Shown here piece by piece: positions 1-64,000 of a stretch of 64,000 nt of DNA. The stretch spans positions 32,015 to 96,014 of the forward strand of contig CAZGEA010000004.1 in assembly GCA_964524515.1 (NCBI GenBank), in the 5' to 3' direction. The position numbers and the translations under genes are program-made. The stretch is from an uncultured Gammaproteobacteria bacterium. Lineage in GTDB: Bacteria > Patescibacteriota > Microgenomatia > UBA8517. The notes under the pieces are model-generated. The model was not told the DNA's origin and did no database searches. It saw nothing but the letters and a program-made list of their open reading frames with translations. Numbering within the stretch: position 1 is the first letter of the stretch; the number at the start of each line of letters is the position of its first letter.

Positions 1-468
1 CACAATTACTTTTTTGTTCTTAAAAAATGGTGCGTCACAAGGGGCACACGATGAAACACCACGGCCGATTAATTTTTGTTCTCCTTCAGCGCCTAACCAT
101 TTAGTTACTGCTCCTGTTGCAATAATTAGTGATTTTGCTGAGTAAATATCATTACCTGTTTTAATTTGAAATGGGTTTTTATCAATTACTACACTTTCCG
201 CTTTTTTTTCTAAAAATAATGCACCAAAACGTGTTGCTTGGTTTTTCATGTTAATCATTAGGTCTGGACCTTCGATTCCTTGGGGAAACCCGGGAAAATT
301 ATCTACAGTTGATGTGAGCATTAATTGCCCACCCCAACTTTCACCTGCAAATATTATTGTTGAGGCTGCACCACGTGTTGTATATATTGCTGCAGTTAAG
401 CTTGCAGGACCGGATCCAATTATTGCGACATCCCACAACCCCCCTGAAGGAGGTTGTGTGGAAATCAT
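1..468 (-). CDS. trxB: thioredoxin-disulfide reductase, N-terminal part (runs off left edge)
   Basis: Minus-strand translation from ATG at 468..466 gives MISTQPPSGGLWDVAIIGSGPASLTAAIYTTRGAAS (FAD GxGxxA fold). At the window edge it reads GVSSCAPCDAPFFKNKKVIV (redox CxxC). Absent from the ORF track because there is no stop codon in the window. Confidence 0.85.
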   Translation of the reverse strand, partial: MISTQPPSGGLWDVAIIGSGPASLTAAIYTTRGAASTIIFAGESWGGQLMLTSTVDNFPGFPQGIEGPDLMINMKNQATRFGALFLEKKAESVVIDKNPFQIKTGNDIYSAKSLIIATGAVTKWLGAEGEQKLIGRGVSSCAPCDAPFFKNKKVIV

Positions 469-484
469 ATCTTTTACGTTTTCG

Positions 485-721
485 TTATTGAGCATTTGTT
501 GCAGGTTGTTCTGTTGGCGGTGTTGGCATAGCAGTTGGTTCAGGTGTCTGAATTACTGGTACTTCCCCAACTGGTGCTGGCATCCCTACTGGCTCTGGCA
601 TAGCTGGAGCAGTTGGCTCAGGAGTCATTACTGGCTCAGGAGTTGACATTGGCTCTGGCATTGTTGGAGCAGTTGGAGCTGCTGGCATTCCCATTGGATT
701 ATTTGTTGTATCTTGTTGCAT
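485..721 (-). CDS. small proline-rich repeat protein (MPEP/TPEP-type low complexity)
   Basis: 78-aa ORF between trxA and trxB. Imperfect nucleotide repeats of GGCTCTGGCAT..GGAGCAGTTGG encode MPEP..PT repeats. No homolog recognised. Confidence 0.4.
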   Translation of the reverse strand: MQQDTTNNPMGMPAAPTAPTMPEPMSTPEPVMTPEPTAPAMPEPVGMPAPVGEVPVIQTPEPTAMPTPPTEQPATNAQ

Positions 722-750
722 TTATAAAGTCACCCCCTTGTTTTAAAAAA

Positions 751-1074
751 TTAACTTAAGCCTTGTTTTATTAAATCTTCAAAAGCTTGCTTTCCTGAAA
801 ATCCGACTTTTCTACCTATTTCTTTTCCTCCTTTGAATAATACAGTTGTTGGGATAGACATTATTCCGTATTTTTCTGCAGATCCCTGATTTTGATCTAC
901 ATCAACTTTTGCAATTTGGACTTTGCCATTGTATTCATTTGAAAGTTCTTCTAAAACTGGTTCTGCCATCTTACATGGCCCACACCATGGAGCCCAAAAA
1001 TCAACTAAAACTGGAGTGGCTGATCCCAAAACTTTTGTTTCAAAATCTGCATCTGAAATTGTGAAGGTTGCCAT
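751..1074 (-). CDS. trxA: thioredoxin
   Basis: WCGPCK active site and a typical thioredoxin fold sequence. The likely start is the internal Met (MATFTISD) at 1074; the ORF itself extends to 1110. Confidence 0.9.
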   Translation of the reverse strand: MATFTISDADFETKVLGSATPVLVDFWAPWCGPCKMAEPVLEELSNEYNGKVQIAKVDVDQNQGSAEKYGIMSIPTTVLFKGGKEIGRKVGFSGKQAFEDLIKQGLS

Positions 1075-1121
1075 TTTCACCACTATAAAGATGTGAGTAA
1101 ATAAAGTCAATATGGAAGCAT

Positions 1122-1931
1122 TTAATTATTTTGCATGGCAAAGGCATGGGCTCCCATTAGCCCACCAAATTCACCTAAATTTCCTTTTGTAATTTTTGGA
1201 ACTGAGAAAAAACTTCCAATTAATTTTTCAATTTCGTGATTTAGATTATCAATATTAATTTTAGGTGATAAACCTCCACCAACTATTAAAATTTCAGGTG
1301 ACCAATGAAGAATTGTATTTGATAGTCCTCGGGCTAAATCAAGTTCTAATTGATGCCAGACAGTTGGATCATCAATATCAGTTGGTAATTTATTGTATTT
1401 TTTTTCAAGAGCAAGCCCACCTACTTTTTCTTCGAGCGAAATATTTCCATCAATCAACTGTTCCCCGATTTCAAAACCTGCCCAATTTTTTGATATTTTT
1501 TTATCTTCAATTCTTACACCATTTACACCAGTTGAGACAGTGACATAGGCAACGATTGAATGATTAATTCCCTCTCCATATACTGCTTCTGCCAACCCCA
1601 CCAACGCTGTGTCATTTTCTAATAAAACTTTTGCGTTTGTTTTGTTTTGGATTTGATCTTTAATGTTTATCCCTATCCAGGAAGTTAAGTTCGAATCAAG
1701 AAGCGTTGTTTTTTCTCGATTCATTGGGCCTGCAATTCCTGCTACAATTATTTTTTTATTATTATCGACAATATATTTTGAAATAATATTTAATGCATCT
1801 TCAAAATTTTGTGGAGTGTCTACCACTATTTGATTTGCGACAGCATTGTTTTGAATAGACCCCATTCGAAGATGGGTTGCGCCAATATCAAAAACTGCTA
1901 GTTCGTTTTGATCTATTTTAATTTTTTCCAT
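1122..1931 (-). CDS. ROK-family sugar kinase (glucokinase-like)
   Basis: FDIGATHLR N-terminal ATPase motif, AGIAGPM and ENDTALVGLAE motifs typical of ROK/glucokinase. Overlaps the end of the GH15 gene by 19 nt. Confidence 0.7.
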   Translation of the reverse strand: MEKIKIDQNELAVFDIGATHLRMGSIQNNAVANQIVVDTPQNFEDALNIISKYIVDNNKKIIVAGIAGPMNREKTTLLDSNLTSWIGINIKDQIQNKTNAKVLLENDTALVGLAEAVYGEGINHSIVAYVTVSTGVNGVRIEDKKISKNWAGFEIGEQLIDGNISLEEKVGGLALEKKYNKLPTDIDDPTVWHQLELDLARGLSNTILHWSPEILIVGGGLSPKINIDNLNHEIEKLIGSFFSVPKITKGNLGEFGGLMGAHAFAMQNN

Positions 1932-3886
1932 TTATCTATATATTCTAGTACAGTTTGGACGAATTCTGCATGGGACCAAATAAGTGGAGTTGCTGAAATT
2001 GCATAACCCAAATAAGGATTTACCTGTTCACCTAATACGCCTGAAGGAAAAGCCCGCGAATAAGCCCATAAAATTATATCCCAGGCATCTTTTAGTTCAT
2101 CTTTTGATTTTGCTTTTTTAATATAGTATTGGGCTAGCCAAAGAGTTGTTATTATCCATGGATTTGAATGAGCAGTGCCTTCAATGCTTCCATACAAGTC
2201 CCCTTCAAATCTTATTAAACCACCAATGGGGCCTGGGTTTGTAAGTTTATTTTTAACTGTTTGCCAACCTTTTGCTAGCTGATCACTATCAATATCTAAA
2301 ATATCAAACTTTGTGACTGCATAAATACTACTTACATCACAAACTGGATCAACTTCTTTTGAATTGTTATCAAGATTGATTGATTTTACAAAATAATTTT
2401 CTTTTTCATCCCAAAGGTATTTTAAAAGTGCAGCTTTAATTTGTATTGATGCTTTAATCCACACGTCTTGATCTTCTCTTTTGCCTAACAAACTAGCAAA
2501 TTCAGAGGCAGTTACTAAAGCAGATGAAACTGATGCTGCTGTGAAAGTGTGGATTCCATATTTCATTTCCCAAAGATCATATGATGGTTTTGGCAGGCCT
2601 TCGGGGAAAGTGTAACTGACCATAAAATTAGCGGCTAACTTTATTACATTGTTATAAATTTTTTCAATAAATTCGAGATTTTTTGATTTTTGATAATGAT
2701 TTCCTAGACTCCAAATAAATAGTGCTGTTTCGTCTTCTTGGATTGCAAGAATTTTTTCACCTTTTTCGTTTACCCATGGATGCCAGGATGAAGCGATTGA
2801 TCTATCTGATCTGTACCTATGATAAAAATATCCATCAGGAGACATTACTCCTTGTGAGAATTCAAAAAATGGATGAGTGGTTTCAGTGTAGCCTGCGTTA
2901 TCCATTGCAAAGGCAACAAATGCTGCGTCCCTGTGCCAAACGTAACTGTAAGTATCACGGCCATAATAGAGCATATCTGAATCGCCTGAAGCGATTATTG
3001 GACCAGTGTTATCTATGTGAGTTCTAATTATAAAAAGAGACTTATTGTATAACTCAATTATATCTTTTCCCTTTGTATGGGACTCAAGAATTGAGAGATT
3101 TGTTTCTTCTTTGTTTTTATTGATCCAAGCATGCCAAAAATTTTTAGTTGACTCGATTATGTGATCTGACGATTTTTCTTTTATAAGACTATTTAGCGCT
3201 TTGAGTTCTTCAAGAGTTTTTGCCAAACAGATCCAGGTGTCGATATTCCATTCGCTATTTCCTTCAACTTCTTTTGAAAACTCAATTGTTGAATCAACTG
3301 AGCCGTGCTCGACTGAATTAACTGAAAGTTCACCATCTTCTGCATCACGCCATGTACCTTCCTTGCCTTCAATTCCTGCTAAACCAACCGTATAGCTTGA
3401 AAACCCCAATCCGTCACTTATACCTGAAATTAAAGCCATTCTTCTGCCTTTGTAATGAATGATTGCATTTTCGTCGGGATCAAAATAAACAGTATCGCCT
3501 TTTGTAATCCCATACATGTGGAATTGATGATGGAGAAATATTTTTATTTTTCTTTTGTTTGAAAAAAGATTTTTTACTTTTATTTTTCTAATTGATATGT
3601 TTTGCTCGTTATACACTGCATCTATCATTGAAAGCTCAACGCCAATATCACGATTTATTGCAATGGTTATGCCTACCATTGAATCTTTTTGAAAATCTAC
3701 AACTATTTGCCAACCTGGATCTGAAAGCCAGTGAATTTTATTGTCTACAAATATTCCAACTCGATCAACTCCACCTTGGGCCATTTGGTTTTCAAGACCT
3801 ACGTAATCAAAATAAATGTCTGCAATTTGCCCATGAAGATCAAGAGCTTGAAGAACTGATCCATTTCCCAATACTAAAGATCTCAT
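1913..3886 (-). CDS. glycoside hydrolase family 15 (glucoamylase/glucodextranase-like)
   Basis: 657 aa with a YSYVWHRDAAF motif and an (alpha/alpha)6-type C-terminal half resembling archaeal/bacterial GH15 enzymes. Confidence 0.75.
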   Translation of the reverse strand: MRSLVLGNGSVLQALDLHGQIADIYFDYVGLENQMAQGGVDRVGIFVDNKIHWLSDPGWQIVVDFQKDSMVGITIAINRDIGVELSMIDAVYNEQNISIRKIKVKNLFSNKRKIKIFLHHQFHMYGITKGDTVYFDPDENAIIHYKGRRMALISGISDGLGFSSYTVGLAGIEGKEGTWRDAEDGELSVNSVEHGSVDSTIEFSKEVEGNSEWNIDTWICLAKTLEELKALNSLIKEKSSDHIIESTKNFWHAWINKNKEETNLSILESHTKGKDIIELYNKSLFIIRTHIDNTGPIIASGDSDMLYYGRDTYSYVWHRDAAFVAFAMDNAGYTETTHPFFEFSQGVMSPDGYFYHRYRSDRSIASSWHPWVNEKGEKILAIQEDETALFIWSLGNHYQKSKNLEFIEKIYNNVIKLAANFMVSYTFPEGLPKPSYDLWEMKYGIHTFTAASVSSALVTASEFASLLGKREDQDVWIKASIQIKAALLKYLWDEKENYFVKSINLDNNSKEVDPVCDVSSIYAVTKFDILDIDSDQLAKGWQTVKNKLTNPGPIGGLIRFEGDLYGSIEGTAHSNPWIITTLWLAQYYIKKAKSKDELKDAWDIILWAYSRAFPSGVLGEQVNPYLGYAISATPLIWSHAEFVQTVLEYIDKWKKLK

Positions 3887-3887
3887 T

Positions 3888-4172
3888 TTAGTAATATTTT
3901 TCTATGTGATATTTTAAAATACTTATAAAAGGCAGCTTTGATTTATATCTAACCATTTTTTTGGCTAAATCTTCTTCACCTAAAACGTTTTTGATCCAAT
4001 TAACAAAATCATTTTTTTCTTTGTTCACATGATATTCAAAATCTAAATCAGACATTTGATTAACCGAATCAAATAATTCTTTTAAGTTAATTATCATTTG
4101 GCCATTTTTGAGCCAAAAGGCTTTATCTGAACCTGCGTTTTTTAATACTCTTCTTGTTTTTGGTTTTCTCAT
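3888..4172 (-). CDS. small hypothetical protein translationally coupled between GH57 and GH15 genes
   Basis: 94-aa ORF. Its start overlaps the GH57 stop by 4 nt and its stop is 1 nt from the GH15 start. No motif recognised. Confidence 0.5.
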   Translation of the reverse strand: MRKPKTRRVLKNAGSDKAFWLKNGQMIINLKELFDSVNQMSDLDFEYHVNKEKNDFVNWIKNVLGEEDLAKKMVRYKSKLPFISILKYHIEKYY

Positions 4173-5365
4173 ATCAATTCAACTCTTCTATTTAAATCAG
4201 ATAACACTCTCATAAAATACAAAAATGCCTCATATGGTGAATCATATGGATTGAAATATTTGTGAACATCTCCATCATTAAACCATTTTGTACACATATA
4301 GTAAACGTGATCTGAGGTTGTTAGTTTTTTCCAATCATTAATTAATTTTTTGTCTTTTGATTTTATTACTTTATCCCTTAATGCATATAATTTTAAAGAT
4401 GCTTCTTTTTGGATATCGTTTGACATCCAAGCTGATAAATCACGCTCTGTATCTGCCCATGAAGTAAAATCTGGGACATCTAATTCCCCGACTGATTTGT
4501 ATTTTTTAATTGCCATTGATGGCGTTACAAAATCATTGTCTTTATAACTTAGAATTTCACCAGGCAAACTTTCTAGAAAATTAAAAATTCCAGTCGATTC
4601 CCATTGGTGTTCTCCAAAAGTTTCATAATCCATAAAAAGATTAACCAAATTTCCATTTCCATTAATATTATTTACCCATTTGGCGAATTTTGGAGCTGTG
4701 AGAGGCCACTGACTCCAGCTTTTTTCACCAAAGCGAAATGCAATATCGTCTGATAGCTTATAATTTTTAAGAAGAATTGAAATTTTTTCATTTCCTGGTG
4801 GATTATAAATAAAGTTTGGACTGCGCCAATCCAAGATACGATCTGCTCCTTCTGCTAGAATCCCCGTGTAGCCTAATTCAGAGATGTAATTTGCTAGATC
4901 ATTATTATAAATTAATTCTGTATTTCTAAATACTTTTGGAGTTGTATCAAAAATTATTTGAATCTTTTTCTCATGTTCTTTTATTTGATTTTTAAATTCA
5001 TCTTTTGAAAAAAGAAATGATAATGAGTGATGATAAGTTTCACCTATTATTTCGACTTTTCCGGTTTTTACTAACTTTTGAAAACTAATTAATACTTCGG
5101 GAGCATATTCCATAAATTGATCAAGAATTACTCCTGTTATTGAAAAACTAACATGAAATTCAGGATATTTTTCCAATAAGTGCAAAAGAAGCGCATTTGT
5201 GGGCAGGTAACATTTTTGTGCTACTTTTTTGATAACTGCAATATTTGATTGTCTTCCATCAATTGAGTCATCAAAATATGAAGAATTTGAACCAATATCA
5301 AATATTTTATATTTGCGAACTCTATAAGGCTGATGGACATGGAAATACATGCATACTGATGCCAT
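4169..5365 (-). CDS. glycoside hydrolase family 57 (alpha-amylase / alpha-glucan-active enzyme)
   Basis: N-terminal MYFHVHQPYR (the GH57 HQP signature), plus EGADRILDW and FMDYETFGEH regions. Confidence 0.8.
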   Translation of the reverse strand: MASVCMYFHVHQPYRVRKYKIFDIGSNSSYFDDSIDGRQSNIAVIKKVAQKCYLPTNALLLHLLEKYPEFHVSFSITGVILDQFMEYAPEVLISFQKLVKTGKVEIIGETYHHSLSFLFSKDEFKNQIKEHEKKIQIIFDTTPKVFRNTELIYNNDLANYISELGYTGILAEGADRILDWRSPNFIYNPPGNEKISILLKNYKLSDDIAFRFGEKSWSQWPLTAPKFAKWVNNINGNGNLVNLFMDYETFGEHQWESTGIFNFLESLPGEILSYKDNDFVTPSMAIKKYKSVGELDVPDFTSWADTERDLSAWMSNDIQKEASLKLYALRDKVIKSKDKKLINDWKKLTTSDHVYYMCTKWFNDGDVHKYFNPYDSPYEAFLYFMRVLSDLNRRVELI

Positions 5366-5367
5366 TT

Positions 5368-6582
5368 TTATTGATTTAGTAAATTTTCATAAATTTTTAT
5401 TGTCTTTTGTGCTGCTTTATCCCAAGTGCAACCCAAGGCTTCGTTTCTTCCTAAATTTCCAAGCTGATTTTTTAATGATTTAAATTGAATTACTCCTAAA
5501 ATTTTGTCTGTCATATCGTCAACATCCCAAAAATCACACCTTAAAGCATTACTTACTACTTCTCCAACACCTGATTGATTGGATATTAATATTGGAGTTT
5601 TTTCAGAGAGGGCTTCAAGGGCTGTTAGGCCAAATGGTTCTGATACTGATGGCATAACAAATAGATCAGCGAGAGCGTATAAACCAGAAAGCTCGGCGCC
5701 TCTCACGAATCCTGCGAATAAAACTTTATCTGAGATACCAGCTTTTGCTACATCCATTATTATTTTTTTCTCCATATCACCTGAGCCTGCAATGATAAAC
5801 ATTGTTTTTGGGTTATATTGAAGTACTTTTTGTGCAGCTTTTATAAAATAATCTGGGCCCTTGGAAAGAGTGATACGACCAACAAATAAAACTATTGAAT
5901 ATCCATTTTCTTTATACTGCTTTAACCCATCATATAAATTATTATTTTGGTTTTTTTCTTCAAACTTAATTAATCCATTGTGGACAACTTCTACTTTTGA
6001 ATTATCTGCATCATAAAAGTTTCGCAAAATATCTTTTGTTAAATTGCTTACCGCTATTACTTTATCTGAATAATCTACTGCTTTTTTTTCGATTGAAAAG
6101 ACTTGAGGATTAACTCCTTTTCCCCCTCCTCTATCAATTTCTGTAGCATGAATGTGAGTTATTAAAGGTTTCCCTGACACTTCTTTTGATTTAATGCCAG
6201 CTAGAGTGGAGAGCCAATCGTGAGCGTGAATGATATCGAAATTTGTGCTTGTTGCAATTTCAGTGGCTACTGAGGCGTACCTTTCTACTTCACTAATTAA
6301 AGTTGAGCCATAATTTTTGTCGTTTGAATTTGAAAAATCATTAATATATGAATATGAAGTTTGATAGGCTTTTAGAAGTGAATTTATTTCTACTAAATTG
6401 ATCTTTTTATTATTTGCAAAAAGTATTTTCATAAAATTTGCTCTAGCATCAATCTTTTTTGGTAGCACAAATGTAATTTCAGTGCCAAGATTTGAAAGGG
6501 CCTGAGTTAAACCGAAACACGCAACGCCGAGGCCACCACTATTAAAAGGAGGGAATTCCCAACCAAACATGAGTATTTTCAT
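5368..6582 (-). CDS. glycogen-synthase-like glycosyltransferase (GT-B fold, GT4/GT5)
   Basis: MKILMFGWEFPPFNSGGLGVAC N-terminus and a C-terminal PSVSEPFGLTALEA (E-x7-E region). Sits next to GH57/GH15. Confidence 0.7.
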   Translation of the reverse strand: MKILMFGWEFPPFNSGGLGVACFGLTQALSNLGTEITFVLPKKIDARANFMKILFANNKKINLVEINSLLKAYQTSYSYINDFSNSNDKNYGSTLISEVERYASVATEIATSTNFDIIHAHDWLSTLAGIKSKEVSGKPLITHIHATEIDRGGGKGVNPQVFSIEKKAVDYSDKVIAVSNLTKDILRNFYDADNSKVEVVHNGLIKFEEKNQNNNLYDGLKQYKENGYSIVLFVGRITLSKGPDYFIKAAQKVLQYNPKTMFIIAGSGDMEKKIIMDVAKAGISDKVLFAGFVRGAELSGLYALADLFVMPSVSEPFGLTALEALSEKTPILISNQSGVGEVVSNALRCDFWDVDDMTDKILGVIQFKSLKNQLGNLGRNEALGCTWDKAAQKTIKIYENLLNQ

Positions 6583-6636
6583 ATCACTATTAGTTAACTA
6601 TAACCCTCAAATACAGCCCATTGGAAGGGTTATTTT

Positions 6637-7203
6637 TTAGTAGACTAACATGGAGAGTGCTAACAAAATAAGAACAATTAATATATAAAAAATAATATGA
6701 TTTCTGCCTAATTTTAGACTTTGTGGTATACCTGATAGCCAAGCATCAATTGATTGATTATTGGGAAGTGATTTAACCAAAGAAATAATTGAGCTTACAA
6801 AAAAACCAATTGCCACACCCTTACCAAATGAATTTGAAGAGGAGCTTATTGCAAAGAGTGTTAAAAAGAAAAACAAAATTTGAAACCAAACTTTGTGAAA
6901 AATTAGATCTTTTCTTTCATATGAAGTTTGAATAAGTAAATTAAAAAGTTTTTTCCACTGACCTGCATTTGCGAGAGCAATTGCTCTTTGACTTGTTAAC
7001 TCATGAGAATTTGTAAAAAATACATAAATTAAATGATCAATTTGAAATAATGCTAAACCCACCAAAGATCCTGCCAAAAGTGCCACTAAATATAACCAAT
7101 TACTGGAGTATTTTGTAAAATAAAACAAAAGTGGAACCAGAATTATTGGAATAAAAAAAGACAGATATTTCTTTATAAAACCCATAAATTCATTATATAG
7201 CAA
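6637..7203 (-). CDS. integral membrane protein, unknown function
   Basis: 188 aa with several long hydrophobic segments. Confidence 0.5.
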   Translation of the reverse strand: MLYNEFMGFIKKYLSFFIPIILVPLLFYFTKYSSNWLYLVALLAGSLVGLALFQIDHLIYVFFTNSHELTSQRAIALANAGQWKKLFNLLIQTSYERKDLIFHKVWFQILFFFLTLFAISSSSNSFGKGVAIGFFVSSIISLVKSLPNNQSIDAWLSGIPQSLKLGRNHIIFYILIVLILLALSMLVY

Positions 7204-7204
7204 A

Positions 7205-7756
7205 TCAAATGCCTGTGAATATTTGTACGAAAATTATTCCATAATTTTTATTTGAAACTGCACCAATACCTATTTTTCCAAAATTTTGATCTAGAATATT
7301 TTCTTTGTGGTTTTTTGAATTCATCAACCCCTTATTTGCCTCAATTGCACTACTTGTTAATGCCAAATTTTCACCGGCAAATTTAAACATTATATTTTTT
7401 GAATTAAGCCGCATTGAGACATTTGAACCATTTAGATCAACATGGCCAAAAAATCCCTCTTTCCACATTTTTTGAGCGTAATCTCTTGCAATATCGCTTA
7501 ATTTTTCATCAAGCACTAAAACTGGTAAATTGGATGTAATTCTTTCTTTGTTTGTTAATTCAAACAACTGATTTTCTTGTTTTTTTTCATCTTTTAAATT
7601 AATTGATTTAACATGAAGTGGTTTTGTTTGTGAGCTGTTTGAAGTTACTGTTACACTCGCGAAGGAATTTTGTATTAAATTTTTTGTATTTGAAAAATTG
7701 GGCAAAATGTAAACCAAGAAAGCAACAAGAATAATTAAACCTAAAAGCTTTTTCAT
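7205..7756 (-). CDS. CAP/SCP/PR1-like secreted protein
   Basis: N-terminal signal/TM segment, then ARDYAQKMWKEGFFGHVD and GENLA motifs typical of the CAP domain. Confidence 0.65.
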   Translation of the reverse strand: MKKLLGLIILVAFLVYILPNFSNTKNLIQNSFASVTVTSNSSQTKPLHVKSINLKDEKKQENQLFELTNKERITSNLPVLVLDEKLSDIARDYAQKMWKEGFFGHVDLNGSNVSMRLNSKNIMFKFAGENLALTSSAIEANKGLMNSKNHKENILDQNFGKIGIGAVSNKNYGIIFVQIFTGI

Positions 7757-8028
7757 TATTTTTTTTGTGTCAATTTAAGCTGTTTTAATTTCCACATGAA
7801 CAGTTTTCCTTTTGATCTTGCTGAGGAATCTTTGACAAATGTGCGAGCCGATTCGATTAATCCTCTTGGGTTTTCTTTAACTAGTTTCATATAAAGAGAT
7901 TTATGTTTTAAATCATCCAATTCAACAGCTAAATCGTATGCATAAAGCTGGAATTCGCGGGAGACATATTTGTCATCTTCAATTTTGTATTTGCCTACTA
8001 TATCGCCTATTTTTGTTGCATCAGCCAT
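7756..8028 (-). CDS. hypothetical protein
   Basis: 90-aa ORF packed between pth and the CAP gene. No motif recognised. Confidence 0.45.
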   Translation of the reverse strand: MADATKIGDIVGKYKIEDDKYVSREFQLYAYDLAVELDDLKHKSLYMKLVKENPRGLIESARTFVKDSSARSKGKLFMWKLKQLKLTQKK

Positions 8029-8030
8029 AG

Positions 8031-8537
8031 TTAGCCTAAGAAGGATTTTCCTATTTCTACCACTGTTTTGTTTATAATTGATTTTTCAGTTTCAGTGAAA
8101 TCTTCAAGCACATAAATATCACCTGGGATTCTATTTTTTACATCACGATTATCAACACCAACTCTTACACGCCAGAAATCTTTTGACTTTAGATTTTCCT
8201 CAATTGAATTTATTCCGTTGTGAATTTTTGGGCCTGTTGAAAGCTGAATCTTATAATCCCCTAAGACAATATCTAAATCATCATGGACTATATAAATATC
8301 GTTTAGATCAACTTTATAAAAGTTTTTAGCCAAAATAATAGCTTTACCTGAATCATTCATAAAAGTTTGAGGTTTAATCAAAATTATTTTATCGTTTTTT
8401 GCAATTAAATAGTTATTTTGTTTTTCAAAAGTTAAATTTAATTTTTCTGACAAAAAATCAACAAATATAAAACCAACATTGTGACGATTGTTTGTATATT
8501 TATCCTCTGGATTACCTAAGCCTGCAATTAATTTCAT
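8031..8537 (-). CDS. pth: peptidyl-tRNA hydrolase
   Basis: MKLIAGLGNPEDKYTNNRHNVGF N-terminus (GLGNPG..Y..TRHN-type signature), 168 aa. Confidence 0.9.
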   Translation of the reverse strand: MKLIAGLGNPEDKYTNNRHNVGFIFVDFLSEKLNLTFEKQNNYLIAKNDKIILIKPQTFMNDSGKAIILAKNFYKVDLNDIYIVHDDLDIVLGDYKIQLSTGPKIHNGINSIEENLKSKDFWRVRVGVDNRDVKNRIPGDIYVLEDFTETEKSIINKTVVEIGKSFLG

Positions 8538-8560
8538 ATGTTACCTTTGGCTATTGTAGC

Positions 8561-8610
8561 AAAAAAATTAGGCCAGTAATTCATTTGAATAATCAAATGA
8601 CACTTGGCCT
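8561..8610 (-). terminator. rho-independent terminator after the 8617..9348 gene
   Basis: On the minus strand, AGGCCAAGU..ACUGGCCU encloses an inner TCATTTGA/TCAAATGA stem. A U7 run follows (plus-strand aaaaaaa at 8561-8567). Confidence 0.7.
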
Positions 8611-8616
8611 TAAATA

Positions 8617-9348
8617 CTAACTTAGGGTTTCTGCTCCTTCAGGCAAGGTTTCTTGATTTTCAACAAGAAGCAGTGGTGAATTATAAATGGACCAGCACAT
8701 ACCATTTTCTTCTTGGACATCATTCACATTTACTTGGATTCCGGCAATATTCATTATCTCTCTTGAATCGCTTGGTTTTTTGGTTACCTCCAAGAGCAGT
8801 ATTTGACCTTTGGACAAAGTCAGATTTAGAAAAGAGACACCTTTGTTGTCATCGTTTAAAAGTACCAGAGAAATATCTCCAGGTGTTGCGTAAAAAGACC
8901 AGAGAATGTTTTCGATAGTGATTGAATTGGATGATTTACCTTTCATCGCAGATACAAAGCTGAACCCTTTGAATTCAGGTTCGGCGATTACACCAATTCC
9001 ACCATTTAGTAGAAAATTGTAAAATTTACTTTTGAATTGGTGCCTATTTAACTCCTGTATCAAATGGCTATTCGTTCCATTCAAATCAGAAATGTTTCTC
9101 TCAAGATCAGTTTGTTTAGACAATAGTCTTACGACTACCAGATTTAAATCGTTTTTGAGAGATGTTGCCAGTCCCATGATTATGGACAAGAATATTACAT
9201 TGACACCAAAAGTGTAGACGACAGAATCGATACTGGGAACATCGTTGTTAACTATTATGATACTGGTAGTAAAGTTCACTAATAGAAATAATACGGCAAT
9301 TCCAATTGATCCAAAAAAACTGAAAGTTGATTCTTTCATGACTACCAT
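8617..9348 (-). CDS. membrane-anchored hypothetical protein
   Basis: 243 aa with two N-terminal hydrophobic helices followed by a soluble domain. No motif recognised. Confidence 0.5.
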   Translation of the reverse strand: MVVMKESTFSFFGSIGIAVLFLLVNFTTSIIIVNNDVPSIDSVVYTFGVNVIFLSIIMGLATSLKNDLNLVVVRLLSKQTDLERNISDLNGTNSHLIQELNRHQFKSKFYNFLLNGGIGVIAEPEFKGFSFVSAMKGKSSNSITIENILWSFYATPGDISLVLLNDDNKGVSFLNLTLSKGQILLLEVTKKPSDSREIMNIAGIQVNVNDVQEENGMCWSIYNSPLLLVENQETLPEGAETLS

Positions 9349-9419
9349 CCTTGGTTGAACTCAAGTGTGCTATTTGAAACAATGAATTATATCCTATAAT
9401 TGTGAAGCGGGCAAATGAT

Positions 9420-9746
9420 TTATTTTTTCTTGCCTAAAAACTGATGAACATACTTACCAAAGAATGGTGCTTCCCAGATTTTTCCTTGAGATGCATTGTA
9501 AATCATGATTAGCCACAAGATAAACCATGCAATTGTTAATAATCCTGAAACTGGAGATAAAATGATTGTAATTCCAAATAAAATATTTAATACAAAGAAT
9601 ATAACTGAAGTGACAACAGATTGCATTGCGTGAAATCTTACAAATGGATCTTTTTCAAGAAGAAGGAATACAAAACCTGAGATAAAACCAAAGACATATG
9701 ATAGAGCTGCTGCTGTTTCTTTTTTAAGTCCTGTTCCCGATTTCAT
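9420..9746 (-). CDS. DUF4870-like small membrane protein
   Basis: YVFGFISGFVFLLLEKDPFVRFHAMQS pattern plus three TM helices. Confidence 0.6.
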   Translation of the reverse strand: MKSGTGLKKETAAALSYVFGFISGFVFLLLEKDPFVRFHAMQSVVTSVIFFVLNILFGITIILSPVSGLLTIAWFILWLIMIYNASQGKIWEAPFFGKYVHQFLGKKK

Positions 9747-9777
9747 ATATATAGAATCTCAATTATGTAAACACATG

Positions 9778-11481
9778 TCAATGGGCAAGTTTTTGGATAT
9801 TTCTTAACTCAGTTATTGTTGTTGATTCCTTTGGAGATTTATCATCTCTTACATTAATTAATCTTGGAAAACGAAGGGCATAACCTGAGGTGTGTTTTGG
9901 ACTAACTGTAATTTCATCAGCACTAATTTCAACTACAACTTTTGGCTCGACCCAAACATCTGGGATTAAATCTTTTGGAACTAAATATTCTTTTGGCATT
10001 AATTTTGTTTTAATTTTTTCTAAATCCTTTGATAAAGACATCAAAAGATCATCTGACAAACCAGTCCCCACTTTTGTGACAGTTTTAAACTCGTCACCAT
10101 CTTTTACACCAACTAAGAATTGCCCCATACCCAAAGTGGCTCGTTTGCCGCGTCCAACACTAAAACCCATGATTACACAGTCAACAGTATCACTTAATTT
10201 ACCTTTTCCACTTACTTCGTCTTTCATTTTTACCCATCTGAAGCCTGTTCTTCCTGGAACATACAGACTATCTATTTTTTTGACCATAATTCCTTCTAAT
10301 CCTTCTTTTATTCTTTTTGTAAATTCATTTGATATTTCTTTTGGATCATCTGTTATCAAATGCTCATCAATTTTTAATACTCCTTTTGTATTTATTACTT
10401 TTTTTAATTCACTTCTTCTTACCTCGTAAGTCTCTTGCATTAAATTTTTTCCATCGATATATAAAACATCAAAGACTTGAAAAAATATTGGAATTTTTTG
10501 AGAGACACCTTCGATATCGTGCTTTCTACGCCTTTGCATTGTTGTTTGAAAATCTACCATTTTTTTCATATCCTCAGTTAAACCAACTGCTTCTGAATCT
10601 AAAATTACTTCTTTGGCGTTTATAAAATCTAAAGCACTTTTTAATTCGGGAAACATTGGAGAGATATTTTTTAAATTTCTGGTGAATGCTTTAATTTGAA
10701 CTGGGTTTTTTTTGATATGAATTAGGACTCTTACGCCATCAAATTTTGGCTCAACTGAAACTTTGCCCATTTTTTCTACCATTTCATCTGGCGACTTAAG
10801 CCTTGAAGCAAGCATGGGTGATACAGGAATTCCAAAAATTGGTGTTGCCTCTTTTTTTAAAAAATCTTTACCTTCTTTTTTGATCATGTAGGCAATTTCT
10901 CCAATATCTGGAACTACCTCATAATGCTTTTGAATTTGTCCTTTAAGGCTTTTATCACCCACTAACATCCAAGACAATGCATCAATAATTGTTAGTTCTG
11001 AAAAACCTAAACGAAGCCTACCTAACAAAATTCTAACTATGTATTTATTTGATTCGGAGCTATTTGATTTGAGTAGATTAACTACCAAATCATTTCTTAT
11101 TTCCACTGAACCATCACCTTCTATTTTGGAGATTTTTTCGAGTTCATTAAAAACTTCTTTTAAATCTTGATCTTTTCCGTGATTTGTGGCCAGTTCATTC
11201 ACTACAGTGCCCAAATCACCAATTTTTTTATAAAGAGTGTTTATCTCATCGGGAGTTTTATTTGAATATAAGCTTAAAACTTGAATTATGTTTTTCTCCG
11301 CAATACCAAAAATTACACCTTCGTAACTTGGTGCAATTGAACCTACTAAAATATAGGCAATGTTTTTTATTTCTAAATCGCTTGAATTTGCAAAAAGTTC
11401 TGATAGTATTTTTGTGATTTCAATACGAGAAGATGTTTTTTCTAGGGTTTCTAGAAAATTTGATAATTTAGAAAACTTCAT
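9778..11481 (-). CDS. lig: ATP-dependent DNA ligase (archaeal/eukaryotic type)
   Basis: 567 aa. EPKFDGVRV adenylation motif (KxDG), EGIMVK and a later OB-fold region. Confidence 0.85.
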   Translation of the reverse strand: MKFSKLSNFLETLEKTSSRIEITKILSELFANSSDLEIKNIAYILVGSIAPSYEGVIFGIAEKNIIQVLSLYSNKTPDEINTLYKKIGDLGTVVNELATNHGKDQDLKEVFNELEKISKIEGDGSVEIRNDLVVNLLKSNSSESNKYIVRILLGRLRLGFSELTIIDALSWMLVGDKSLKGQIQKHYEVVPDIGEIAYMIKKEGKDFLKKEATPIFGIPVSPMLASRLKSPDEMVEKMGKVSVEPKFDGVRVLIHIKKNPVQIKAFTRNLKNISPMFPELKSALDFINAKEVILDSEAVGLTEDMKKMVDFQTTMQRRRKHDIEGVSQKIPIFFQVFDVLYIDGKNLMQETYEVRRSELKKVINTKGVLKIDEHLITDDPKEISNEFTKRIKEGLEGIMVKKIDSLYVPGRTGFRWVKMKDEVSGKGKLSDTVDCVIMGFSVGRGKRATLGMGQFLVGVKDGDEFKTVTKVGTGLSDDLLMSLSKDLEKIKTKLMPKEYLVPKDLIPDVWVEPKVVVEISADEITVSPKHTSGYALRFPRLINVRDDKSPKESTTITELRNIQKLAH

Positions 11482-11484
11482 GAA

Positions 11485-11685
11485 TCACTTTTTACCTAAA
11501 TATTGAGCAAAAAACAAGTAGGCAAAGATTACCATTCCAATAAATAATAAACCAAAAACAATTGAAATTACCCCACCCCATTCTTTATGGAAAAATTTAT
11601 TAAGACCATCGCCGATTAGGGTGAGCCCAAAAAGACTTGGCAAAACTAATATCATATAAAGAAATTGTGGATCACTTGGTAACAT
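11485..11685 (-). CDS. small two-TM membrane protein
   Basis: 66-aa hydrophobic ORF tightly packed between the Fic gene and the ligase gene. Confidence 0.4.
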   Translation of the reverse strand: MLPSDPQFLYMILVLPSLFGLTLIGDGLNKFFHKEWGGVISIVFGLLFIGMVIFAYLFFAQYLGKK

Positions 11686-11688
11686 ATT

Positions 11689-12756
11689 TTATTTTCTGGA
11701 TGCCATAGTGTATATCGCACCTTTTGTTGAACCTTCCTTTTTAACAACTCGCTTTTCAAGCAAATCTTTGACATCACGCAGAATTGTATCGTCTGAAACC
11801 ATTGGAAGTATTTTTTTCAGATCCTTCATGATTGCGTTTCCTTGATCTGAAATAAACTCTACTATTCTCATTTGACGCTCTGAAAGGGCTATTTGTTCAC
11901 CAATTTTAATCTTAAGTCGAGAATCAATTGATAGTTTTCTTATTCTTTCTTTTATTTTTGTGCTTTCTACAGCCAGAACTTGAGTAAAATACTCAAGCCA
12001 TGGAGTTAAATCTCTTTCTGCTATTGTTGGAGCTTGTTTGTCTACTTCAAAGAAAGCTTGATAATAAGCATCCAAATCACCATCAAAATGCTCTTCTAGG
12101 GCGAAAAATCTTTTGATATCATATCCTTCTTTAAGTAATACTAAATTTGAAAATGCTCTAATGGTTCTTCCATTTCCTTCTACAAATGGATGGATTGTAA
12201 CTAAAACATAATGGGCAATACCTGCTCTTAAAATAGAGTGAACATCAATTCCCTCTTGGCTATTTAGCCAGCCAAAAAAACCATCGCACATATATGGAAC
12301 TTCAACTGCAGCCGGTGGAGTGAAAATTATTTTTCCAGTTCCCTCTTCTCTAATTACCACTTGAGTATTTCTGAAAACCCCAACTTTATCATCACTTACT
12401 ATTTTGGAGACTGTTGCCCTGTGAATATCTAATAAATCTTTTACTTCATATGAGCCGCGTTTATGCTTTAATTCAGCCAAAAGTGTTGATACATTTCTAT
12501 AATTAATTACCTCTTGGATATCACGAGGACGGGCAAAAACATCCTGACCTTCCAAAACTCTTTTAGTTTGGCTTAAAGTTAGATCGTTCCCTTCCATGTG
12601 TGTACCGTGGTATACAGTTCGCACTATAGCTTCTGATTGAAATTGTTTTTCATATGAAGGCACAATTGGTGCGTTTGAAATCACTTCACGAGCCGCTTCA
12701 ATTACACCAACTGCTTTAAGGATATTGTTTGTAATTTTAAAACGAGGAATATACAT
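11689..12756 (-). CDS. Fic-family protein (AMPylase-type) with C-terminal winged-helix-like tail
   Basis: Canonical Fic motif HPFVEGNGRTIR, with an upstream THMEGNDLTLSQT region resembling the Fic N-terminal inhibitory/alpha-inh segment. Confidence 0.8.
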   Translation of the reverse strand: MYIPRFKITNNILKAVGVIEAAREVISNAPIVPSYEKQFQSEAIVRTVYHGTHMEGNDLTLSQTKRVLEGQDVFARPRDIQEVINYRNVSTLLAELKHKRGSYEVKDLLDIHRATVSKIVSDDKVGVFRNTQVVIREEGTGKIIFTPPAAVEVPYMCDGFFGWLNSQEGIDVHSILRAGIAHYVLVTIHPFVEGNGRTIRAFSNLVLLKEGYDIKRFFALEEHFDGDLDAYYQAFFEVDKQAPTIAERDLTPWLEYFTQVLAVESTKIKERIRKLSIDSRLKIKIGEQIALSERQMRIVEFISDQGNAIMKDLKKILPMVSDDTILRDVKDLLEKRVVKKEGSTKGAIYTMASRK

Positions 12757-12811
12757 AGGGCTTATATATTATACATGTTATACCGCAAAGTGTGCGGAAA
12801 AAACAAGAAGA

Positions 12812-13648
12812 TTATTTTGTATAGCTTGCCAAAACTGCAGGGATTGAATCTGCTAAATCATCACTGTTGAAATATGTTCCGATTGTTTCTTCTAACTTTT
12901 CAGCTGTTTTTTTAACAATGAATGATGCAGCACATGCTGATAATAATGGATCGTTTTTGGCTAGAAAACTTGCAGTTAAACCTGCCTGAACATCACCAGT
13001 TCCGCCTTTTGTAAGACCGGCGTTTCCTCCTTCAATTTCCACTTCAACACCTGAGGCGTAAACTTGGCCTACTACTCCCTTTCGTACAATCACACAATTG
13101 AATTCTTCTGAGGCTTTTAGTGGGTCCATATCGCCAAATAATGCTTCATATTCACTATCGTTTGGAGTCAATATTGAATTTTTTGGAATTTTATTTTTAT
13201 CTAATAAATGTAGGCTTCCAGCATCGATAACCCATTTTTTATCAGGAAACTTCTCAAGAAGTGAATTTGTGACTGTTTTAGTTAGCATACATGCCTCATC
13301 GCAATCATCTTCATTGTGATCTTTGCCTTCCCCGTTACGGTAACGCATGAAACCGGGGCCAATTAATACTGAATCGGATTTTTTGATATATTCGTCAATT
13401 TCACCCCAGGGAACCCAAATGAAAGCTCCCAAATCTGCCTTCATATATGACACAACTTCCTCTAAAGTTTTCTCAGGGGAGGCGAAAAATACCATATCTA
13501 CAACTCGAGAGGCAACACGCAATGACATTAATGGTGCACCATGGAAGAGTGTTGATCCACCAATTATGACTGTTTGACCATTATCCTCACCTTTTGAATC
13601 GTTTGGTCTTTTATATAATTTTTTTAAATCTTCTGGATTAAATTTCAT
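12812..13648 (-). CDS. nnrD: NAD(P)H-hydrate dehydratase (YjeF C-terminal / carbohydrate-kinase fold)
   Basis: GGSTLFHGAP and GGTGDVQAGL motifs, 278 aa. Confidence 0.7.
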   Translation of the reverse strand: MKFNPEDLKKLYKRPNDSKGEDNGQTVIIGGSTLFHGAPLMSLRVASRVVDMVFFASPEKTLEEVVSYMKADLGAFIWVPWGEIDEYIKKSDSVLIGPGFMRYRNGEGKDHNEDDCDEACMLTKTVTNSLLEKFPDKKWVIDAGSLHLLDKNKIPKNSILTPNDSEYEALFGDMDPLKASEEFNCVIVRKGVVGQVYASGVEVEIEGGNAGLTKGGTGDVQAGLTASFLAKNDPLLSACAASFIVKKTAEKLEETIGTYFNSDDLADSIPAVLASYTK

Positions 13649-13657
13649 AATTAAAAG

Positions 13658-13882
13658 TTACATTGAACTTTTAGGAGTTCCTTTTCCACCTGTTTGATTG
13701 GTTTTATCATCTGAAGGTTTTTTTTCTTTTATGAGTTGGGTGTTATCAATAGGCTGAGGTTTTTTGGAAGCTTCCTGCCATTGAGAAGAAGCGTCGTAAA
13801 ATATCACATCAGTCCCATCTAATTTAGGATAATAAGGCTCTAAGCCATGAAATGTATCGTGTGGAGGTATTCTTTCAGTCAC
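13658..13882 (-). CDS. hypothetical small protein
   Basis: 74-aa ORF of low complexity, Lys/Pro-rich at the C-terminus. Confidence 0.35.
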   Translation of the reverse strand: MTERIPPHDTFHGLEPYYPKLDGTDVIFYDASSQWQEASKKPQPIDNTQLIKEKKPSDDKTNQTGGKGTPKSSM

Positions 13883-13912
13883 AGAAGGATTTTACCAATT
13901 TTTTCCCAAAAT

Positions 13913-14941
13913 TTATAGTTCTATTTTTTTTATTTGGGCAAACTCTTGTAATGTGTGTGGATCAGCTGAAGTTATAATGGTTTGCTGCTTTTGGGCAACA
14001 GCAAAAACAACATGTCTGTGTTTGTGATCTAATTCTGAAAAAATATCATCTAGTAATAGTATTGGCCTTATCCCACCAGAGCCTACGAACTCCAATTCTG
14101 CGATTTTTAGCCACAAAATAGCAAGGCGTGCTTCACCACGGCTTCCAAAATGGGATACATTTTTATTATTACCTAAGACCACAAAATCATCTCTGTGTGG
14201 ACCAACAAGCGTCATACCAGCTGCCACTTCTTCTCTTTTATATTGATCAAGTCTGGCTTCGGATATTTCACTTTTGTCATAATCTACACTTATTATTAAA
14301 TTTGAGATTTGATCAGTTTTGTTTATGAAATCGATTAATTCTTTTCTTTTATCTGTAATAAAATTTCCATTTTTGATTAATAATTTATCCCAAAACATTA
14401 AATGACTTCTTGGAATTCCTTCTTCTCTGATTCTTATTAATAATTTATTTCTTTGGCGAATTGCTTTTTCGTATGATAAAAGTGAGCTTCTGTATTCTCT
14501 ATCTGAAATTGAGAGGATATGATCTAGAAATTTTCTTCGAACTGAGGGGGCATCTGTTAACAAATCTAGATCACTTGGAGTGAAAAGTGCTGCCTTGGCA
14601 ATACCCACGAAATCAATTGATCTTTTAGGAACTGAATCAAACATTAATCTTTTTTTAGGATATGGGGCTAATGGTTTTGAAAAAAAAGCACTTAAATTAA
14701 TTTTTTCATCAATATTACCAAACACACCATTAATTCTTGCTGTTTCACTTTCAAAATTTATTACTTCTTCTTCAGGTTTTGCTTTAAATGATTTTCCTGC
14801 TGACAAAATATAAATAGCTTCAAGTGTATTTGTTTTTCCAACTGCATTTTCTCCAACCAGTGCCGTAATCTCTGGTGAGAATTCGAAAATTTTATTCTTA
14901 AAATTTCTAAAATTTAGAAGCTGCAAATTTTGGATGAACAT
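13913..14941 (-). CDS. recF: DNA replication and repair protein RecF
   Basis: MFIQNLQLLNFRNF start and Walker A GENAVGKTNTLEAI, plus a C-terminal LLLDDIFSELD. The likely start is the internal Met at 14941; the ORF extends to 15010. Confidence 0.85.
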   Translation of the reverse strand: MFIQNLQLLNFRNFKNKIFEFSPEITALVGENAVGKTNTLEAIYILSAGKSFKAKPEEEVINFESETARINGVFGNIDEKINLSAFFSKPLAPYPKKRLMFDSVPKRSIDFVGIAKAALFTPSDLDLLTDAPSVRRKFLDHILSISDREYRSSLLSYEKAIRQRNKLLIRIREEGIPRSHLMFWDKLLIKNGNFITDKRKELIDFINKTDQISNLIISVDYDKSEISEARLDQYKREEVAAGMTLVGPHRDDFVVLGNNKNVSHFGSRGEARLAILWLKIAELEFVGSGGIRPILLLDDIFSELDHKHRHVVFAVAQKQQTIITSADPHTLQEFAQIKKIEL

Positions 14942-15393
14942 ATGATAAAACCTATAATGCCTTTGGCGAGGGCGACCCAAAAGAGGGTTGATGGAATATT
15001 TGCAAGACAAATTAAAAGATATTTATAACGCATATTCTTGAAAATTAATCTTATTGTTAGGGCACCGAACAATACTCCGCCGAAAGTTGTAATAAAAATT
15101 ATTGAAACTATTTTTCCTAAATGAAGGAATGTATTTAAAAATTCCTCTTCTTTTTTCTTTTGTTTTTGCTCAATTAACTTTACAAAGTGAAAAATTCCAT
15201 CATGTTCAAATAGATACAAAAGAACAATACCTAAAATACATCCGTAAACTCCTGGAATTAGAAACGATAAATAAATATTTGGAAGAGCCACTGCGGCATA
15301 AAAGATAATTCTTGAAATTATTACATCAACACCGACAATTAGGGCTGCTTTAATTGTATCTTCACCAATGTGTCTTAAATTATATTTTTTCAT
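14914..15393 (-). CDS. integral membrane protein, unknown function
   Basis: Multi-TM ORF that overlaps the mutM stop and the recF start. The start was chosen at MKKYNL; the ORF extends to 15423. Confidence 0.45.
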   Translation of the reverse strand: MKKYNLRHIGEDTIKAALIVGVDVIISRIIFYAAVALPNIYLSFLIPGVYGCILGIVLLYLFEHDGIFHFVKLIEQKQKKKEEEFLNTFLHLGKIVSIIFITTFGGVLFGALTIRLIFKNMRYKYLLICLANIPSTLFWVALAKGIIGFIICSSKICSF

Positions 15394-16237
15394 TTTGGCA
15401 GTTTGGACAAAAATAAGTTCCACGCCCAGCTAGGGCATATTTAACTATTTTTTCTTTTTTGCATCTACGACATAATTTTCCTGTTTCATCGTAAACCAAT
15501 GTGTGAAATTGATATTGGCCTTCTGCACCATCTGGAGTGACGAATGCTAGCTCCGACGCCCCACCTGAATCAATTCCTTTTTGTAGAACTTTTAATATTG
15601 ATTCATAAAGATTTTTTGATTCATCATTTGATAGTGAATTTGATTTTCTCGATGGATGAATTTTTGAATCCCAGAGTGCATCGTTTGCATAAATATTGCC
15701 TATTCCACCGATTTTTTCTTGGTCCATTAATACAACTTTAATTGGACGAGTTGTTTTTTGAATTATTGTTTTAAATGTTTCTAGGTCTAGTTTTCCAAAC
15801 GGTTCTGGTCCTAGTTTTTTAATAAATGGAAATTCTAATACATTTTGAGTTTTGACAATTTTGATCCAACCGAAACGGCGAACATCGTTATAATAAAGAA
15901 ATCCGTTTTTATCTAGTTCAAAAATAACATGGGTGTGAATTCCTCCTATTCCACCAGTTACTTTTTTTGAAAGATTATCTGGATTTAACAGATTTGGTCC
16001 GCGATATATAAATTGGCCAGTTAATTTGATATGAGAAACAACTGAATAGTCATTATCTAGATTGATAACTAATACTTTTCCAAATCTTTGAACAGAATTG
16101 ATTTTACCTCCAACAATATCTTTTGCATTTCCTTCAAATATTTTTTGGTTATTAATAATCACATCTTTAATTGTGTGGCCTACAATATATTTGTTTAGTT
16201 GATTTTTAACTGTTTCTACTTCAGGAAGTTCTGGCAT
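15380..16237 (-). CDS. mutM: formamidopyrimidine-DNA glycosylase
   Basis: MPELPEVETV N-terminus and a C-terminal zinc finger CRRC..CPNCQ. Confidence 0.9.
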   Translation of the reverse strand: MPELPEVETVKNQLNKYIVGHTIKDVIINNQKIFEGNAKDIVGGKINSVQRFGKVLVINLDNDYSVVSHIKLTGQFIYRGPNLLNPDNLSKKVTGGIGGIHTHVIFELDKNGFLYYNDVRRFGWIKIVKTQNVLEFPFIKKLGPEPFGKLDLETFKTIIQKTTRPIKVVLMDQEKIGGIGNIYANDALWDSKIHPSRKSNSLSNDESKNLYESILKVLQKGIDSGGASELAFVTPDGAEGQYQFHTLVYDETGKLCRRCKKEKIVKYALAGRGTYFCPNCQNEKI

Positions 16238-16260
16238 AAGATTTTGAATTATAACTTAAT

Positions 16261-17364
16261 TTAAAGTGTATCAATATATGATTTAATATTTTTGATAAAA
16301 CTTTCTTTTGAAAACTTTTGTGCATTTTTCATAATTACTTTTTTATCCCATTTAGTTTTATTAAATCTAATTAAAGCCTTTTCAATTGTTTTTTTGTCAG
16401 TATCCTCAATTAAAATTCCAGTTTTTCCATCAATCACTGTCTCTTTAAATCCTCCACCATTGAAGGCGATTACTGGAGTTCCTCCAGCTTGTGCTTCTAC
16501 AACTGTCATTCCAAAATCTTCATCTTTTGCTAACGCGACAAAACCTTTTGCTTTTGCGTACAAATTCCACAACTGTTCATCTACAACACGCCCTACAAAC
16601 TCAATGTTTTTATTTGCTGTTTTTTGCAAAGCATTTGAAACTGATGTGAAACCTTGGGCATCACCAACAATTTTAAGTGGCAAATTTAGCTCATTTGCAG
16701 CTTTAATTGCTTCTTCTAATCCTTTGGCGCCAACCAACCTTGAAACAATTAAAAAATAATTTTCTTTTTTTAAATTATTTGCTGCTTCATTTAATTTTTT
16801 AGTCTCTATTGGAGGGTAAATCACAGTTGCAGTTTTTCTATAATATTTCTGAATTCTATCTTTAACATTTTGAGAATTTGCTATCCAATAGTTTATTTTT
16901 TGTGCTGACAAATAATCAAAAATTCGCAAAAAGTGAGCTAGAAAATTTCCATAAAGTCTTATGAACCGATTTTTCTTCCAATCAAAACCAGTTTTGAAGC
17001 CATATAAAAATCTTGGTGGAGTGTGACAATATGCTACAACTTTTGTTTTGTCGCCAACTTTAAAGCCACGCGCAATATAATTTGAACAAGAAGTAATTAC
17101 TAAATCATAATCTGATAAATCAATTGAGCCCCAAATCCATGGAAGAAGAAATCTAAATGGACTGTAAAGCCTGAAATGTTTAATAAAAAATCCAAATGGG
17201 CTTTCTATTATTTTTTTGTCTTTGAAAATAATTCCTGCTGGAGAATTTTGAGAGTAAAATGCAGTATATATTGGTGCTTTGGGGTAAATTTGACTTAAAA
17301 CTTGTAATACTCTTTCAGCTCCTCCTGCATCTTTGATGTAATCGTGAACTAAAGCTACCTTCAT
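16261..17364 (-). CDS. glycosyltransferase family 4 (GT-B)
   Basis: MKVALVHDYIKDAGGAERV N-terminus and a C-terminal EDFGMTVVEAQAGGTPVIA motif. Confidence 0.75.
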   Translation of the reverse strand: MKVALVHDYIKDAGGAERVLQVLSQIYPKAPIYTAFYSQNSPAGIIFKDKKIIESPFGFFIKHFRLYSPFRFLLPWIWGSIDLSDYDLVITSCSNYIARGFKVGDKTKVVAYCHTPPRFLYGFKTGFDWKKNRFIRLYGNFLAHFLRIFDYLSAQKINYWIANSQNVKDRIQKYYRKTATVIYPPIETKKLNEAANNLKKENYFLIVSRLVGAKGLEEAIKAANELNLPLKIVGDAQGFTSVSNALQKTANKNIEFVGRVVDEQLWNLYAKAKGFVALAKDEDFGMTVVEAQAGGTPVIAFNGGGFKETVIDGKTGILIEDTDKKTIEKALIRFNKTKWDKKVIMKNAQKFSKESFIKNIKSYIDTL

Positions 17365-17370
17365 TACCTA

Positions 17371-18291
17371 TTATATCAGGCTTAGCTGTTTTTCTTTTTC
17401 AACTAAATTGGCAACGTCCAAGACTCTTTTAGTTAGAGTGTTAAAGCCGTAAGCCCCAAACAGATCAACTAACTTTTTATTTTTTAAATTCCATTTTTTG
17501 ATTGAATCAACATCTACTGTAATTGGAGCGTCTCGAACTATCGTGGCCAAACGTTTTCCAAGCATTGCCATTTCTGCATCGTTGGCCAATTTTAAAGCAA
17601 TTTTTTCTGGAACTTTTGATAGGTTTTTATAAACTTCTTCAACAGTTCCAAATTTTTCAATTAAAGATATTGCTGTTTTGGGACCAATGCCTTTTACACC
17701 TGGGTAATTATCTGAATTATCACCCATGAAAGCTTTTAGATCGATAACTTTTATAGGTTCTACTCCCATTTTTTCGATTACATCATTTACCTCAAATAAT
17801 TTTCCATCTTTTAAGCCTTTGACTGGCATGAATACTTTTACTTTTTTATCCACTAATTGCAAAATATCTTTATCTCCTGTGACAATTATTACTTCGTTTT
17901 CATTATTTCCATCAGTTAGTTGTTTACTTATAGTTCCCAAGACATCGTCTGCTTCATAGCCTGGAAGCGCATATAGTGGAATATCCATTGCAGACAAAAC
18001 ATCGTAGGTTTTTTGAAATTGAGACGATAATTCTGATTCTAAAGCAGGTCTATTTGCTTGATAACCAACATATTCTGCTTTGCGCCAAGTTGGCTTTGGA
18101 GTATCAAAGGCTACTGCGATTTCGTTTGGTTTTAAATCTTGAATTAGACGCATCAACATTGAAATAAAACCATACACAGCGTTTATTGGTTCACCGTTTG
18201 TTGTGGTCAAAGGAGGAAGTGCATGATATGCACGGTGCAAAATTGCATTACCGTCAATTAGAAGAATTTTATTTTGTTGATTTTTTGTCAC
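17371..18291 (-). CDS. 5'-3' exonuclease (stand-alone Pol I N-terminal / FEN domain)
   Basis: LLIDGNAILHRAYHA, YEADDVLG and H3TH GVKGIGPKTA motifs, 306 aa. Confidence 0.85.
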   Translation of the reverse strand: MTKNQQNKILLIDGNAILHRAYHALPPLTTTNGEPINAVYGFISMLMRLIQDLKPNEIAVAFDTPKPTWRKAEYVGYQANRPALESELSSQFQKTYDVLSAMDIPLYALPGYEADDVLGTISKQLTDGNNENEVIIVTGDKDILQLVDKKVKVFMPVKGLKDGKLFEVNDVIEKMGVEPIKVIDLKAFMGDNSDNYPGVKGIGPKTAISLIEKFGTVEEVYKNLSKVPEKIALKLANDAEMAMLGKRLATIVRDAPITVDVDSIKKWNLKNKKLVDLFGAYGFNTLTKRVLDVANLVEKEKQLSLI

Positions 18292-20161
18292 CTACTATTT
18301 TTTCAAACTCATCACGATCGAGAGTTTCAGTTTTTAACAATTCTACTGAAACTTTGTCTAGGGTTTTTCTTTCTTTTTTCAAAATCTTGATTGCTTCTTT
18401 GTAACAAGTGTCAATTATTTTTTGAACTTCATTATCAACTTTTTCTTGCATTGCCTGGGAAATTGGAGTTTGATCAACCCAATTTGTATTTCCAAAATCA
18501 TCGTAACCAGTTTGGGCTCCCAAATTAACAGGCCCTAAATCACTCATTCCAAAATCAGACACCATTGCGCGGGCTACACGAGTTGCAGTTTCAATATCAC
18601 TTGCTGCACCTGAAGTTATATCATCAAATACTATTGATTCTGCTGCACGGCCACCCATCATTGCTGTAATCTGATGCAGTAATCTTCCTTTGGTTTCGTG
18701 AGTTCTATCTGCTGCAGGTGGAATCAATGTGTGACCCAAGCTCATTCCACGAGCAACTATTGAAATTCTGTGAACTGGATCCATTAATGGCAAACTATGA
18801 GTGACAATTGCGTGACCTGCTTCGTGATATGCAGTGATTTTTTTATCATTTTCTGATTGAATGCGATGTTTTGCTGGGCCCATTTTGACTTTTGTTGCAG
18901 CTTCTTCGATTTCCATCATTGTTATTTCTTTTAATTCTTTACGGGCAGCATCGATGGCTGCTTCGTTTAACATGTTTTCTAGGTCTGCTCCTGAGAAACC
19001 AACTGTTCGATCTGCAACTCTTCCCCAATTAATATCTTTTGCAAATTTTTTGCCTTTTGAGTGGATTAATAGGATATCTTGTCTACCTTCTTTATCAGGC
19101 ATATCAAGAGTGATTCTTCTATCAAATCTTCCTGGGCGCAAAAGTGCAGGATCTAATAAATCGCCTCTATTTGTAGCTGCCATTACCATTACATTATCGT
19201 TTGGAGTAAAACCATCCATTTCAACTAAAATTTGATTTAATGTCTGTTCTCTTTCGTCGTGACCACCAACAAAACCAGATCGACCACGTTGTCTTCCTAT
19301 TGCATCAATTTCATCAATAAAAATAATTGATGGCGCTTGAGCTTTTGCTTGAGCGAATAAATCTCTTACACGAGAAGCTCCAACACCAACTAACATTTCC
19401 ATAAATTCAGATCCTGCCATTGAGAAAAATGGAACTCCAGCTTCTCCTGCTACTGCTTTTGCAAGCAATGTTTTACCAACTCCTGCTGGACCGAACAACA
19501 AAACTCCTTTTGGAGTGCGAGCACCCATTGCATGATATTTTGCAGGATGCTTTAGAAAATCAACCACTTCAACTAGTTCTTTTTTGGCTTCATCAACTCC
19601 TGCAACATTTGCAAAAGTTACATTTTGTTTTCCTTTTGCAAAAATTTTAGCTTTACTTCTACCGAATGAGAAAATGTCTTGTGCTCCACGAGCTTGAGAA
19701 CGGAAAAGAAACAAAAACAATGCTGCCATTATTATGACAGGCAAAAGAAGCCCAATTATGTCACCAAAGGCTTTATTAACTTCTTGATCTGAGACACTAT
19801 ATGTTACTTTTGTTGGATCGATTTTTGCTTTATCTAGAAGTTCTGGAAATGATACTCCATTTTCTTTTGTGGAAATTTTAGTATTGCCATCTTTGTATTT
19901 TAAAATTAATTTACTATCTTGGATTTCAACATTTTTAACTTTATCTGAGCGAACATCTTCAAGTGCTTGAGAAAGCTCGATTTGGCTTCCATCTATTTGG
20001 TTTTGGATAACACTTAAAACTGGTGGCATGAAGAATAAAATGATTAAACCTATGAAGACTAACCGCCAAAGGCTTAGTTTGAATTTAATTTCAATTTTTT
20101 TTGGCTTTTTATTATTATTTGATTTTGGATTCATTTTTTTTACAATCGAAAGACCTAGCAT
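18269..20161 (-). CDS. ftsH: ATP-dependent zinc metalloprotease FtsH
   Basis: [13 protein letters not shown] Walker A, DEIDA Walker B, HEAGHA zinc site, and N-terminal TM helices. Confidence 0.95.
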
Positions 20162-20187
20162 TATATCATAGACAGTGCTAATTTAAA

Positions 20188-20577
20188 TTATCTAATTTTT
20201 GTTCCGTTGGGAACTTTTTCACCAATATTAAATAGGATTGGCTTTGTTTCTTCGTCCTCTTCCCCACCTGGAACTGCCATAATCATCATTCCTTCGCTTT
20301 GCTCTTTTGTTCCATTTTCATCAGCTGGACCAATGTTTTTTGGCTCTAAATTAACTACAAATGGAAATTGATGTCCAACAAGCTCTTCGACCTTGTAAAA
20401 TTTCATAATTCCTGAAAATATTTTTTTAATTCCCAATTCAGCACCCAAATCGACTTTTAAACGCATTACCCAATGGCTCCAATCAGGGACATCAGCCTCG
20501 ATTACAGTTCCTATTCTTATATCTACTTTTGAAAAATCATCAATTGTTATTTTTTCCATAAAGATTTTATTTTGCAA
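20188..20577 (-). CDS. tRNA-binding domain protein (CsaA/Trbp111-like)
   Basis: DFSKVDIRIGTVIEA..KVDLG pattern of the EMAP/tRNA-binding OB fold. Overlaps the trpS stop. Confidence 0.65.
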   Translation of the reverse strand: MQNKIFMEKITIDDFSKVDIRIGTVIEADVPDWSHWVMRLKVDLGAELGIKKIFSGIMKFYKVEELVGHQFPFVVNLEPKNIGPADENGTKEQSEGMMIMAVPGGEEDEETKPILFNIGEKVPNGTKIR

Positions 20578-21547
20578 AGCCTATTTTTTCATAAACTTCA
20601 TTTAATTTTTTGTGGGAAATTTCGTATGATTTTTCTAAACCTTTTCGTGTTACTTCTTTCAAGACATCAGCTGAGCGATAGTTGTCGTATTTCTCTTGAA
20701 TATCAATTAAAAACTTCTCAACAACATCACCCAATTCAATTTTAAAATCTTTATAGCTTGTGTTTTCAAATTTTTTCTCAAGACTAGCTATTGGCAAATT
20801 TGTGAGATTTGAATAAATTTCAAGTAAATTAGATACTCCTGGCTTTGAATCTGAATATACTATTTTATTATCACTATCTGTGACTGCACTTGCGATTTTT
20901 GCTTTTGCATCTGACGGATTATCTAATAAATTAATTGTTCCTTTTGGATCTGACTCGGATTTGCTCATTTTTTTGAGTGGATTGGTTAAGCTCATCACTC
21001 TTCCTCCTATTTTTGGAATAATAGGATTAGGTATCACAAATGTATCCCCATATTTTGAATTGAAACGTTGGGCTAAATCCCGAGCTAATTCAACATGTTG
21101 TTTTTGATCTTCACCCACTGGAACTTCAGTTGTATCGTAAAGCAAAATATCAGCAGCCATCAAAGCTGGATAGTCGAACAATCCAACTGAAACTGATTCT
21201 TTACCATCTGATTTTTCTTTATACTGAGTCATTCTATTCATCTGCCCCATTGATAAATAACAATTCGCAATCCAACCTAGATTGGCATGGTCTGGGTTTT
21301 GAGATTGAATAAATAAAATCGACTTTTCAGGATCAATGCCTGATGCCAGCATTAAAGCAAAAAGATCCAATGTATTATTTTTTAAATCTTTCGGATCCTG
21401 TTCTACAGTTATTGCATGAAGATCCACAACACAGAACAAATTAAGGCCATCGTCTTGCCCTTTAACCCATTGGCTGATTGCACCAATATAATTGCCCAAA
21501 TGAAGTGAACCAGAAGGCTTGATTCCTGAGAAAACTGTTTTGCCCAT
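20567..21547 (-). CDS. trpS: tryptophan--tRNA ligase
   Basis: HIGH-like GSLHLGNY, a KMSKS motif (KKMSKSE) and GEDQKQH. The likely start is MGKTVFSG at 21547; the ORF extends to 21565. Confidence 0.9.
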   Translation of the reverse strand: MGKTVFSGIKPSGSLHLGNYIGAISQWVKGQDDGLNLFCVVDLHAITVEQDPKDLKNNTLDLFALMLASGIDPEKSILFIQSQNPDHANLGWIANCYLSMGQMNRMTQYKEKSDGKESVSVGLFDYPALMAADILLYDTTEVPVGEDQKQHVELARDLAQRFNSKYGDTFVIPNPIIPKIGGRVMSLTNPLKKMSKSESDPKGTINLLDNPSDAKAKIASAVTDSDNKIVYSDSKPGVSNLLEIYSNLTNLPIASLEKKFENTSYKDFKIELGDVVEKFLIDIQEKYDNYRSADVLKEVTRKGLEKSYEISHKKLNEVYEKIGFAK

Positions 21548-21574
21548 GAAGCTATAGTAGCGCAAAATATGTTT

Positions 21575-21650
21575 TGGTGCCAGGGGCGAGGATCGAACTC
21601 GCGACCGCAGGTTTATGAATCCTGTGCTCTACCAACTGAGCTACCCTGGC
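21575..21650 (-). tRNA. tRNA with CAU anticodon (elongator Met or lysidine-type Ile2), CCA encoded
   Basis: The reverse complement GCCAGGGTAGCTCAGTTGGTAGAGCACAGGATTCATAAACCTGCGGTCGCGAGTTCGATCCTCGCCCCTGGCACCA folds as a cloverleaf with a 7-bp acceptor stem and anticodon loop TTCATAA. Confidence 0.85.
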
Positions 21651-21739
21651 TTACATTTTCATATTTTACATTAAATATGCCTAATAAAAAATAAATCTGT
21701 TAAAAAGTGTTTATGCCTGCCATGAAGATTAATCTTGTG

Positions 21740-21809
21740 TTGCGGGGCCGGGAGTTGAACCCGGCCTGGGAGATTATGAGCCTCCCGTGCAGCCGTACAC
21801 TACCCCGCA
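21740..21809 (-). tRNA. initiator-like tRNA with CAU anticodon (short D loop, no encoded CCA)
   Basis: The reverse complement is TGCGGGGTAGTGTACGGCTGCACGGGAGGCTCATAATCTCCCAGGCCGGGTTCAACTCCCGGCCCCGCAA. The acceptor xGCGGGG/CCCCGCA plus A73 resembles bacterial tRNA-fMet. The anticodon loop is CTCATAA. Confidence 0.7.
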
Positions 21810-21861
21810 TGTTAATATCAACAATAATATCAACTGAATTATACCACGAAGCAAACTGTGC

Positions 21862-22251
21862 TTAATTTAAAAATAAATTAATCCATTGTTTCCAGTTTGG
21901 AATATCACTTGAGGCCTTTTCTTGGTTTTGTACTGGTGCTGCCTTTCTGACTTCATCTTTTGGAGGCAAAACCACCGATATTTCTCCATCCTTGACCAAG
22001 CCTAACTTGTCTCGAACAGCCTTTTCTTGGGAAAAATCGGTCTGAAGTTCTTTAAGTTTATTTGTTAAATCCTCGTTTTTTTGTGCCTCAATTTTTACTT
22101 TTTCATCTATTTCTTGAAGCTCTTGCCTACCTCTTACCAAGCTTTTGACGTTTTGAATTAGTGACCAGCATAATATTAAAAATAGGATGACAAGCCCAAG
22201 CGACTTTAAGGCTACTTTAAACTTTCCAGTCTGTACTCTTGCATTATTCAT
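21862..22251 (-). CDS. FtsB/DivIC-like septum formation initiator (TM plus coiled coil)
   Basis: A single N-terminal TM helix followed by a heptad-rich segment (QELQEIDEKVKIEAQKNEDLTNKLKELQ). Confidence 0.5.
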   Translation of the reverse strand: MNNARVQTGKFKVALKSLGLVILFLILCWSLIQNVKSLVRGRQELQEIDEKVKIEAQKNEDLTNKLKELQTDFSQEKAVRDKLGLVKDGEISVVLPPKDEVRKAAPVQNQEKASSDIPNWKQWINLFLN

Positions 22252-22310
22252 ACTGTTACCCTATAATATTTGCATAAGCACTCCATGTGCGTTACAATAT
22301 ATTTTAGATT

Positions 22311-23177
22311 ATGACACAAACCGAGCCACTTTCTATCCTTTTGCCAAAATTTATCGAAAGTTTGAAGCAAAAAGGAAGATCACCTTCTACTTTACTTGCA
22401 TATAGAGCAGATTTAGATCAATTGACTACTTACCTTGCAAAAAAAGGTAAAACTTTGCCATCCCAAATTGATTTGGCTGATTTGGAATCATTTAAAGAAA
22501 GCTTACTTTCACAAAACTATACTCCAAAATCAGCTTCAAGAAAATTAAATGCTGTCAAAACATTTTTTAGATATCTTAAAGAAACAGGATCAATAACTGC
22601 TGATCCATCAAAAGATGTAACTCATCCAAAAATTGAGAGTGCAACTCCTAAATTTTTATCACAACTTGAATATCGAGCTTTGAGAGATATAACACGTGCT
22701 GATATCAGAATTCATGCAATTATTGAACTTATTTTACAAACTGGAATGAGAATTTCTGAAGTGGCAACGCTTAAAATGGCTAATGTGACTGACCATGAAA
22801 TTGCAATTGAAGCATACGCAACTCAACCTGAGCGAGTAGTTCCAATGAATGCTCCAGCAAAAGAGGCACTTGATCAATATCTAAAAGAGCGACCTCAAAC
22901 TGATTCTCCTTTTGTTTTTGTTAGCAAAAATGGAAAATCATTAGCAGTTCGTAATATCCGAGCATCTATTGATCGTTTTATGCAAAAAGCTGAAATTCCA
23001 CAATATTCAGTAAACGATTTACGTACTACTTTTATTGTTGAAAACCTAAAACGTGGAGTTGATTTGGTTACTATATCTCATGCTGCAGGACACAAGAGAT
23101 TGTCTACAACTGAGCGTTATTTGGAATTGGCAAACATTAAAGAGCCTGGTAAGAAACAAAAACTAGAAGAGCTTTAA
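22311..23177 (+). CDS. tyrosine site-specific recombinase (XerC/XerD-like)
   Basis: 288 aa with an N-terminal SAM-like core-binding region. The catalytic region contains GMRISE, HAAGHKRLSTTERY (HxxR and the Tyr nucleophile). Confidence 0.8.
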   Translation: MTQTEPLSILLPKFIESLKQKGRSPSTLLAYRADLDQLTTYLAKKGKTLPSQIDLADLESFKESLLSQNYTPKSASRKLNAVKTFFRYLKETGSITADPSKDVTHPKIESATPKFLSQLEYRALRDITRADIRIHAIIELILQTGMRISEVATLKMANVTDHEIAIEAYATQPERVVPMNAPAKEALDQYLKERPQTDSPFVFVSKNGKSLAVRNIRASIDRFMQKAEIPQYSVNDLRTTFIVENLKRGVDLVTISHAAGHKRLSTTERYLELANIKEPGKKQKLEEL

Positions 23178-23196
23178 ACTTTTTCTTCAAAAAAAC

Positions 23197-23232
23197 AGCT
23201 TCGTTTACTTGAAAATTTCTTTCAACGAAGCT
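23197..23232. terminator. bidirectional hairpin between convergent genes
   Basis: AGCTTCGTT (23197-23205) pairs with AACGAAGCT (23224-23232) around an 18-nt loop. It lies between the recombinase stop and the stop of the 23244..23543 ORF. Confidence 0.45.
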
Positions 23233-23243
23233 TCAAACACAAC

Positions 23244-23543
23244 TTATATTTTTCCATTTAGAAAATTCTCAGATGATTTAAGATTTTCCAATTTTTGGAT
23301 TGGTCTAAATTCACTAAAGAAAATTTGCCGCTTTCTTGTTCGTGCAAAATGCAAATTCTCTTGATTTCCATTTCGAAATGCAACAAAAGTTCTTCCATCA
23401 TCTGTCTCATAAACTGGATGAATTTTTCTATTGCAAAATTCACCAATAAATAATATTTCTTTGAACTTTCCTGCTTTTCCTTCAATTTCAGGATTCAAAA
23501 CTCTGAACAATTCAAGTATTTGAATTTTGTACGATCGGTTCAT
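23244..23543 (-). CDS. hypothetical small protein (paralog of the 23593..23796 product)
   Basis: Shares a PV[YF]xT[ED]DG[RK]xF[VA]A core with the neighbouring ORF. Confidence 0.45.
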   Translation of the reverse strand: MNRSYKIQILELFRVLNPEIEGKAGKFKEILFIGEFCNRKIHPVYETDDGRTFVAFRNGNQENLHFARTRKRQIFFSEFRPIQKLENLKSSENFLNGKI

Positions 23544-23592
23544 TTTGTCTCCTATAAAAGGTGCAAATTATCAGATTTGTGATATTTTACAC

Positions 23593-23796
23593 TTATTTTC
23601 TTGTGACAAACCATCTTACTGATCGAAAATCTTTAAACTTTTCGTTTGGAACAATGCGAAATGACAAAATTATTTGTTCGCCTTTGTTTTTTGTTCCCAT
23701 GTGAGCTGCAAATAATTTGCCATCTTCTGTTTTGAAAACTGGACACACATAGATCCATTGAACATAAAACTTTTTGATAAAGTATGCTTTTATCAA
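23593..23796 (-). CDS. hypothetical small protein (paralog of the 23244..23543 product)
   Basis: CPVFKTEDGKLFAAH aligns with HPVYETDDGRTFVAF of the neighbour. Confidence 0.45.
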   Translation of the reverse strand: MIKAYFIKKFYVQWIYVCPVFKTEDGKLFAAHMGTKNKGEQIILSFRIVPNEKFKDFRSVRWFVTRK

Positions 23797-23800
23797 TAAT

Positions 23801-25225
23801 TTATAAGTTTGTTACCTGGATACTGTTACTTTCTTCACTAATTTTTGCTTTTAATCTTGAGACAATTACTATTTTTCCTTCATCTGGAATTATTGAAGAG
23901 AGTTTTGCATTTTTGATGACCGAAGAAATTACTGATTCACTATCTGTTATTTTTTCAACTGTAAAAGTATGTATTCCATAAACTAAACATAGTTGCCTAC
24001 TGACTAATAATGAATTGGTTGCAACAACAATTGGCATTCTGGGCCTATATGCTGCAATTTGAATTGCTGAGAAACCATCTGGGGTGACATTGAACACTGC
24101 TTTGGCTTTTAGTCTTTTGGAAAGAATAGTTGCGGATTGTGCCAAAGCTGCAGTTTGTTCAGTGTATCGGGTGATGAAAGTTGATGGCTCGTTTATTTCG
24201 GTTTCGTTAATGTGTTTTTCAATGCGAGTTGCAATCCGGCTCATTGTTTTTACAGCTTCTATGGGGTGATTTCCAGTTGCGGTTTCTGCAGAGAGCATGA
24301 TTGCGTCAGTGTTTTCTAAAACTGCGTTTGCCACATCGTTGACTTCGGCCCTTGTTGGTTGACTATTTACTGCCATTGATTCCAACATTTGAGTGGCAAC
24401 TATTACTGGAGTCGCCATCGATCGGGCAAGAGTGATTATTCTTCGCTGAATAAGTGGCACTTCTTCTTGGCTAATTTCAATTGCCAAATCTCCACGGGCT
24501 ACCATTACTGCATCTGTTTCCTCCATTATTGGAACAAGGTTATTTATGGCTTGCTGAGTTTCAATTTTTGCAACAATTTTAGGTAATGTTTTGGAATTTT
24601 TTTGAATTGTTTCTCTGAGATTTTTGATATCATCTTCTGTTTGGACAAAAGATAATGCCACATAATCAACATTATTTTTGAGACCAAATAAAAGATCTTT
24701 TTTATCTTTTTGAGTGAATGCTGCATTGATAAAATTTGAATCAGGAAGATTTAAACCTTTATGACTTGATATTTCTCCTGATGTTACAACTAAACAATTT
24801 GCATAATTTGCGTGAACCTCGACCACTTTAAGCAAAACCAATCCATCATTTATGAAAATTCTTTGTTTTTTGGATATGAATGGGAAAATATCATACTGAA
24901 CAGGAATCATCATGTTTTTTGTCTCAACAACATTTCTTCCCTCTAGATAAAGAGTAATTTTGTCACCTTTATTTAATAATATTTTGTTTTCTAATTGAGC
25001 TAGGCGAATTTTTGGGCCTTGAAGATCTTGCATAACAGCCAGTGGTCTACCTAAATCTTTTTCGATTTTTCGAATATTTTCTATTACATTTTTGTGTTCA
25101 CTGTGGAGTCCATGGGAAAAATTAAGTCTAAAAACATTAACGCCACTAATTGCAAGCTCTTTAAGAACCTCAATGGATGAAGAGGCAGGACCTACTGTTG
25201 CAACGATTTTAGTATTTTTTAGCAC
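23801..25225 (-). CDS. pyk: pyruvate kinase
   Basis: MLKNTKIVATVGPAS, NFSHG, MVARGDLAIE and ATQMLESM motifs, 474 aa. Confidence 0.95.
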   Translation of the reverse strand: MLKNTKIVATVGPASSSIEVLKELAISGVNVFRLNFSHGLHSEHKNVIENIRKIEKDLGRPLAVMQDLQGPKIRLAQLENKILLNKGDKITLYLEGRNVVETKNMMIPVQYDIFPFISKKQRIFINDGLVLLKVVEVHANYANCLVVTSGEISSHKGLNLPDSNFINAAFTQKDKKDLLFGLKNNVDYVALSFVQTEDDIKNLRETIQKNSKTLPKIVAKIETQQAINNLVPIMEETDAVMVARGDLAIEISQEEVPLIQRRIITLARSMATPVIVATQMLESMAVNSQPTRAEVNDVANAVLENTDAIMLSAETATGNHPIEAVKTMSRIATRIEKHINETEINEPSTFITRYTEQTAALAQSATILSKRLKAKAVFNVTPDGFSAIQIAAYRPRMPIVVATNSLLVSRQLCLVYGIHTFTVEKITDSESVISSVIKNAKLSSIIPDEGKIVIVSRLKAKISEESNSIQVTNL

Positions 25226-25231
25226 GGATAA

Positions 25232-25453
25232 TTATGTATTATTTGAAGATTTGGTCAACATTTTTATCTCATCATCAATTGATCTAATGAAATCCTCATA
25301 CACTTTAATCATTGTGTATTTTATTTCTGAGTCTGAGTTTTCGTGTTTTACACCTCGAAAGTTTTTGTACATAGCAGTTAACTTGGTGTCATACTGAACA
25401 CGCTTTTCTTGTAGATCTTTAATTCTTTCTTCTGGCGTTTTGTTGTTTTGCAT
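25232..25453 (-). CDS. hypothetical small helical protein
   Basis: 73-aa charged ORF directly upstream of pyk. Confidence 0.4.
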   Translation of the reverse strand: MQNNKTPEERIKDLQEKRVQYDTKLTAMYKNFRGVKHENSDSEIKYTMIKVYEDFIRSIDDEIKMLTKSSNNT

Positions 25454-25469
25454 TTTGTGTTTTGTTTTG

Positions 25470-25540
25470 TGGGCCTGGATGGAATCGAACCATCGTGTCG
25501 ACTTTATAAGAATCGTGTCCTACCATTGAACGACAGGCCC
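25470..25540 (-). tRNA. tRNA with UAU anticodon (tRNA-Ile reading AUA)
   Basis: The reverse complement is GGGCCTGTCGTTCAATGGTAGGACACGATTCTTATAAAGTCGACACGATGGTTCGATTCCATCCAGGCCCA. It has a perfect 7-bp acceptor stem, anticodon stem CGATT/AGTCG, loop CTTATAA, T-loop TTCGATT and discriminator A. Confidence 0.8.
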
Positions 25541-25564
25541 TTTACAAGCCTATTATACCTCAAT

Positions 25565-26401
25565 TCAAGAAGAAACTGCTCCTTCAATACCTTCCCAGTC
25601 TTTGATTTTTCTTATTTTTAAATTTTTTTGCCAGGCAGAATCCAAAATTGATAAATCAACTTTTAGTTTTTTAGCGAGCCCCAAAAGCGCTACTGTGTCT
25701 TTTGGAAAACATTTAAGGCCATATCCTCCAAATGGCGAGACGCCTAAAAATGACTCACCTATTCTTTTGTCTATCCCAACCATTTTTTTGACTTCATCGT
25801 AATTTATATTTATTTTATTTGCCAGATCTGACATTTCATTTGCAAAGATTGTTTTGACTGCCATAAAACAATTACTCATATATTTGACCATTTCTGCGGT
25901 TTTTGTGTCAGTTATGAAAATTGGAAAATCGTAACCCAGGGATAATCTGTGAAGCCTTGCCAATGCCACACCATTTGCTTCGTTTTCCACACCAATTACA
26001 ATTCTTGAAGGATGGGTGCTATCCCACTCGGCATTTACTTCAGTTAAAAATTCTGGAACCATGGAAAATTGGACATTTGGGTATTTTTGAGAGTAATTAA
26101 TTGTGGTCGTGGGAACTACAGTTGACTTGATTACAATTAATTTTTTTGTATTTTTGGTTAATTTGGCAATCTTATCTATTACTTCATTCATAATCGATAA
26201 ATCAATTCCTTCTCCATTTTTGAGCATTGGGGTGGGAAGACAGACAAAAATAAACTCTGATTTATTTACAACATCATTAAATGAATGCTTACCCTTAATT
26301 TTTTTATCGTACCAGAGGATTTTATTTTCAGTATTTTGACTGAAGGCCACAGCAACACCTTTGCCGACAATTCCAAAGCCAATGATTCCTATTGCTGCCA
26401 T
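25565..26401 (-). CDS. UDP-glucose/GDP-mannose dehydrogenase family protein, short form
   Basis: N-terminal Rossmann IGIIGFGIVGKG and a catalytic-Cys region GGYGLKCFPKD. At 278 aa it appears to lack the usual C-terminal nucleotide-sugar domain. Confidence 0.65.
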   Translation of the reverse strand: MAAIGIIGFGIVGKGVAVAFSQNTENKILWYDKKIKGKHSFNDVVNKSEFIFVCLPTPMLKNGEGIDLSIMNEVIDKIAKLTKNTKKLIVIKSTVVPTTTINYSQKYPNVQFSMVPEFLTEVNAEWDSTHPSRIVIGVENEANGVALARLHRLSLGYDFPIFITDTKTAEMVKYMSNCFMAVKTIFANEMSDLANKININYDEVKKMVGIDKRIGESFLGVSPFGGYGLKCFPKDTVALLGLAKKLKVDLSILDSAWQKNLKIRKIKDWEGIEGAVSS

Positions 26402-26407
26402 TTAGGA

Positions 26408-28777
26408 CTATAGTTTAGCACGCCTACTTATTTCAGTCTCCACTAGTTTTTCATCTCGACCGTATCTTACTCTGCTCATTTCTTTTATAATCTCCCCCAC
26501 CTTTGGATTTGGAGTTGCCCAATCTTTTCCTATTTTATCTAAATTCATTGAAAATTGAGGAACTGGTTCATTTCTCACCAGAGTTCTTACATATACGTGA
26601 TATTTTTCGATGTTTAATAAATCATCTTCTGAAAAGACTGGGGCGAATTCGTGTGCCAGAAAGTTCGCATCTTGAGTTCCTACACGGTAACTTATTATTG
26701 TTCCTACGTTTCCAAAAATTGCGTTTTTGACTTCATCATCGATTTGACCTACGAATTGATTGGCCACAATTAAATTGAGTCTATATTTTCTGGCTTCAGA
26801 TAATATTTTTGCAAAATCAGGAGTTGCGAAATTTTGGAATTCATCAACATAGAGATAAAAATCTCGTCTTTCGTTTTCTGGAACATCAGTTCGGCTCATT
26901 GCTGCCATTAAAATACGTGGAACCATAACTAACCCTAAGAAGCTTGAGTTTTCCTCTCCTATTTCTCCTTTTGAAACGTTAATAAACAATATTTTTCCAT
27001 TATCCATTACTTCCCGGAAATTAAAAGATGATTCTGATTGTCCAATAATGTTTCTTATCATTTTGTTGGTTACAAACATACCGAATTTTGAAGTGATGTA
27101 ATCTAGGACTTCTGATTTGTGGAAATCTGAAGTTTGGGCAATTTGATCAGTCCAGTAACGGCGTACTATTGGGTCAGTTACATTTGGCAACAGTTCTTGA
27201 ACAAATCTCGAGTCAGTTAGTAATCTCATTAATTCAATAAAGGTTGGCCCCTCTGTTGCATATGAAGTTAATATTGCATTTCTGACGGCGTGTTCAAACC
27301 TTGGGCCCACGATACCAGTTTTGTATGGATCAAATAATTTATACATCATGTTGATGACCGATGCAGCAACGTAGTGCTTTTGATCTTCTGTTTTGGCTTC
27401 TAATAAGTTCATTCCAAAAGGCCTTGAAGTGTCTGATGGATGAAAATAAATTACATCTTCAGCGCGCTCTGGTGGAACAAATTGCAAAAGACTTTCGATT
27501 GCATCACCATGAGGATCAATAAAACATAAACCTTTTCCAGCCTGCATATCTTGGATTATCATTGATTTCAAAAGCTCAGTTTTACCAGTTCCAGTTTTAC
27601 CAATAATATACATATGTCGCTGCCTGTCTTGATCTGAAATAAAGACTCCGCGTTTTGTTCCACGATATGAGGATGAACCTAAATATAGACCTTCTGTTGG
27701 AATTTCAGCTGGAGCTGGTGCCGTTTTTGAATACAACCAAACAATATGTGGAGTTGTAATTTGCTTGTTAGGAAAATGGAACAAAGTTGCCAATTCATCT
27801 GAATTGAGAATTGATACTCTATTTCCCCACCAATTAAACATGGCATGATATCTATAGAGAAAATCTTCCATAAATGCAGATTTATTTCTTATTTTTCTTC
27901 CTCTGAAACCATTTAATTCTCCTGTGAATTGCTCCAAGGCACTTCCCAAATTAGTTAGATGGCCTTTGGCTGATTCTAAAACGTCTGATACCACAATTAC
28001 CCTAATTGAAACTTCGTAACCAGGTTTACTGACTTTTGATTCAATTGCTTCAAGAGTTTTGGCTGGGACTGAAAATTTTGCTTTATTTGGATCTGATTCA
28101 GATTTTTTCGTATTTGAAATAAATCCGCGACCTTCTTTTTGCCAACTACTTTCAGCTGGGGAGACAATAAATTGAATCACTGCTGCTTCGTTATCACCCA
28201 TTTTGGCTAGTGCTGAAGTTAAAAGTGCAAGTGGGTCAGTTGCCAATTCTTTGTAAATTTTGATTGGATAGAAATTTTCTTTTTTTAACTGAAATGATTT
28301 ATATGCAACTTTGCCGTTTTCTGTAAAAATATTATATTCTTCTTCTAATTTAATCTCGGCATCAGGGTATGCACCATGGATTTGTTTTTCTAATAAATCT
28401 TGAAGTCTTTTGGGGCACCAGACATAAAATTTTATTTCTTCTTTTTTGGCTACTAATTCAAATGATATATTTTCTTGAATTGAAAAACGTTGTTTCCATC
28501 CACCTTTTTTTATTGAATATAAGGCTCCAAACAACTGCTCCATTGCATCGATTTTAATTTCGTTATTTCGAGGTACTGCAACTGATAGCAATACTGAATC
28601 AAGAGAATTTTTTTCTCTTTCTCGGTGGCGGAATCTTGTAAAAAATAAATACGCAAAACCACAAAAAACGAAAAATAAAATTCCAAAAATCAAAAGGACT
28701 CCCAAAACAATACCCAAATTAGCTGGTGTTGCGATTAACGAAATTTGATTTGCTGTTTCAATTTGAGAGTTGACCAT
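26408..28777 (-). CDS. membrane-anchored P-loop ATPase of the TraG/TraD/VirD4 (coupling-protein-like) type
   Basis: N-terminal TM hairpin, Walker A GKTGTGKT, Walker B FYLYVDEFQNF, 789 aa. Confidence 0.55.
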   Translation of the reverse strand: MVNSQIETANQISLIATPANLGIVLGVLLIFGILFFVFCGFAYLFFTRFRHREREKNSLDSVLLSVAVPRNNEIKIDAMEQLFGALYSIKKGGWKQRFSIQENISFELVAKKEEIKFYVWCPKRLQDLLEKQIHGAYPDAEIKLEEEYNIFTENGKVAYKSFQLKKENFYPIKIYKELATDPLALLTSALAKMGDNEAAVIQFIVSPAESSWQKEGRGFISNTKKSESDPNKAKFSVPAKTLEAIESKVSKPGYEVSIRVIVVSDVLESAKGHLTNLGSALEQFTGELNGFRGRKIRNKSAFMEDFLYRYHAMFNWWGNRVSILNSDELATLFHFPNKQITTPHIVWLYSKTAPAPAEIPTEGLYLGSSSYRGTKRGVFISDQDRQRHMYIIGKTGTGKTELLKSMIIQDMQAGKGLCFIDPHGDAIESLLQFVPPERAEDVIYFHPSDTSRPFGMNLLEAKTEDQKHYVAASVINMMYKLFDPYKTGIVGPRFEHAVRNAILTSYATEGPTFIELMRLLTDSRFVQELLPNVTDPIVRRYWTDQIAQTSDFHKSEVLDYITSKFGMFVTNKMIRNIIGQSESSFNFREVMDNGKILFINVSKGEIGEENSSFLGLVMVPRILMAAMSRTDVPENERRDFYLYVDEFQNFATPDFAKILSEARKYRLNLIVANQFVGQIDDEVKNAIFGNVGTIISYRVGTQDANFLAHEFAPVFSEDDLLNIEKYHVYVRTLVRNEPVPQFSMNLDKIGKDWATPNPKVGEIIKEMSRVRYGRDEKLVETEISRRAKL

Positions 28778-29123
28778 TTTTTTGTCCGAATAAAATGTTT
28801 TTGCCTACTGCAACTGCTTTGTGAATCATTCTAATAAACCACATAGCACGCCATGAACTTGCATCATCAATTGAGCCTTTTTGCATTTCTTCTAATTGTT
28901 CAAGGCTTACTGCAGGAACAGCGAAAGTAGTTGATGGATCGATTGGCTGAACTGGACTTTGTGTTGGCTGATTTAATGTGGGGTCAGGAAGAACTACATT
29001 TTGCTGAGAGGGAGTTGTCGTGACACCTAAACTTTCAATTTCTTTGGGGATTGAGACGACTTCCGGAATTTTTGTGATTTCGGGGACCACACCTGGACGA
29101 TCAATTTCTACTGAAGGTGACAT
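28758..29123 (-). CDS. hypothetical Pro/Thr-rich protein translationally coupled to the ATPase
   Basis: 121-aa ORF that overlaps the ATPase start by 20 nt. Confidence 0.4.
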   Translation of the reverse strand: MSPSVEIDRPGVVPEITKIPEVVSIPKEIESLGVTTTPSQQNVVLPDPTLNQPTQSPVQPIDPSTTFAVPAVSLEQLEEMQKGSIDDASSWRAMWFIRMIHKAVAVGKNILFGQKNGQLSN

Positions 29124-29148
29124 AACTTAAATCATTGTATCATTTAAT

Positions 29149-29685
29149 TTATTTTTCCCAGATCAAATCTTTAATTTTTTCTTTATTGTTTTCGTGCCTT
29201 GCAAGAGTGAATAGATAATCGGAAAGCCTATTCAAATAACTTAAAACCATTGGATCAACTTTTTTAACTAAGTTAATTTTAACCACTGATCTTTCTGCAC
29301 GACGGGCTATTGATCTTGCAACATGGATGGTGGATGCTAATTGGCCACCACCTGGCAAGATAAACTCGGATAAAACAGGCAAAGACTCATCCATTTGGTC
29401 AATTTGTTTTTCTAAATCCTTAATATCGCTAAATTTTATTCTTAAATCACTACCTGCCAGTTTGGAGCCTATATTTAACAAATTATTTTGGATGGAATTT
29501 AATAATAATTTTTCTTTTTTATCTTTAATTAAACTTCCAATTAAACCGATATATGAATTTAGCTCATCCACATTTCCAATTGCATCAATTAAATCTGAGG
29601 ATTTGGAGATTTCTATTAATTTTTTAGTCTTTGTATTAAAGACTTTTGTGTTTCCTTGATCCCCTGTTTTTGTGTAGATTGGCAT
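29149..29685 (-). CDS. PduO-type ATP:cob(I)alamin adenosyltransferase
   Basis: MPIYTKTGDQGNT N-terminus and the ARSIARRAER helix, 178 aa. Abuts the nrdJ stop. Confidence 0.8.
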   Translation of the reverse strand: MPIYTKTGDQGNTKVFNTKTKKLIEISKSSDLIDAIGNVDELNSYIGLIGSLIKDKKEKLLLNSIQNNLLNIGSKLAGSDLRIKFSDIKDLEKQIDQMDESLPVLSEFILPGGGQLASTIHVARSIARRAERSVVKINLVKKVDPMVLSYLNRLSDYLFTLARHENNKEKIKDLIWEK

Positions 29686-32202
29686 TTAGCATTCTGAGTA
29701 GCCACAGGCGTAGCATTTTTTGCAGCCTTCTTCTAAAACCATAGATGCTTCACCACAGCTTGGGCACAAATCTCTGTGCTTTGAACTGTCATTTAAATGC
29801 AGTTGTTTATCTGGAATGGCAACTGGCAACACTTCTTGAGTTGCAGATTGGATTGCAACTGGTGCCATGGAAATTTCTTCTTTGTATGTTTGGACTAACC
29901 CAAAATGGAGCCCAATTGCTTTTGAGATTGCGTCAGGAAGAGATCTTATTCTATCTTTTCCAAATCCAACTGAGCGGGAGCCCCCAATCCCTGTTAATTG
30001 GTCCACTATATTTTTTGCTCTTTCAATTGCAGGCAAATGATTTCCAAACCTTAAGTTTGTTGAGATTAAACGTCCCAAGGCTTCAGCCATTGCTGCCACA
30101 TCTGTTCCTGCTTTACCGATTGTCACAAATACTTCAAATGGACTTCCACCTTCATCGTTGTTTACTGTGATATAGGCTGCACCCATTGGGGTATCGATTT
30201 TGTATGTTGCACCTTCAACTTTTACTGGACGAGGCTTTATTGCAACTGACTGAACTTCCTGTTTTGGTTCTTCTTTTTTCTCTTCTTTATTATTATTTGT
30301 TCCTAGATTTAAAACTTGTTCACCTTTGCAGCCATCACGGAAAACTGTGATTCCACGGCAGCCTGTCTCCCAAGCTAAGGCATATGCTGCTTTTATATCA
30401 TCAACTGTTGCACTATTTGGAAGATTAATTGTTTTGCTTACTGCATTATCTGTGTGTTTTTGAAAAGCAGCCTGCATTTTGACATGCCATGATGGCTCGA
30501 TTTCATGGGCGGTACCGAAAACACGCCTTACATCTTCTGGAATTTCATCGATATCTCTTACTGTTCCATGATTTGAAACTTTATCCATTAACTCTTTTGA
30601 ATCAAAACCTCGCTTTTTGGCAATTTCTTCAAACATTGGATTAATGAAAGTTAAAGTTCTGTTTTCACTTTTAACGATGTGTTGATATGCAACTGCAAAC
30701 AAAGGTTCAATTCCACCTGATGCGTTTGCCAAAATGCCAATGGTTCCAGTTGGAGCGATTGTTGTGACTGTTGAATTTCTAATTGGTGCGTCATCTTTAT
30801 ATACACTTTGGTCCCAAAGTTTGAAGGCTCCTCGCTCTTTGGCTAACTCTTTGGACATATTATGCCCTTCATCGTTTATGAATTTCATTAATTTTTCTCC
30901 AAGATCCAAGGCATCTTGTGAATCGTATGCAATGCCCAATTCAACTAACATATCTGCCCAACCGCCGACTCCCAAACCAATTCTTCGAATGTTTTTGACA
31001 GTTTCAGCGATTTGAGGAAGAGGAAATGGATTCATTTCAATGACAGAATCGAGCATCCTGACTGCAACGTGGACTGAAAGCTTTAATTTATCCCAATCAA
31101 CTTCTTTTTTGCCATTATTATTTTTTACAAAATAGCCTAAGAAAATTGAACCTAGATTACAAGCATCAAAGGGATACAAAGGCTGCTCACCACAAGGATT
31201 TGTACTTTCCACTTCCCAACCTTTTGCTCGAATTGGATTTGCAGGAGACTCATTTATTCTATCTATGAAAATCATTCCTGGATCACCACTGCGCCACGCA
31301 CTATTTGCTATTTCATCCCAAACCTCTGTTGCCTTTAGTTTTCCTGCAACTTCTTTATTGTGAGGGTTAATTAATTCATACTCTGTATCATTTTTTAACG
31401 CATCCATAAATTTATTAGTAGCTGTCACTGAAATATTGAAGTTTGTAATTGAAACATTATCGTCTTTGCAATGAATGAATTCTTTAACATCTGGGTGGTC
31501 AACACGAAGGATTCCCATGTTTGCTCCACGGCGCATTCCACCTTGTTTAATTTGTTGAGTTGCCTCGTTGTAAACTTTCATAAAAGAAACCGGACCTGAA
31601 GCTACACCCATTGTTGATTTAACACGGGAACCTGCTGGGCGAAGACGCGAGAAAGAAAATCCTGTCCCACCACCTGATTGGTGGACTATTGCCTGGTATT
31701 TAATTCCATCAAAAATACCAGATAGTGAATCTTCAACTGGTAAGACATAGCAGGCACTGTATTGAAGCCCATTCCCTTTTCCTGCATTCATTAATGTTGG
31801 AGAATTTGGCAAGAATTCTCTTTTAATCATTATATTGTAATAGGACTTTGCGTAATCGATTATTTCGTTTCTTGTTTTACCAAATTTAATTTCAGCTGAA
31901 GCTAATTCCCATGCAACGCGCCAACACATTTCACTAACATTTTCAATCACATTTCCATCTTTATCTTTTGTGAAATATCTTTCATTTAAAACTCTAACTG
32001 CTTGTGGGGTCCATTCAACATTTTCTAAACCTTCTGGAAGCTTTGGCCTTGGGCCAACTAACTTTTCAACCAGAATTTTCATTGAAGCGTAATCTAAGTC
32101 TTCCCAGTTAATTTTCTTAGGATCTAAGTGGCCATTTCCATTGCCATTTGATTTTATTTTTTTAACTTTTGATTGATTTTTAAATTCTTGTGTACTTGGC
32201 AT
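29686..32202 (-). CDS. nrdJ: adenosylcobalamin-dependent ribonucleotide reductase (class II)
   Basis: 838 aa with LPNSPTLMNAG, NPCGEQPL (active-site Cys) and TIAPTGT motifs. C-terminal zinc ribbon CPSCG..CKKCYACG. Confidence 0.9.
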   Translation of the reverse strand: MPSTQEFKNQSKVKKIKSNGNGNGHLDPKKINWEDLDYASMKILVEKLVGPRPKLPEGLENVEWTPQAVRVLNERYFTKDKDGNVIENVSEMCWRVAWELASAEIKFGKTRNEIIDYAKSYYNIMIKREFLPNSPTLMNAGKGNGLQYSACYVLPVEDSLSGIFDGIKYQAIVHQSGGGTGFSFSRLRPAGSRVKSTMGVASGPVSFMKVYNEATQQIKQGGMRRGANMGILRVDHPDVKEFIHCKDDNVSITNFNISVTATNKFMDALKNDTEYELINPHNKEVAGKLKATEVWDEIANSAWRSGDPGMIFIDRINESPANPIRAKGWEVESTNPCGEQPLYPFDACNLGSIFLGYFVKNNNGKKEVDWDKLKLSVHVAVRMLDSVIEMNPFPLPQIAETVKNIRRIGLGVGGWADMLVELGIAYDSQDALDLGEKLMKFINDEGHNMSKELAKERGAFKLWDQSVYKDDAPIRNSTVTTIAPTGTIGILANASGGIEPLFAVAYQHIVKSENRTLTFINPMFEEIAKKRGFDSKELMDKVSNHGTVRDIDEIPEDVRRVFGTAHEIEPSWHVKMQAAFQKHTDNAVSKTINLPNSATVDDIKAAYALAWETGCRGITVFRDGCKGEQVLNLGTNNNKEEKKEEPKQEVQSVAIKPRPVKVEGATYKIDTPMGAAYITVNNDEGGSPFEVFVTIGKAGTDVAAMAEALGRLISTNLRFGNHLPAIERAKNIVDQLTGIGGSRSVGFGKDRIRSLPDAISKAIGLHFGLVQTYKEEISMAPVAIQSATQEVLPVAIPDKQLHLNDSSKHRDLCPSCGEASMVLEEGCKKCYACGYSEC

Positions 32203-32223
32203 TTTTTTAAATAAAAATTTTAA

Positions 32224-32670
32224 CTACAATCCTTTTTCTATTGCTTTTTCAAAATCTGTTAAATCTTCAAACTCTAGATAAATACTTGCAAACCTTAGCC
32301 ATGCAACTTTATCTATTTTCTTTAATCTTTTCAATACTGCGCGACCTACTTCTCGAGATGGTATTTCATCTTTTTCTTTTCTCAACATTTCGCGCTCAAC
32401 ATCACGGGCTATTTGGGATACAACATCAAGGGAAACTGGACGCTTTAAAATTGCTCTTCCAATTCCTCTTTTTACTTTTTCAAAATCCCAAGGTTCTCTT
32501 CTTCCACTTTTTTTAACAATCCATAATGCGCGTGCAACTGTCTTTTCGTGAGTTGTAAAACGCTTACCACAATTACTACAGAATCTTCTTCGCCTGACTT
32601 GAGTTCCTTCCTCAATTACCCGCGATTCTAAGACCTCTGTACCGCTTTGTGCACAATATGGACATTTCAT
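32224..32670 (-). CDS. nrdR: transcriptional repressor NrdR
   Basis: MKCPYCAQSGTEVLESR zinc ribbon plus an ATP-cone domain, 148 aa. Confidence 0.9.
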   Translation of the reverse strand: MKCPYCAQSGTEVLESRVIEEGTQVRRRRFCSNCGKRFTTHEKTVARALWIVKKSGRREPWDFEKVKRGIGRAILKRPVSLDVVSQIARDVEREMLRKEKDEIPSREVGRAVLKRLKKIDKVAWLRFASIYLEFEDLTDFEKAIEKGL

Positions 32671-32685
32671 AAATGAAAACTATAA

Positions 32686-32701
32686 ACGCTATATGTAGGG
32701 T
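32686..32701 (-). promoter_or_regulatory. candidate NrdR box 1
   Basis: ACGCTATATGTAGGGT matches the palindromic NrdR-box consensus acaCwAtATaTwGtgt at 13 of 16 positions. It lies 16 nt upstream of the nrdR start. Confidence 0.45.
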
Positions 32702-32714
32702 GCAGAAACATAAT

Positions 32715-32730
32715 GCACCACTAATTGTGG
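32715..32730 (-). promoter_or_regulatory. candidate NrdR box 2 (weaker)
   Basis: GCACCACTAATTGTGG contains the CCAC..GTGG palindrome arms. The centre-to-centre distance from box 1 is 29 nt, slightly shorter than the roughly three helical turns usually described. Confidence 0.3.
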
Positions 32731-32770
32731 AAAATCAACCGGGAAAAAGAAGCGATATTTTGATCTTTTT

Positions 32771-33391
32771 TTAAAAAGGATTTTGGGGAGGCGTGCCGCC
32801 TTTTTCGATAATTTTTGATTTTGCTTTTTCATATTGAGTGAGCATTTCATTTTTAAAAACTATTAATTTAGGGCGTGCATCTTCTGGTGATATATTTATC
32901 ATTTCATCGATTTGTTGGTAATGTGCAAGACTTGCCAAAGCGAGTCTTTGAAATAAACCTGAAACATCCATTTGTGAATCTTGACCTAAACATGCTTGAC
33001 TAATTGCTTCATTGAAATATGCATTTGATTTTTCTAAAGTTTTAACTGCAGGTTCAACTTCATCTTCTTTGAGCATATTTTTTGATGTCATTAATCTTTT
33101 ATCTGATAGAAGAAGTGCGATTTCGGAGCGTTTTGAGTGATTTTTGTTGAGTGATAAAAGAAGCTTGTCTCTAGTTGCTTTAATTGGCCAAAGAATATTA
33201 CCTGGGGCTACATCTCCGGGATATACAAAACTGTAATCTATTTTTTTATTAGTATCTGGAAGAACTACGTTTTGAGATACTGGTCCAGAAAAAACATATC
33301 TTGCTGAGGCTGTTCTAAAAACAGAAATTGTGAATATTGCGAAACCTAAAAATAAACTTAATGTTATCCAGCCTATTTTTACAAAATTCAT
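32771..33391 (-). CDS. membrane-anchored hypothetical protein (helical periplasmic domain)
   Basis: 206 aa with an N-terminal TM helix followed by a helical region. Resembles the many CPR secreted helical proteins. Confidence 0.45.
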   Translation of the reverse strand: MNFVKIGWITLSLFLGFAIFTISVFRTASARYVFSGPVSQNVVLPDTNKKIDYSFVYPGDVAPGNILWPIKATRDKLLLSLNKNHSKRSEIALLLSDKRLMTSKNMLKEDEVEPAVKTLEKSNAYFNEAISQACLGQDSQMDVSGLFQRLALASLAHYQQIDEMINISPEDARPKLIVFKNEMLTQYEKAKSKIIEKGGTPPQNPF

Positions 33392-33460
33392 ATGGTGTGG
33401 CGATACTAATCATAGGAGTAAGTTAAAAACTAGTCAATCTTTCGGGTTATATTTGGGATA

Positions 33461-33955
33461 TTATCCTATTTTGCATTCTCTAACTGAAAAGTCGATTGCT
33501 TCAATTATCATATCAACTTTTGATTTTGCGTCAATTAATGAAATATTGTCTTTATCCCCTGGAAACCAGTGGAATACACCATTTCTGCAAGTTTTCCATG
33601 TTTCCCAAAGGAATTTAGGCAGTTCTTCACCTTGGCAGTAATTTGATATTCGATCGTAAATACTTTCATGCCTTAATTCTTTTTCTAATTCTGGGTTGAG
33701 AGCTCGACCGATGCGGAAACGTTTACCTTCATATTCAACTTTTGAGATAAAACCTAAATCTAGAAACATTTTCTTTAAAAAACCTTCGTAGCCTTTGGCT
33801 GCGGGAAAAACAACAAAGGAATAGTCCGAAAATTTTTCGTCCCAAGAATCAATTTTTTCACAGAGAGTTATTGAGGTTTTTAATAAATTCCGAACATCAT
33901 CTGGGGCATAATTCCACCAAGGTTTTGAAGTTAGATCAATCATAATTTTAATCAT
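33461..33955 (-). CDS. hypothetical protein with HEPN-like RNxxxH motif
   Basis: Contains CRNGVFHW (R-x4-H, specifically RNxxxH) in a predicted helical C-terminal half. The start was chosen at MIKIMIDL to avoid overlapping the divergent PBP gene; the ORF extends to 34006. Confidence 0.45.
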   Translation of the reverse strand: MIKIMIDLTSKPWWNYAPDDVRNLLKTSITLCEKIDSWDEKFSDYSFVVFPAAKGYEGFLKKMFLDLGFISKVEYEGKRFRIGRALNPELEKELRHESIYDRISNYCQGEELPKFLWETWKTCRNGVFHWFPGDKDNISLIDAKSKVDMIIEAIDFSVRECKIG

Positions 33956-33979
33956 ATTATATGTTGTATAATTTAAAAG

Positions 33980-36220
33980 GTGCAAAAAAAGAAAAAGAGA
34001 CTTCAAAAAATACCGAATTCAGGCAGAAAAACATTTATTCAACGATTTAAAATATTGTTTTTCAAAAAGCCAGTAATTCTTTCTTTTGTAGTTATAATTT
34101 TGGCATTGTTTGTTTGGATTTTTTGGGGGCTACCCAACCCTGCCACAATATCTGACAGACAACCCATTTCTACAAAACTACTAGATAGAAATGGGAAGTT
34201 GATTTATGAAATTTTTACTGAGAAAAGGCGTACCCCTATTACCCTTGATCAAATGCCTGATTTCCTTAAAAAGGCAACTATTTCAATTGAAGATAAGGAT
34301 TTTTATAAACACGGTGGATTTTCAATTACTGGAATTGCCAGAGCAGCGTATAAAACGATTTTTAAACAAAATTTGCAAGGCGGATCGACACTTACACAAC
34401 AACTTGTTAAATATAGTTTGTTAACACCTGAGCGCACTTTGATTCGAAAGATTAGAGAATTGGTTTTAACCTTGGTTGTGGAGGCTAGATTTTCAAAAGA
34501 TGAAATATTGACAATGTACTTGAACGAAATTCCATATGGAGGCACAGCTTATGGAATTGAATCAGCAGCACAAGCATATTTTAATAAACATGCAAATGAA
34601 TTAACTTTGTCTGAGGCTTCATATTTAGCAGGATTACCACAGGCGCCGTCAAAGTATTCACCATATGGATCAAACCCTGATTTTGGAAAACAGAGACAAT
34701 TGCAAGTTTTAAAGCGCATGGTTGAAGATGGGTATATTACCCAAGAGGAATCAGACACTGCATTTAAAACAGAGCTTAATTTTATAAAACCAAAAGCGCT
34801 TGAGGCACCACATTTTGCATTATGGATTAAAGAGCAGTTGGCTGAAACATATGGGGATGCCGTAGTTGAAGAAGGTGGACTTAAAGTTACGACTACACTT
34901 GATCTTGATTTACAAAATTATGCACAGGATGTGGTGGCCACTGAAGTTGGAAGATTAATAAAACAAAATGTTGGCAATGGCGCAGCATTAGTTACAATTC
35001 CAAAAACTGGAGAGATATTGGCCATGGTTGGATCGAAAGATTACTTTGCAAAAGATGAAGATGGAAAAGTGAATATAGTATTTGCAAAAAGACAACCTGG
35101 TTCATCGATTAAACCACTAAATTACGCTTTGGCCATTCGTGACGGCAAAATTACAGCATCTTCCCCATTGGTTGATGTACCCACTTGTTTTGGAGTAATG
35201 GGACAGACTCCATATTGCCCTAAAAATTACGATGGAACATTTCATGGAATAGCTCAAACTCGATTTTCACTTGGTAATTCATTAAATATTCCTGCAGTTG
35301 ATGTTTTAGCTTTAAATGGACTGGAGAATTTTATTAATTTTTCAAAAGATATGGGAATTACCACATTTAATACAAATAGTGATTATGGGCTATCTTTAAC
35401 TTTAGGTGGTGGTGAGGTGCGGCCTTATGACATGCTCCAGGCATTTGGAGTATTTGCAAACGGAGGAATTCGTCAAAGCCTTTATGGAATACAGAAAGTT
35501 GAAGATCCAAAAGGGAAAATTTTAGAAGAGAAAAAACCAGAACCATTAACTGGAAGACGAGTATTGGACGAGGGAACTTCATTTATAATTTCTCAAATAC
35601 TTCTTGATAATAATGCACGAACAATGGCATTTGGACCATCTTCCTACTTGAATGTTTCAGGGCACGGTGAGGTATCTGTAAAAACAGGAACAACAAATGA
35701 TAGGCGTGATAATTGGACGATTGGATATAATCCATCAATTGCTGCTTTGGCTTGGGTTGGCAACAATGATTATTCTCCAATGAGTGGAGCCGTATCTGGA
35801 GTATCTGGTGCATCACCAATTTGGAATAGAATAATTAAACGTGCACTGGATAATTCTGAAGCACAGAAGTATGGAGAGACCGCCAAAGGCCATACTTGGC
35901 CCAAACAACCTGAAGCTGTAGTAGGCAAGAATATTTGCGCGACAACTGGAGCTGACCCGGAACAAAACCAAGGACTTGATTGCCCTCAAAGATTTGAATA
36001 TTTTTTGAAGGAATTTTTGCCCACTGCTGTTAAGGGAGGGAGGCAAGATATTCAAATTGATCGATCAACTCAAACGATTGCAAATGGTAAATCGTTACCT
36101 GAAAATGTGGCAACAGAGAATAGACCTGTAATTTTTGATCCACTTGGAACAATGTATTGTATGGATTGTATGCTTCCAACTGAAGCGATTACTATTAAAT
36201 ATCCACTAATTGTAAACTAA
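33980..36220 (+). CDS. bifunctional class A penicillin-binding protein (GT51 transglycosylase + transpeptidase)
   Basis: IEDKDFYKHGGF and GGSTLTQQL (GT51 domain). SSIKP (SxxK), SLN and KTGTT (transpeptidase domain). GTG start at 33980. Confidence 0.85.
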   Translation: MQKKKKRLQKIPNSGRKTFIQRFKILFFKKPVILSFVVIILALFVWIFWGLPNPATISDRQPISTKLLDRNGKLIYEIFTEKRRTPITLDQMPDFLKKATISIEDKDFYKHGGFSITGIARAAYKTIFKQNLQGGSTLTQQLVKYSLLTPERTLIRKIRELVLTLVVEARFSKDEILTMYLNEIPYGGTAYGIESAAQAYFNKHANELTLSEASYLAGLPQAPSKYSPYGSNPDFGKQRQLQVLKRMVEDGYITQEESDTAFKTELNFIKPKALEAPHFALWIKEQLAETYGDAVVEEGGLKVTTTLDLDLQNYAQDVVATEVGRLIKQNVGNGAALVTIPKTGEILAMVGSKDYFAKDEDGKVNIVFAKRQPGSSIKPLNYALAIRDGKITASSPLVDVPTCFGVMGQTPYCPKNYDGTFHGIAQTRFSLGNSLNIPAVDVLALNGLENFINFSKDMGITTFNTNSDYGLSLTLGGGEVRPYDMLQAFGVFANGGIRQSLYGIQKVEDPKGKILEEKKPEPLTGRRVLDEGTSFIISQILLDNNARTMAFGPSSYLNVSGHGEVSVKTGTTNDRRDNWTIGYNPSIAALAWVGNNDYSPMSGAVSGVSGASPIWNRIIKRALDNSEAQKYGETAKGHTWPKQPEAVVGKNICATTGADPEQNQGLDCPQRFEYFLKEFLPTAVKGGRQDIQIDRSTQTIANGKSLPENVATENRPVIFDPLGTMYCMDCMLPTEAITIKYPLIVN

Positions 36221-36280
36221 TTTACTATAATAACTTTTTACCTCTTCAAAGAAAACATAAATAGTATTACTATCTAATGT

Positions 36281-38488
36281 GTGGCAGGCAAGCTCACACA
36301 ATTACTTCTATTCCTAGGTAGGCCTTTTTTTGCCTTAATTTACTATTCCCTATTTTTTGTTTCGTTTGTTTTAACTCATTTTGTTGCAATACTTACTGTA
36401 ATTTTTGTTTTTAGTTTTTTTGTTATTTTTTCTATATCAATATTTTTTGTAGGAATAATTGCAAATTTTGCAAGGTTTTTTAAAAAAAATATAGGATTTG
36501 GAAAAACATTATCACTTGGGTTAATTACATTGTTTTTAGGGATTGGAATTTTTTTGTTTTCCAAAATAACAACCTTTTTAAATAATTTACCTGATCCAAA
36601 ACTTTTGTCTTCTTGGAATAGCCCATTAACTAGTAAAATTTATGACCGAAATGGAATTTTACTTTATTCTTTTTTCAAAAACGAAAACAGAACATATGTT
36701 CCCCTTTCCCAAGTTCCTGTCTATACACGACTTGCTGTAATTGCGGCTGAGGATGCATCTTTTTATAAACACAGTGGTTATTCGATAAGTGGAATTATTA
36801 GATCGGCAATTAAAAATTTGCAGACACATTCGCTTTCTTATGGAGGATCGACAATTACACAGCAACTTCTGAAAAATACACTTTTAACTAATGAGAAAAC
36901 ATGGTCTCGGAAAATTAGAGAGATTGTTTTGGCTATTAATACAGAACGTATTTATTCAAAGGATCAAATTCTTGAAATGTATTTGAACCAAGTTTCTTAT
37001 GGTGGAACTACATATGGAATCGAGGAAGCATCAAAAACTTATTTTAATAAAAAAACATCTGAACTTACACTTTCTGAATCTGCATTTTTGGCTGGACTTC
37101 CTAAATCCCCTTCTACTCTATCTCCTTATACCAATTTACAGGGAGCGATTTCAAGACAGCAGGAAGTACTTAAATTAATGGAGACGAATGGTTTTATAAC
37201 AGCAGATGAATACAGTAGAAGTGTGCAGATTCCAATCGTTATATCCCCTGCAGAGAAAAACATACTCGCACCACACTTTGTAATGTATGTTAGGGATTTG
37301 TTGATTTCAAAGTTTGGAGAGGAAAAACTTTATCGTGGAGGATTAAATATTTATACAACTCTTGATATTAATGTGCAAAATATGGCACAGGAGATTGTTA
37401 AACAAGAACTAAACAAAGTTTCTCAATTGAATGTTACCAATGGGGCAAGCTTGGTTGTAAACCCTAAGACTGGTGAGATTATTGCTATGGTTGGATCAAA
37501 AAACTATGACGATAATTCAATTGACGGAAATGTAAATGTAACAATCAGATTGAGGCCGCCTGGTTCATCAATTAAAATTGTTACTTACTCTTATGCATTA
37601 ACACATGGAATGACTCCGCAAAATATAATTGCTGATATGCCGACTACTTTTAATATTCCCCAAACGAAACCTTATAAACCACAGAATTACGATGGACAAT
37701 ATAGGGGAAATTTAACTTTGAGAAATGCTTTTGCCCAATCTCGAAACATACCTGCAGTTCGTGTGCTTTATCATTTTGGATTAAATAATATCATTCAAAT
37801 GGGGCGAGATATGGGGATTGTTTCATGGCGCAATCCAAGTGATTATGGATTATCACTTACCTTAGGCGGAGCCGATTTAACACTTTTGGAATTAACTCGC
37901 GTTTATTCAACAGTTGCAAATTACGGAAGGCGGCCTGAATTAAATCCATTACTTAAAATAAACACCAGTATTGGCCAGACAATTTATCAGAATCCTTGTG
38001 CTAATTCGGAATTAACATGCAATCAACCTCAAGTGATTGATCCTCGAGCCGCCTTTCAAATTACTGATATTTTAAATGACAATAATGCACGATCTGCTTC
38101 GTTTGGATCAAATTCCGCACTTAATATAAAAAATTATCCACAAATTGCTGTTAAAACTGGAACAAGTAATGATTTGCGGGATAATTTGACCGTTGGTTAT
38201 ACACCAGACCTGGTTGTTGCAGTTTGGGTTGGAAATTCTAATAATTCTCCAATGAAACGTATTGCATCTGGAATTACTGGAGCTGCCCCTATTTGGAGCA
38301 ATATTATGAAAAATTTAATTGAAAAAAATAAAAAAGATATAAAATGGGAAATTCCACAAGGACTAACTCAAATTAATTGTAATGGAAGAAGTGACTGGGT
38401 TTTTTCTGATGCAGCAATGGACAAAGCATGTTCACAAATTGATAGCAATCAAAATTCAGCTAGCGTGATTTTTCAGCCTCAAATATAA
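36281..38488 (+). CDS. second bifunctional class A penicillin-binding protein (paralog)
   Basis: AEDASFYKHSGY, GGSTITQQL, SSIKI, SRN and KTGTS motifs. GTG start and a long multi-TM N-terminus. Confidence 0.85.
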   Translation: MAGKLTQLLLFLGRPFFALIYYSLFFVSFVLTHFVAILTVIFVFSFFVIFSISIFFVGIIANFARFFKKNIGFGKTLSLGLITLFLGIGIFLFSKITTFLNNLPDPKLLSSWNSPLTSKIYDRNGILLYSFFKNENRTYVPLSQVPVYTRLAVIAAEDASFYKHSGYSISGIIRSAIKNLQTHSLSYGGSTITQQLLKNTLLTNEKTWSRKIREIVLAINTERIYSKDQILEMYLNQVSYGGTTYGIEEASKTYFNKKTSELTLSESAFLAGLPKSPSTLSPYTNLQGAISRQQEVLKLMETNGFITADEYSRSVQIPIVISPAEKNILAPHFVMYVRDLLISKFGEEKLYRGGLNIYTTLDINVQNMAQEIVKQELNKVSQLNVTNGASLVVNPKTGEIIAMVGSKNYDDNSIDGNVNVTIRLRPPGSSIKIVTYSYALTHGMTPQNIIADMPTTFNIPQTKPYKPQNYDGQYRGNLTLRNAFAQSRNIPAVRVLYHFGLNNIIQMGRDMGIVSWRNPSDYGLSLTLGGADLTLLELTRVYSTVANYGRRPELNPLLKINTSIGQTIYQNPCANSELTCNQPQVIDPRAAFQITDILNDNNARSASFGSNSALNIKNYPQIAVKTGTSNDLRDNLTVGYTPDLVVAVWVGNSNNSPMKRIASGITGAAPIWSNIMKNLIEKNKKDIKWEIPQGLTQINCNGRSDWVFSDAAMDKACSQIDSNQNSASVIFQPQI

Positions 38489-39575
38489 TATTCCCTAATT
38501 TTACAAAGTTTTCCTCAACTTCTGATTCCACAATTCCTTTTGTAAAAATACCAATAACATATGGTTTTGGAGTAAAGACGATTCCAGCGTCATTTAGAAC
38601 ATGAAGTTCACGACCATATTTGTGGCTTACTTTTATGCCGTCATCTACTGACTTTGGAAGATAATTTTCATACCCAGTATTTGTTAAAATTTTTAAAATT
38701 TCATTTGTGTTTTTTGGATTAACAATTTCCCCTTTCCATAGTTTTTGGAAAAACAAGCTAACATCTGAAGGTGAAGTTGTATTCTCATCGATATTAGTTT
38801 TAGTCATGCCGAGATTTTTAATCACTTCGTTTATTTTTGCCTTCCCTAAATAATTAATAATAATACGAAAAGCAGTATTGTCTGACTGCTGACCCATGGC
38901 AGATGCTAATTCACGAAGTGTAAATTTTGTCCCAGCTTTTTGACCAATAATCCAACCTGAGCCACCCACTTTATCTGAATCTTTTAGATAATATGAAGAA
39001 TCTATATCGATTTGGCCTTGTTCATCATAGACATAAAGTGCTGCAATGACTGGGAGTTTAATAACAGATGCAGCTTCAAATACTTCATTTTGATAAACCC
39101 CATAGCTGACACCTGAATCAAGTCTTATTACACTTAACCCATAAATACCTGAGAGTTTATTTGAGCTTTCTTTGAATTTGTTTACTATTTCTTCAACCTC
39201 TTTTTCCTCTTCTTTGTTTTTATTTGTAGATTCAATGGTAATTTTTTTCTCCAGTGGATTGGAGAGATTTGGAACAACTATTCTTTGGGAATTTGGTAAT
39301 TTCCAATTTCTAGCCATTAGTGCAAGAACACCTGACCCGGCAACTGTTAAGAATAAAACAACTAAAACAATTGATCTTTCAATTTTTCCCCAGGGCTTAA
39401 TTGGCTCTTTTCTTTTACGTTTATTTTGAGGAGCTAAATCTTTTATTTTTTTTGGCTTTTTGCCATGGGAGTCATCTTCATCGTCTTCATCATCCAACTC
39501 GTCATCTTCTAATTCATCGTCTTCATCATCTTTTTTCTTTTTTTTTCGGAAAATTAAATTAAGTGGAAATATCAT
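38460..39575 (-). CDS. class A beta-lactamase-like serine hydrolase with highly charged N-terminal tail
   Basis: SVIK (SxxK), SDN and KYG (KTG-like) triad. The N-terminus reads KKKKKDDEDDELEDDELDDEDDEDD and is followed by a TM helix. Confidence 0.6.
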   Translation of the reverse strand: MIFPLNLIFRKKKKKDDEDDELEDDELDDEDDEDDSHGKKPKKIKDLAPQNKRKRKEPIKPWGKIERSIVLVVLFLTVAGSGVLALMARNWKLPNSQRIVVPNLSNPLEKKITIESTNKNKEEEKEVEEIVNKFKESSNKLSGIYGLSVIRLDSGVSYGVYQNEVFEAASVIKLPVIAALYVYDEQGQIDIDSSYYLKDSDKVGGSGWIIGQKAGTKFTLRELASAMGQQSDNTAFRIIINYLGKAKINEVIKNLGMTKTNIDENTTSPSDVSLFFQKLWKGEIVNPKNTNEILKILTNTGYENYLPKSVDDGIKVSHKYGRELHVLNDAGIVFTPKPYVIGIFTKGIVESEVEENFVKLGNIIFEAEKSR

Positions 39576-39596
39576 ATTTTATTTTACCAGGGTTTG

Positions 39597-40331
39597 CTAT
39601 TTGGTTGCTTCGATTGTGTAGTTGACTGGAAATTCAGATTTGGGTTTTTGATTTATTTTTTCGTATAAATAGACAGCGATGTTTATTAGAACACATAGAA
39701 TTATTACTAAAGGCAAAAATGAGACTCCAAATATTTTATGCACATGATGTCTTGCAATTAATTGATAGATTAATCTAATCATATAAATGTTAATTGATAG
39801 ACCTAGAAACGCAATAAAGGAATTATTGCTTACAATCTTTATGTTTCTAAAACCTGATTCTTTGAAGAGTACTATTAAATTTTCTTTCGTATGGCGAATT
39901 CTATCGTGCGGTTTATCATGAATTGGATACATAAATGGTGAAGTTGCAATTACCCTACCACCTTTTTTAAGGATTCTGTAAATTTCTTTGAAAGTTTTTT
40001 TGGGATCTGCAATGTATTGTAAGACCTGAAACAAAGTCACAGTGTCGGCAAAACTATTTTTTAGAGGAATCTTTTTGGAGATATCTGCAACAATATGATC
40101 GGAGACATCTTTGTTTATGGGTTTTTTTAAATCAACTGGTATGTATTTATTGTTGTTTTCTTCAATTTTGTTTTTGTACCTTTGGTCACCAGCGCCCAAA
40201 TCAACCACCACTGTTGACCTTTTTGATGCGGCGATTTTGATAGCATTATTGATATCTTTGAGAATTAGGAATTGAGGATGCAAAATTGTGTGACCGATTT
40301 TATTGGTATATAGATCCCAAAATTTTTTCAT
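39597..40331 (-). CDS. class I SAM-dependent methyltransferase with C-terminal TM segments
   Basis: VVDLGAGDQRY motif I, LKKGGRVI post-I/II region, and a hydrophobic C-terminus. Confidence 0.65.
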   Translation of the reverse strand: MKKFWDLYTNKIGHTILHPQFLILKDINNAIKIAASKRSTVVVDLGAGDQRYKNKIEENNNKYIPVDLKKPINKDVSDHIVADISKKIPLKNSFADTVTLFQVLQYIADPKKTFKEIYRILKKGGRVIATSPFMYPIHDKPHDRIRHTKENLIVLFKESGFRNIKIVSNNSFIAFLGLSINIYMIRLIYQLIARHHVHKIFGVSFLPLVIILCVLINIAVYLYEKINQKPKSEFPVNYTIEATK

Positions 40332-40384
40332 GAATTACCATTGTAACTTATGAAAGATAATTGGCAAGTTTGAGGATTATAAAT

Positions 40385-41371
40385 TTATTTTCTTCTTTGA
40401 TCCCAGACTTCAGTGTTTACTAAATTTTCTGGTTTTTCGCCTTTGATTACTTTTTCAATAGAACTGACTGCTAAATCACACATTTTTTCTCTTGCATCAA
40501 CTGTGGCTGATGCAATATGGGGAGTTAATATTACATTTTCCATTCCAATTAATTCAGGGTTAACATTTGGTTCATTATCAAAAACATCCAGGGCAACACC
40601 TGAGAGCTTTCCAGATCGCAGGGCTCGAACTAATGCATGTTCATCAACTATTGGACCTCTTGCAGTATTTATTAAATATGATCCTTGTTTCATTTTTTCA
40701 AAAACAGAATCTGTGATCATATGTCTTGTTTCATCATTTAGTGGAATATGAAGAGAGACTACATCACTTTGGCTTAACAATTCATCGAGAGTTGCATATT
40801 TTATTCCTAATTCCTCTTCTGCCTTTTTATCTGGTTCTCTTTTTGTATAAATTACATTTACACCAAAACCTTTTGCCATGCGAGCTGCCATTGATCCAAT
40901 TCTACCCAACCCTATTATTCCAAAAGTTTTACCAAAGAGAGAATTACCTATAAAAATATCTGCTTCCCAGCCTTTGTATGCACCACGCTTTGTTGCTTCA
41001 TCAGCTTCAACGATACGTCTTACAATTGCCAAGGTCAGAGCCCAGGTGTGTTCAGCGACTGCCACATTTACTTCATCACATGGAGTATTTGTGACTACAA
41101 TCCCCCTTTGTGTTGCAGCTGCTATGTCAATATTGTCAAAACCTACTGCATAATTTGAAATTAATTTAAGTTGAGGACCTATTGCATCCATTACTTCACC
41201 ATCAATTTTGTCTGTTAAAAGTGACAACAGATAATCTGTTCCTTTTGAATAATCGATAATTTCCTGCGAGGATAATGGTCTATCAAATTGGGATATCCAC
41301 AACTCACTATTTAATTTTTCTAGATCAGATAATCTAATGCCTGGGATTTTTCTGGTTACTGTAATTTTCAT
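40385..41371 (-). CDS. D-isomer-specific 2-hydroxyacid dehydrogenase (glyoxylate/hydroxypyruvate reductase-like)
   Basis: GIIGLGRIGSMAA NAD-binding site, TARGPIVDE and TPHIASAT catalytic region. Confidence 0.8.
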   Translation of the reverse strand: MKITVTRKIPGIRLSDLEKLNSELWISQFDRPLSSQEIIDYSKGTDYLLSLLTDKIDGEVMDAIGPQLKLISNYAVGFDNIDIAAATQRGIVVTNTPCDEVNVAVAEHTWALTLAIVRRIVEADEATKRGAYKGWEADIFIGNSLFGKTFGIIGLGRIGSMAARMAKGFGVNVIYTKREPDKKAEEELGIKYATLDELLSQSDVVSLHIPLNDETRHMITDSVFEKMKQGSYLINTARGPIVDEHALVRALRSGKLSGVALDVFDNEPNVNPELIGMENVILTPHIASATVDAREKMCDLAVSSIEKVIKGEKPENLVNTEVWDQRRK

Positions 41372-41377
41372 ATTAGT

Positions 41378-42370
41378 TTAGAATTCAACTGGAATGACAT
41401 TTGCATTTTTACACCTTTGTACCCATTCTCCTAAATTTTTCTCATCTAGTAAACCTTTTTGTGGACCAACATAACCTATTACTGATGAAGAATTGACTGT
41501 TCCCCAAATCATTGCTTCTTCAATTGACAGACCTTTGATAATGGCCGACAGGAAGCCACTTCCAAAGGCATCACCTGCACCAGTTCGCTCATATGCATCA
41601 ATTGGCATTGAGCTTATTTTTAAATATTTATTTTGACCATCAAATAAAAATGCACCTTTTGTGCCATCAGTAATTACTGGCATTTGAACTCCTCTTTCAT
41701 GGAGAGCCATTAAAAGTTGTTTGTCATCGTAGTTTCCTTTTACTAAACTTGTAATTTTTTCTGCCTCTTCACGATTTACAAATAACAGGCTGGTTCGCTT
41801 TAAAATTGATTCAGTTTCTATTCCCCATTTTTTAAATTGCCAAGAACCAGGATTATAGGCGATTTTAATATTTGGATTTGATTCAAGCCATTTGGCAACA
41901 GTTACATAAAATGGAGCAAATGTTTCTCCCATTGATGTAACATAAACCCAATTAGGAGTGGGTGGATTACTTGGGAAAATATAATCTCGCTGTCCATGAT
42001 AAACAAAGATTGTTCGCTCTCCCTGGTAATTAATTACTGTTGAATAATTGGTCACACCACCATCGACTGTTACCCATTTTGTATTAACCCGCTCCTTTTC
42101 TAATTCTTTTTGAATTTGTGGAGCTCTATCGTCATGGCCTAAAGTTAATAGAATTGCGGAATTTAACCCTAGTCGTTTTGTGCCAATTGCATTATTTGCT
42201 GCATTGCCACCAATTGTAATTTCTAAATCTGAAACAGGAATCTTATCTCCATATCCAAAACAAATAAGGCATTCTTGAGTATCAATTTTACAGACTGTTT
42301 CAGTGTCTGTAGGATGCAAAAAAACATCAATTGATGCATCTCCAATTGAGAGGATGTCTACATTTTCCAT
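41378..42370 (-). CDS. PfkB-family carbohydrate/nucleoside kinase
   Basis: GGNAANNA and TGAGDAFGSGF signature motifs. The likely start is MENVDILSIGD at 42370, abutting the aldolase stop; the ORF extends to 42451. Confidence 0.75.
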   Translation of the reverse strand: MENVDILSIGDASIDVFLHPTDTETVCKIDTQECLICFGYGDKIPVSDLEITIGGNAANNAIGTKRLGLNSAILLTLGHDDRAPQIQKELEKERVNTKWVTVDGGVTNYSTVINYQGERTIFVYHGQRDYIFPSNPPTPNWVYVTSMGETFAPFYVTVAKWLESNPNIKIAYNPGSWQFKKWGIETESILKRTSLLFVNREEAEKITSLVKGNYDDKQLLMALHERGVQMPVITDGTKGAFLFDGQNKYLKISSMPIDAYERTGAGDAFGSGFLSAIIKGLSIEEAMIWGTVNSSSVIGYVGPQKGLLDEKNLGEWVQRCKNANVIPVEF

Positions 42371-42371
42371 T

Positions 42372-43130
42372 TTATTTATATATTGCCTGTGCGAGCTGAT
42401 TTGCTGAATCAATTGGGTCTTTGGATTGCCAAATGTTTCTTCCAATTGCAAAGCCTACTGCTCCAGCTTCTAAAATTTCTTTGGCTGAATCAATTAATTG
42501 AAGTGGCATGTCAGTGCGTGGGCCACCCACTACAAAAATTTTTAATTTTCCAGCGGATTTAACTACCCATTTGAATGAAGCGACATCACCTGTGTATTTA
42601 ATCTTTACCGCATCGGCATTTAATTCGAGTGCAAGACGGGCAGAGTATGCCAAAATATCACGATCTGTATCTTCTGTTACATGTTTACCACGAGGGTACA
42701 TCCAGCCTATTACAAATAAACCTTTTTGGTGAGCTTCTCTTTCTATTTTTGAGAATTCTTTTATCATTTGTTGTTCGTTCTCGCTTCCCACATAAATTGT
42801 ATAGCCTACTCCCACAGCACCTAATTCAATTGCTTCGTCGATATCACAATTTTGGAGAGACAATGGTTCTTCTTCTTTATGGAATGATGTTTTACCATTT
42901 AACTTCACAACCAGTGGCACTTTGTGAACATTTTTATCATAATAGTGAGCTGCAATTCCTTTCTGGCAAACTACTCCTGTGAAGTGGCCTGAGTTTGCAA
43001 TCTCCATAATCCATGCTGGGTCAATTGATCTTTCGTCAAAATCTGAAGGTCCATGTTCGAAACCATGATCGTAAGCTAGCAAAATCCCTCTATCGTTTCT
43101 TAAAATTTTATTTAATGCTGATCTGTCCAT
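42372..43130 (-). CDS. class I fructose-bisphosphate aldolase, archaeal/DhnA type
   Basis: LLAYDHGFEHGP and a VKIKYTG Schiff-base lysine region, 252 aa. Confidence 0.75.
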   Translation of the reverse strand: MDRSALNKILRNDRGILLAYDHGFEHGPSDFDERSIDPAWIMEIANSGHFTGVVCQKGIAAHYYDKNVHKVPLVVKLNGKTSFHKEEEPLSLQNCDIDEAIELGAVGVGYTIYVGSENEQQMIKEFSKIEREAHQKGLFVIGWMYPRGKHVTEDTDRDILAYSARLALELNADAVKIKYTGDVASFKWVVKSAGKLKIFVVGGPRTDMPLQLIDSAKEILEAGAVGFAIGRNIWQSKDPIDSANQLAQAIYK

Positions 43131-43188
43131 TTCTAGATCACTCTAGCACGAGTCTGGTTGCCTAATCAATATACTGTATAATTTAAAT

Positions 43189-43380
43189 ATGTATCCACAA
43201 GACCATCCGCCCGCTCCCCAATCGAGAGTTGATTTAACACAAAATGTTGATGGGACAACAAACAATGGGGAGGTTAAAAAACCAAAAAGCAGCCACACCA
43301 TTGCAGTCTTGTTTATTTTTTCTTTAATTATATTTATACTTTTAATTGGAGTGTTTTTGTATGTTAGTTATTTGAAATGA
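43189..43380 (+). CDS. small membrane protein
   Basis: 63 aa with a C-terminal TM helix. Its stop overlaps the next start (ATGA). Confidence 0.4.
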   Translation: MYPQDHPPAPQSRVDLTQNVDGTTNNGEVKKPKSSHTIAVLFIFSLIIFILLIGVFLYVSYLK

Positions 43381-44354
43381 AGAAAAATAAATCTGGATTT
43401 ATATTATTACCTTTAGTCTTTATTGTTTTGATAATTAGTGTTGTTGGGTATTTTCTAATTAATAAAAAATCAACAATCAATGGAATTGGCCAGACTTTAG
43501 CGACACCTACATCTATTGCAAATTCTGAAAATATTGATGGTTGGAAAAGTTATACGAATTCCGCTTATAATTATTCAATCCAACATCCTTCGGATTGGAA
43601 AATAGAAATAAATTGTTTTGGAGGCTCTGCTGAAAGCAAAATTGTTTGTTTGGAATCACCCAATCTTGAAGCAGATGCATTTCCTAAAGTAGTTAAAGGT
43701 GGCGTAATACAAATATTTGGAAAGAGCGATGGAGATGGAAGTGTTGGTTTAGGATATAGCTTAGACCAGTTCTGTAATTCCCAGGGTGGAACTGATGAAA
43801 AACCAAGCTATTGCAATGAGACTAATATTAATGGCAATCCTGTAGTCGAGAGGGGTTTTGTTAATCTTCCTTTTATTGATATTGGGTTTCTAGATAAGAA
43901 TAAAAAAATATTTTTATCTATAAGGATGGAAGCTAAAAATGACACTAAAGATGTTGCATATCAAATCGTGAAGAGTTTTAAGTTTACAAATGATGTTCAA
44001 ACCGATAATTGGAAAAGTTATACAAATACTACTTATGGTTATTCAATAAAATTTCCTCAGGAATTTAAGAGCCAAGATATTGCAGCAGGGGTAGGAAACA
44101 TAGAGGCCTCTCCCAATGCAACTAATATATATATCTACAATTCATCTGATGCTGAACAGTATTTAAATAGATATATTAGTATTGAGTTTTTACAACTAGA
44201 ACCCGGTAATAATATTAATGATAATTTTAATGTATATAAATTTAGAACAAAAAAAGGATTTATCGAAATTATGGTAACTAAAGATAAATCAAAGAGTGAA
44301 TTGGCAAACAAGATTTACGCTACTTTTAAATCTTCTGAGGATAATTCACAATAG
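43377..44354 (+). CDS. secreted hypothetical protein with an internally duplicated domain
   Basis: N-terminal TM/signal segment. Two copies of the W-K-S-Y-T-N-x-x-Y-x-Y-S-I motif (DGWKSYTNSAYNYSIQHP and DNWKSYTNTTYGYSIKFP). Confidence 0.5.
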   Translation: MKKNKSGFILLPLVFIVLIISVVGYFLINKKSTINGIGQTLATPTSIANSENIDGWKSYTNSAYNYSIQHPSDWKIEINCFGGSAESKIVCLESPNLEADAFPKVVKGGVIQIFGKSDGDGSVGLGYSLDQFCNSQGGTDEKPSYCNETNINGNPVVERGFVNLPFIDIGFLDKNKKIFLSIRMEAKNDTKDVAYQIVKSFKFTNDVQTDNWKSYTNTTYGYSIKFPQEFKSQDIAAGVGNIEASPNATNIYIYNSSDAEQYLNRYISIEFLQLEPGNNINDNFNVYKFRTKKGFIEIMVTKDKSKSELANKIYATFKSSEDNSQ

Positions 44355-44368
44355 AAAAATTTTGTTGT

Positions 44369-45364
44369 TTAGCTATTTTTCCTGGCAATTGCCCTTTTCG
44401 CGGCTTCGACTATATCTTTTGATTTCATATGATAAAACTCTAGTAATTCATCTGGATCACCTGATTGACCAAACGTATTTTGCATTCCAATAAATTCCAT
44501 TGGGACTGGGAAATTCCTGGCTAAAGTTTCTGCAACAGCACCACCCAAACCACCTATTGTTTGGTGTTCTTCAACTGTCACCACACAACCTGCTGACTTT
44601 GCAGCTCTTATTATTGTTTGTTCATCAAGAGGTTTAATTGTGTGGGAGTTAATTACAACACATTCAATTTTACTTTTAGATAATTCTTTTGCTGCCAACA
44701 ATGCCTCATAAACTAATGGGCCACATCCAATTAGTGCCACTTGAGGATCTTTTGATTCCCATAGAACTTGAGCTTTTCCTATTTCAAACGGAGTATTGTT
44801 TGTTGTAAACACTGGAGTTTTTTCGCGAGCTAAGCGCAGATATGATGGCTTAGCGTTTTTGGCAATTTCAATCGTTGCCTTTTTGGTTTGTTCATAATCA
44901 CCTGGCACTACCACAATCATATTTGGCATTACACGCATGAGGGCAATATCCTCGCACATTTGGTGAGTTGCACCATCGGGGCCAACTGATACTCCGGCAT
45001 GGGCACCTATTACTTTGACTGGAAGATCGTTTATTGCAGCGGTTGTTGCAATTTGTTCCCAATTGCGACCTGGAGAGAACGCAGCATATGAAGAAATAAA
45101 TGGAATTTTACCACCTAAAGCTAAACCTGCCCCGATTGTGGCTAAGGCTTGCTCTGCAACTCCAATTTCAATAAATCTTTCTGGGAATTTTTCTTTGAAT
45201 AAAATAGATCTTGTTGAATCTGTTAAATCAGCACATAAAACTACGATATTGGGATTTTTTTCTCCAGCTTCCACCACTCCCTCACCATACCCATTTCTAG
45301 TTGGGACTTGGTCAATTTTTTTATCAAATATTTTTTCTGATAGTTTTAATTTTTGGTTTAACAT
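44369..45364 (-). CDS. transketolase, C-terminal (pyrimidine-binding) subunit
   Basis: Split-transketolase arrangement with EIGVAEQ, GPDGATHQ and a C-terminal domain, 331 aa. Confidence 0.85.
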   Translation of the reverse strand: MLNQKLKLSEKIFDKKIDQVPTRNGYGEGVVEAGEKNPNIVVLCADLTDSTRSILFKEKFPERFIEIGVAEQALATIGAGLALGGKIPFISSYAAFSPGRNWEQIATTAAINDLPVKVIGAHAGVSVGPDGATHQMCEDIALMRVMPNMIVVVPGDYEQTKKATIEIAKNAKPSYLRLAREKTPVFTTNNTPFEIGKAQVLWESKDPQVALIGCGPLVYEALLAAKELSKSKIECVVINSHTIKPLDEQTIIRAAKSAGCVVTVEEHQTIGGLGGAVAETLARNFPVPMEFIGMQNTFGQSGDPDELLEFYHMKSKDIVEAAKRAIARKNS

Positions 45365-46183
45365 TTATTTATTTTTATTTAATTCTTTAAGTGCTAGTGC
45401 TGCCTCATCTTTATTGGGAGTTTTACCATGCCATTCATATTTTCCTTCCATGAAACTTACTCCCTTGCCTGGAATAGTGTGGGCTAAAATCACTGTTGGT
45501 TTTTCATAAACTGCTCTCGCGTGTGCGACACTATCGATTATTTCTTGAATGTTATGACCATCAATATGCAAAACATGCCAATTAAAAGCTTTGTATTTAT
45601 CAGAGAGTGGCTCCAATGGCATTATGTTTTCTGTGAAGCCATCAATTTGAATGTTATTGCGATCAACAAAAACCGTGAGGTTTGATAATTTATTTTTACC
45701 TGCAAACATTACGGCCTCCCAATGATTTCCTTCTTGATGTTCGCCATCAGAGCAAATACAAAATACTCTAAACCTTTTTTGATCCATGCGTGCGGCATAC
45801 GCAAGACCTGAAGCTTGAGCCAAACCGGAGCCCAAAGGACCTGAGGTGGTCTCTACTCCTGGTAATTTAGTTCGTTCGGGGTGGCCTTGAAGGCGACTAC
45901 CAAATTTTCTAAGTGTTTTTAATTCATTGACTGGAAAATAGCCGCTTTCTGCCATTGCGGCATATCTGACTGGTGCAATGTGGCCATTTGAAAGAATTAA
46001 GCGATCGCGTTCAGCCCAATCAGGATTGTCAGGGTCGTGATTTAAAACATGAAAATATAAACTTGCAAAAATATCAGACATTCCCAGAGGACCTGCTGAG
46101 TGACCAGATCCTGCTTCTAAGAGCATTTTAATAATATCTTTTCTTATTGTATTTGCCTTTTGGGCAATTTCCTCAACTGTCAT
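45365..46183 (-). CDS. transketolase, N-terminal (TPP-binding) subunit
   Basis: GSGHSAGPLG, SNGH and CSDGEHQEGNHWE motifs, 272 aa. Directly abuts the C-terminal subunit gene. Confidence 0.85.
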   Translation of the reverse strand: MTVEEIAQKANTIRKDIIKMLLEAGSGHSAGPLGMSDIFASLYFHVLNHDPDNPDWAERDRLILSNGHIAPVRYAAMAESGYFPVNELKTLRKFGSRLQGHPERTKLPGVETTSGPLGSGLAQASGLAYAARMDQKRFRVFCICSDGEHQEGNHWEAVMFAGKNKLSNLTVFVDRNNIQIDGFTENIMPLEPLSDKYKAFNWHVLHIDGHNIQEIIDSVAHARAVYEKPTVILAHTIPGKGVSFMEGKYEWHGKTPNKDEAALALKELNKNK

Positions 46184-46800
46184 TTTTTAATTTCCTTGGC
46201 CAATAGATCTTTTAGTCTTTTGTCAAAGCGTTCAATTGTTGGCAAGATATCTTCTTTTTTTGTAACAATTTCAAAAACTGCTAACTCTTCACGGCTTATG
46301 TTTAGATTTTTTCTGATTGCATCAATAATTTCTAACCAAAATTCACCATATAAAATAAATGGTTTGTGATGGCCGTAGTAAAGCTTTGCCAAAACCCACA
46401 CAGTCCCAAATTCCGATATTGTTCCTGTTCCACCTTTGAAGATTATAAACATGTCTCCGTGCTCAATTAATTTGAACATTCTTTCTATGTAATTTTTGGT
46501 TTTAATTTCTTTGTCAGTTAGATTTCTTAGGTATTTTCCTTCAAAACCTGTGGCTTCGTGAGGATAGAAAGTGACAGAGAGAGTTTCACCTTTGGCTTCT
46601 TCTGCACCTTGAGTTGATGCATACATGACACCTGGACCACCACCGTTTACGATTGTGTAGCCTTTTTCGGCAACTATTTTTGCAACTTCAAAGGCGTCAC
46701 GATAAACTTTGTCTGTATCTGGCAAATCAGCATCACCAAAGAAGGCGATGTTTTTTATAATTGATCTACCGATGAAAGCATCTTCTTGTGTTTTATTCAT
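46180..46800 (-). CDS. LOG-family (TIGR00730) nucleotide phosphoribohydrolase-like protein
   Basis: GGGPGVM and KGGTGTISE motifs. Confidence 0.7.
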   Translation of the reverse strand: MNKTQEDAFIGRSIIKNIAFFGDADLPDTDKVYRDAFEVAKIVAEKGYTIVNGGGPGVMYASTQGAEEAKGETLSVTFYPHEATGFEGKYLRNLTDKEIKTKNYIERMFKLIEHGDMFIIFKGGTGTISEFGTVWVLAKLYYGHHKPFILYGEFWLEIIDAIRKNLNISREELAVFEIVTKKEDILPTIERFDKRLKDLLAKEIKK

Positions 46801-47411
46801 ATTATTTTTTCAAACCAACTTTTGCCTTGTACCACTTCATCGACACCAAAGGACTCCAACTCTGATAGTATTTCAGTTTTGACTCCCCCGTCAATGCATA
46901 TTTTAAAATTGCTTTTAAATAATCTTCTAATATCTTGGAGTTTTTCGATTTTTTGATAAACAGATTTATCAAATGATTGCCCTCCAAAGCCTGCTGGAAC
47001 ACTCATTAAAAGAATGACACTGCATGCTCTTATTGCTTTTGAATCTAAATCGTTTATTGGTGTTTTTAAATCAACTGCTAAACCTGCATCAATATTTCCA
47101 GTTAAAATTTCTTGAATGAATTCGTTTTGATTGTACATGAATTCTATTTGGCCAATTATTCTATCTGAATTTGCAATTTGCATTGATTTTTTAATCCATG
47201 CCTGCGGATTTTTAACCATCAAATGAATATCAAGAGAAAGCGATAGATCTTCAAGCGACGCCAAAACTTCAGGATAAATAGTTTTATTTTTTGCAAAAAC
47301 TCCGTCAACAATATCGATTTGGACTCTTTTTATTTGGTTTGATTGAGCAATATTTATTAATTTTATTGCTTCTTCTGTATTGTTTGTTAAAACAGAGGGA
47401 ATAATTTGCAT
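46797..47411 (-). CDS. rpe: ribulose-phosphate 3-epimerase-like protein
   Basis: TIM-barrel pattern IIPSVL..QIDIVDGVFA..IHLM..GFGGQ..IDGG, 204 aa. Divergent from canonical Rpe. Confidence 0.6.
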   Translation of the reverse strand: MQIIPSVLTNNTEEAIKLINIAQSNQIKRVQIDIVDGVFAKNKTIYPEVLASLEDLSLSLDIHLMVKNPQAWIKKSMQIANSDRIIGQIEFMYNQNEFIQEILTGNIDAGLAVDLKTPINDLDSKAIRACSVILLMSVPAGFGGQSFDKSVYQKIEKLQDIRRLFKSNFKICIDGGVKTEILSELESFGVDEVVQGKSWFEKII

Positions 47412-48517
47412 TATTTTGCTGGGCTAAATGTGAGCGTTAACGGATCAGTTGGTGATTCTGGAGTTCCTAGTGTACGAGCCACTCGGATTACTTGTTCAAC
47501 AAGTCGATTAGCATAACCCCATTCGTTATCATACCAGGCAAATACTTTTACCAAATTTCCTGCCACAACTTGTGTCAATTCAAGGTCAACAATCGCTGAT
47601 TCGCTTCGACCAATAATGTCAGATGAAACCAAACCGCTTTGTGATACTGCTAAAATTCCTTTATATAGTGGGTTTGTTGATGCTCTAACAAATGCATCAT
47701 TAACATCTGAGACTGTGACATCTTTTTTAAGAAGCATAGTGAAGTCTGTTATGGAACCGGTTGCAGTGGGTACCCGCAGTGAGGCACCATCAAATAAACC
47801 TTTCAATTCTGGAATTGTTTCAGTTACAGCAATTGCTGCTCCGGTTGAAGTTGGGATAATGTTTTCAGCTGCTGCCCTGGCGCGGCGCAAGTCACGATGT
47901 GAATTATCTTGTAAGTTTTGGTCATCTGTGTAGCTATGGATTGTTGTCATCATGGCTTTTTCAATACCAAACGTTGCGTGCAAAACGGCCGCCACTGGAG
48001 CGACACAATTTGTTGTACATGATGCATTAGAAATGACTACTCCCTGCCCATCGTAGTCGTTTACACCCAACACATATGTGCCTACATTTCCACCTTTTGA
48101 AGGAGCTGAGATTATTACTCTTTTTGCTCCACCTGCTGCGTGTTTTTTGGCGTCTTCATCTGTTACAAATTTACCTGTTGCCTCAATTACTACATCTACT
48201 CCATATTTTCCCCATGGAATTTTAGAAGGTTCCCTTTGTGCTGAAATAATTGATTCTCTTCCATCACAAATTATTTTTCCGATAACTGGATCTTCGTCTG
48301 TGGCTTCAGCTGCTTTTTTTGTTATTTCAGGATGAACATCGAGTGCGAATTTTCTATACATTGTGTCGTAGTTGACCAGATGTGCCCAACCATCAACTTC
48401 CATTGAGCCTGATGTATTAATTAATGCAATTTCCAATTCATCTTTGTGTTTGAGGTTTGCAATTCTATATGCAATTCTTCCAATTCGACCAAATCCATTT
48501 ATTCCTATTTTTACCAT
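47411..48517 (-). CDS. gap: glyceraldehyde-3-phosphate dehydrogenase (with insertion and C-terminal tail)
   Basis: MVKIGINGFGRIGR and SNASCTTNC active site, plus WYDNEWGY. 368 aa, longer than typical. Confidence 0.9.
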   Translation of the reverse strand: MVKIGINGFGRIGRIAYRIANLKHKDELEIALINTSGSMEVDGWAHLVNYDTMYRKFALDVHPEITKKAAEATDEDPVIGKIICDGRESIISAQREPSKIPWGKYGVDVVIEATGKFVTDEDAKKHAAGGAKRVIISAPSKGGNVGTYVLGVNDYDGQGVVISNASCTTNCVAPVAAVLHATFGIEKAMMTTIHSYTDDQNLQDNSHRDLRRARAAAENIIPTSTGAAIAVTETIPELKGLFDGASLRVPTATGSITDFTMLLKKDVTVSDVNDAFVRASTNPLYKGILAVSQSGLVSSDIIGRSESAIVDLELTQVVAGNLVKVFAWYDNEWGYANRLVEQVIRVARTLGTPESPTDPLTLTFSPAK

Positions 48518-48524
48518 TTCAATT

Positions 48525-49601
48525 TCAGTCTAACAGTGCTTTTATTCCAGGTAAAGACCCCTCGCCTAGAAAATCTAGCATTGCTCCGCCCCCTACTGAA
48601 ACCCAACTAAATTTATCTGCTAAACCAAACTTATTAATTGCATTAACAGTGTCTCCTCCACCTGCAACTTTGAATGCGTCAGTGTTTCCCGCCACTGCTT
48701 CAAGAACTCTTTGGGTTCCCAAATGGTGACCTATTTCTTCAAAAACTCCAAGTGGACCAGCTACAACTATTGTTTTTGCTGACTCTATAATTGGAACAAA
48801 TTTTTCAATTGATTTAATAGTAATGTCTTTTCCTTCAACTGTAAGGTGTGCAATTTCTAACTTTTCATCTGTTGTATCTTCTAAGAATTTGGGGAGAGCG
48901 CCACCTACTAATATTTTATCTGCAAACTGTTTGAAACTTTGAAGATAAGTTAATTTATCTTCTTTGGCACCACTTACTATTGCAATTGTTGGATGATTTG
49001 GGTTGTTTCTGACTTTTTCAAGATTTTCTACTTCTTGCGCAAATCTTAAACCTACAGCATGAGGTAATAATTTGGGAAGACCAACGATTGATGCATGTTG
49101 TCGGTGACTTGTAGCAAATGATTCATTAACATAAAAATTAATGTTATTACCGATTAAAAGCTTAACGAAGTTTTCGTCGTTTTTTTCTTCTCCTTCGAAA
49201 AATCTTAAGTTTTCAAATAAAATAATTCTTGATTCTTCTTTTGGATCTGAATTATCAGAATTTTTTTCAAAATTTGTGTTTAGGTTTTCTTTGAAAAGAA
49301 CTTTCTCACCTAGCAGATTTGAAAACAAATGCCACAAATTAAGTGTTGAAACGTATTTATCATCGATTTTTCCGATGTGACCCACAATTACCAATAGTTG
49401 AGGATTTTGATTTAATATGTGTTTAAGGGTTGGGAGGCAAGCATTGATTCGCGAGTCATCTTCTACTTCAAATTTTTCAGTGTTATTTTCATCAATTGTT
49501 TTTTTAAAAGGAACATCTAAATCTATTCTTACAATTACATTTTTACCTTTTAAATCGAAATCAGAGAGTTTTGGAAGATTCATATTGGGATATTTTTTCA
49601 A
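48525..49601 (-). CDS. pgk: phosphoglycerate kinase (short form)
   Basis: VRIDLDVP, LENLRF, FATSHRQHAS and a GGGDT C-terminal motif. The start may be the internal MNLPKL. Confidence 0.85.
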   Translation of the reverse strand: MKKYPNMNLPKLSDFDLKGKNVIVRIDLDVPFKKTIDENNTEKFEVEDDSRINACLPTLKHILNQNPQLLVIVGHIGKIDDKYVSTLNLWHLFSNLLGEKVLFKENLNTNFEKNSDNSDPKEESRIILFENLRFFEGEEKNDENFVKLLIGNNINFYVNESFATSHRQHASIVGLPKLLPHAVGLRFAQEVENLEKVRNNPNHPTIAIVSGAKEDKLTYLQSFKQFADKILVGGALPKFLEDTTDEKLEIAHLTVEGKDITIKSIEKFVPIIESAKTIVVAGPLGVFEEIGHHLGTQRVLEAVAGNTDAFKVAGGGDTVNAINKFGLADKFSWVSVGGGAMLDFLGEGSLPGIKALLD

Positions 49602-50016
49602 CTCGCCTTACATGTCTTTCTTCATTTGAAAATTGTGTATTAATAAATGTTTTTACAATGTTGATTGCACCCTCAAGATCCACAAAATCAGCACCAAGAG
49701 ATAATATATTTGCGTTGTTGTGTTCACGAGCAAGGGTTGCCATATCGGTATTAATGCAAAGTGCTGCACGAACTCCTTTTACTTTATTTGCAGCAATTTG
49801 TTCACCGTTACCTGATTTACCAATGACTACACCAAATGAATCACTATTACCCACTGTTGATTCAGCTGCTTTGATTATAAATTCCACATAATCGTCTTCT
49901 GGATCAAAAATTGAATTTCCACAATCTATTACCTCATGCTTTTCCCCTACCAAATAACCTTTTAGTTCTTCTTTAAGTTTAAAACCGACGTGATCAGTTG
50001 CTATAAATATTTTCAT
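49561..50016 (-). CDS. rpiB: ribose-5-phosphate isomerase B
   Basis: MKIFIATDHVGFKLKEELK, GKSGNGEQIAANK and RHVRRV motifs, 151 aa. Confidence 0.85.
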   Translation of the reverse strand: MKIFIATDHVGFKLKEELKGYLVGEKHEVIDCGNSIFDPEDDYVEFIIKAAESTVGNSDSFGVVIGKSGNGEQIAANKVKGVRAALCINTDMATLAREHNNANILSLGADFVDLEGAINIVKTFINTQFSNEERHVRRVEKISQYESSKTL

Positions 50017-50669
50017 TTGAATCCTTCTATTAAATTTTCTAAAGCTGTTTTTGGATCATCTGCTTTTACTATATTTGTGGCAACTGCAATCCCAATGGCT
50101 CCTAACTGAAGAGATTTTTGAATATCAGTTTTGTCATGAATCCCTGCGCCAACAATTAATGGAATACCTGCTTTTTTTGCAATTTCAAAAACTTCAGAAA
50201 TCACTTCTGGTTTTGCAGTTGCAACTGAGATATCAGTGCGACCAATGAATTCTGGAGGTTCATAAGAAACATAATCAGGTTTTAATTCGATTAATTTTTT
50301 AAATTCTTCAATATCGCTTGCAAAAATTAAAGTTTTTAAACCTACTTCTTTTGCTTTTTGGTGAGCTATTTTTAAATCATCAACATTTGCAAACTTGTGT
50401 TCCGAGTGATTCAGAAGTGTTCCAACGGCCCCTGATTCTTTAACTGAACTTGCTGAAACCCAGCCAGTTTTTGGACCTTCATCAATTGGATCAATATGTT
50501 GTGCCCAAATTTCAAACTTATTTAGTTTTGCTAAATTTTGAATATCAATAGTTTGAACTGCAGCGACAACTTTTATTTCTTTTAGATTTGCATTTGAGAG
50601 ATTGATTAAAAGATTTTGTGCATTAACGCCTACTGATTGACTATATGCTTTGAAATTAAGAACAATCAT
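50013..50669 (-). CDS. tpiA: triosephosphate isomerase, short archaeal type
   Basis: MIVLNFKAY, LLNHSEH, YEPPEFIG and VGAGI motifs, 218 aa. Confidence 0.8.
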   Translation of the reverse strand: MIVLNFKAYSQSVGVNAQNLLINLSNANLKEIKVVAAVQTIDIQNLAKLNKFEIWAQHIDPIDEGPKTGWVSASSVKESGAVGTLLNHSEHKFANVDDLKIAHQKAKEVGLKTLIFASDIEEFKKLIELKPDYVSYEPPEFIGRTDISVATAKPEVISEVFEIAKKAGIPLIVGAGIHDKTDIQKSLQLGAIGIAVATNIVKADDPKTALENLIEGFK

Positions 50670-50920
50670 GAATGAATATTAAAAATCGCGTCTAATTCGC
50701 GACGGTTGAAGCCAATTATTTTTGAAATGTTTCCATCATCTTTTTCGATCCATGTAAATGGAACTCCTAAATAGCCATCTGAGATTTTCATCATTTCTTC
50801 TTTGGCTCCTGCTTCATCATCCACAAAGCTTTCTGTAAATTCTATTTTTAAATCCAAAAGGTAATTTTTGAGCATTTGGCAGTATGGGCATGTTCGAGTT
50901 GAGAAAATTTTAACTTTCAT
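50666..50920 (-). CDS. glutaredoxin/NrdH-like small redox protein
   Basis: CPYC active site at the N-terminus, 84 aa. Confidence 0.75.
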   Translation of the reverse strand: MKVKIFSTRTCPYCQMLKNYLLDLKIEFTESFVDDEAGAKEEMMKISDGYLGVPFTWIEKDDGNISKIIGFNRRELDAIFNIHS

Positions 50921-50923
50921 AAT

Positions 50924-51646
50924 TTAAGTAATCAATAAACCAACTACTTTAAACCAGATTGGACTATCTACTGTCAAGACCCTACCGGTTGATGCTGAGA
51001 GATTAGCAGTTACTTCCACTGGAATTTTTGTAATTTTTAAATCAATTATTCTTGTTCCTTTGACTTCATAATGCAATTCACCAAATTCGTTTTCAGTAAG
51101 TAGCATCGGTGAATTTGGATCGATTTCATCGAGTAAACGAGCATTGATTGCCAATTCAGCTGCATCTTGAGGAAGCAATACAATAAACCTTAAGCCTGTT
51201 GGGGCTTTAACAGAGATTAAAGCAGTACCTGGATCAATTTCAACTGGGTATTCGGTTGAAGCAGAATTCTCTCCTTGGATTAGTATGAATTTTCCATCAC
51301 TTACTTTTATTGAGAGGTTTTTTGATTCACCTCGGGATTCAACTTCAACAACGTCACCTTCAAAATTGGTAATATCTGCTTTGGCTTTGTTGTTTCCCGA
51401 ATCTTGAATTACCTGGAAACTATTTCCTTCTTTGTATACTGAAATTTTTCCATTTAAATTTGAATCTAAATTGGCTATTTTTTTAATTTTTATTTCTCGA
51501 TCTGATTCAGCACCTAAGACATTCCATGAAGTTTTGCCGTTTGATGAAATTGTGACTATTGCGTCTGCCAAAACAATATTGGGAGTGACTAAAAAAATTA
51601 ATCCAAAGACAGCAAAATAAAATGATTTTTTCATTTGATCATTCAT
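50924..51646 (-). CDS. secreted hypothetical protein (paralog family with the 55479..56072 product)
   Basis: Signal peptide. The C-terminal YEVKGTRIIDLKITKIPVEVTANLSASTGRV resembles YVITGYQDKRFLGVFPIKLTRVVTYSANERTV of the other protein. Confidence 0.5.
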   Translation of the reverse strand: MNDQMKKSFYFAVFGLIFLVTPNIVLADAIVTISSNGKTSWNVLGAESDREIKIKKIANLDSNLNGKISVYKEGNSFQVIQDSGNNKAKADITNFEGDVVEVESRGESKNLSIKVSDGKFILIQGENSASTEYPVEIDPGTALISVKAPTGLRFIVLLPQDAAELAINARLLDEIDPNSPMLLTENEFGELHYEVKGTRIIDLKITKIPVEVTANLSASTGRVLTVDSPIWFKVVGLLIT

Positions 51647-51653
51647 GATATCA

Positions 51654-52142
51654 CTAATAGCTTGCTTCCAGGAGGACTTTGTCTAATTTTTTGATTTGAA
51701 TTTTTGAATATGAAGTTAAGTCTTCTTGTTTTGAAACTTCAAGCATATAACCGCCTTTTCCAGTTTCAAGATTTCCAATGTTTATTTGGCTACCATCTGG
51801 TTTAGATAGTACTAATAAATATTTTTCATTTTTTTGCAAATCTGGAAGATCTGCTAACACCAACAAATCAAATTTGTTGTTTGAATATTTTCTAGAAACC
51901 ACACCTGAGTAATTTTCCCCATCCCCTGAAATGTCTTTCAATTCTTTTTTATCTGAATCTACTGGAAGAGTAATTCTAAAAGAATCTTCAATTCCTTTGA
52001 CAGAACCAACTGGTGAACTTGTTACAAATGGAGTTGTTTCTGGGTTTTGATTGCTATTTCTATTTTTTATAAACCAAAAGAAACCACCGATTACAATTAC
52101 AACCATTAATCCAATTAGTGCGTCTGAAAATTTAGGCTTCAT
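51654..52142 (-). CDS. membrane-anchored hypothetical protein
   Basis: 162 aa with an N-terminal TM helix and a beta-rich extracytoplasmic part. Confidence 0.45.
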   Translation of the reverse strand: MKPKFSDALIGLMVVIVIGGFFWFIKNRNSNQNPETTPFVTSSPVGSVKGIEDSFRITLPVDSDKKELKDISGDGENYSGVVSRKYSNNKFDLLVLADLPDLQKNEKYLLVLSKPDGSQINIGNLETGKGGYMLEVSKQEDLTSYSKIQIKKLDKVLLEASY

Positions 52143-52190
52143 TTAACTTAAAATAAAATAACACTAGCCTATAGAATTGGCAAGAGGGTT

Positions 52191-52313
52191 TCATTCACAA
52201 CAAGGATCTTTGAAGCCGCAGTTGGTGCAAATTGCGTCCTTACTCCCTGCCACTACTCCAATTTTGGATCCACACACAGGACAATCTTGTTTTTGCGTTT
52301 CAACTTTTGACAT
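52191..52313 (-). CDS. 40-aa zinc-ribbon micro-protein
   Basis: The minus-strand reading is MSKVETQKQDCPVCGSKIGVVAGSKDAICTNCGFKDPCCE, with two CxxC knuckles. It falls below the ORF-track length cut-off. Confidence 0.45.
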   Translation of the reverse strand: MSKVETQKQDCPVCGSKIGVVAGSKDAICTNCGFKDPCCE

Positions 52314-52317
52314 GTTG

Positions 52318-52323
52318 TATAAT
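52318..52323 (+). promoter_or_regulatory. perfect TATAAT -10 box placed for a leaderless transcript of the 52331 ORF
   Basis: TATAAT ends 7 nt before the ATG at 52331 and no Shine-Dalgarno sequence lies between them. Confidence 0.3.
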
Positions 52324-52330
52324 TTATATA

Positions 52331-52521
52331 TGAAGTTTGCAACTGTTGTCCAGATAATGGCATTTATACATCACTTGGTTTGGAGTGTGCTTGGACTTTT
52401 GGTTTTATTTTTTGTTTATTACTTTTTTACCAGTGGTTATAAAGCTTTTATAAACCCAGATCAGCAATTTTTTGCAAGCCCAACACCTGTGGTTACTTTG
52501 ACTCCAAAACCCGTAAAATAG
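52331..52521 (+). CDS. small single-TM membrane protein
   Basis: MKFATVVQIMAFIHHLVWSVLGLLVLFFVYYFF... This is the C-terminal part of the 52177..52521 track ORF. The upstream part of that ORF is antisense to the zinc-ribbon ORF. Confidence 0.45.
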
Positions 52522-52528
52522 GCCATAC

Positions 52529-52557
52529 TTGACAATTGGCACTTTAGGGTGTATAGT
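52529..52557 (+). promoter_or_regulatory. near-consensus sigma70 promoter
   Basis: TTGACA (52529-52534), an exact 17-nt spacer, then TATAGT (52552-52557). Confidence 0.65.
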
Positions 52558-52563
52558 GCTAGT

Positions 52564-53013
52564 ATAAGTTAATTAATAGTTACCGCACGTATATCGGAAA
52601 CTACACTAATTTTGAAGGCGAGGAAAAGGATAAGCCTATTTACATCATTTAACTTTAAGCTAGCCATAGAAAAGAAGGCCGAGGCTGATATTAACAATTT
52701 GTGCCTACTTGGCCAAAACCTGCTTTGACCTTCTTTTCTGAGGCTATGCCTCAGTGATCGAGCTTTACGCTCGTTAACAATTAAAGCGAGTTATACAGAC
52801 ACAAGCCTAATTTGTGCCTGACAACAAGCTCTCGTGGGGTTCACAGGGAATCAGAAATCCTTGTTTCTAAAGACCAATCTTTTAAATTAATATCTTTATA
52901 GAAACAATGAAAACTTAAAATTTTTTAATTTTCTGTTTCCTGTGAGCCTCATGAGTATCTTAAAAAGCTTGTCTGTTGGTGCACATCAGCGCAAGCGCTC
53001 ATAGTCAGAGGCC
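52564..53013 (+). ncRNA. long structured 5' leader or independent ncRNA (unclassified)
   Basis: About 450 nt with no ORF between the promoter and the GGAGG RBS at 53014. It contains a roughly 18-bp stem (52661-52680 / 52727-52746) and a 167-nt rod hairpin (52816-52982). G-U wobble pairs are compatible only with a plus-strand RNA. Confidence 0.55.
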
Positions 53014-53022
53014 GGAGGATGT

Positions 53023-55077
53023 ATGTTTAAATCATCATCACGCTCCCTGTTTAGGGTAGCAATCGTGGCAATCATTTTCTTGATTGTCTCCGCTTATTCG
53101 TACTCGCCTACCACCGCTGGTGGCGAAACCCCAACCCCTGTGGTTGGAAATGATGGCGGAAATAGCAACGGACCTGCTCCTTCTGAGCAAACCCCGGTGC
53201 CAGCCGATACGACAGTTCCTCCCGCGCCGACAGAAGTCGCCGCGACCGCTGTTCCAGCCACACCCGTGACTGTGAATCCAACTAACACTCCTGTGATAGT
53301 TGACATCCAACCTTCAGCTTCACCCGAAGTTGTGGGAAACCAGCCCGCTCCCTCACCTGAGGCGATTTTGGCACCGAGTAAGACGCCTGGAATTTCGCAA
53401 ATCCAGAGTCCGCCCTCGATTGAGCCAGAACCAAGCTGCGATGGGTGGAACATAAAGATCGTAAATCCCGGGTATTATCTCCAGTTTCGCTGGGAATACC
53501 ACAAAGATTCCGATCCTATTAAGGGAGACTGGAAGCCAGAAAAAATCAATACCAAAGGTGGAATTACTTTCCATTTCCAATGGTATGGTGGAGACTGGGG
53601 TCAGGCAGACTATACATGGGATATTACCCGTGGACCGGAATGCCCGCCGTTTGTCGTAGCGACAAATACTTCTGTGCCGCCAACGGAAACTAATGTTCCG
53701 CCAAGTGCGACACCTAGTGCGACGTTCACAAACACGCCGCAACCGAGCAATACGCCGACTGTGACGCCTAGCAACACACCGTTGCCTAGTGCGACACCGA
53801 CGTACACGGAGACGAACACGAGCACGCCTGTGCCACCTACGTTTACCGCGACGTATACATCAACAGCCACGGCGACTCACACCGAGACGCCAACAGTTGC
53901 GCCGACGTATACATTCACGCCTTCACAGACACCGATTCCACAACAAACTGTTGTGAATATTTCGGTTACTGCGACGGTAGCACCAGTCGTTATTAAAACT
54001 TCTGGTGATGAGTGCAAAGAACCGGCCATCAATGGCTTTATGGACTTTGGGGGTTTCAATTTCCAAGTTCAGGTTTTGAGCGAAGGTCGTTCTAAGCCAA
54101 AGTCGATGGCGACCAAAAATCTCTTGGCTTCAGATGCTTCGCTTTCACCAAATGGTGAATGGGTTGCCTTTGTAGCAGCTGATCCAAACGGACAGTTTAC
54201 AGAGATTCGTTTGGCGAGGTTTGTCGATCTGGCAAAAAGCTGGTCTGTCTACAAGAGCTACAGTAATGTAGTCTCTGCACCAGCAGTAAACGACAATGGA
54301 GACATCTTGTTTGTCGTTGACTTCAATGACCAAGATCGTCGTTCCGAGGTATTGCTTGTTCGCAAGAATGGCAAGCCAACGGAAGTAGTCAGCCCAGGAG
54401 ATAGCCCATTTTGGATCAATAATACAACTGCAGGGTACATTAACCCGAGCAGCCTGATCTATGAATGGGAAATCGATCAAGAGATTCACAGTGAATCTGG
54501 CGCGTATAGTTTGTATGGTTGGGTTTTCATGAATGAAGTGACAGTTGCCCGAAATGGTGACTTGTTAGCTTTCGTGGGCAGCAAGAATGGTATCAGCCAA
54601 ATTGTTGTCTTTAATCGGATTACCCAGTCCCAAATCTGGCAATCGCCAGTCGGAGCGAATCAACCAGTCATGAGCCGCGATGGTCGTTTTATCGTTTTTG
54701 TTCACAATGGGCAAATCAAAGCTCATCAGATGAACAAGGCCGAAGACCAAATTACGGTCATTACGAATGTTGATAAGTCTGTTGCGAACCCAGTGCTTTT
54801 GTGCACCAATCAAGTGATCTTCACTTTGAACGGTAACACAATTGTCTCGGTTTCGTATCAGCCCAGCATGAAGTCAGTTTCTGAGTCTGGTTTGACAGTT
54901 CTCAAGAGTCCAAGCAACAATTTGCTCGCGACATATTTTGGGAGTCACACCCAGACCCGTCCAGAGATTAAAACAGGAGATTCGAATTTTGTCCGCATGG
55001 CAAACAATCTTCGGTTGAATCTGGAAAAGCCTGCTACAAGTATTGCTTTGTTAGCACAAAGCTTTACCAGCCGATAA
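53023..55077 (+). CDS. GC-rich secreted/membrane-anchored protein with PT-rich linkers, a small Cys-bounded domain and a TolB/PD40-like beta-propeller region
   Basis: 684 aa with an N-terminal TM anchor. Linkers read TPxPT and TNTPTVTPSNTPLPSATPTYTET. C-terminal repeats resemble PD40 blades (SPNGEWVAFVA, NDNGDILFVV, ARNGDLLAFVG, SRDGRFIVFV). GGAGG lies 4 nt upstream of the ATG. Confidence 0.7.
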   Translation: MFKSSSRSLFRVAIVAIIFLIVSAYSYSPTTAGGETPTPVVGNDGGNSNGPAPSEQTPVPADTTVPPAPTEVAATAVPATPVTVNPTNTPVIVDIQPSASPEVVGNQPAPSPEAILAPSKTPGISQIQSPPSIEPEPSCDGWNIKIVNPGYYLQFRWEYHKDSDPIKGDWKPEKINTKGGITFHFQWYGGDWGQADYTWDITRGPECPPFVVATNTSVPPTETNVPPSATPSATFTNTPQPSNTPTVTPSNTPLPSATPTYTETNTSTPVPPTFTATYTSTATATHTETPTVAPTYTFTPSQTPIPQQTVVNISVTATVAPVVIKTSGDECKEPAINGFMDFGGFNFQVQVLSEGRSKPKSMATKNLLASDASLSPNGEWVAFVAADPNGQFTEIRLARFVDLAKSWSVYKSYSNVVSAPAVNDNGDILFVVDFNDQDRRSEVLLVRKNGKPTEVVSPGDSPFWINNTTAGYINPSSLIYEWEIDQEIHSESGAYSLYGWVFMNEVTVARNGDLLAFVGSKNGISQIVVFNRITQSQIWQSPVGANQPVMSRDGRFIVFVHNGQIKAHQMNKAEDQITVITNVDKSVANPVLLCTNQVIFTLNGNTIVSVSYQPSMKSVSESGLTVLKSPSNNLLATYFGSHTQTRPEIKTGDSNFVRMANNLRLNLEKPATSIALLAQSFTSR

Positions 55078-55105
55078 CTCGCTTTAGTTAAGCACATTCG
55101 CACAA

Positions 55106-55230
55106 GGCTGATAGATAGTTTTCTCGATAATAGAGAATATCAGCCCACAGCAGGGAGAGATTTTTTTAAGATGAGATGCAAGCACGCATCAAGGGTACAC
55201 CCATCATTTTAATTAATCATCTCCCCGCTG
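55106..55230 (+). ncRNA. structured 3'-UTR module: hairpin plus four-helix junction abutting the ribozyme
   Basis: Hairpin: GGCUGAUA/UAUCAGCC with inner UUCUC/GAGAA (55106-55145). Junction P1: CAGC-GGG-GAGAU/AUCUC-CCC-GCUG (55148-55161 / 55219-55230). P2: AAGAUGA/UCAUUUU. P3: GAUGC/GCAUC. P4: GGG-UACA-CCC. Confidence 0.5.
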
Positions 55231-55234
55231 CACA

Positions 55235-55294
55235 GTAAGTCTGCAGATATTAAACTCTCTGCACTGATGAGCCCCAAGAGAGGGCGAAACTTAC
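55235..55294 (+). ncRNA. type III hammerhead self-cleaving ribozyme
   Basis: GUAAGU-C(cut)-UGCAGA[UAUUAAACUC]UCUGCA-CUGAUGA-GCCC[CAAGAGA]GGGC-GAAA-CUUAC. All invariant core nucleotides are present: C3 U4 G5 A6 N7 G8 A9, G12 A13 A14, the A15.1-U16.1 pair, C17 and G10.1-C11.1. Helices I (6 bp) and II (4 bp) are closed by loops; helix III (6 bp) is open. Confidence 0.85.
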
Positions 55295-55382
55295 ATTAAA
55301 ACTAGATAATATGTTTCCTTTAGCTTTTTGCGCAATTTGAAAAAAATTGCTTAAAGAGGTAGAGGGTAACCTTTATCGACCG

Positions 55383-55428
55383 ATATACACCCTGCACCCA
55401 CCAACTTCTATTGGGTGCAGGGGTGTGT
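55383..55428 (+). other. long GC-rich hairpin (possible 3'-end/stability element; no adjacent U-tract)
   Basis: AUAUAC(A)CCCUGCACCCA pairs with UGGGUGCAGGGGUGUGU around an 11-nt loop. Two U-G wobbles (55384/55427 and 55386/55425) fit only a plus-strand RNA. Confidence 0.5.
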
Positions 55429-55441
55429 ACCGATAACAGGC

Positions 55442-55470
55442 TTGAATTTTTGAGTTCAAGATGTTAGTGT
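55442..55470 (+). promoter_or_regulatory. possible promoter for the 55479 gene (near-leaderless)
   Basis: TTGAAT, a 17-nt spacer, then TAGTGT. The -10 box ends 8 nt before the ATG and no SD is visible. Confidence 0.3.
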
Positions 55471-55478
55471 AAGACCAC

Positions 55479-56072
55479 ATGAACAAACGAGTTAAATTAA
55501 CTCTTACACTTTTGACTGCAGCTTCGATCTTCCCCATTTCTTATTCTTTATCTCACGCTGAATCATCTTCAATAAAACTAAACAACACAGTAACTAATGG
55601 GACTATAAAAACTGAAATCCAAACATCAGGAAACGCTAAAGCCACGGTTTCAACAACAGTAAACGGAAAAAATACAACTGTGACATCTGCTCAAGGATCA
55701 ACAACCGTTAAAACCACAAATGAAAAAGGAGAAACTACGACCAAAACACTCGAAGATGGATCTGAAGTAAAAATAGAAAATGGATCAGTTAAAGTGATGA
55801 CTGAAAATGGAGAGAAAACTGTTTCTGTAACAACTGAGCAAGCAGTGGAGGCGATTGTTAACAATGGAACAATATCACATGAATCAAACATTAAAATTGA
55901 AACCAGTGGAGATAATGTTAATTATGTAATTACAGGATACCAGGACAAGAGATTTTTGGGTGTGTTTCCTATTAAATTGACCCGTGTTGTGACTTACTCT
56001 GCAAATGAGAGAACAGTTTCTTCAGTTCATAGGTCTTTTTTGACCAAAGTACTAGATCGTCTTTCTTTTTAA
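55479..56072 (+). CDS. secreted Thr-rich hypothetical protein (paralog family with the 50924..51646 product)
   Basis: Signal peptide MNKRVKLTLTLLTAASIFPISYSLSHA, host-like AT-rich codons, and a shared C-terminal motif. Confidence 0.55.
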   Translation: MNKRVKLTLTLLTAASIFPISYSLSHAESSSIKLNNTVTNGTIKTEIQTSGNAKATVSTTVNGKNTTVTSAQGSTTVKTTNEKGETTTKTLEDGSEVKIENGSVKVMTENGEKTVSVTTEQAVEAIVNNGTISHESNIKIETSGDNVNYVITGYQDKRFLGVFPIKLTRVVTYSANERTVSSVHRSFLTKVLDRLSF

Positions 56073-57604
56073 AAGAGACTTTGTTGAGATTTTTTTAGTT
56101 TAAATTTAAACCTTTTTTCTTTAATTTTTGCAGTTTTTGGATCTTCTTTTTGCGGAGTTACATTTTCTACTAACATCGCGAGGTCTGATTTTTGACTAGA
56201 AATTATAATTAAATTATTTTTTGCTCGTGTCACTGCCACATACATTAATCTTTTTTCTTCATCAAAATTATTTTTATTTTTAATTTCTGAATCCAAAATT
56301 ATTACATTTTTGAACTCCAATCCTTTTGATGAATGAATTGATGACAAAGTTACAAACTCTAGATTTTCATCGAAGTATTCTTTATTTTTTAGTTCCTCAA
56401 TGTAATTTAAGAAATCAGAAATTTTTAGATATTTTTGATCAATCAGATTTATTCTTTGTAATAGTTCATCTGATAAATCAATATTATTTTCTTTTATCAC
56501 TTCAAATATTACTTGGTTTTTATTTTCATTTTCTTTTAAAATTTGTATTAGAGTTTCAAATTCTTTTGATTGCCAAATTGAATCCCCTATTTTTTGGTAT
56601 GGAATACCAGATTCTGTTAACTTTTCAGAAATATGTTTTGCCAAATGATGATTTCTATATAAAACCGCGAAATCTTTAAAACTTGAATTTTCCTCACTAT
56701 GAAAATTACTTGATGACATTAAATCAATCCCTCCAACTTTTGAAATTATGAAGTCTACTATAAATTGCGATTGGGATTTGTTATCAAGAGATAATATATT
56801 TTGAATAATACTTTGAGATTTGTTATGTGCTACAAAATTTGCTGCAACTGGAAATAATTCTTTGGAGATATTTATTATTTCTTTTGTGTTTCTGTAATTT
56901 ATATTTAGTGTTATTGTTTTTACTTTTGGAAAATCTTTTTTGATAGTCTCAAAAATATTAGAATCTGAACCTCGAAATGAATAGATCGATTGCAGTGGAT
57001 CGCCAACTACGACTAGGTTTGTTTTAGTACTTTTTAATTTTTTAATAATTTCATATTGAATTATGTTTGTGTCTTGAAACTCATCAATCAAAATATAATC
57101 AAAATCCAAATCGATATTTGTACCTAAAAAATAAAGTAATAAATCATCGAAATCAATTTTACCGCTATCTGATAATAATTTATTATATTTATCGATGAGT
57201 AAATCTTGCTTTTTTGATAGTTTGCTTTTAAAGAGACTTATATAATTAGAGATATTTCTTTTTGATTTTTTGAATTCTTTTGAGAGAATTGACAGGGTTT
57301 CATTTCTTTCAAAATTTGTAATTATTGTTAAATTTTTATTTATGGATTGGAGATAATCAAAAGCCAGTGAGTGAAATGTTTCTGTTATAACAGATTTATT
57401 TTTGATTCTTTCTTTTAATTCATTTGCCGCTCTCTTTGTAAAAGTTAAAGCTAAAATTTTTGAAGGTTTAATGCTTTTATCTTTAATTAAGTAATTAATT
57501 TTTTCTGACAATACTCTTGTTTTTCCAGTTCCCGGGCCAGCAACAATTATGAGTACGTTTGAATCATCTTTAATCGCTTTTTTTTGATTTTCATTTAGCT
57601 GCAT
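56069..57604 (-). CDS. UvrD/PcrA-family SF1 DNA helicase (short, 511 aa)
   Basis: AGPGTGKT Walker A, LIDEFQDTN, VGDPLQSIYSFRG, and a C-terminal VTRAKNNL. Confidence 0.8.
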   Translation of the reverse strand: MQLNENQKKAIKDDSNVLIIVAGPGTGKTRVLSEKINYLIKDKSIKPSKILALTFTKRAANELKERIKNKSVITETFHSLAFDYLQSINKNLTIITNFERNETLSILSKEFKKSKRNISNYISLFKSKLSKKQDLLIDKYNKLLSDSGKIDFDDLLLYFLGTNIDLDFDYILIDEFQDTNIIQYEIIKKLKSTKTNLVVVGDPLQSIYSFRGSDSNIFETIKKDFPKVKTITLNINYRNTKEIINISKELFPVAANFVAHNKSQSIIQNILSLDNKSQSQFIVDFIISKVGGIDLMSSSNFHSEENSSFKDFAVLYRNHHLAKHISEKLTESGIPYQKIGDSIWQSKEFETLIQILKENENKNQVIFEVIKENNIDLSDELLQRINLIDQKYLKISDFLNYIEELKNKEYFDENLEFVTLSSIHSSKGLEFKNVIILDSEIKNKNNFDEEKRLMYVAVTRAKNNLIIISSQKSDLAMLVENVTPQKEDPKTAKIKEKRFKFKLKKSQQSLF

Positions 57605-58903
57605 TTACAATCCTAAACCCAACTGTGAATCTTCTTTTGATTCCAATTCACCAGCTTTAAAAACCTTAACTATTCCGTACACACCATCATAGCCTGGATC
57701 GATTACTATATCTTTTCTTCTTACTTTATCGATCGCATGGGATAACATTTCAAAGCCTGCATCTTTAATTTCTTTGATTGTTCTATTTCTAAAAATCGAG
57801 AAATCACTTCCGAGTGTTGAATATATTTTTTCATACTCTTCAACAACTGATTTTGCACCAATACTTTTAATATTTTTTATTTCTGCAATCATTTCAATAA
57901 TGGGAACAATACTGTGAACTTCTTTGTGTTTTTTGGGAATGAAGTCTTCTGGCCTATCTGCTAGATCATCGACTCTGTGCATGACTCCAACAACTAAAGG
58001 AGTGTGACAAACTGGACAGATTCCATTTAGTTTATTCGTTTCACTTGGAAGCAATTTAATATTGCATTTTCTGTGTCCGTCCAAGTGGTACATTCCCTCT
58101 TCTGGGAAGAATTCAAAAGTACCAATAAAGCGTTTGTCATTTGTTTTTATTGCTCCAATAATTTCTTTATATGATAAATCGCAATTAATTATATTTGCTT
58201 CACGAGCTAGTTTTGGAAGAGAGTGAGCATCTGATCCTGAAATAATAGTAATTTTGTCTAATTGAGATAATCTCCAATTCATAAATGGATCTGATGATAA
58301 ACCTGTCTCAATTGCGTAAATATGCGGGGACAAATCACCAAAACAATCTGTTATTGTGTCAAATCCTGATTTTGAGCCAAACATTGCAAACCAGGGAGTC
58401 CAAATGTGGGCTGGAATAAACAGTGAATCTGGATCTGAATTTATAGTTATTTTTAATAAGTCATAGCTGTCCATTCCAATAATTGGACGACCATCTGCTT
58501 TTAGATTAGCTCCCCTTTTTGTAAGTTCTGTATTGATATTTTTTGCAACTTTTAATGATGGAGTGATTACTAAATTATGAAGCCGTCTTCCTTTACCGTT
58601 TCTTGTATACATATTACTTATTTCAACTGTTGGAATAAACCTTACAATATTATCTTTTACAGAATTGGGTAGAAATTTATCAACTTCTTTTGCTAAATCT
58701 TTTTTTAGTGAATATAAACCACCATCTGATTCTTCTAGTCCATTTTCTAACTCTTCAAACCATTTTGGGTGAGTAAAATCCCCAGTTCCAATTACATTAA
58801 TTCCTTTTATCTTTGCCCATTTGTAGATTTCAGGAAGTGTTAATTTACTGCTTGTGGCACGAGCGAAACGTGAATGGATGTGGAGATCAACTATTAGTTC
58901 CAT
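57605..58903 (-). CDS. endonuclease Q-like PHP-domain nuclease
   Basis: N-terminal DLHIHSRFARATS..GTGDFTHPKW PHP metal site and an internal zinc knuckle CPVCHTPL. At 432 aa, both the length and the N-terminus resemble archaeal EndoQ. Confidence 0.7.
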   Translation of the reverse strand: MELIVDLHIHSRFARATSSKLTLPEIYKWAKIKGINVIGTGDFTHPKWFEELENGLEESDGGLYSLKKDLAKEVDKFLPNSVKDNIVRFIPTVEISNMYTRNGKGRRLHNLVITPSLKVAKNINTELTKRGANLKADGRPIIGMDSYDLLKITINSDPDSLFIPAHIWTPWFAMFGSKSGFDTITDCFGDLSPHIYAIETGLSSDPFMNWRLSQLDKITIISGSDAHSLPKLAREANIINCDLSYKEIIGAIKTNDKRFIGTFEFFPEEGMYHLDGHRKCNIKLLPSETNKLNGICPVCHTPLVVGVMHRVDDLADRPEDFIPKKHKEVHSIVPIIEMIAEIKNIKSIGAKSVVEEYEKIYSTLGSDFSIFRNRTIKEIKDAGFEMLSHAIDKVRRKDIVIDPGYDGVYGIVKVFKAGELESKEDSQLGLGL

Positions 58904-60390
58904 AACAATCTTTTTTGCACTAAAATGCCATCAAAGTCAACTGTTTCGACTAGAATACTTTTTTTATCGGACCAGTTTATTAACTCGTTCATATATCGAG
59001 ATGGAATTCTGTTGGTTTTATCAATTAACAAATATAGGTATTTTTCATTACCAGTTTGTTTTTCTAAGGTACTGAAAGGCTCCAATTGATCACCACCTGA
59101 AAAAGTAGGCATTTTTTTATTACTAAATAATGGATAAAGATAGCTCCAGGAATAATTAATATAGAGTGGGTTCGTTAATGAATTTATTGTAAATGAATTG
59201 TTATTTGATGAGGTAAATGTGTATTTAGCTACGCTTAATTGAGTTTTTAGAATTGAAGATCTGTCCGGTTCAAGCAAGTAAGCTGAGTTATTTTGTAAAT
59301 TAAAATTAATTAAATTAACAACAATTACAATTACTGCAAAAATTGATAACCATCTTGGTTTAAGAAGTGATAAAACTTCTGTAATTGATAGTACAACTGC
59401 CCCAAATGAACCAATTAAAAACCATGGAGCACTGTGATAGCCTAAGACAAGCATTGTAAATGGAGAGAAAAGATAAATAATTAAAAATAAATATTTATCG
59501 CGATTTTCTTTACTTTTAAAATTTCTAAAAAGTGATACGAATAAGATGAATATTATTATTACTGCAATTATTTTTGATAGATTCATGTTTTGAGGTATTA
59601 AATTTTGAGTAAAAATATCTGCAAGCCTATCAAAAGTATTAAGTAATCTATTTTCTGATCCCTGGCCGCCTACTTTGGAACCGGCTGAAAAAAGTGACAG
59701 CACACCAGCTCCTTTGAACTTTATTTCAGTTAAAATCAGACTGGAAATTGCAAAGCAAAAACTTAAAATTGAAAAAATAATAGTTTTGAAATTTGGAAAC
59801 TTCATTCGAAGTGCTAAAAACAAAATTCCTGCGACTGGAATTAAATAAAGCATGAACAGTTCAAACTGAATTGATAAACCAAGGAAAAATGCAGCCAGAA
59901 CTAAATTTTTAGGTCTTCCATTTCTGTATTCAAAAAGAAATAGAAAAAACAATGGAACTGTTAGGAAAGTGATTACAGGATTTGATATCCAACCAGAATA
60001 TTGAATCCAACCAATTGAAACTGCTGAGAGAAGTGCTACTGTTAATGATTTTTTATTGTCATTAAATAGCTTTTTTGATAGAAAATAAACTGCAGCTAAG
60101 GCTAAAATATTAAAAAGTGATAATAGTGCTGAAATTGATATTGGATTTTTTGAGAAAAACATCAAAAAAGAAAGTAGATACCAAAAGCCAACTCCATGAT
60201 GAAGTCCAGCATTATTCCCAGCAGTTGGACCTATTATTTTTATATCACCATTTACTAAAATATCTTTTGCTTGAAACAAATCTCTATATTGATCAAAGCC
60301 CAATATAATATTGCCTGGAAGAATTAAATTTAATCTTAAAAAGATTGCCAAAATTAGAATCAAAACAAAAATCAAAGTAGTTTGCTTCAT
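58894..60390 (-). CDS. polytopic membrane glycosyltransferase (GT39/ArnT-PMT-like)
   Basis: 498 aa with more than 10 hydrophobic helices and an early DxD-like loop (FDQYRD), plus a C-terminal soluble domain. Confidence 0.55.
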   Translation of the reverse strand: MKQTTLIFVLILILAIFLRLNLILPGNIILGFDQYRDLFQAKDILVNGDIKIIGPTAGNNAGLHHGVGFWYLLSFLMFFSKNPISISALLSLFNILALAAVYFLSKKLFNDNKKSLTVALLSAVSIGWIQYSGWISNPVITFLTVPLFFLFLFEYRNGRPKNLVLAAFFLGLSIQFELFMLYLIPVAGILFLALRMKFPNFKTIIFSILSFCFAISSLILTEIKFKGAGVLSLFSAGSKVGGQGSENRLLNTFDRLADIFTQNLIPQNMNLSKIIAVIIIFILFVSLFRNFKSKENRDKYLFLIIYLFSPFTMLVLGYHSAPWFLIGSFGAVVLSITEVLSLLKPRWLSIFAVIVIVVNLINFNLQNNSAYLLEPDRSSILKTQLSVAKYTFTSSNNNSFTINSLTNPLYINYSWSYLYPLFSNKKMPTFSGGDQLEPFSTLEKQTGNEKYLYLLIDKTNRIPSRYMNELINWSDKKSILVETVDFDGILVQKRLLWN

Positions 60391-60415
60391 TATTTGTAGT
60401 ATACAATTAGTAACA

Positions 60416-62110
60416 ATGACTGCCCAGACAAAAGCAATTGAAGTAGCTTATTTTTCAATGGAGATAATGCTTGAAAGTGATATTCCAACATATGCAGGAG
60501 GACTTGGAATATTGGCTGGTGATGTACTTCGATCTTGCGCTGATATGAAAATTCCAGCTTGCGGAGTATCTCTGGTTTACAGTGGTGCAACTTTTAATCA
60601 AGTGATTCATACAAATGGAACCCAGAGTTTTACGGAGGCTAATTGGCAAAAAAGTGATCAATTAACCAAACTATCAGACAGAGTTGAAATCAAAATAATG
60701 AATACTCCTGTTTTAGTCTCTGTTTGGAGATATGACATTGTTGGAATTGGCGGTTTTGTTGTCCCTGTATATTTATTGGATACTGATTTTATTGAAAACC
60801 CTGAATGGATCCGAGAGATTACTAAATATTTATATGATAGCTCCCCTAATATGAGAATTTCCCAAGAGATTGTATTGGGAATTGGAGGAGTAGAACTTCT
60901 TTCAAAACTTGGCTATGAAGTTCAAACATATCATATGAACGAAGGACATTGTAGTTTTGTTCCACTGGCTCTCTTGCCTAAATATAATTTTCAAGACGAT
61001 GAAGTTCGCAAGAAATGTGTATTTACAACACACACTCCTGTACCTGAAGGTCATGATCAATTTAGCTGGGATGAAGCTTACAAATATGCAGGAGACTATT
61101 TGCCTTGGCATATTAAGTCTTTGACAGGTGAGGAAACAATGCACATGAGTCGACTTGCAATATCACTTTCTAAAAAAACTTTTGCGGTTTCAATAAAACA
61201 TAAGGAAGTAACTGGCAACATGTTTCCAAATCATGATTTTGATTATGTAACCAATGGGGTTCACCATAGGACTTGGCTCTCTTCCCCCATGCAGGATTTA
61301 TTGACAACTTATATTCCTGGATGGATTGATGACCCTTCACTTCTTAGATGGTCGCCTGATAAAATTCCAACTGATGCTTTGTGGAGTGCACACCGGGAAT
61401 CAAAGAGACAATTGATTTCATATGTTAATGCTCGCCTCACTTCAGGAGTAACTGAAGAAGACCGGCAAAATCCACAAAAAGAGGAGTTGTTTGACCTTGC
61501 TACTCTTACAATTTCACTTGCACGCCGCCCTGTAGCATACAAACGACCACTACTTCTTTATTCTGACTTGCATCGTTTTATGAGAATAGGAGTTGGCAAA
61601 ATTCAAATTATCCAATGTGGAAAAAGCCACCCAAAGGATGATGTATCACAAGGATATGTAAAAGAAATTTTACGATTATCTAAAAAGCTTAGAACACTTT
61701 TGAAAATTGTTTATTTAGAGAATTATTCTCCTAAGATTGCAAGGCTCTTGGTTTCAGGATCGGATGTTTGGCTTAATAACCCAAAAAGGCCACTTGAGGC
61801 ATCTGGAACTTCTGGTATGAAAGCTGCGATGAACGGTGTTGTTAATTTTTCAGTTTTAGATGGATGGTATTTGGAAGGGCATAAAACTAATCCACAAGCT
61901 GGGTTTACTATTGGACCAGACCATGGTGAATCAAATGATACTGAAGATTCAAATGATTTATATGAAAAATTACAAACTCAAGTAATTCCAATGTATTATG
62001 ATCATCGCACTGAGTGGGTAAATAGAATGAAACAGGCAATTACACTTGGGGCTTATTTTAATACTCACCGTGTGGTTAAAGAATATCGTGAGAAAGGTTG
62101 GAAGAAGTAA
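60416..62110 (+). CDS. glgP: alpha-glucan (glycogen/maltodextrin) phosphorylase, short GT35 type
   Basis: YFSMEI..IPTYAGGLGILAGD N-terminus and an EASGTSGMKA PLP-lysine motif. The start was chosen at MTAQTK; the track ORF begins at 60311 inside the opposite gene. Confidence 0.85.
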   Translation: MTAQTKAIEVAYFSMEIMLESDIPTYAGGLGILAGDVLRSCADMKIPACGVSLVYSGATFNQVIHTNGTQSFTEANWQKSDQLTKLSDRVEIKIMNTPVLVSVWRYDIVGIGGFVVPVYLLDTDFIENPEWIREITKYLYDSSPNMRISQEIVLGIGGVELLSKLGYEVQTYHMNEGHCSFVPLALLPKYNFQDDEVRKKCVFTTHTPVPEGHDQFSWDEAYKYAGDYLPWHIKSLTGEETMHMSRLAISLSKKTFAVSIKHKEVTGNMFPNHDFDYVTNGVHHRTWLSSPMQDLLTTYIPGWIDDPSLLRWSPDKIPTDALWSAHRESKRQLISYVNARLTSGVTEEDRQNPQKEELFDLATLTISLARRPVAYKRPLLLYSDLHRFMRIGVGKIQIIQCGKSHPKDDVSQGYVKEILRLSKKLRTLLKIVYLENYSPKIARLLVSGSDVWLNNPKRPLEASGTSGMKAAMNGVVNFSVLDGWYLEGHKTNPQAGFTIGPDHGESNDTEDSNDLYEKLQTQVIPMYYDHRTEWVNRMKQAITLGAYFNTHRVVKEYREKGWKK

Positions 62111-62119
62111 TTTAAAAAA

Positions 62120-63766
<1,647 letters not shown>

Positions 63767-63855
63767 TTATATATTTAATTTATTTTTTACTATAATTTCT
63801 TTTAAAAATCTAATTCTTCGAGACTGCGTGGCCAGAATTATATTTTTAAAAGAAA

Positions 63856-64000
63856 CTAATTTACTATGGCCAAAATATCGTCGAATTTTACAAAAAGATA
63901 TTCTTTGCCGTCTAATTTAACTTCGTTTCCACCCCATTTTTTGTAGATTACTTCATCTCCTACTTTAACTGGAGATTTTTTGGTTTTGCCATTTTCCAAA
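63856..64000 (-). CDS. groS: co-chaperonin GroES, C-terminal part (runs off right edge)
   Basis: The minus-strand reading is ...LENGKTKKSPVKVGDEVIYKKWGGNEVKLDGKEYLFVKFDDILAIVN, ending in a stop at 63856-63858. Confidence 0.85.
   Translation of the reverse strand, partial: LENGKTKKSPVKVGDEVIYKKWGGNEVKLDGKEYLFVKFDDILAIVN

Follow-up and report, generated by a model that had tools for sequence, protein, structure and literature searches.

In a 64-kb stretch of DNA (the window) from a low-GC, probably Patescibacteria-like bacterium, positions 52522-55440 very likely form a resident, conserved unit that bears a ribozyme. On the best reading, the unit is vertically inherited and encodes a predicted strain-variable, exported beta-propeller protein. 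The order of parts given in an earlier note on this DNA, namely promoter, structured leader, exported-protein ORF, multi-helix RNA, hammerhead, and long hairpin, was confirmed by promoter, Rfam, and folding analyses (Table 1), and that note's phrase "ribozyme-terminated expression cassette" proved to be the best description of the unit. A predicted helix between the leader and the stop-codon region and the structure of the coding region are newly recognized in this analysis.

Table 1. Features of the unit and its surroundings
Feature	Position	Strand	Remarks
Near-consensus sigma-70 promoter TTGACA-17-TATAGT	52529-52557	+	Matches 11/12 positions; unique in the 64-kb window
Leader part A: long imperfect hairpin (~52659-52746) and small hairpins	52565-52778	+	Leader z = -7.0
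5' strand of predicted long-range helix (AAUUAAAGCGAGUUAU)	52779-52794	+	229 nt upstream of AUG
Leader part B: 125-nt hairpin (52831-52955), pre-RBS hairpin, Shine-Dalgarno GGAGG (53014-53018)	52795-53022	+	
Hypervariable mosaic segment: start codon, signal/anchor, first Pro/Thr linker	52973-53323	+	
ORF, 684 aa	53023-55077	+	GC3 0.474
3' strand of predicted long-range helix (AUAACUCGCUUUAGUU)	55074-55089	+	Overlaps stop codon UAA (55075-55077)
Trailer hairpin (GGCUGAUA...UAUCAGCC)	55106-55145	+	Trailer folding
Multi-helix trailer domain, closed by CAGC.../...GCUG	55148-55230	+	3 nt before hammerhead
Type III hammerhead ribozyme	55234-55295	+	Rfam RF00008; predicted cleavage after C55241 (GUC/U)
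Hairpin 3' of ribozyme	55317-55359	+	
Long hairpin with conserved loop (CCACCAACUUCU.UUGGGUGG)	55386-55429	+	
Last small hairpin ahead of next gene	55441-55460	+	No U-tract
Downstream gene, 197-aa exported protein	55479-56072	+	Host-like: GC3 0.23, folding z = +0.8

Composition and RNA folding

The sharp jump in G+C described earlier was borne out in windows of 1 kb (GC of 0.525 at 53001-54000 and 0.455 at 54001-55000, versus 0.26-0.40 in all other places) and of 300 nt (0.553 at 53050-53349; 0.29-0.30 at 51400-51849). The tetranucleotide distance of the unit, a check proposed at the same time, was 0.46, compared with 0.175 ± 0.021 for other 2.9-kb windows. The ORF has a GC of 0.486, and its GC3 deviates from that of 48 other ORFs (0.224 ± 0.037) with a z score of 6.7. 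Codon usage agrees with the earlier impression that GCG/CCG/ACG/GTC-type codons are commoner in the ORF than in the background: GCG, CCG, ACG, and TCG account for 26-34% within their own codon families (background, 3-5%), GTC usage is 23% (background, 13%), and AGA drops to 0% from a background of 47%. Slower translation is to be expected from such rare, GC-rich codons, a poor match for a gene that is simply "highly expressed."

Both noncoding arms are GC-richer and heavily paired, as had been suspected. Their GC is 0.39 and 0.41 (other intergenic stretches, 0.26-0.36; one stretch with tRNAs, 0.44), and the folding z scores of -7.0 (leader) and -10.1 (trailer) were equaled by none of 100 shuffles. 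The coding RNA of the ORF gave a mean folding z score of -1.98, whereas six control genes ranged from -0.33 to +0.42 and GC-rich genes from +0.1 to +1.0; with a 23S fragment at -2.25, the coding region is predicted to be as structured as rRNA. Coding RNAs of homologous ORFs had z scores of -1.06 to -2.04, with sense below antisense in five of five. In all six further loci measured, GC3 of the homologous ORF (0.45-0.65) exceeded that of neighbor genes of host composition (0.20-0.42). The deviant composition is a stable trait of the ORF family and is accompanied by excess coding-region RNA structure; this correlation suggests that selection for RNA structure may have caused the high GC.

Encoded protein and its variation between strains

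The ORF product starts with an N-terminal hydrophobic anchor or signal, followed by a PT-rich linker, a small Cys-bounded domain (~aa 138-210), a second PT linker, and a C-terminal TolB-like beta-propeller (aa ~330-640). Its AlphaFold model (pLDDT 68.8) matched TolB in Foldseek (E = 6e-10), and its C-terminal 300 residues are predicted to fold like the six-bladed TolB/PD40 beta-propellers (Foldseek probability, 1.0; TM, 0.45-0.6); Pfam PD40 gave no significant match for the 684-aa ORF. Unlike TolB, the protein has neither the TolB N-terminal domain nor a Tol-Pal context, and its propeller is joined to PT linkers and to N-terminal domains that vary. Members of the C-terminal domain family are P0008, P0010, P0011, P0012, P0015, and P0016.

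Strain comparisons revealed an ORF that was mosaic, or wholly replaced, between near-identical arms. Relative to strain L005, the hypervariable segment was 58-82% identical, while its flanks were mostly 94-100% identical (with a low of 90% in a single 50-nt window). Loci for flagellin, pilin, and capsule have conserved flanks and exchanged central parts. The unit resembles these variable surface-protein loci in the mosaic or replaced coding sequence between near-identical flanks, but its conserved flanks are transcribed structured RNAs, and its deviant composition is a high GC kept across species.

Homologous loci and probable long residence of the unit

A related species (L017 and L018), whose housekeeping proteins are 49-83% identical to those of the window, carries an orthologous unit at the same site, with synteny from transketolase to UvrD. 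Its ORF is 40% identical over the full length and the neighboring exported proteins are 44-50% identical. Presence at the same site and neighbor-like divergence imply long residence without drift to host composition and argue against the recent one-piece horizontal acquisition proposed earlier. No empty site was seen among the relatives examined.

In more distant low-GC genomes, the layout of promoter, leader of 400-530 nt, TolB-like propeller ORF, and hammerhead is found at other sites, and these units are always GC-rich. The complete layout occurs in L013 and L015 at a different site: ~200 nt upstream lies a tRNA gene in opposite orientation, followed in L013 by a 23S rRNA gene (5' end). The L012 copy, cut off at its 5' end, comprises ORF and hammerhead, and in L014 a tRNA gene lies ~360 nt past the stop codon. 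In L011, the ORF is joined to 53% GC DNA with RmlD-like and lytic-transglycosylase genes; this contig appears to be chimeric, or to bear an insertion, inside the ORF. Recurrence of promoter, leader, and hammerhead alongside ORF homologs upholds the earlier proposal that the parts form one unit whose RNA arms travel with the ORF. The Chloroflexi-type origin guessed at in the same place is not supported, as all detectable homologs lie in low-GC backgrounds like that of the window; a search of 1.8 billion representative proteins yielded no GC-rich donor.

A horizontally acquired or mobile non-autonomous cassette, with its own promoter and RNA arms and mobilized in trans, would account for the strong compositional deviation, the presence of the unit in at least three genomic contexts with a tRNA gene near the L013, L015, and L014 copies, the between-lineage similarity that begins exactly at the -35 box, the exchange of ORF alleles between strains, and the 53% GC DNA adjoining the L011 ORF. 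We consider this unlikely, given the shared site and neighbor-like divergence in the related species, the exclusively low-GC hosts of known homologs, the lack of a match to the unit in phage records, and the absence of excess RNA structure from ordinary GC-rich genes. Moreover, neither the unit nor the scanned neighbor genes, i.e., Pfam-annotated genes from ~10 kb upstream and three NCBIfam-scanned genes at 58.9-63.8 kb (neighbors at 56.1-58.9 kb were named only via Pfam hits of homologs in L011), contain an integrase, transposase, or reverse transcriptase gene, and no target duplication was found at the unit. To this extent the earlier statement that mobility features are lacking stands, but there is an inverted repeat of 13-16 bp on either side of a stretch comprising part of the leader plus the ORF. 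Mobilization in trans, also considered in the earlier note, finds no support: a second ribozyme, retrozyme-type repeats, and a recombinase are all lacking.

Trailer and hammerhead ribozyme

The hammerhead is the only one in the 64 kb, begins 157 nt after the stop codon, and has the full core CUGAUGA...GAAA. It scored 48.2 bits against an Rfam gathering score of 48.5 (E = 1e-8; 1.6e-7 over the whole window) and 64.7 bits with the family model R1. Five of the seven family loci have a hammerhead 3' of the ORF, 148-330 nt past the stop codon, with Rfam scores of 48.2, 41.2, 35.5, and 28.7 bits across loci; that of L012, outside the training set, was found by the family model (E = 1.8e-6). Compensation is complete in stems I and II, which covary across four aligned lineages (paired in 95% of cells, double changes in 6 pairs, 0/500 shuffles equal); with only four to five lineages at hand, including two closely syntenic pairs, such statistics are thin. 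In L013 and L015, stem III is weak, at 3-4 bp. The family member L014 has an ordinary terminator at its end and no hammerhead, and thus the ribozyme is not indispensable.

A closed domain equivalent to the multi-helix domain adjoins the ribozyme in L017, L013, and L015, and CCCGCU precedes the ribozyme in three lineages. The long hairpin was the sole arm stretch matched by blastn against L017 (84% identity), and its stem is compensatory (CUGCACCC/GGGUGCAG versus CUCCAUCC/GGGUGGAG). Between the ORF and 55479, no intrinsic terminator or plus-strand promoter was found. The 197-aa gene, which also follows the unit in L017, L018, and L011 (49% identity), is probably co-transcribed with the ORF and parted from it by the predicted ribozyme cleavage.

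The hammerhead might chiefly regulate the downstream gene or the ratio of the two proteins, with the multi-helix domain as a possible sensor; cleavage would set a 5'-OH leader and hence the fate of the 197-aa gene messenger. Consistent with this are the position of the ribozyme between co-oriented genes that no terminator or promoter separates, the conserved structured domain next to stem III in all lineages, the L013 ribozyme, which parts the ORF from a GC-rich gene for a 70-aa membrane protein, and the proposal of allosteric hammerhead control (PMC3088659). Yet in L015 an intrinsic terminator follows the ribozyme within ~110 nt with no co-transcribed gene, downstream genes vary between lineages, and the Rfam search of the window found no known aptamer. 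As this role would also leave the long-range helix and the structured ORF unexplained, we regard it, too, as improbable.

Bacterial and phage gene-flanking hammerheads (Perreault et al. 2011, PMC3088659; Rfam RF00008, Hammerhead_3) share with the one described here the core, the three stems, the GUC site, and a location between co-oriented genes at which cleavage would yield gene-length messengers. They are clustered with integrase and prophage genes, frequently as pairs or triplets, beside changing genes (PMC3088659). In contrast, the single ribozyme of the unit is associated with one protein family, in a fixed leader/trailer architecture and a chromosomal, non-phage context of low-GC, probably Patescibacteria-like genomes. 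The mammalian Clec2 3' UTR hammerhead likewise sits past the stop codon and ahead of the normal 3'-end signal, redefining the messenger 3' end; it is discontinuous, and removal of the poly(A) signal lowers expression (PMC6765202). In the bacterial unit, unlike Clec2, tail removal and a cyclic phosphate behind a stable domain would be expected to protect the RNA.

Leader and predicted long-range helix

Transcription is predicted to start at ~52565. The same promoter, with similar spacer and discriminator (TTGACAATTGGCA..TATAGTGCTA), precedes the homologous units in L017, L013, and L015, which also share the leader architecture with the window, where the full leader measures 455 nt. Leader part A ends in UUAACAA (52774-52780); in three lineages UUAACA(A) stands ahead of the long-range helix, and L017 has UUUACAA at this point. 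Leader part B is constant in size (223-236 nt in four lineages). Its 125-nt hairpin is kept in L017 with compensatory changes (114.9 bits with model R2) and was not detectable by this model outside the window/L017 pair.

The two strands of the predicted helix form 13 uninterrupted Watson-Crick pairs, or 16 bp if one G-U is included, which none of 500 shuffles matched. A helix of 13-17 bp was found in all four lineages with a leader (per-locus shuffle P = 0-0.038), always with one strand 221-234 nt ahead of the AUG and the other at -6 to +6 relative to the stop. Sequences differ between lineages around a semi-conserved core, AGCGAG/CUCGCU, with bulges in L015 and L017. Long-range pairs predicted by MFE are generally unreliable; the helix is part of the unconstrained MFE structure of the 2.68-kb window transcript and of those of the 2.0- to 2.7-kb transcripts of the four lineages (16, 16, 13, and 17 bp). 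Strain L002 has two A/G changes opposite U in the 3' strand of the helix, so that pairing is retained in the sense RNA only. We read the repeat as a predicted RNA helix that, by pairing the leader with the stop-codon region, would close the remaining leader and the ORF as one loop.

Alternatively, the repeats could be DNA inverted repeats that let leader part B and the ORF invert relative to a fixed promoter, as a phase-variation switch. They bracket exactly the promoter-less part of the unit, a variable surface protein is a typical target of phase variation, and the pair with its core is kept in four lineages. However, every assembly of the locus examined had a single orientation, the neighbor genes scanned upstream and downstream include no recombinase, the repeats have bulges (L015, L017) as well as G-U-type differences that preserve pairing in sense RNA only, and the remainder of the unit is clearly built at the level of RNA. 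We thus see little prospect for such a switch.

In Staphylococcus aureus icaR and Bacillus subtilis hbs, pairing between the 5' and 3' UTRs affects decay and translation, and the partner of the 3' UTR is the Shine-Dalgarno region or the very 5' end. Here, too, pairing is predicted between the leader and trailer of a single mRNA, but the helix joins a leader segment ~225 nt ahead of the AUG to the stop codon, shows conservation by covariation between lineages, and occurs together with a ribozyme. In rRNA precursors, processing stalks are formed by paired flanks, and RNA viruses have genome-scale ordered RNA structure. The flanks of the unit would similarly enclose a long, densely folded RNA with a z score on a par with that of the 23S fragment; unlike in those systems, the enclosed RNA is the protein-coding messenger of a cellular gene, and there is no implication of an RNase III site or a replicase.

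The hammerhead, the virus-like ordered structure along the whole RNA, and its two closed ends might also suggest a retrozyme- or viroid-like element with a coding insert, whose processed transcript is circularized, copied, or transferred and serves as the intermediate of allele exchange. This is very improbable: each unit has only a single ribozyme, counting both strands, leaving no 5'-OH end for ligation, reverse transcriptase, primer-binding site, and repeated arms are lacking, and the unit is chromosomal and syntenic. An assembly chimera of two organisms' DNA, conceivable from the sharp GC step and the related L011 contig, is practically refuted at the assembly level, since independent assemblies of three further data sets contain the left (L001/L004, L005) and right (L003, L002) junctions, whose verification the earlier note had advised, and the related species has the entire locus.

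Proposed mechanism

The preferred reading of a resident unit leads to a model of a structure-selected messenger, closed end to end and with a ribozyme-made 3' end, whose complete form, including its function, we consider evenly balanced between right and wrong. The strong promoter would yield a transcript with a folded leader, tied to the stop-codon region by the helix. In vivo self-cleavage by the hammerhead would detach the ORF messenger from the downstream gene and leave it with a 2',3'-cyclic phosphate directly behind the compact multi-helix domain. Leader, helix, folded ORF, and ribozyme may jointly produce a long-lived, end-protected, possibly re-initiating messenger. The GC-rich, "foreign" composition might then be the price of RNA structure in an AT-rich genome, not a sign of recent import, and the conserved arms may act as homology arms through which ORF alleles are swapped and recombined between strains.

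Bacterial hammerheads have been proposed to process transcripts into units differing in stability (PMC3088659; PMC6765202). A conserved RNA frame present in several genomes could render the role of these ribozymes in bacteria testable.

Composition and folding of the messenger

The unit composed of a promoter, a folded leader, a 684-aa ORF, a trailer, a hammerhead ribozyme, and trailing hairpins deviates from its low-GC surroundings much as the earlier note, which read it as a foreign cassette, had described. The sharp jump in G+C content was evident in 1-kb windows over the ORF (0.525 and 0.455), with all others at or below 0.40 and a window mean of about 33%. Foreign-looking codon use was likewise borne out by a GC3 of 0.474 versus 0.224 ± 0.037 in 48 other ORFs (z = 6.7), with NCG codons making up 26-34% of their families versus 3-5% in the background, and AGA at 0 versus 47%. 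Tetranucleotide composition lay at a distance of 0.46 versus 0.175 ± 0.021, 13 standard deviations over background. The noncoding arms, that is, leader and trailer, were also GC-richer, albeit modestly (0.39 and 0.41 versus 0.26-0.36 in other intergenic DNA), and heavily base-paired, with folding z scores of -7.0 and -10.1 relative to dinucleotide shuffles, and the proposed consensus promoter matched 11 of 12 consensus positions. Nowhere is the window richer in AT than in the UvrD-like helicase gene adjoining the unit (GC, 0.22-0.26), which sharpens the apparent right-hand edge of the GC island.

Excess structure extends through the coding region. In sliding 150-nt windows, the ORF had a mean folding z of -1.98, and 46% of its windows, distributed over both halves, fell below -2; homologous ORFs at seven other loci ranged from -1.06 to -2.04, and a 23S rRNA fragment gave -2.25. 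Six other genes of the window had means of -0.33 to +0.42, ordinary GC-rich genes in the left part of the related contig L011 had means of +0.1 to +1.0, and the downstream 197-aa gene, encoding an exported protein, had a mean of +0.8. The sense strand was more negative than the antisense strand in five of five ORFs. At every locus measured, GC3 of the family ORFs was 0.45-0.65 versus 0.20-0.42 in neighbor genes of host composition (0.445 versus 0.24-0.32 in L017/L018, contigs of a related species). GC-richness and excess structure thus go together in the family, which is more than foreign origin alone can account for. We tentatively propose, as a possibility somewhat short of even, that the unit represents a class of messenger resembling viral RNA genomes, in which a transcript of 2-2.7 kb is selected for ordered structure including its coding region, is closed by a helix between leader and stop codon, and has a hammerhead dedicated to generating its 3' end, the GC-rich composition being a by-product of selection at the RNA level and not of horizontal transfer.

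Features of the unit and its surroundings (window coordinates unless a related contig is named)
Feature	Position	Strand	Remark
Two tRNA-Met genes	21575-21809		
tRNA-Ile gene	25469-25540	-	anticodon UAU
789-aa protein gene	26408-28777	-	
Two PBP1A-family genes	33980-38488	+	in tandem
Triosephosphate isomerase gene	50013-50669	-	archaeal type
40-aa zinc-ribbon protein gene	52194-52316	-	CxxC...CxxC; 78% identical in L017
63-aa membrane protein gene	52330-52521	+	
Promoter	52529-52557		
Stem III 5' strand/leader pairing	52638-52643 with 55235-55240		whole-transcript fold
Stem III 5' strand/leader pairing, L017	8613-8619 with 11290-11296		whole-transcript fold
Motif UUAACAAUU	52693-52700, 52774-52781		
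Motif UUAACAAUU, L013	about 1032, 1136, 1271, 3513		
Motif UUAACAAUU, L015	about 421		
Leader/stop codon helix	52779-52794 with 55074-55089		5' strand UAAAGCGAGUUAU; 13 bp Watson-Crick
Leader/stop codon helix, L002			5' strand AAUUAAAGCGA; 11 bp Watson-Crick
Leader/stop codon helix, L017			5' strand AGUUAUUACUU; 11 bp Watson-Crick, plus 5
Leader/stop codon helix, L013			5' strand GAUUCAAACGAGA; 13 bp Watson-Crick
Leader/stop codon helix, L015			5' strand AGUUUAAGC; 9 bp Watson-Crick, plus 7
Strain-variable segment	52973-53323		
684-aa ORF	53023-55077		
Trailer direct repeat, CCGATAAC(N)...	55071-55089, 55430-55448		79% identity over 19 nt
Multi-helix domain	55148-55230		
Hammerhead	55234-55295		
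Cleavage triplet GUC	55239-55241		
Core CUGAUGA	55265-55271		
Core GAAA	55287-55290		
197-aa exported protein gene	55479-56072		
UvrD-like helicase gene	56050-57400		
GC-rich gene after hammerhead, L013	3626-3838		70-aa membrane protein; GC3, 0.68

Synteny and age of the unit

The chimeric assembly considered in the earlier note is contradicted by assemblies from elsewhere (Logan assemblies of two other runs and one NCBI metagenome assembly), which reproduce the left junction in L001/L004 and L005 and the right junction in L003 and L002. An empty site, envisaged there as well, was absent from the few relatives available: three further strain-level assemblies, as well as L017/L018, have the unit where it lies in the window. 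The latter, from two JGI samples, share with the window the order transketolase, GAPDH, PGK, RpiB, TIM, 240-aa and 162-aa proteins, small zinc-ribbon gene, unit, 197-aa gene, and UvrD. Their housekeeping proteins are 49-83% and their neighboring exported proteins 44-50% identical to those of the window, and full-length identity of the ORF is 40%. Thus, the unit was at this site already in the common ancestor and has diverged in step with its neighbors.

The arms were found to accompany ORF homologs, a point raised in the earlier note. L013 and L015 carry promoter, leader, ORF, trailer, and hammerhead at a different site. There, the opposite strand bears, about 200 nt upstream, a tRNA gene, after which L013 has the 5' end of a 23S rRNA gene. 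Their promoter is recognizably similar (TTGACA[A/T]TT[G/A]GCACT...TATACTGC), their leaders measure 410-535 nt, and their GC-rich ORFs have other N-terminal domains. The gene that follows the hammerhead in L013 is GC-rich like the main ORF, so that the GC-rich block there extends across the ribozyme. Among the remaining relatives, L012 is truncated at its 5' end but includes the hammerhead, L014 has an ordinary terminator and no hammerhead, and L016 ends 216 nt past the stop codon. L011 is identical to L017 from mid-ORF onwards, its positions 1-1669 joining L017 at position 9931; its left part consists of 53% GC DNA, encoding an RmlD-like protein and a small lytic transglycosylase, in place of the leader and the 5' half of the ORF. 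The junction has two possible explanations, a chimeric assembly or an insertion of foreign DNA into the PT linker.

Three strains differ inside the ORF, the flanks including the arms being mostly 94-100% identical (90% in one 50-nt window). The strain represented by L005/L003 carries the allele of the window except for a segment spanning the start codon, the signal or anchor, and the first PT linker, which is 58-82% identical with indels. The L002 protein, of 521 aa, is 32% identical overall; common sequence is confined to the N-terminal 100 residues and part of a PT linker, and the middle and C-terminal domains are different. The hammerhead and both arms of L002 match those of the window. With arms alike and ORFs differing between strains, the arms form the constant frame of the locus and the ORF its exchangeable mosaic part. 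A diversity-generating retroelement target, for which a template/variable repeat pair with adenine-specific differences would be expected, was rejected: the strains differ by indels and by base changes of every kind across 350 nt of the 5' end, or by replacement of whole domains, and a search for the hallmarks of such elements found neither a reverse transcriptase nor a repeat copy.

A mobile or horizontally acquired cassette would account for the deviant composition, the several genomic contexts of the unit, the tRNA genes nearby at three loci, and the exchange of ORF alleles among strains. We nevertheless regard it as unlikely, considering the long residence of the unit at a syntenic site and its codivergence with the neighbor genes. 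No GC-rich donor was found, and a tblastn search against phage records gave no match. In agreement with the earlier note, mobility genes were absent from the unit, from the Pfam-annotated genes from about 10 kb upstream, and from three NCBIfam-scanned downstream genes (58.9-63.8 kb), and neither target duplications nor terminal repeats were detected at the boundaries, which show only chance 8-mers. An inverted repeat of 13-16 bp is internal to the unit, connecting leader and stop codon. An integron cassette was dismissed for lack of attC and integrase.

A helix between leader and stop codon

This inverted repeat emerged from a repeat scan, its 3' strand overlapping the stop codon. We searched each leader for the longest contiguous Watson-Crick helix with the 42 nt around its stop codon. 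In every lineage, the longest helix is placed alike, 221-234 nt upstream of the AUG and directly 3' of a UUAACA(A) motif, and its 3' strand starts -6 to +6 nt from the stop codon. Shuffle P values per locus were 0-0.038. With leaders of about 450 nt, we estimate the chance that the best site lies in one and the same 14-nt span in three further lineages at about 3e-5. Unconstrained folding of the whole transcripts (2.0-2.7 kb; predicted start to cleavage site) recovered the helix each time, with 16, 16, 13, and 17 bp. RNAduplex energies of leader versus stop region were not separated from those of shuffles because long loops are allowed, and the contiguous-helix test was used instead.

The same repeats could in form flank an inverton, i.e., a phase-variable DNA segment. 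We consider this less likely, as a single orientation is present in every assembly examined, at the assembly level, and no recombinase lies among the neighbor genes scanned. Between the window and L002, two A/G changes opposite U in the 3' strand convert pairs between Watson-Crick and wobble, and pairing is kept only in the sense RNA. These G-U pairs, together with bulges, favor an RNA helix over a DNA inverted repeat.

Copies of the motif UUAACAAUU, of A-R-N-like repeats, occur repeatedly in the leaders, with a single one in a trailer. The long-range helix is always immediately preceded by a copy, and the motif may serve to bind a protein. A covariance model of a 125-nt leader hairpin found L017 but none of L013, L015, L012, L014, and L016, and family-wide presence of this hairpin is therefore unsupported.

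A single hammerhead per unit

The hammerhead noticed earlier in the trailer is a genuine type III motif. Rfam RF00008 scores it at 48.2 bits (E = 1e-8; E = 1.6e-7 for the whole window), 0.3 bit under the curated gathering threshold of 48.5, and the family-specific covariance model R1 scores it at 64.7 bits. It is single within the 64 kb, on one strand only. The core, read directly, contains C3-U4-G5-A6-N7-G8-A9 ... G12-A13-A14 and the A15.1-U16.1 pair, and is unchanged across five lineages, save U7A in L015. Stems I (6 bp) and II (4 bp) are closed by loops, and stem III (6 bp) is open. Cleavage is predicted after C55241, the last nucleotide of the NUH triplet directly 5' of stem I; this triplet is GUC also in L017 and L015, GUU in L013, and UUC in L012. 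In the alignment of four lineages, 95% of cells are paired and six pairs have changes on both sides, stems I and II being fully compensated; none of 500 shuffles was as good, and no slid register came close. A model trained on the other four hammerheads detected that of L012, overlooked by Rfam, with 33.6 bits (E = 1.8e-6).

In whole-transcript folds of four of four lineages, the nucleotides directly preceding the cleavage site, which make up the 5' strand of stem III, pair over 3-7 bp with a leader segment near the 5' end. This weak pairing could give a terminal panhandle after cleavage, or it may be an effect of minimum-free-energy folding. A direct repeat at both trailer ends is probably due to chance.

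Regulation of the downstream gene by the ribozyme would agree with part of the data, but it is incompatible with L015 and thus a less likely explanation. Similarly, an RNA replicon or circular RNA is less probable considering that no second cleavage site was found. Retrozymes comprise two hammerheads in direct repeats around a noncoding core, with a primer-binding site and a polypurine tract, whereas the unit has one hammerhead and a 684-aa ORF as its core, and its arms were not found as direct repeats. Group I or II introns with an ORF in a loop were dismissed as Rfam gave no signal at E ≤ 10, and the idea of another ribozyme within the leader was likewise rejected.

The encoded protein and its family

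The ORF product carries a hydrophobic anchor or signal at its N terminus and comprises two Pro/Thr-rich linkers, a small Cys-bounded domain common to L017, and a C-terminal propeller-like domain. The latter is predicted to form a TolB-like six-bladed beta-propeller of about 28 strands in an AlphaFold model of moderate quality (pLDDT, 68.8), for which the best Foldseek matches were TolB structures (E = 6e-10 to 1e-9). PD40 (PF07676) did not match the ORF at E ≤ 0.1 and matched the homologs P0010 and P0012 only below threshold, and Pfam and NCBIfam returned nothing significant for the ORF, the protein P0002, or the 197-aa protein. An exhaustive HMMER search yielded a small C-terminal-domain family (P0008, P0010, P0011, P0012, P0015, and P0016); word-indexed protein searches retrieved P0002 only and, with a profile, P0016 only. 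Metagenome contigs gave no matches to a two-sequence alignment of the propeller domain or to the promoter pattern. A by-eye impression that the C-terminal domain of P0002 is sortase-like was unsupported, a PDB sequence search being without match. The most fitting description of the ORF product is that of an exported, strain-variable binding protein.

Neighboring genes and host

The window encodes GroEL, two PBP1A paralogs, NrdJ, and glucan phosphorylase, indicating a bacterial host. This host has low GC and an archaeal-type TIM, and it may belong to the Patescibacteria/CPR. Among GTDB species representatives, a search with this TIM retrieved Aenigmatarchaeota only, at 33-36% identity. The anticodon of the tRNA-Ile gene is unusual in bacteria, two tRNA-Met genes and two tandem genes for class A penicillin-binding proteins are present, and a 789-aa protein weakly matches secretion/conjugation ATPases of the VirB4, VirD4, and TraD types. 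The two small genes just upstream of the promoter were missed as such by the ORF scan; a 114-aa ORF at 52177-52521 is an artifact merging the antisense of the zinc-ribbon gene with the 63-aa gene. An exact look-up of the 63-aa protein gave no record.

Proposed function of the messenger architecture

Hammerheads in bacterial transcripts and, for a few bacterial mRNAs, leader-trailer pairing are already known. As far as our literature searches reach, the combination of one ribozyme tied to one gene family, a covarying ORF-enclosing helix, coding structure of rRNA grade, and a cross-species compositional island has not been described, the evidence for conservation of the unit coming from few lineages; literature searches on the sample accessions and on hammerheads in CPR/Patescibacteria found nothing relevant.

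In the mechanism that we propose, the strong promoter would drive transcription through the ORF and, in the window, onward into the 197-aa gene, between which neither a terminator nor a promoter was found. Cleavage by the hammerhead would leave the ORF messenger with a 2',3'-cyclic phosphate a few nucleotides behind the closed multi-helix domain, and from what is known of bacterial RNA decay such an end is expected to resist 3' exonucleases and polyadenylation. The leader-to-stop helix would join both messenger ends and bring terminating ribosomes near the start site, and dense folding of the ORF might shield the messenger from endonucleases preferring single-stranded AU-rich RNA. It is conceivable that an RNA resembling viral genomes in this way might have an additional noncoding role.

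The role of nearly all bacterial self-cleaving ribozymes except glmS has been called "largely elusive" (PMC6765202), and bacterial hammerheads were earlier proposed to cut transcripts into parts that differ in stability (PMC3088659; PMC6765202). Our mechanism fits these proposals and adds a specific conserved context. Bound in several genomes to a single gene family and messenger layout, this hammerhead offers a concrete system for testing the role of such ribozymes. If the proposed messenger class holds true, bacterial hammerheads would gain a defined, gene-linked job in making protected 3' ends, and RNA structure would be able to create a compositional island. Caution is also called for in genome scans: where GC and codon use change sharply but mobility genes are lacking, the island can be a long-standing resident, with selection on RNA structure maintaining its composition. 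For the organism, the locus constitutes a hypervariable surface-protein gene in poorly known small-genome bacteria, which likely matters for contact with host or phage.

Follow-up and report, generated by a model that had tools for sequence, protein, structure and literature searches.

The locus described here raises the question of what is transcribed from a consensus-like promoter that is followed, over about 460 nt, by no credible gene. The original prediction had offered two options, a very long regulatory leader of the 684-aa protein gene downstream or a separate non-coding RNA. The question was addressed in a 64,000-nt stretch of DNA (hereafter the window, to which all coordinates refer), in strain haplotypes of the same locus and in related loci (L107-L112).

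The sigma-70-type promoter block is located at 52526-52567 (+ strand), where TTGACA (52529-52534), a 17-nt spacer and TATAGT (52552-52557) together give 11 of 12 consensus matches, in full agreement with the predicted promoter. The additional claim that this is the best sigma70-like promoter in the window held for its score, which is the top one, but not for its being the sole best, because one 11/12 site with a 16-nt spacer ties with it. By our own composition-based estimate, about 4-5 matches at 11/12 are expected by chance per 128 kb of such AT-rich sequence, and hence in the window, so that the match alone is not significant. The promoter is credible because the same promoter with the same spacer precedes the homologous genes in two related loci, L108 and L112. 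Local alignment of the block scored 72 against L112 and 51 against L108, compared with shuffle means of about 26 ± 3.5, and the conservation between the window leader and L108/L112 covers the promoter and the first ~45 transcribed nucleotides. The transcription start is predicted near 52561-52564. A search for a second promoter-like site (at least 9/12) between the promoter and the ATG found none, and no + strand terminator-like site was found in 51500-54000, hence none between promoter and ATG.

The interval 52564-53022 (+ strand) was delimited as an ORF-free, highly structured 5′ leader RNA on the basis of its fold stability, the lack of a credible ORF and the lack of an Rfam match. The longest ORFs in 52560-53022 have 38 aa on the + strand and 42 aa on the - strand, both with a TTG start, in line with the claim that the interval is free of ORFs. 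Neither of them is coding, since both cross 52613-52631 (+ strand), a hypervariable and apparently unstructured spacer in which strain haplotypes carry frameshifting 1-2-nt indels; in haplotypes X4, X5 and X9, many substitutions and 1-2-nt indels in this spacer disrupt both short ORFs. Small-protein and type I toxin ORFs in the leader were rejected, being frameshifted in strains. The GGAGG at 53014-53018 and the ATG at 53023 are present where they had been placed.

Folding of the leader gave an MFE of -141 kcal/mol, compared with -103 ± 5 kcal/mol for shuffled sequences (z -7.4, + strand), thus confirming both the long helices seen originally and a structure better than that of shuffled controls. 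The reverse strand also folds better than its shuffles (z -5.0); the 12 G·U pairs in the predicted leader fold and the better z-score of the + strand argue for function as a + strand RNA. In a GC-corrected scan of all 64 kb in 460-nt windows, the strongest outliers were the leader locus and 54856-55545. The short repeats were found exactly as described, TTAACAATT at 52691 and 52774 and AATTTGTGCCT at 52696 and 52809; they adjoin in the first copy and are 26 nt apart in the second, and the 11-mer has no other mismatch-free copies in the window.

At gathering thresholds, the Rfam scan of the window returned three tRNAs only. The leader has no match at this score, which is consistent with the earlier failure to assign it to a family by eye, and at E ≤ 10 the region 52300-53200 gave only sub-threshold, miRNA/snoRNA-like hairpin noise. 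A tmRNA search with ARAGORN found none. Identity as tmRNA, RNase P, SRP or 6S RNA was rejected because no model matched, and identity as a T-box because the T-box sequence is absent (by eye). A TIGR-Tas array, a retron and a DGR template, as well as an IscB/TnpB omega RNA and an IS110 bridge RNA, were rejected because repeats and a partner protein are missing and the downstream protein looks secreted. A hammerhead inside the leader was rejected by eye, as the CUGANGA...GAAA core is lacking and CUCAUGAG at 52945 has no G5; a search of the leader for other known self-cleaving ribozymes found none.

Four leader haplotypes, 94-98% identical, were compared, and the leader was single-copy in every strain contig. 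Strain differences were confined to loops and one unstructured stretch, with the core helices unchanged: among these four haplotypes, 16 of 276 paired columns were variable against 35 of 188 unpaired columns (Fisher p = 3e-5). Compensatory double changes were sought within the window's own lineage and none was found, the strains being too close.

The individual sub-structures follow this pattern. Near the 5′ end of the leader, Hairpin A (52577-52603, + strand; UAGUU.CCG / CGG.AACUA) is part of the MFE fold of all four haplotypes, and its sole strain change (52598 A>G) lies in a bulge. Hairpin C (52661-52746, + strand) consists of a 12-bp and a 6-bp helix around the first UUAACAAUUUGUGCC (52691-52705), with a small apical hairpin, and is invariant in all haplotypes except for 52708 C>T in the apical loop; its similarity to the L108 leader (GAUA..UUAACAAUU..GCC..UCUUCUGAGG) is weak, with a score of 34 versus 26.5 ± 3.1. 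An alternative hairpin recognized in the sequence and in a sub-fold, CUGAGGC-UAU-GCCUCAG (52738-52754, + strand), excludes the base of Hairpin C and vice versa. It carries a loop change in strain X9 (52747 U>A), and hairpins in L108 (CUGAG...CUCAG) and L112 (CCGAAGCU...AGCUUUGG) may, in our judgement, be its equivalents in place. Hairpin D (52759-52791, + strand; CGAGC-UUUAC-GCUCG in a sub-fold) has the alternative form GCUCG-UUAACAAUUAAAG-CGAGU, in which the second UUAACAAUU (52774-52782) is displayed in the loop; its four strain substitutions (at 52765, 52766 and twice at 52768) all fall in the 5-nt loop, leaving the stems unchanged.

Hairpin E (52813-52985, + strand) is a long irregular hairpin with an AU-rich apical region and with the second AAUUUGUGCCU (52809-52819) at its base. 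Its core is a 20-bp helix of 52831-52850 with 52936-52955, including four G·U pairs, and this core and the upper stems are invariant in all haplotypes. The loops and bulges are variable (52884, 52890, 52908, 52921 and 52957-52963), and conservation does not extend to the lower stem (52813-52824 with 52966-52985), which is disrupted in some strains, as is Hairpin B. The 3′ end of the leader (52995-53022, + strand), invariant across haplotypes, provides in the MFE fold of all four the 3′ strand of a predicted long-range helix with 52748-52763, and its GAUGU is paired with ACAUC at 52642-52646; within the long-range helix, 52758 U>C converts a U·G pair with 53004 to C-G. In each of the four MFE folds, the Shine-Dalgarno sequence GGAGG (53014-53018) is left unpaired.

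Comparison with the relatives revealed a layout common to the window, L108 and L112, namely a promoter, a long structured ORF-free stretch, a Shine-Dalgarno site and the homologous gene. The ORF-free leaders of L108 and L112 have 536 and 412 nt, respectively, with z-scores of -11.1 and -5.0, and the proteins encoded downstream are 28-34% identical to the 684-aa protein of the window. Between L108 and L112, the proteins are only ~35% identical, while the leaders share identical runs of up to 26 nt and a 155-nt 3′ core that is far more conserved than the protein. By eye, this core contains GNRA-capped hairpins, repeated CGAG motifs and alternative CCUGUG/CACAGG/CUCCUG pairings. The expectation of homologs with compensatory changes was thus borne out between the L108 and L112 leaders (20 of 82 pairs), but not within the window lineage. 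A covariance model of the 3′ core gave no match in the window, L107 or L109-L111, and since the core is absent from the window, conclusions based on it are not directly transferable to the window leader. Beyond the promoter and the first ~45 nt, the window leader is weakly homologous to those of L108 and L112, the second-best segment scoring ~2.4 sd above shuffles. The short upstream stubs of L109, L110 and L111 showed no significant similarity to the leader, and a leader homologue is absent from loci L006-L008, which are syntenic through TIM. Wherever the element occurs, a member of the same gene family follows it immediately and in the same orientation; in L107, the N-terminal half of the gene has been lost, and the leader has been lost too.

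The gene that follows the leader (53023-55077, + strand), with homologues in the relatives, encodes a fast-evolving protein of 684 aa, in which a membrane anchor or signal sequence at the N-terminus and Pro/Thr-rich linkers are combined with a C-terminal domain that is all-beta. From these features we infer that it may be abundant or surface-exposed. Pfam and NCBIfam gave no family above cut-off, PDB sequence matches were limited to the low-complexity linkers, and the AlphaFold model of the C-terminal domain has a pLDDT of 34, too low to be of use. A search of 1.8 billion representatives yielded only ~24 distant relatives; a homologue search with the C-terminal domain returned nothing, and one with the adjacent 162-aa protein returned only itself. 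The gene has a GC content of 0.45-0.52, compared with ~0.34 for the genome. Over its N-terminal ~240 nt, strains with 98% identity upstream agree in only ~65% of positions (by eye), and the break falls exactly at the ATG. An upstream 63-aa ORF and the 684-aa gene have a PTPVV-coding 19-mer in common (repeat D1), and no integrase or phage genes are in view at the locus. The neighbouring TIM protein is 56% identical to its nearest relative outside the same species, which places the organism near Woesebacteria; a scan of genome contigs with the TIM protein found only Aenigmatarchaeota, at ~35% identity. The host is regarded as an uncultured, Woesebacteria-like (CPR/Microgenomates) bacterium; its source run is Logan SRR12762304, and SRR27787828 contains a related strain.

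A structured non-coding stretch with a hammerhead downstream of the gene had been missed in the original prediction. This second structured ORF-free stretch (55078-55478, + strand) lies between the 684-aa gene and a gene for a 197-aa secreted protein, has an MFE of -143 kcal/mol (z -10.3 on the + strand and -6.6 on the - strand) and has a homologue in the corresponding intergenic region of L107 (nhmmer E = 6.6e-11). It contains a type III hammerhead ribozyme (55234-55295, + strand), which scored 48.2 bits against RF00008, 0.3 below the gathering score of 48.5 (E = 3e-10). The core is complete (CUGAUGAG...CGAAAC, with the cleavage triplet GUC/U), so that the CUGANGA ... GAAA core, the NUH triplet, the three helices and the open helix III of this type are all present, and self-cleavage is predicted after C55241. 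RF00008 homologues also follow the homologous gene in L107 (41.2 bits), L112 (35.5 bits) and L108 (28.7 bits), and across the four loci 6 of 16 pairs are changed on both sides, with stems I and II 100% paired.

Of the two options of the original prediction, a long leader and a separate non-coding RNA, the leader is the better fit, as neither a terminator-like site nor a second promoter-like site precedes the ATG and the layout recurs in two relatives. A hint of its expression is the 135-nt leader fragment from a probable RNA library that is described below. We hold, with somewhat better than even confidence, that the interval acts in cis as a stabilising and/or regulatory 5′ leader of a strongly expressed surface-protein mRNA with a hammerhead-cut 3′ end, and it most likely represents a new family of mRNA leader with a putative function. 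In the proposed mechanism, transcription from the sigma-70-type promoter would run without a terminator through ~460 nt of RNA into the 684-aa gene, so that leader and gene would be co-transcribed. The leader RNA would fold into hairpins A, C, D and E and a long-range closing helix, with GGAGG exposed before the ATG, and the folded leader would act in cis on the amount of protein, probably by affecting mRNA stability or translation. Like the slpA 5′ UTR, it would shield the message against decay from its 5′ end and keep the ribosome-binding site accessible, and its alternative pairings and repeated UUAACAAUU and AAUUUGUGCCU motifs would leave room for a bound tuning factor. The conserved type III hammerhead, if active as its core suggests, would cut the transcript ~165 nt past the stop codon, providing a defined 3′ end for the message and a 5′-OH end on the RNA of the next gene. 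With its ~460 nt (410-540 in relatives), the window leader is, to our knowledge, several times the length of the stabilising leaders described so far, and this length suggests more than simple protection.

Such a leader might instead be a sensor, riboswitch-like or protein-/sRNA-binding, in which a factor switches alternative helices and alters translation or processing. Mutually exclusive pairings are indeed available: there are three copies of GAGGC and two of GCCUC, two pairing schemes are open to CGAGC, GCUCG and CGAGU, the 16-nt UUAACAAUUUGUGCCU is repeated, once split, and UAACAAUU recurs in L108. A binding pocket or a site for a protein would also be expected to show the stronger conservation, relative to the encoded protein, that is seen in the L108/L112 core. 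The window lacks this core, however, and the downstream gene gives no metabolite hint. No known riboswitch or leader family was found even at E ≤ 10, a terminator-type expression platform is absent, and the Shine-Dalgarno sequence is unpaired in every predicted fold, including those of all four haplotypes. The riboswitch subtype put forward originally is therefore not sustained, and a sensor of any of these kinds appears unlikely.

Somewhat less likely still is a stand-alone or leader-derived, processed and stable non-coding RNA that acts in trans, the gene being merely co-transcribed or neighbouring. A 135-nt insert flanked by both adapters (52744-52878, + strand) was the sole stretch of the leader locus to be recovered, in the probable RNA library X21, whose type is a guess ("RNA?") and whose adapter orientation denotes + strand RNA only if the library is dUTP-stranded. 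Nothing else in X21 from 14001-34000 or 44001-64000 matched beyond ~50 nt, so that the only RNA-library fragment from these 40 kb lies inside the leader and outside coding sequence; RNA runs searched for words from 19 kb of flanks contained none of them. The size and degree of structure resemble those of large bacterial non-coding RNAs, and the promoter is stronger and better conserved than expected for an ordinary gene. The 20-bp near-perfect helix of Hairpin E, long enough for RNase III, could be a substrate of this enzyme and its cleavage could release the upstream RNA. On the other hand, no terminator or defined 3′ end precedes the Shine-Dalgarno site, and the constant position and orientation of the element upstream of one gene family, together with its loss in L107 along with the N-terminal half of the gene, tie it to that gene. 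Nor was a second copy detected by nhmmer and blastn in the rest of the window. Scans of viral contigs with 15- and 17-mers of the leader gave chance-level matches that did not extend, and neither the L108/L112 core nor the promoter pattern gave a hit there; blastn with the leader against phage and plasmid collections gave no match, and in one metagenome pattern scan with both UUAACAAUU motifs the hits were confined to a coding region in an AT-rich, unrelated genome.

A bolder reading, which we consider improbable, is that the leader and its L108/L112 relatives form a new large (400-540 nt) RNA class with an activity of its own (ligand or protein binding, or self-processing), which would bracket the message together with the 3′ hammerhead and yield, in CPR bacteria, an mRNA that is processed in a special way and perhaps circularised or protected at its ends; the sharp strain-to-strain switch at the ATG would then be the boundary between a conserved RNA "socket" and the exchangeable surface-protein cassette behind it. 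Finally, a DNA-level feature (mobile-element remnant, recombination site or decayed gene), or a palindromic, AT-rich region that is due to chance and functionless as RNA, is very improbable: although the reverse strand also folds better than shuffles, the interval borders a compositionally foreign gene (GC 0.52 versus 0.34) whose N-terminus is swapped between strains at the ATG, and the shared 19-mer hints at a past rearrangement, the 12 G·U pairs, the clearly better z-score of the + strand, the single copy in every strain contig, the variation favouring loops, the lack of similarity to phage or plasmid records and the retention of promoter and long structured leader in relatives all stand against it.

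CPR/Patescibacteria have small genomes, and many are thought to live attached to other cells, which makes surface proteins central to their biology; as far as we know and could find, little has been published on their control of gene expression and their non-coding RNAs. The locus presents a putative surface-protein gene family in an unusually RNA-rich frame, made up of a conserved promoter, a 400-540-nt folded leader and a 3′ hammerhead. If the interval is a cis-acting leader, as we favour, and stabilises or gates its message, it would offer a concrete, testable case of post-transcriptional control in these bacteria, and hammerhead ribozymes would acquire a defined role in the shaping of an mRNA that is cellular and not of phage origin. 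The L108/L112 core is in addition a good candidate for a new Rfam family.

Among known systems, riboswitches, T-box and ribosomal-protein leaders resemble the window leader in lying upstream of an ORF and in having alternative pairings, and the L108/L112 core is likewise more conserved than the protein; they differ in that here there is no family match, no terminator/anti-terminator, no sequestered Shine-Dalgarno sequence in the predictions and no suggested ligand. OLE, GOLLD, ROOL and raiA RNAs belong to the same size class, are likewise predicted to be strongly structured, have a narrow phylogenetic range and were also discovered from intergenic sequence, whereas the window RNA has no Rfam match, is tied to one gene family and is without a 3′ end of its own. 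The closest parallels for the leader are found in mRNAs of envelope proteins. In E. coli, the highly expressed envelope-protein mRNA of ompA has a stabilising 5′ leader. The S-layer mRNA slpA of Lactobacillaceae combines a strong promoter with a structured 5′ UTR that stabilises the transcript and exposes the ribosome-binding site (PMC10221546). Compared with both, the window leader has several long helices and repeated motifs and shows no sequence relationship, but it shares the strong promoter, the long, stably folded and ORF-free 5′ UTR and the accessible ribosome-binding site in the predicted fold, and its downstream gene, to judge from its sequence, may likewise encode a secreted or anchored envelope protein. 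For the 3′ element, there is a proposal that hammerheads flanking genes in bacterial and prophage transcripts divide long transcripts into mRNAs of gene length (Perreault et al., 2011, PMC3088659). Unlike those gene-flanking hammerheads (RF00008/CL00010), the present one belongs to a chromosomal, putative surface-protein locus of a CPR bacterium and neighbours the leader rather than being part of it; like them, it is a complete type III hammerhead after the gene and on the coding strand, at four loci, which fits the transcript-cutting proposal.

The most fitting reading of the interval at 52564-53022 (+) is a 5' leader of a surface-protein mRNA, one that belongs to an as yet undescribed family of long structured leaders preceding this gene family in a clade of CPR bacteria; the leader family is based on three full-length members and close strains. 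The promoter was as originally described, with a 17-nt spacer separating TTGACA at 52529 from a TATAGT that ends at 52557 (11/12 match). A scan of both strands showed that it is only tied for the best in the window, although the optimal spacer is its alone. From base composition at 34% GC, approximately 4-5 chance matches of 11/12 are expected per 128 kb, and thus the promoter match by itself is no evidence. The absence of a notable ORF was also borne out: between 52560 and the GGAGG at 53014 and ATG at 53023, the longest ORFs have 38 and 42 amino acids and TTG starts. These two ORFs are excluded as coding by frameshifting indels among strains in the hypervariable stretch 52613-52631. Neither a terminator-like site on the + strand from promoter to ATG nor a second promoter-like site (≥9/12) ahead of the ATG was found.

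Folding analysis revealed that the leader (463 nt) reaches -141 kcal/mol compared to -103 ± 5 for dinucleotide shuffles (z -7.4), in agreement with the long helices predicted, while its reverse strand has a z of -5.0. The + strand fold contains 12 G.U pairs, four of which lie in the 20-bp helix at the core of the long hairpin (52831-52850 paired with 52936-52955). Among GC-corrected 460-nt windows over all 64 kb, the top-ranked structure outliers were the leader locus and 54856-55545. The short repeats described originally are exact, with TTAACAATT at 52691 and 52774 and AATTTGTGCCT at 52696 and 52809, adjoining in the first copy and 26 nt apart in the second. The failure of the original prediction to match known RNAs was upheld by Rfam 15, where nothing matched at the gathering score and hits at E ≤ 10 were confined to hairpin-like noise, and ARAGORN detected no tmRNA. 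No other copy was found in the window, and phage and plasmid records, viral contigs and one metagenome pattern scan yielded no match.

Strain haplotypes were recovered from contigs of other sequencing runs (wastewater, sludge, runoff and freshwater), including one full contig (L009), and shared 94-98% identity over the leader. In an alignment (A1) of four full-length haplotypes, variable columns comprised 16 of 276 paired and 35 of 188 unpaired positions (Fisher p 3e-5); the A1 consensus structure derives from the same sequences as this count, and a fold of the reference only gave the same picture. Hairpin C (52661-52746) was invariant, as were the stem of hairpin D (52759-52791) and the core of hairpin E (52813-52985), while repeated changes fell in loops, at 52708, in the 5-nt loop 52764-52768 (four hits), at 52884, 52890, 52908 and 52921, and at 52957-52963. 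The change 52758 U>C converts U.G to C-G with 53004 in a predicted long-range helix. Within this lineage, no double compensatory changes occurred among the haplotypes, and hairpin E did not keep its lower stem. Strain identity drops exactly at the ATG, from about 98% in the leader to about 65%, by eye, in the gene's first ~240 nt. This N-terminal divergence with indels (53023-53260), seen against L009 and contigs of sequencing runs X3, X4, X6 and X13, spans the signal/anchor and the first Pro/Thr-rich segment, and resembles the outcome of diversifying selection or of cassette-like recombination at the N-terminus.

With the C-terminal domain of the 684-aa protein as query, a full HMMER scan revealed about two dozen distant relatives. 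In locus L108 (protein 34% identical), CTTGACAATTAGCACTCATTGTGCTATACTGCTAGTAT stands where the window has CTTGACAATTGGCACTTTAGGGTGTATAGTGCTAGTAT, and then come 536 nt devoid of ORFs (z -11.1), ending at GGAGG and ATG. In L112 (28% identical), CTTGACATTTGGCACTCTGGGGGGTATACTGCCAGCAT is succeeded by AAGTTAAGTATACCGACGCAC, with AAGTTAATTAATAGTTACCGCACG at this place in the window, and a 412-nt ORF-free stretch comes next (z -5.0). Alignment scores with the window were 72 for L112 and 51 for L108, compared to shuffle means of about 26 ± 3.5; the aligned part is the promoter in both, extended in L112 to the first ~45 transcribed nt. The leaders of L108 and L112 are alignable over their whole length, and their proteins are 35% identical in the C-terminal domain only. 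Compensatory changes among homologs, expected if the structure is real, were found between these two leaders (20 of 82 pairs) but not among the window's strains. Their 155-nt 3' core (L108 1319-1470, L112 481-636) includes 26 identical nt, UACGAGCAUCCUCUGUCUCACAGGAG, GNRA tetraloop hairpins (by eye) and CGAG motifs in several copies, and it may adopt alternative pairings. The core has no family match in Rfam and is a candidate for a new RNA motif. Past its 5' end, the window leader showed weak similarity to the L108 and L112 leaders (UUAACAAUU motif and UCUUCUGAGG, ~2.4 sd), and a covariance model of the core found no match in it, indicating that the window leader is a diverged form of this type of element. 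The closest protein relative, in L107 (46%), is encoded by an N-terminally truncated gene (1724-2881) beginning at about window residue 300, without leader or signal sequence and with an unrelated SLT-domain gene directly upstream on the other strand. The upstream stubs of L109 and L111 (~65 nt, to the contig ends) and L110 (211 nt) had no significant similarity to the leader.

The 401 nt after the stop codon (55078-55478, +) are ORF-free and more structured than the leader (z -10.3 on +, -6.6 on -). They contain a type III hammerhead (55234-55295, +) with a complete core (CUGAUGAG, CGAAAC), predicted to cleave between GUC and U after 55241; its RF00008 score of 48.2 bits (E 3e-10) is 0.3 under the gathering score of 48.5. 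Hammerheads also follow the homologous genes in L107 (3029-3083), L112 (2294-2348) and L108 (3456-3507), with 41.2, 35.5 and 28.7 bits, respectively. Aligning all four shows full (100%) pairing in stems I and II, which carry compensatory changes; both partners have changed in 6 of 16 pairs, and the observed covariation score was not attained by any shuffle. L107 keeps the remaining intergenic region (nhmmer E 6.6e-11), including a long hairpin (55381-55434, CGAUAUACACCCUGCACCCA...UGGGUGCAGGGGUGUGUACCGAU) with compensatory changes by eye, and the downstream 197-aa and UvrD genes. The L107 copy has probably been truncated, with loss of promoter, leader and N-terminal half and retention of the hammerhead and downstream synteny. 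The structured stretch 55078-55478 may serve the 197-aa secreted-protein gene as its leader.

The source of the contig is a wastewater metagenome, and neighbouring glycolytic genes place the host near Candidatus Woesebacteria (CPR/Microgenomates). The triose-phosphate isomerase (50013-50669, -) is of the short type (218 aa), and its closest relative beyond its own species is merely 56% identical; matches in the genome-contig scan were Aenigmatarchaeota only (33-36%), while metagenomic Woesebacteria-like proteins reached that 56%. The adjoining small proteins are orphans. A tRNA-Ile with anticodon UAU lies at 25469-25540 (-). The 684-aa gene (53023-55077) encodes a protein with a hydrophobic N-terminus, linkers rich in Pro/Thr and a predicted all-beta C-terminal domain, and no family assignment was found for it. 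Its GC of 0.45-0.52 (53001-55000), compared to ~0.34 for the genome, could stem from foreign origin or from codon usage peculiar to a gene with high expression; Pro/Thr/Ala-rich composition accounts for only part of it. Just upstream of the promoter, a 63-aa membrane-helix ORF (52330-52521, +), annotated as a gene in L009, terminates in ...SPTPVVTLTPKPVK and has a 19-nt PTPVV-coding near-repeat (52476-52494 and 53127-53145) in common with the N-terminal coding portion of the 684-aa gene, giving it the look of a leftover alternative N-terminus. A perfect TATAAT (52318-52323) lies only 6 nt ahead of its ATG, and so its mRNA could be leaderless. A 40-aa ORF (52191-52313, -) encodes a four-cysteine zinc-ribbon whose ~84% identical matches, with unrelated flanks, occur in contigs of several co-occurring organisms, indicating a widespread small gene.

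Regarding expression, a single contig of X21, a run classed as probable RNA by a guess at its type, consists of adapter, 52744-52878 and adapter (insert of 135 nt, 3 mismatches, depth 5). X21 had no match longer than ~50 nt elsewhere in 14001-34000 or 44001-64000, and sampled words from flanks totalling 19 kb were absent from every RNA run scanned. The adapter orientation corresponds to + strand RNA only if the library was dUTP-stranded, and the contig is a hint, not proof, that the leader RNA is abundant or stable.

The original prediction left open a regulatory leader or a separate ncRNA; the leader fits best, given the same layout in L108 and L112, while a separate or processed RNA stays a rival. 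The length, alternative pairings and repeated motifs of the leader may point to a role beyond passive protection, and the unusually well conserved promoter spacer and strongly conserved L108/L112 core suggest the same direction, so that two rivals are live. A leader acting as a sensor is a minority possibility, and a processed stable RNA, favoured by the X21 contig lying inside the leader, is somewhat less probable still. A purely DNA-level or accidental feature is very unlikely. As the 5' leader of a surface-protein mRNA, the interval has its closest functional precedent in the slpA S-layer mRNA, which combines a strong promoter with a structured, stabilising 5' UTR that exposes the RBS (PMC10221546). 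On the 3' side, the message would be bounded by the hammerhead through its predicted cleavage, for which the precedent is found in gene-flanking hammerheads proposed to cut long transcripts into gene-length mRNAs (PMC3088659).

Follow-up and report, generated by a model that had tools for sequence, protein, structure and literature searches.

In bacteria, hammerhead ribozymes have been reported to flank genes whose identity is 'not constant' within prophage-like polycistronic transcripts (Perreault et al. 2011; PMC3088659). For bacterial hammerheads and twisters, mRNA processing, 3'-UTR effects and the processing of polycistronic transcripts have been put forward as functions (PMC3088659, PMC6765202). 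Among the other self-cleaving ribozymes of bacteria, only the glmS class is known to accompany a single specific gene, which offers a direct handle on its function; beyond glmS, the biological roles of these ribozymes were described in a 2019 review as "largely elusive" (PMC6765202). Rodent CLEC2 transcripts carry a discontinuous hammerhead in the 3' UTR, between the stop codon and the 3'-end signal, whose cleavage removes the downstream 3' region and alters expression (PMC6765202). Most known bacterial hammerheads reside in changeable, phage-like contexts, which give little grip on function. The engineered insulator RiboJ combines the type III sTRSV hammerhead with a hairpin and is placed in the 5' UTR, directly before the RBS.

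The hammerhead described here was analysed within a 64-kb stretch of DNA (64,000 nucleotides, hereafter the window), where it follows a gene encoding a 684-aa protein. Like the hammerheads of Perreault et al. (PMC3088659), it is positioned just outside a coding region and may be proposed to cut a transcript to gene-length mRNA; unlike them, it is single and unclustered, has no integrase or phage context and accompanies one chromosomal gene family. Its placement in an mRNA 3' UTR, after the stop codon, resembles that of the CLEC2 ribozyme (PMC6765202), although in that eukaryotic ribozyme hundreds of nucleotides separate the parts, whereas the window ribozyme is bacterial, contiguous and preceded by a putatively protective hairpin. 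The combination of a type III hammerhead with adjacent hairpins, giving structured, defined ends to each predicted cleavage product, is shared with RiboJ, but here the element occupies the 3' UTR, the conserved hairpin is upstream and the next gene seemingly has its own promoter. glmS differs in fold, in its 5'-UTR location and in its metabolite dependence, while the window hammerhead shows no hint of a ligand. What is new is the conserved gene association of a known ribozyme class, of which the window copy is a new member. Since the gene-ribozyme association is fixed in six genomes, function becomes a testable hypothesis concerning the 3'-end formation and stability of one mRNA, and this surface-protein gene family offers a rare clean case for asking what a bacterial hammerhead does.

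Sequence and fold of the window ribozyme

The plus strand at 55235-55294 reads GTAAGT C TGCAGA TATTAAACTC TCTGCA CTGATGA GCCC CAAGAGA GGGC GAA ACTTAC, exactly as given in the initial annotation, and the type III class, helices, core and cleavage site assigned there are upheld by a full-length match to Rfam Hammerhead_3 (RF00008, clan CL00010; 55234-55295 on the plus strand, full model 1-54, 48.2 bits). As in RF00008 type III members, helix III is open, a loop closes each of helices I and II, and the invariant C3-U4-G5-A6-N7-G8-A9 and G12-A13-A14 are present. The core is complete (CUGAUGA, GAA and C17), the cleavage triplet is GUC (NUH), and the A15.1-U16.1 and G10.1-C11.1 pairs are both found. 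The distances recorded earlier are also right: C17 at 55241 is 164 nt past the last stop-codon base (55077) of the 684-aa ORF, and U55242 is 237 nt upstream of the ATG at 55479 (Table 1).

A cmsearch over 55100-55450 (351 nt) returned a significant Hammerhead_3 match (E = 8.9e-10), yet its score is 0.3 bits below the RF00008 gathering cut-off of 48.5 bits, an operational criterion and not a biochemical defining feature of hammerheads. The window hammerhead is absent from the default Rfam listing because of this shortfall. When the whole 64-kb window was searched on both strands with all 4227 families, the E-value was 1.6e-7, and no second ribozyme-like match was found. A hammerhead descriptor of our own, run over both strands of 2.1 Mb from unrelated loci, gave only two poor matches (~2 weak matches per 4.3 Mb of strand sequence), a background so low that chance is no explanation for the window match.

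The minimum free energy (MFE) structure of the isolated 60-mer is a three-helix junction (-15.2 kcal/mol, z = -1.95), and within the 340-nt 3'-UTR context of the window all 16 ribozyme pairs are retained in the MFE structure, with a mean pair probability of 0.9. By sequence, fold and covariation, the element is confirmed as a genuine, complete canonical type III hammerhead. The loop-loop contact that had been expected, on which fast cleavage at physiological Mg2+ depends, is topologically possible, but loops 1 and 2 share just 3 bp of complementarity (CUC/GAG) in the window and none in the related locus L083, non-Watson-Crick contacts being unreadable from sequence; a loop 1-loop 2 pseudoknot was set aside as unsupported. 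Because the two loops lack conserved complementarity, fast cleavage is not assured.

Table 1. Positions of the ribozyme, its parts and the surrounding features (window numbering unless a locus is named)
Feature	Position	Strand	Basis or remark
684-aa ORF	53023..55077	+	Signal/TM anchor, P/T-rich linkers, C-terminal domain of ~350 aa
Leader segment	52779..52794	+	15/16 complementarity with 55074-55089 (stop-codon region), the odd position U.G in RNA
Hairpin H1	55081-55093	+	Just past stop codon; MFE folds of stop-to-ribozyme segment
Hairpin H2	55106-55145	+	MFE folds; same element order in L083 (region 55081..55145)
Long imperfect hairpin H3	55148..55230	+	MFE folds; C-rich 3' arm stops 4 nt before ribozyme
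Type III hammerhead ribozyme	55235..55294	+	Sequence, Rfam Hammerhead_3, R1 model, six-genome covariation, 3'-UTR fold
Helix III	55235-55240/55289-55294	+	Open helix (type III topology)
C17	55241	+	
Predicted self-cleavage site C17/U1.1	55241..55242	+	Alignment to Hammerhead_3 consensus and established mechanism
Helix I	55242-55247/55258-55263	+	
Loop 1	55248-55257	+	
Core CUGAUGA	55264-55270	+	
Helix II	55271-55274/55282-55285	+	
Loop 2	55275-55281	+	
Core GAA	55286-55288	+	
Hairpin A (long)	55316..55366	+	3' of ribozyme; folds; comparable hairpin in L083, L165
Hairpin B	55370..55440 (core 55383-55428)	+	Folds; conserved loop CCAACUUCUAU, covarying stem
Promoter-like TTGAAT-17-TAGTGT	55442..55470	+	Own pattern search; ends 8 nt before next ATG
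197-aa secreted-looking ORF	55479..56072	+	Kept only in the three closest genomes, not tied to ribozyme
Hammerhead, L083	822-874	Gene's strand	
Hammerhead, L165	3030-3082	Gene's strand	
Hammerhead, L166	3457-3508	Gene's strand	
Hammerhead, L167	1792-1859	Gene's strand	
Hammerhead, L170	2295-2347	Gene's strand	

The upstream gene family and its hammerheads

The 684-aa product is predicted to be a secreted or surface protein, the C-terminal domain of which appears to be a divergent PD40-like beta-propeller. The protein has no Pfam or NCBIfam match at threshold; PD40 is sub-threshold in family members and strong in remote relatives, and no match to the C-terminal domain was found among solved structures. 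An exhaustive HMMER search with this domain identified six full-domain homologs (P0004, P0006, P0007, P0008, P0011 and P0013), which together with L083 make up the seven related loci detected in public data and inspected. Word-indexed searches, performed either with the C-terminal half of the protein or with a concatenated alignment of both flanking proteins, yielded nothing new, the family being found by exhaustive HMMER only. Identity to the window protein is 23-46% across genomes and 23-30% in the three distant loci L166, L167 and L170. The gene is richer in GC (0.46-0.57) than its surroundings (0.38-0.43) in every locus examined. Elevated GC thus characterizes the family as such and is silent on recent acquisition here, and the view that the GC-rich gene marks a foreign insert was rejected, each homolog being GC-elevated within its own genome.

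A type III hammerhead on the gene's strand is present in five of the seven relatives. One relative, L168, has no ribozyme and instead carries a hairpin with a U-tract and a tRNA downstream, with no other ribozyme class found there; the near-identical strain contig L171 ends before the ribozyme position and is too short to judge. Counting the window, all six ribozymes lie on the gene's strand, 148-320 nt past the stop codon. The window hammerhead, regarded in the initial annotation as lone and unusual, has counterparts in the same place after five homologous genes in other uncultivated bacterial genomes. By comparison, no hammerhead was detected in 80 UvrD loci or in 80 metagenome loci anchored on the conserved 432-aa neighbour, the latter also lacking hairpin B and the flanking genes; the ribozyme does not travel with that neighbour.

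Rfam Hammerhead_3 assigns 48.2 bits to the window copy, 41.2 to L165, 35.5 to L170, 28.7 to L166 and 27.3 to L083, and does not report the L167 hammerhead. Unlike typical RF00008 members, none of the six reaches the gathering threshold, so that short-loop hammerheads of this type would escape standard annotation in divergent lineages. Five have very short loops, and conserved loop-loop complementarity is missing. Significance by E-value is nevertheless retained by three copies, those of the window, L165 and L170. Our own covariance model R1 gives 83.1 bits for the window and 68.9, 60.5, 45.1, 43.6 and 32.0 bits for the others. Across the six, the core varies at two places only, both permissibly: at position 7, which is free and is A in L170, and at position 17, which is U in L166 and makes the cleavage triplet there GUU.

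The comparative support comes from six sequences, three of them closely related. Their alignment (A6) has 93.7% of cells paired, a figure that drops to 28-48% on shifting the 3' partners by 1-3 columns, and both-side (compensatory) changes occur in 9 of the 16 pairs (21 cells); neither this pairing nor the covariation score is attained in any of 500 shuffles (0/500). Pairing is complete (100%) in helices I and II, and U-A at columns 6/73 and G-C at columns 37/69 are found in every sequence. The window and L083 alone differ by seven compensatory pairs with 16/16 pairs retained. Helix III is not conserved at its two outermost pairs, and in L166, L167 and L170 it consists of only 3-4 contiguous pairs. 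When folded in full UTR context, helix III is not predicted by the thermodynamic model in 5/6 loci, with a pair probability near 0. Loops 1 and 2 vary in length and sequence; five of the hammerheads are short-looped (loop 1 of 5-6 nt), and loop 2 is an AAAA or GAAA tetraloop in four.

Genomic neighbourhood and transcript layout

The synteny shared with the close relatives L083 and L165 includes the gene and the ribozyme and reaches the neighbouring host genes, which disagrees with the earlier description of the region as a foreign insert or cassette. In the distant loci, the gene neighbourhood differs from that of the window. The window neighbours comprise glycolysis and pentose-phosphate genes, UvrD, GroEL and a phosphorylase; among GTDB representative genomes, the best match of this UvrD, in a Parcubacteria MAG, reaches only 32% identity and no close genome was found, and the CPR-like character given to the genome in the initial annotation stays putative. 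No phage, integrase or transposase genes were seen within ~10 kb of the ribozyme, blastn detected no phage DNA similarity, a PHROGs scan gave nothing below E = 0.0096 and no direct repeats were found around the ribozyme. A stem-II pattern scan of viral contigs returned a single, unrelated hammerhead-like site of a GC-rich phage (L164), without a helix I match.

Three hairpins are predicted between the stop codon and the ribozyme in the window (Table 1). In each of the six loci a long hairpin, H3 in the window, stops 0-4 nt short of the ribozyme, its arm sequences being unrelated between loci (MFE folds). A consensus scan of the window found no intrinsic-terminator-like site between 55078 and 55478, and H3 is followed by the ribozyme and not by a U-tract, as an intrinsic terminator would require. 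The module of hairpin and ribozyme may nonetheless do the 3'-end-defining job of a terminator, without being an intrinsic terminator itself. On the 3' side of the ribozyme, hairpin B is conserved in L083 and L165, where its loop is kept while the stem varies; its motif had 0 matches in 2.1 Mb of other loci and in viral contigs.

The promoter-like element in front of the 197-aa gene has the same -35/17/-10 layout, and the same 8-nt gap to the aligned start codon, in L083 and L165, whereas the window copy is below the threshold of a consensus scanner. Since the element ends only 8 nt from the ATG, a separate, leaderless transcript of the 197-aa gene from its own promoter is suggested. The next gene is unrelated to that of the window in L166, L167 and L170, and as the downstream gene is not conserved in these distant loci, the ribozyme belongs to the 3' UTR of the upstream gene. 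In L170, the ribozyme and the next gene lie only 39 nt apart. A Shine-Dalgarno sequence 117 nt past the ribozyme serves the next small ORF of L166, for which no promoter is obvious; the ribozyme could be intercistronic there. The earlier proposal that cleavage uncouples a cassette from the downstream host gene is accordingly weak, both because, in the three close genomes, the next gene apparently starts leaderless from a promoter of its own and because it is unrelated in the distant loci.

Proposed 3'-end formation and alternative readings

The reading favoured here, to which a probability of about 60% is given, is that the hammerhead is a conserved 3'-UTR part of one chromosomal surface-protein gene family and acts by cutting the mRNA and defining its 3' end. 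Transcript processing had already been proposed, and cutting of the upstream gene's transcript seems the best interpretation of the sequence, with C55241/U55242 as the most likely site. Hammerhead cleavage generates an upstream product with a 2',3'-cyclic phosphate and a downstream product with a 5'-OH. Provided that the ribozyme is co-transcribed with the gene and catalytically active, RNA polymerase would pass the stop codon (55077) into a structured 3' region containing H1, H2, H3 and then the ribozyme, which on closure of helix III would cut its own backbone between C55241 and U55242. The upstream product would be the 684-aa mRNA, ending in H3 and an 11-nt tail with the 2',3'-cyclic phosphate, and the result would be a defined, hairpin-capped 3' end formed without an intrinsic terminator, with a possible effect on mRNA stability in which H3, to judge from its predicted fold, may be protective. 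The downstream product, bearing the 5'-OH, would contain almost the whole ribozyme and hairpins A and B and would be detached both from the mRNA and from the next gene, whose promoter is likewise predicted from a consensus match.

Alternatively, the ribozyme might serve to release a stable small RNA, the downstream product being functional and the hairpin B loop acting as a recognition surface. The type III topology would keep nearly the whole ribozyme on this fragment, folding z-scores of -6.6 and -5.7 mark the segment 3' of the ribozyme as strongly structured, and the locus-specific hairpin B motif retains its loop in three genomes while its stem varies. However, hairpin B and its loop occur in the three close genomes only, where their conservation may merely reflect short divergence time, and L166, L167 and L170 have unrelated hairpins on the downstream side, with little room left before the next gene in L170, so that this reading is considered unlikely. 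An intercistronic insulator, in which one transcript would span both genes and cleavage would make their stability and translation independent, as proposed for gene-flanking hammerheads of prophage transcripts and as engineered in RiboJ, would fit the shared strand of the two window genes, the lack of a terminator-like site between them and the Shine-Dalgarno-led ORF of L166, and has a precedent in the processing of polycistronic RNAs (PMC3088659, PMC6765202). It is nevertheless improbable, given that the downstream gene varies between loci, leaving no conserved gene pair to uncouple, and that in the window, L083 and L165 the promoter-like element precedes a start codon with no visible Shine-Dalgarno sequence.

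An origin in a mobile or viroid-like element, carried as cargo or left as a remnant and without a role for the host gene (a prophage, a retrozyme-like or circular RNA, or an invertible or transposable cassette bounded by the 16-nt inverted repeats), is suggested by the many bacterial hammerheads that adjoin integrases or prophages (PMC3088659), by the elevated GC of the gene in every locus and the variable neighbourhood of the distant loci, and by a 16-nt inverted repeat that flanks leader and ORF in the window and L166. The ribozyme, though, lies outside the segment bounded by these repeats, its neighbours are housekeeping genes with no phage, integrase or transposase genes within ~10 kb and no phage DNA similarity, and synteny with L083 and L165 extends into the host genes. 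Circular or retrozyme systems need two ribozymes or tandem copies, whereas a single ribozyme, with no second copy on either strand, is found in 64 kb, and such an origin thus appears very improbable. A chance match is strongly disfavoured and scarcely credible, as is a hammerhead-like sequence that has decayed and lost its activity: the sub-gathering score and the modest z-score of the 60-mer would be compatible with it, but the whole-window E-value, the five independent copies in orthologous position with an invariant core and compensatory helix changes unmatched by any shuffle, and the low descriptor background all argue against it.

Beyond the proposed cutting of the upstream mRNA, a more tentative generalization is that a small family of surface-protein genes of uncultivated, deeply branching (probably CPR-type) bacteria uses a dedicated 3'-UTR hairpin-hammerhead module in place of an intrinsic terminator to define and cap the mRNA 3' end, possibly acting together with a conserved, structured 5' leader that would pair in one segment with the stop-codon region. 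If true, bacterial hammerheads would gain their first member that is linked to one particular chromosomal gene family and has a definable role, in a position like that of glmS among ribozymes. With respect to the leader, its complementarity to the stop-codon region reached, in an RNAduplex energy control, an energy matched by 4/300 shuffles for the window and not significant for L166 and L170. The window complementarity itself was reproduced in 0/100 shuffles and recurs with the same geometry in L166, and the leader/stop-codon pairing is tentatively regarded as part of the same transcript architecture.

Conservation of the hammerhead among relatives of the large gene

The type III hammerhead described in the initial annotation matches the forward strand at 55235–55294 exactly, in the order GTAAGT, C, TGCAGA, a 10-nt loop, TCTGCA, CTGATGA, GCCC, a 7-nt loop, GGGC, GAA and ACTTAC, and the distances it reported are also right: C17, at 55241, lies 164 nt past the stop codon of the 684-aa ORF (end 55077), with 237 nt from U55242 to the ATG at 55479. 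When the covariance-model check was run, Hammerhead_3 (RF00008) covered 55234–55295 (+) with the entire model and 48.2 bits, 0.3 bits short of the gathering cut-off (48.5). Its E-value was 8.9e-10 in the local search and 1.6e-7 when both strands of the whole window were searched with all 4227 families. This match was obtained with E-value thresholds instead of gathering thresholds; default Rfam annotation at gathering thresholds lists three tRNAs only in the window, and not the hammerhead, while E-value thresholds gave no other ribozyme-like match on either strand. The 60-mer alone folds into a three-helix junction (−15.2 kcal/mol, z = −1.95), and within the 340-nt 3'-UTR context all 16 pairs are present in the minimum free energy (MFE) structure, with a mean pair probability of 0.9. 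The hammerhead at this position is confirmed, and chance expectation is far exceeded.

The 197-aa protein encoded downstream has one homologue, P0002 (51% identity), on the JGI contig L083, which is syntenic with the window: the incomplete upstream gene shares 43% identity with the 684-aa protein at its C-terminus, and the gene past the small ORF shares 58% identity with window 57605–58903. In the equivalent place (822–874), L083 carries GTGTAT, C, TTCTGG, TGGATG, CCAGAA, CTGATGA, GCTC, AAAA, GAGC, GAA and ATACAT. None of the window's 16 helix pairs is lost; seven are altered on both sides and one is changed from G-C to G-U, and the core is identical within a poorly conserved spacer. An exhaustive HMMER search yielded six full-domain homologues of the C-terminal domain (P0004, P0006, P0007, P0008, P0011 and P0013), and R1, a covariance model derived by aligning the window with L083, was then run on their contigs, revealing a gene-strand hammerhead in four of the six. 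L168 contains neither a hammerhead by R1 nor another Rfam ribozyme, while the L169 contig stops 216 nt past the stop codon and is uninformative for ribozyme presence. The proteins of L165 and L083 share 43% identity with that of the window, and those of L166, L167 and L170 share 30%, 28% and 23%, respectively. Across 160 unrelated control loci (2.1 Mb; 80 anchored on the conserved 432-aa neighbour and 80 on UvrD), R1 found no hammerhead and our own descriptor gave two poor matches only. Hammerhead_3 scores the relatives at 41.2 (L165), 35.5 (L170), 28.7 (L166) and 27.3 bits (L083), with L167 unreported, and annotation at the gathering threshold would miss all six family ribozymes.

In the alignment of these six ribozymes, 93.7% of pair cells are standard, as opposed to 28–48% after displacing the 3' partners by 1–3 columns; both sides have changed in nine of the 16 pairs (21 cells), and none of 500 shuffles scored as high in pairing or in covariation. 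Fitting to the model biases this alignment towards the structure; a MAFFT-only alignment of two sequences agrees with it. All six sequences keep helices I and II paired throughout, with three and two covarying pairs, respectively. In helix III the inner four pairs are retained, three of them covarying, and conservation does not extend to the outer two. No variation occurs in CUGAnGA, GAA, A15.1-U16.1 or G10.1-C11.1; at position 17, L166 has U and the other five have C. For five of the six loci, thermodynamic folding in full context recovers helices I and II and misses helix III, which is short and AU-rich and has only 3–4 contiguous pairs in L166, L167 and L170. No conserved complementarity joins loops 1 and 2 (3 bp in the window, zero in L083). 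We put the probability that the hammerhead is genuine and conserved at about 0.9, with cleavage predicted from its sequence.

Coordinates of genes, ribozymes and candidate elements in the window and related contigs
Locus	Feature	Coordinates	Strand	Remarks
Window	Large gene ORF	53023–55077	+	684 aa
Window	Small gene ORF	55479–56072	+	197 aa; small, secreted-looking protein
Window	H1	55081–55093		First element in 3' region
Window	H2	55106–55145		After H1
Window	H3, long hairpin	55148–55230		Directly before ribozyme (55235–55294)
Window	Hairpin A	55316–55366		After ribozyme
Window	Hairpin B	55370–55440		After hairpin A
L165	Hammerhead	3030–3082	Gene's strand	R1 60.5 bits
L166	Hammerhead	3457–3508	Gene's strand	R1 43.6 bits
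L167	Hammerhead	1792–1859	Gene's strand	R1 32.0 bits
L170	Hammerhead	2295–2347	Gene's strand	R1 45.1 bits
Window	Promoter-like element to start codon	55442–55479	+	ATG 55479; consensus pattern
L083	Promoter-like element to start codon	1039–1076		GTG 1076; consensus pattern
L165	Promoter-like element to start codon	3226–3263		GTG 3263; consensus pattern
Window	Leader/stop complementarity	52779–52794 and 55074–55089		15/16, odd pair U.G in RNA
L166	Leader/stop complementarity	1278–1293 and 3266–3281		15/16
L170	Leader/stop complementarity	428–445 and 2117–2138		Bipartite, by eye

Association with the upstream gene

All six ribozymes lie on the strand of the large gene, 148–320 nt past its stop codon. 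Only the window, L083 and L165 share the downstream 197-aa gene; its position is taken in L166 by an unrelated 70-aa membrane protein with an RHH/PIN pair after it, in L167 by an unrelated 233-aa protein and in L170 by another ORF. Since the downstream genes differ in distant loci, the constant partner is the upstream large gene, and the ribozyme is probably part of its 3' UTR. In the three loci with the 197-aa gene, exactly 8 nt separate the end of a TTGAnn-17-TAnTnT element from the aligned small-gene start, and no Shine-Dalgarno sequence is visible before the gene. At the level of consensus matching, this suggests a separate, leaderless transcript for the 197-aa gene; the consensus scanner left the window copy of the element uncalled.

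The description of the locus as a GC-rich foreign cassette was not borne out. The 684-aa ORF has a GC content of 48.6% against 34.6% for the window, but its homologues are likewise GC-elevated within their own contigs (0.46–0.57 versus 0.38–0.43), and close relatives share the neighbourhood. The high GC content is a family trait, arising partly from the P/T/A-rich composition, and does not point to a recent insertion. The leader, ORF, 3' structures and ribozyme act as a single conserved unit, the neighbourhoods of which differ in distant genomes. The 684-aa protein has a signal/TM segment at its N-terminus, long P/T/A-rich linkers and a ~350-aa C-terminal domain; Pfam, NCBIfam and PHROG give it no at-threshold assignment. 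Matches to PD40 (WD40-like beta-propeller repeat) are sub-threshold in family members (E 0.003–0.01) and strong in remote HMMER relatives, and the L168 protein has extra C-terminal SH3 domains; we infer that the protein is secreted or located at the surface and that its propeller is of a divergent PD40 type.

The other window neighbours are housekeeping genes (TIM, RpiB, PGK, GAPDH, RPE, transketolase, a UvrD-type helicase, an MJ0043_C/TIGR00375-like protein, alpha-glucan phosphorylase and GroEL). No phage, integrase or transposase genes lie near the window ribozyme, and comparing the spacer with phage genomes revealed no similarity. The closest UvrD among GTDB representatives, from a Parcubacteria MAG, is 32% identical, and the lineage is therefore deeply divergent; its designation as CPR-like is plausible. 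The UvrD-type helicase gene (56069–57604, −) separates the 197-aa gene from the MJ0043_C-like gene; it is complete at the same junction in L165 (3907–5499, −) and missing there in L083. In L166, the unit's neighbours on the opposite strand are a tRNA and a 23S rRNA gene, the latter represented by its 5' end (1–734, −), and a toxin-antitoxin-like RHH/PIN pair, judged by translated sequences alone, lies 3' of it (4109–4727, +), a neighbourhood wholly unlike that of the window. Two Logan contigs assembled from different samples, L001 and L002, repeat the window sequence unchanged in the region of the ribozyme locus, and L002 covers the ribozyme with zero differences. L001 (independent assembly, SRR12762304) equals the window over 12.2 kb and stops at 55220, 15 nt 5' of the ribozyme, which may be a coverage or strain-variation effect.

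Bacterial hammerheads are known by the hundreds, many near integrases or prophages, and the identities of the genes flanked in some published cases are "not constant"; processing of long transcripts has been suggested as their role (Perreault et al. 2011, PMC3088659). Except for glmS, the roles of bacterial ribozymes have been called "largely elusive", with mRNA processing, 3'-UTR effects and polycistronic processing among those suggested (2019 review, PMC6765202). The window ribozyme has the canonical form of type III hammerheads, a class already known and in itself unsurprising. In contrast to the hammerheads of Perreault et al., it is a single ribozyme associated with one chromosomal gene family. 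What is new is this context: a lone ribozyme tied to a chromosomal gene family over deep divergence, always preceded by a hairpin. Such a clean, previously unannotated gene–ribozyme association provides a testable handle on function. A hammerhead-like core, CTGATGAGCCCGGAAGGGCGAAAC, also occurs in a GC-rich IMG/VR viral contig (L164 10128–10183, +); its helix I misfits the type III model, and it is unrelated to the large-gene ribozymes.

Architecture of the 3' region and 5' leader

The spacers are very strongly structured, with z values of −6.6 in the window, −5.7 in L083 and −8.7 in L168. MFE folds of all six loci place a long imperfect hairpin with its last paired base 0–4 nt 5' of the ribozyme, and its arms are unrelated in sequence between distant loci. 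Given this position, cleavage would leave an mRNA 3' end consisting of a stable hairpin and a short tail (11 nt in the window). From the stop codon to the next gene, the window has no site resembling an intrinsic terminator; in L168, which lacks the ribozyme, a U-tract and then a tRNA come after a long hairpin. Together, the terminal hairpin, the missing window terminator and the layout of L168 lend indirect support to a role in defining the mRNA 3' end, and it is an evenly balanced proposition that the ribozyme acts in the 3'-end definition or stability of the upstream mRNA. The L168 3' region (1940–2369) is extremely structured, with the tRNA gene 358 nt past the stop codon, and its hairpin, U-tract and tRNA may be alternative 3'-end-forming or processing signals.

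Hairpin B (core 55383–55428) has counterparts at L083 ~966–1008 and L165 ~3152–3196, with a covarying stem and a near-invariant loop: CCAACUUCUAU in the window, CAAACUUCAU in L083 and CCAACUUCUU in L165. It is restricted to these three closest genomes, its motif being found neither in 2.1 Mb of other loci nor in viral contigs.

The region 5' of the 684-aa ORF is unusually long (52143–53022, 880 nt) and contains a strong promoter-like site (52529–52557, 11/12 match), an imperfect 32-nt inverted repeat (52661–52746) and a 114-aa TTG ORF without assignment (52177–52521). A 16-nt leader segment, located 233–244 nt 5' of the large gene's start after a common TTAACA motif, is complementary to sequence at or just past its stop codon. 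None of 100 shuffles reached the length of this complementarity in either the window or L166, and an RNAduplex energy control was not significant in L166 and L170; the complementarity could reflect 5'–3' UTR pairing in the mRNA or an inverton-like inverted repeat in the DNA. The large-gene leader has no Rfam match and may be a conserved structured RNA. The leaders of L166 (1190–1520) and L170 (350–680) have several long blocks in common, e.g. TTCCTGTnAGnCACAGGG, TACGAGCATCCTCTGTCTCACAGGAG and CTCCTGGCGAGACG, a few of which also occur in window 52700–53030 (leader alignment A7).
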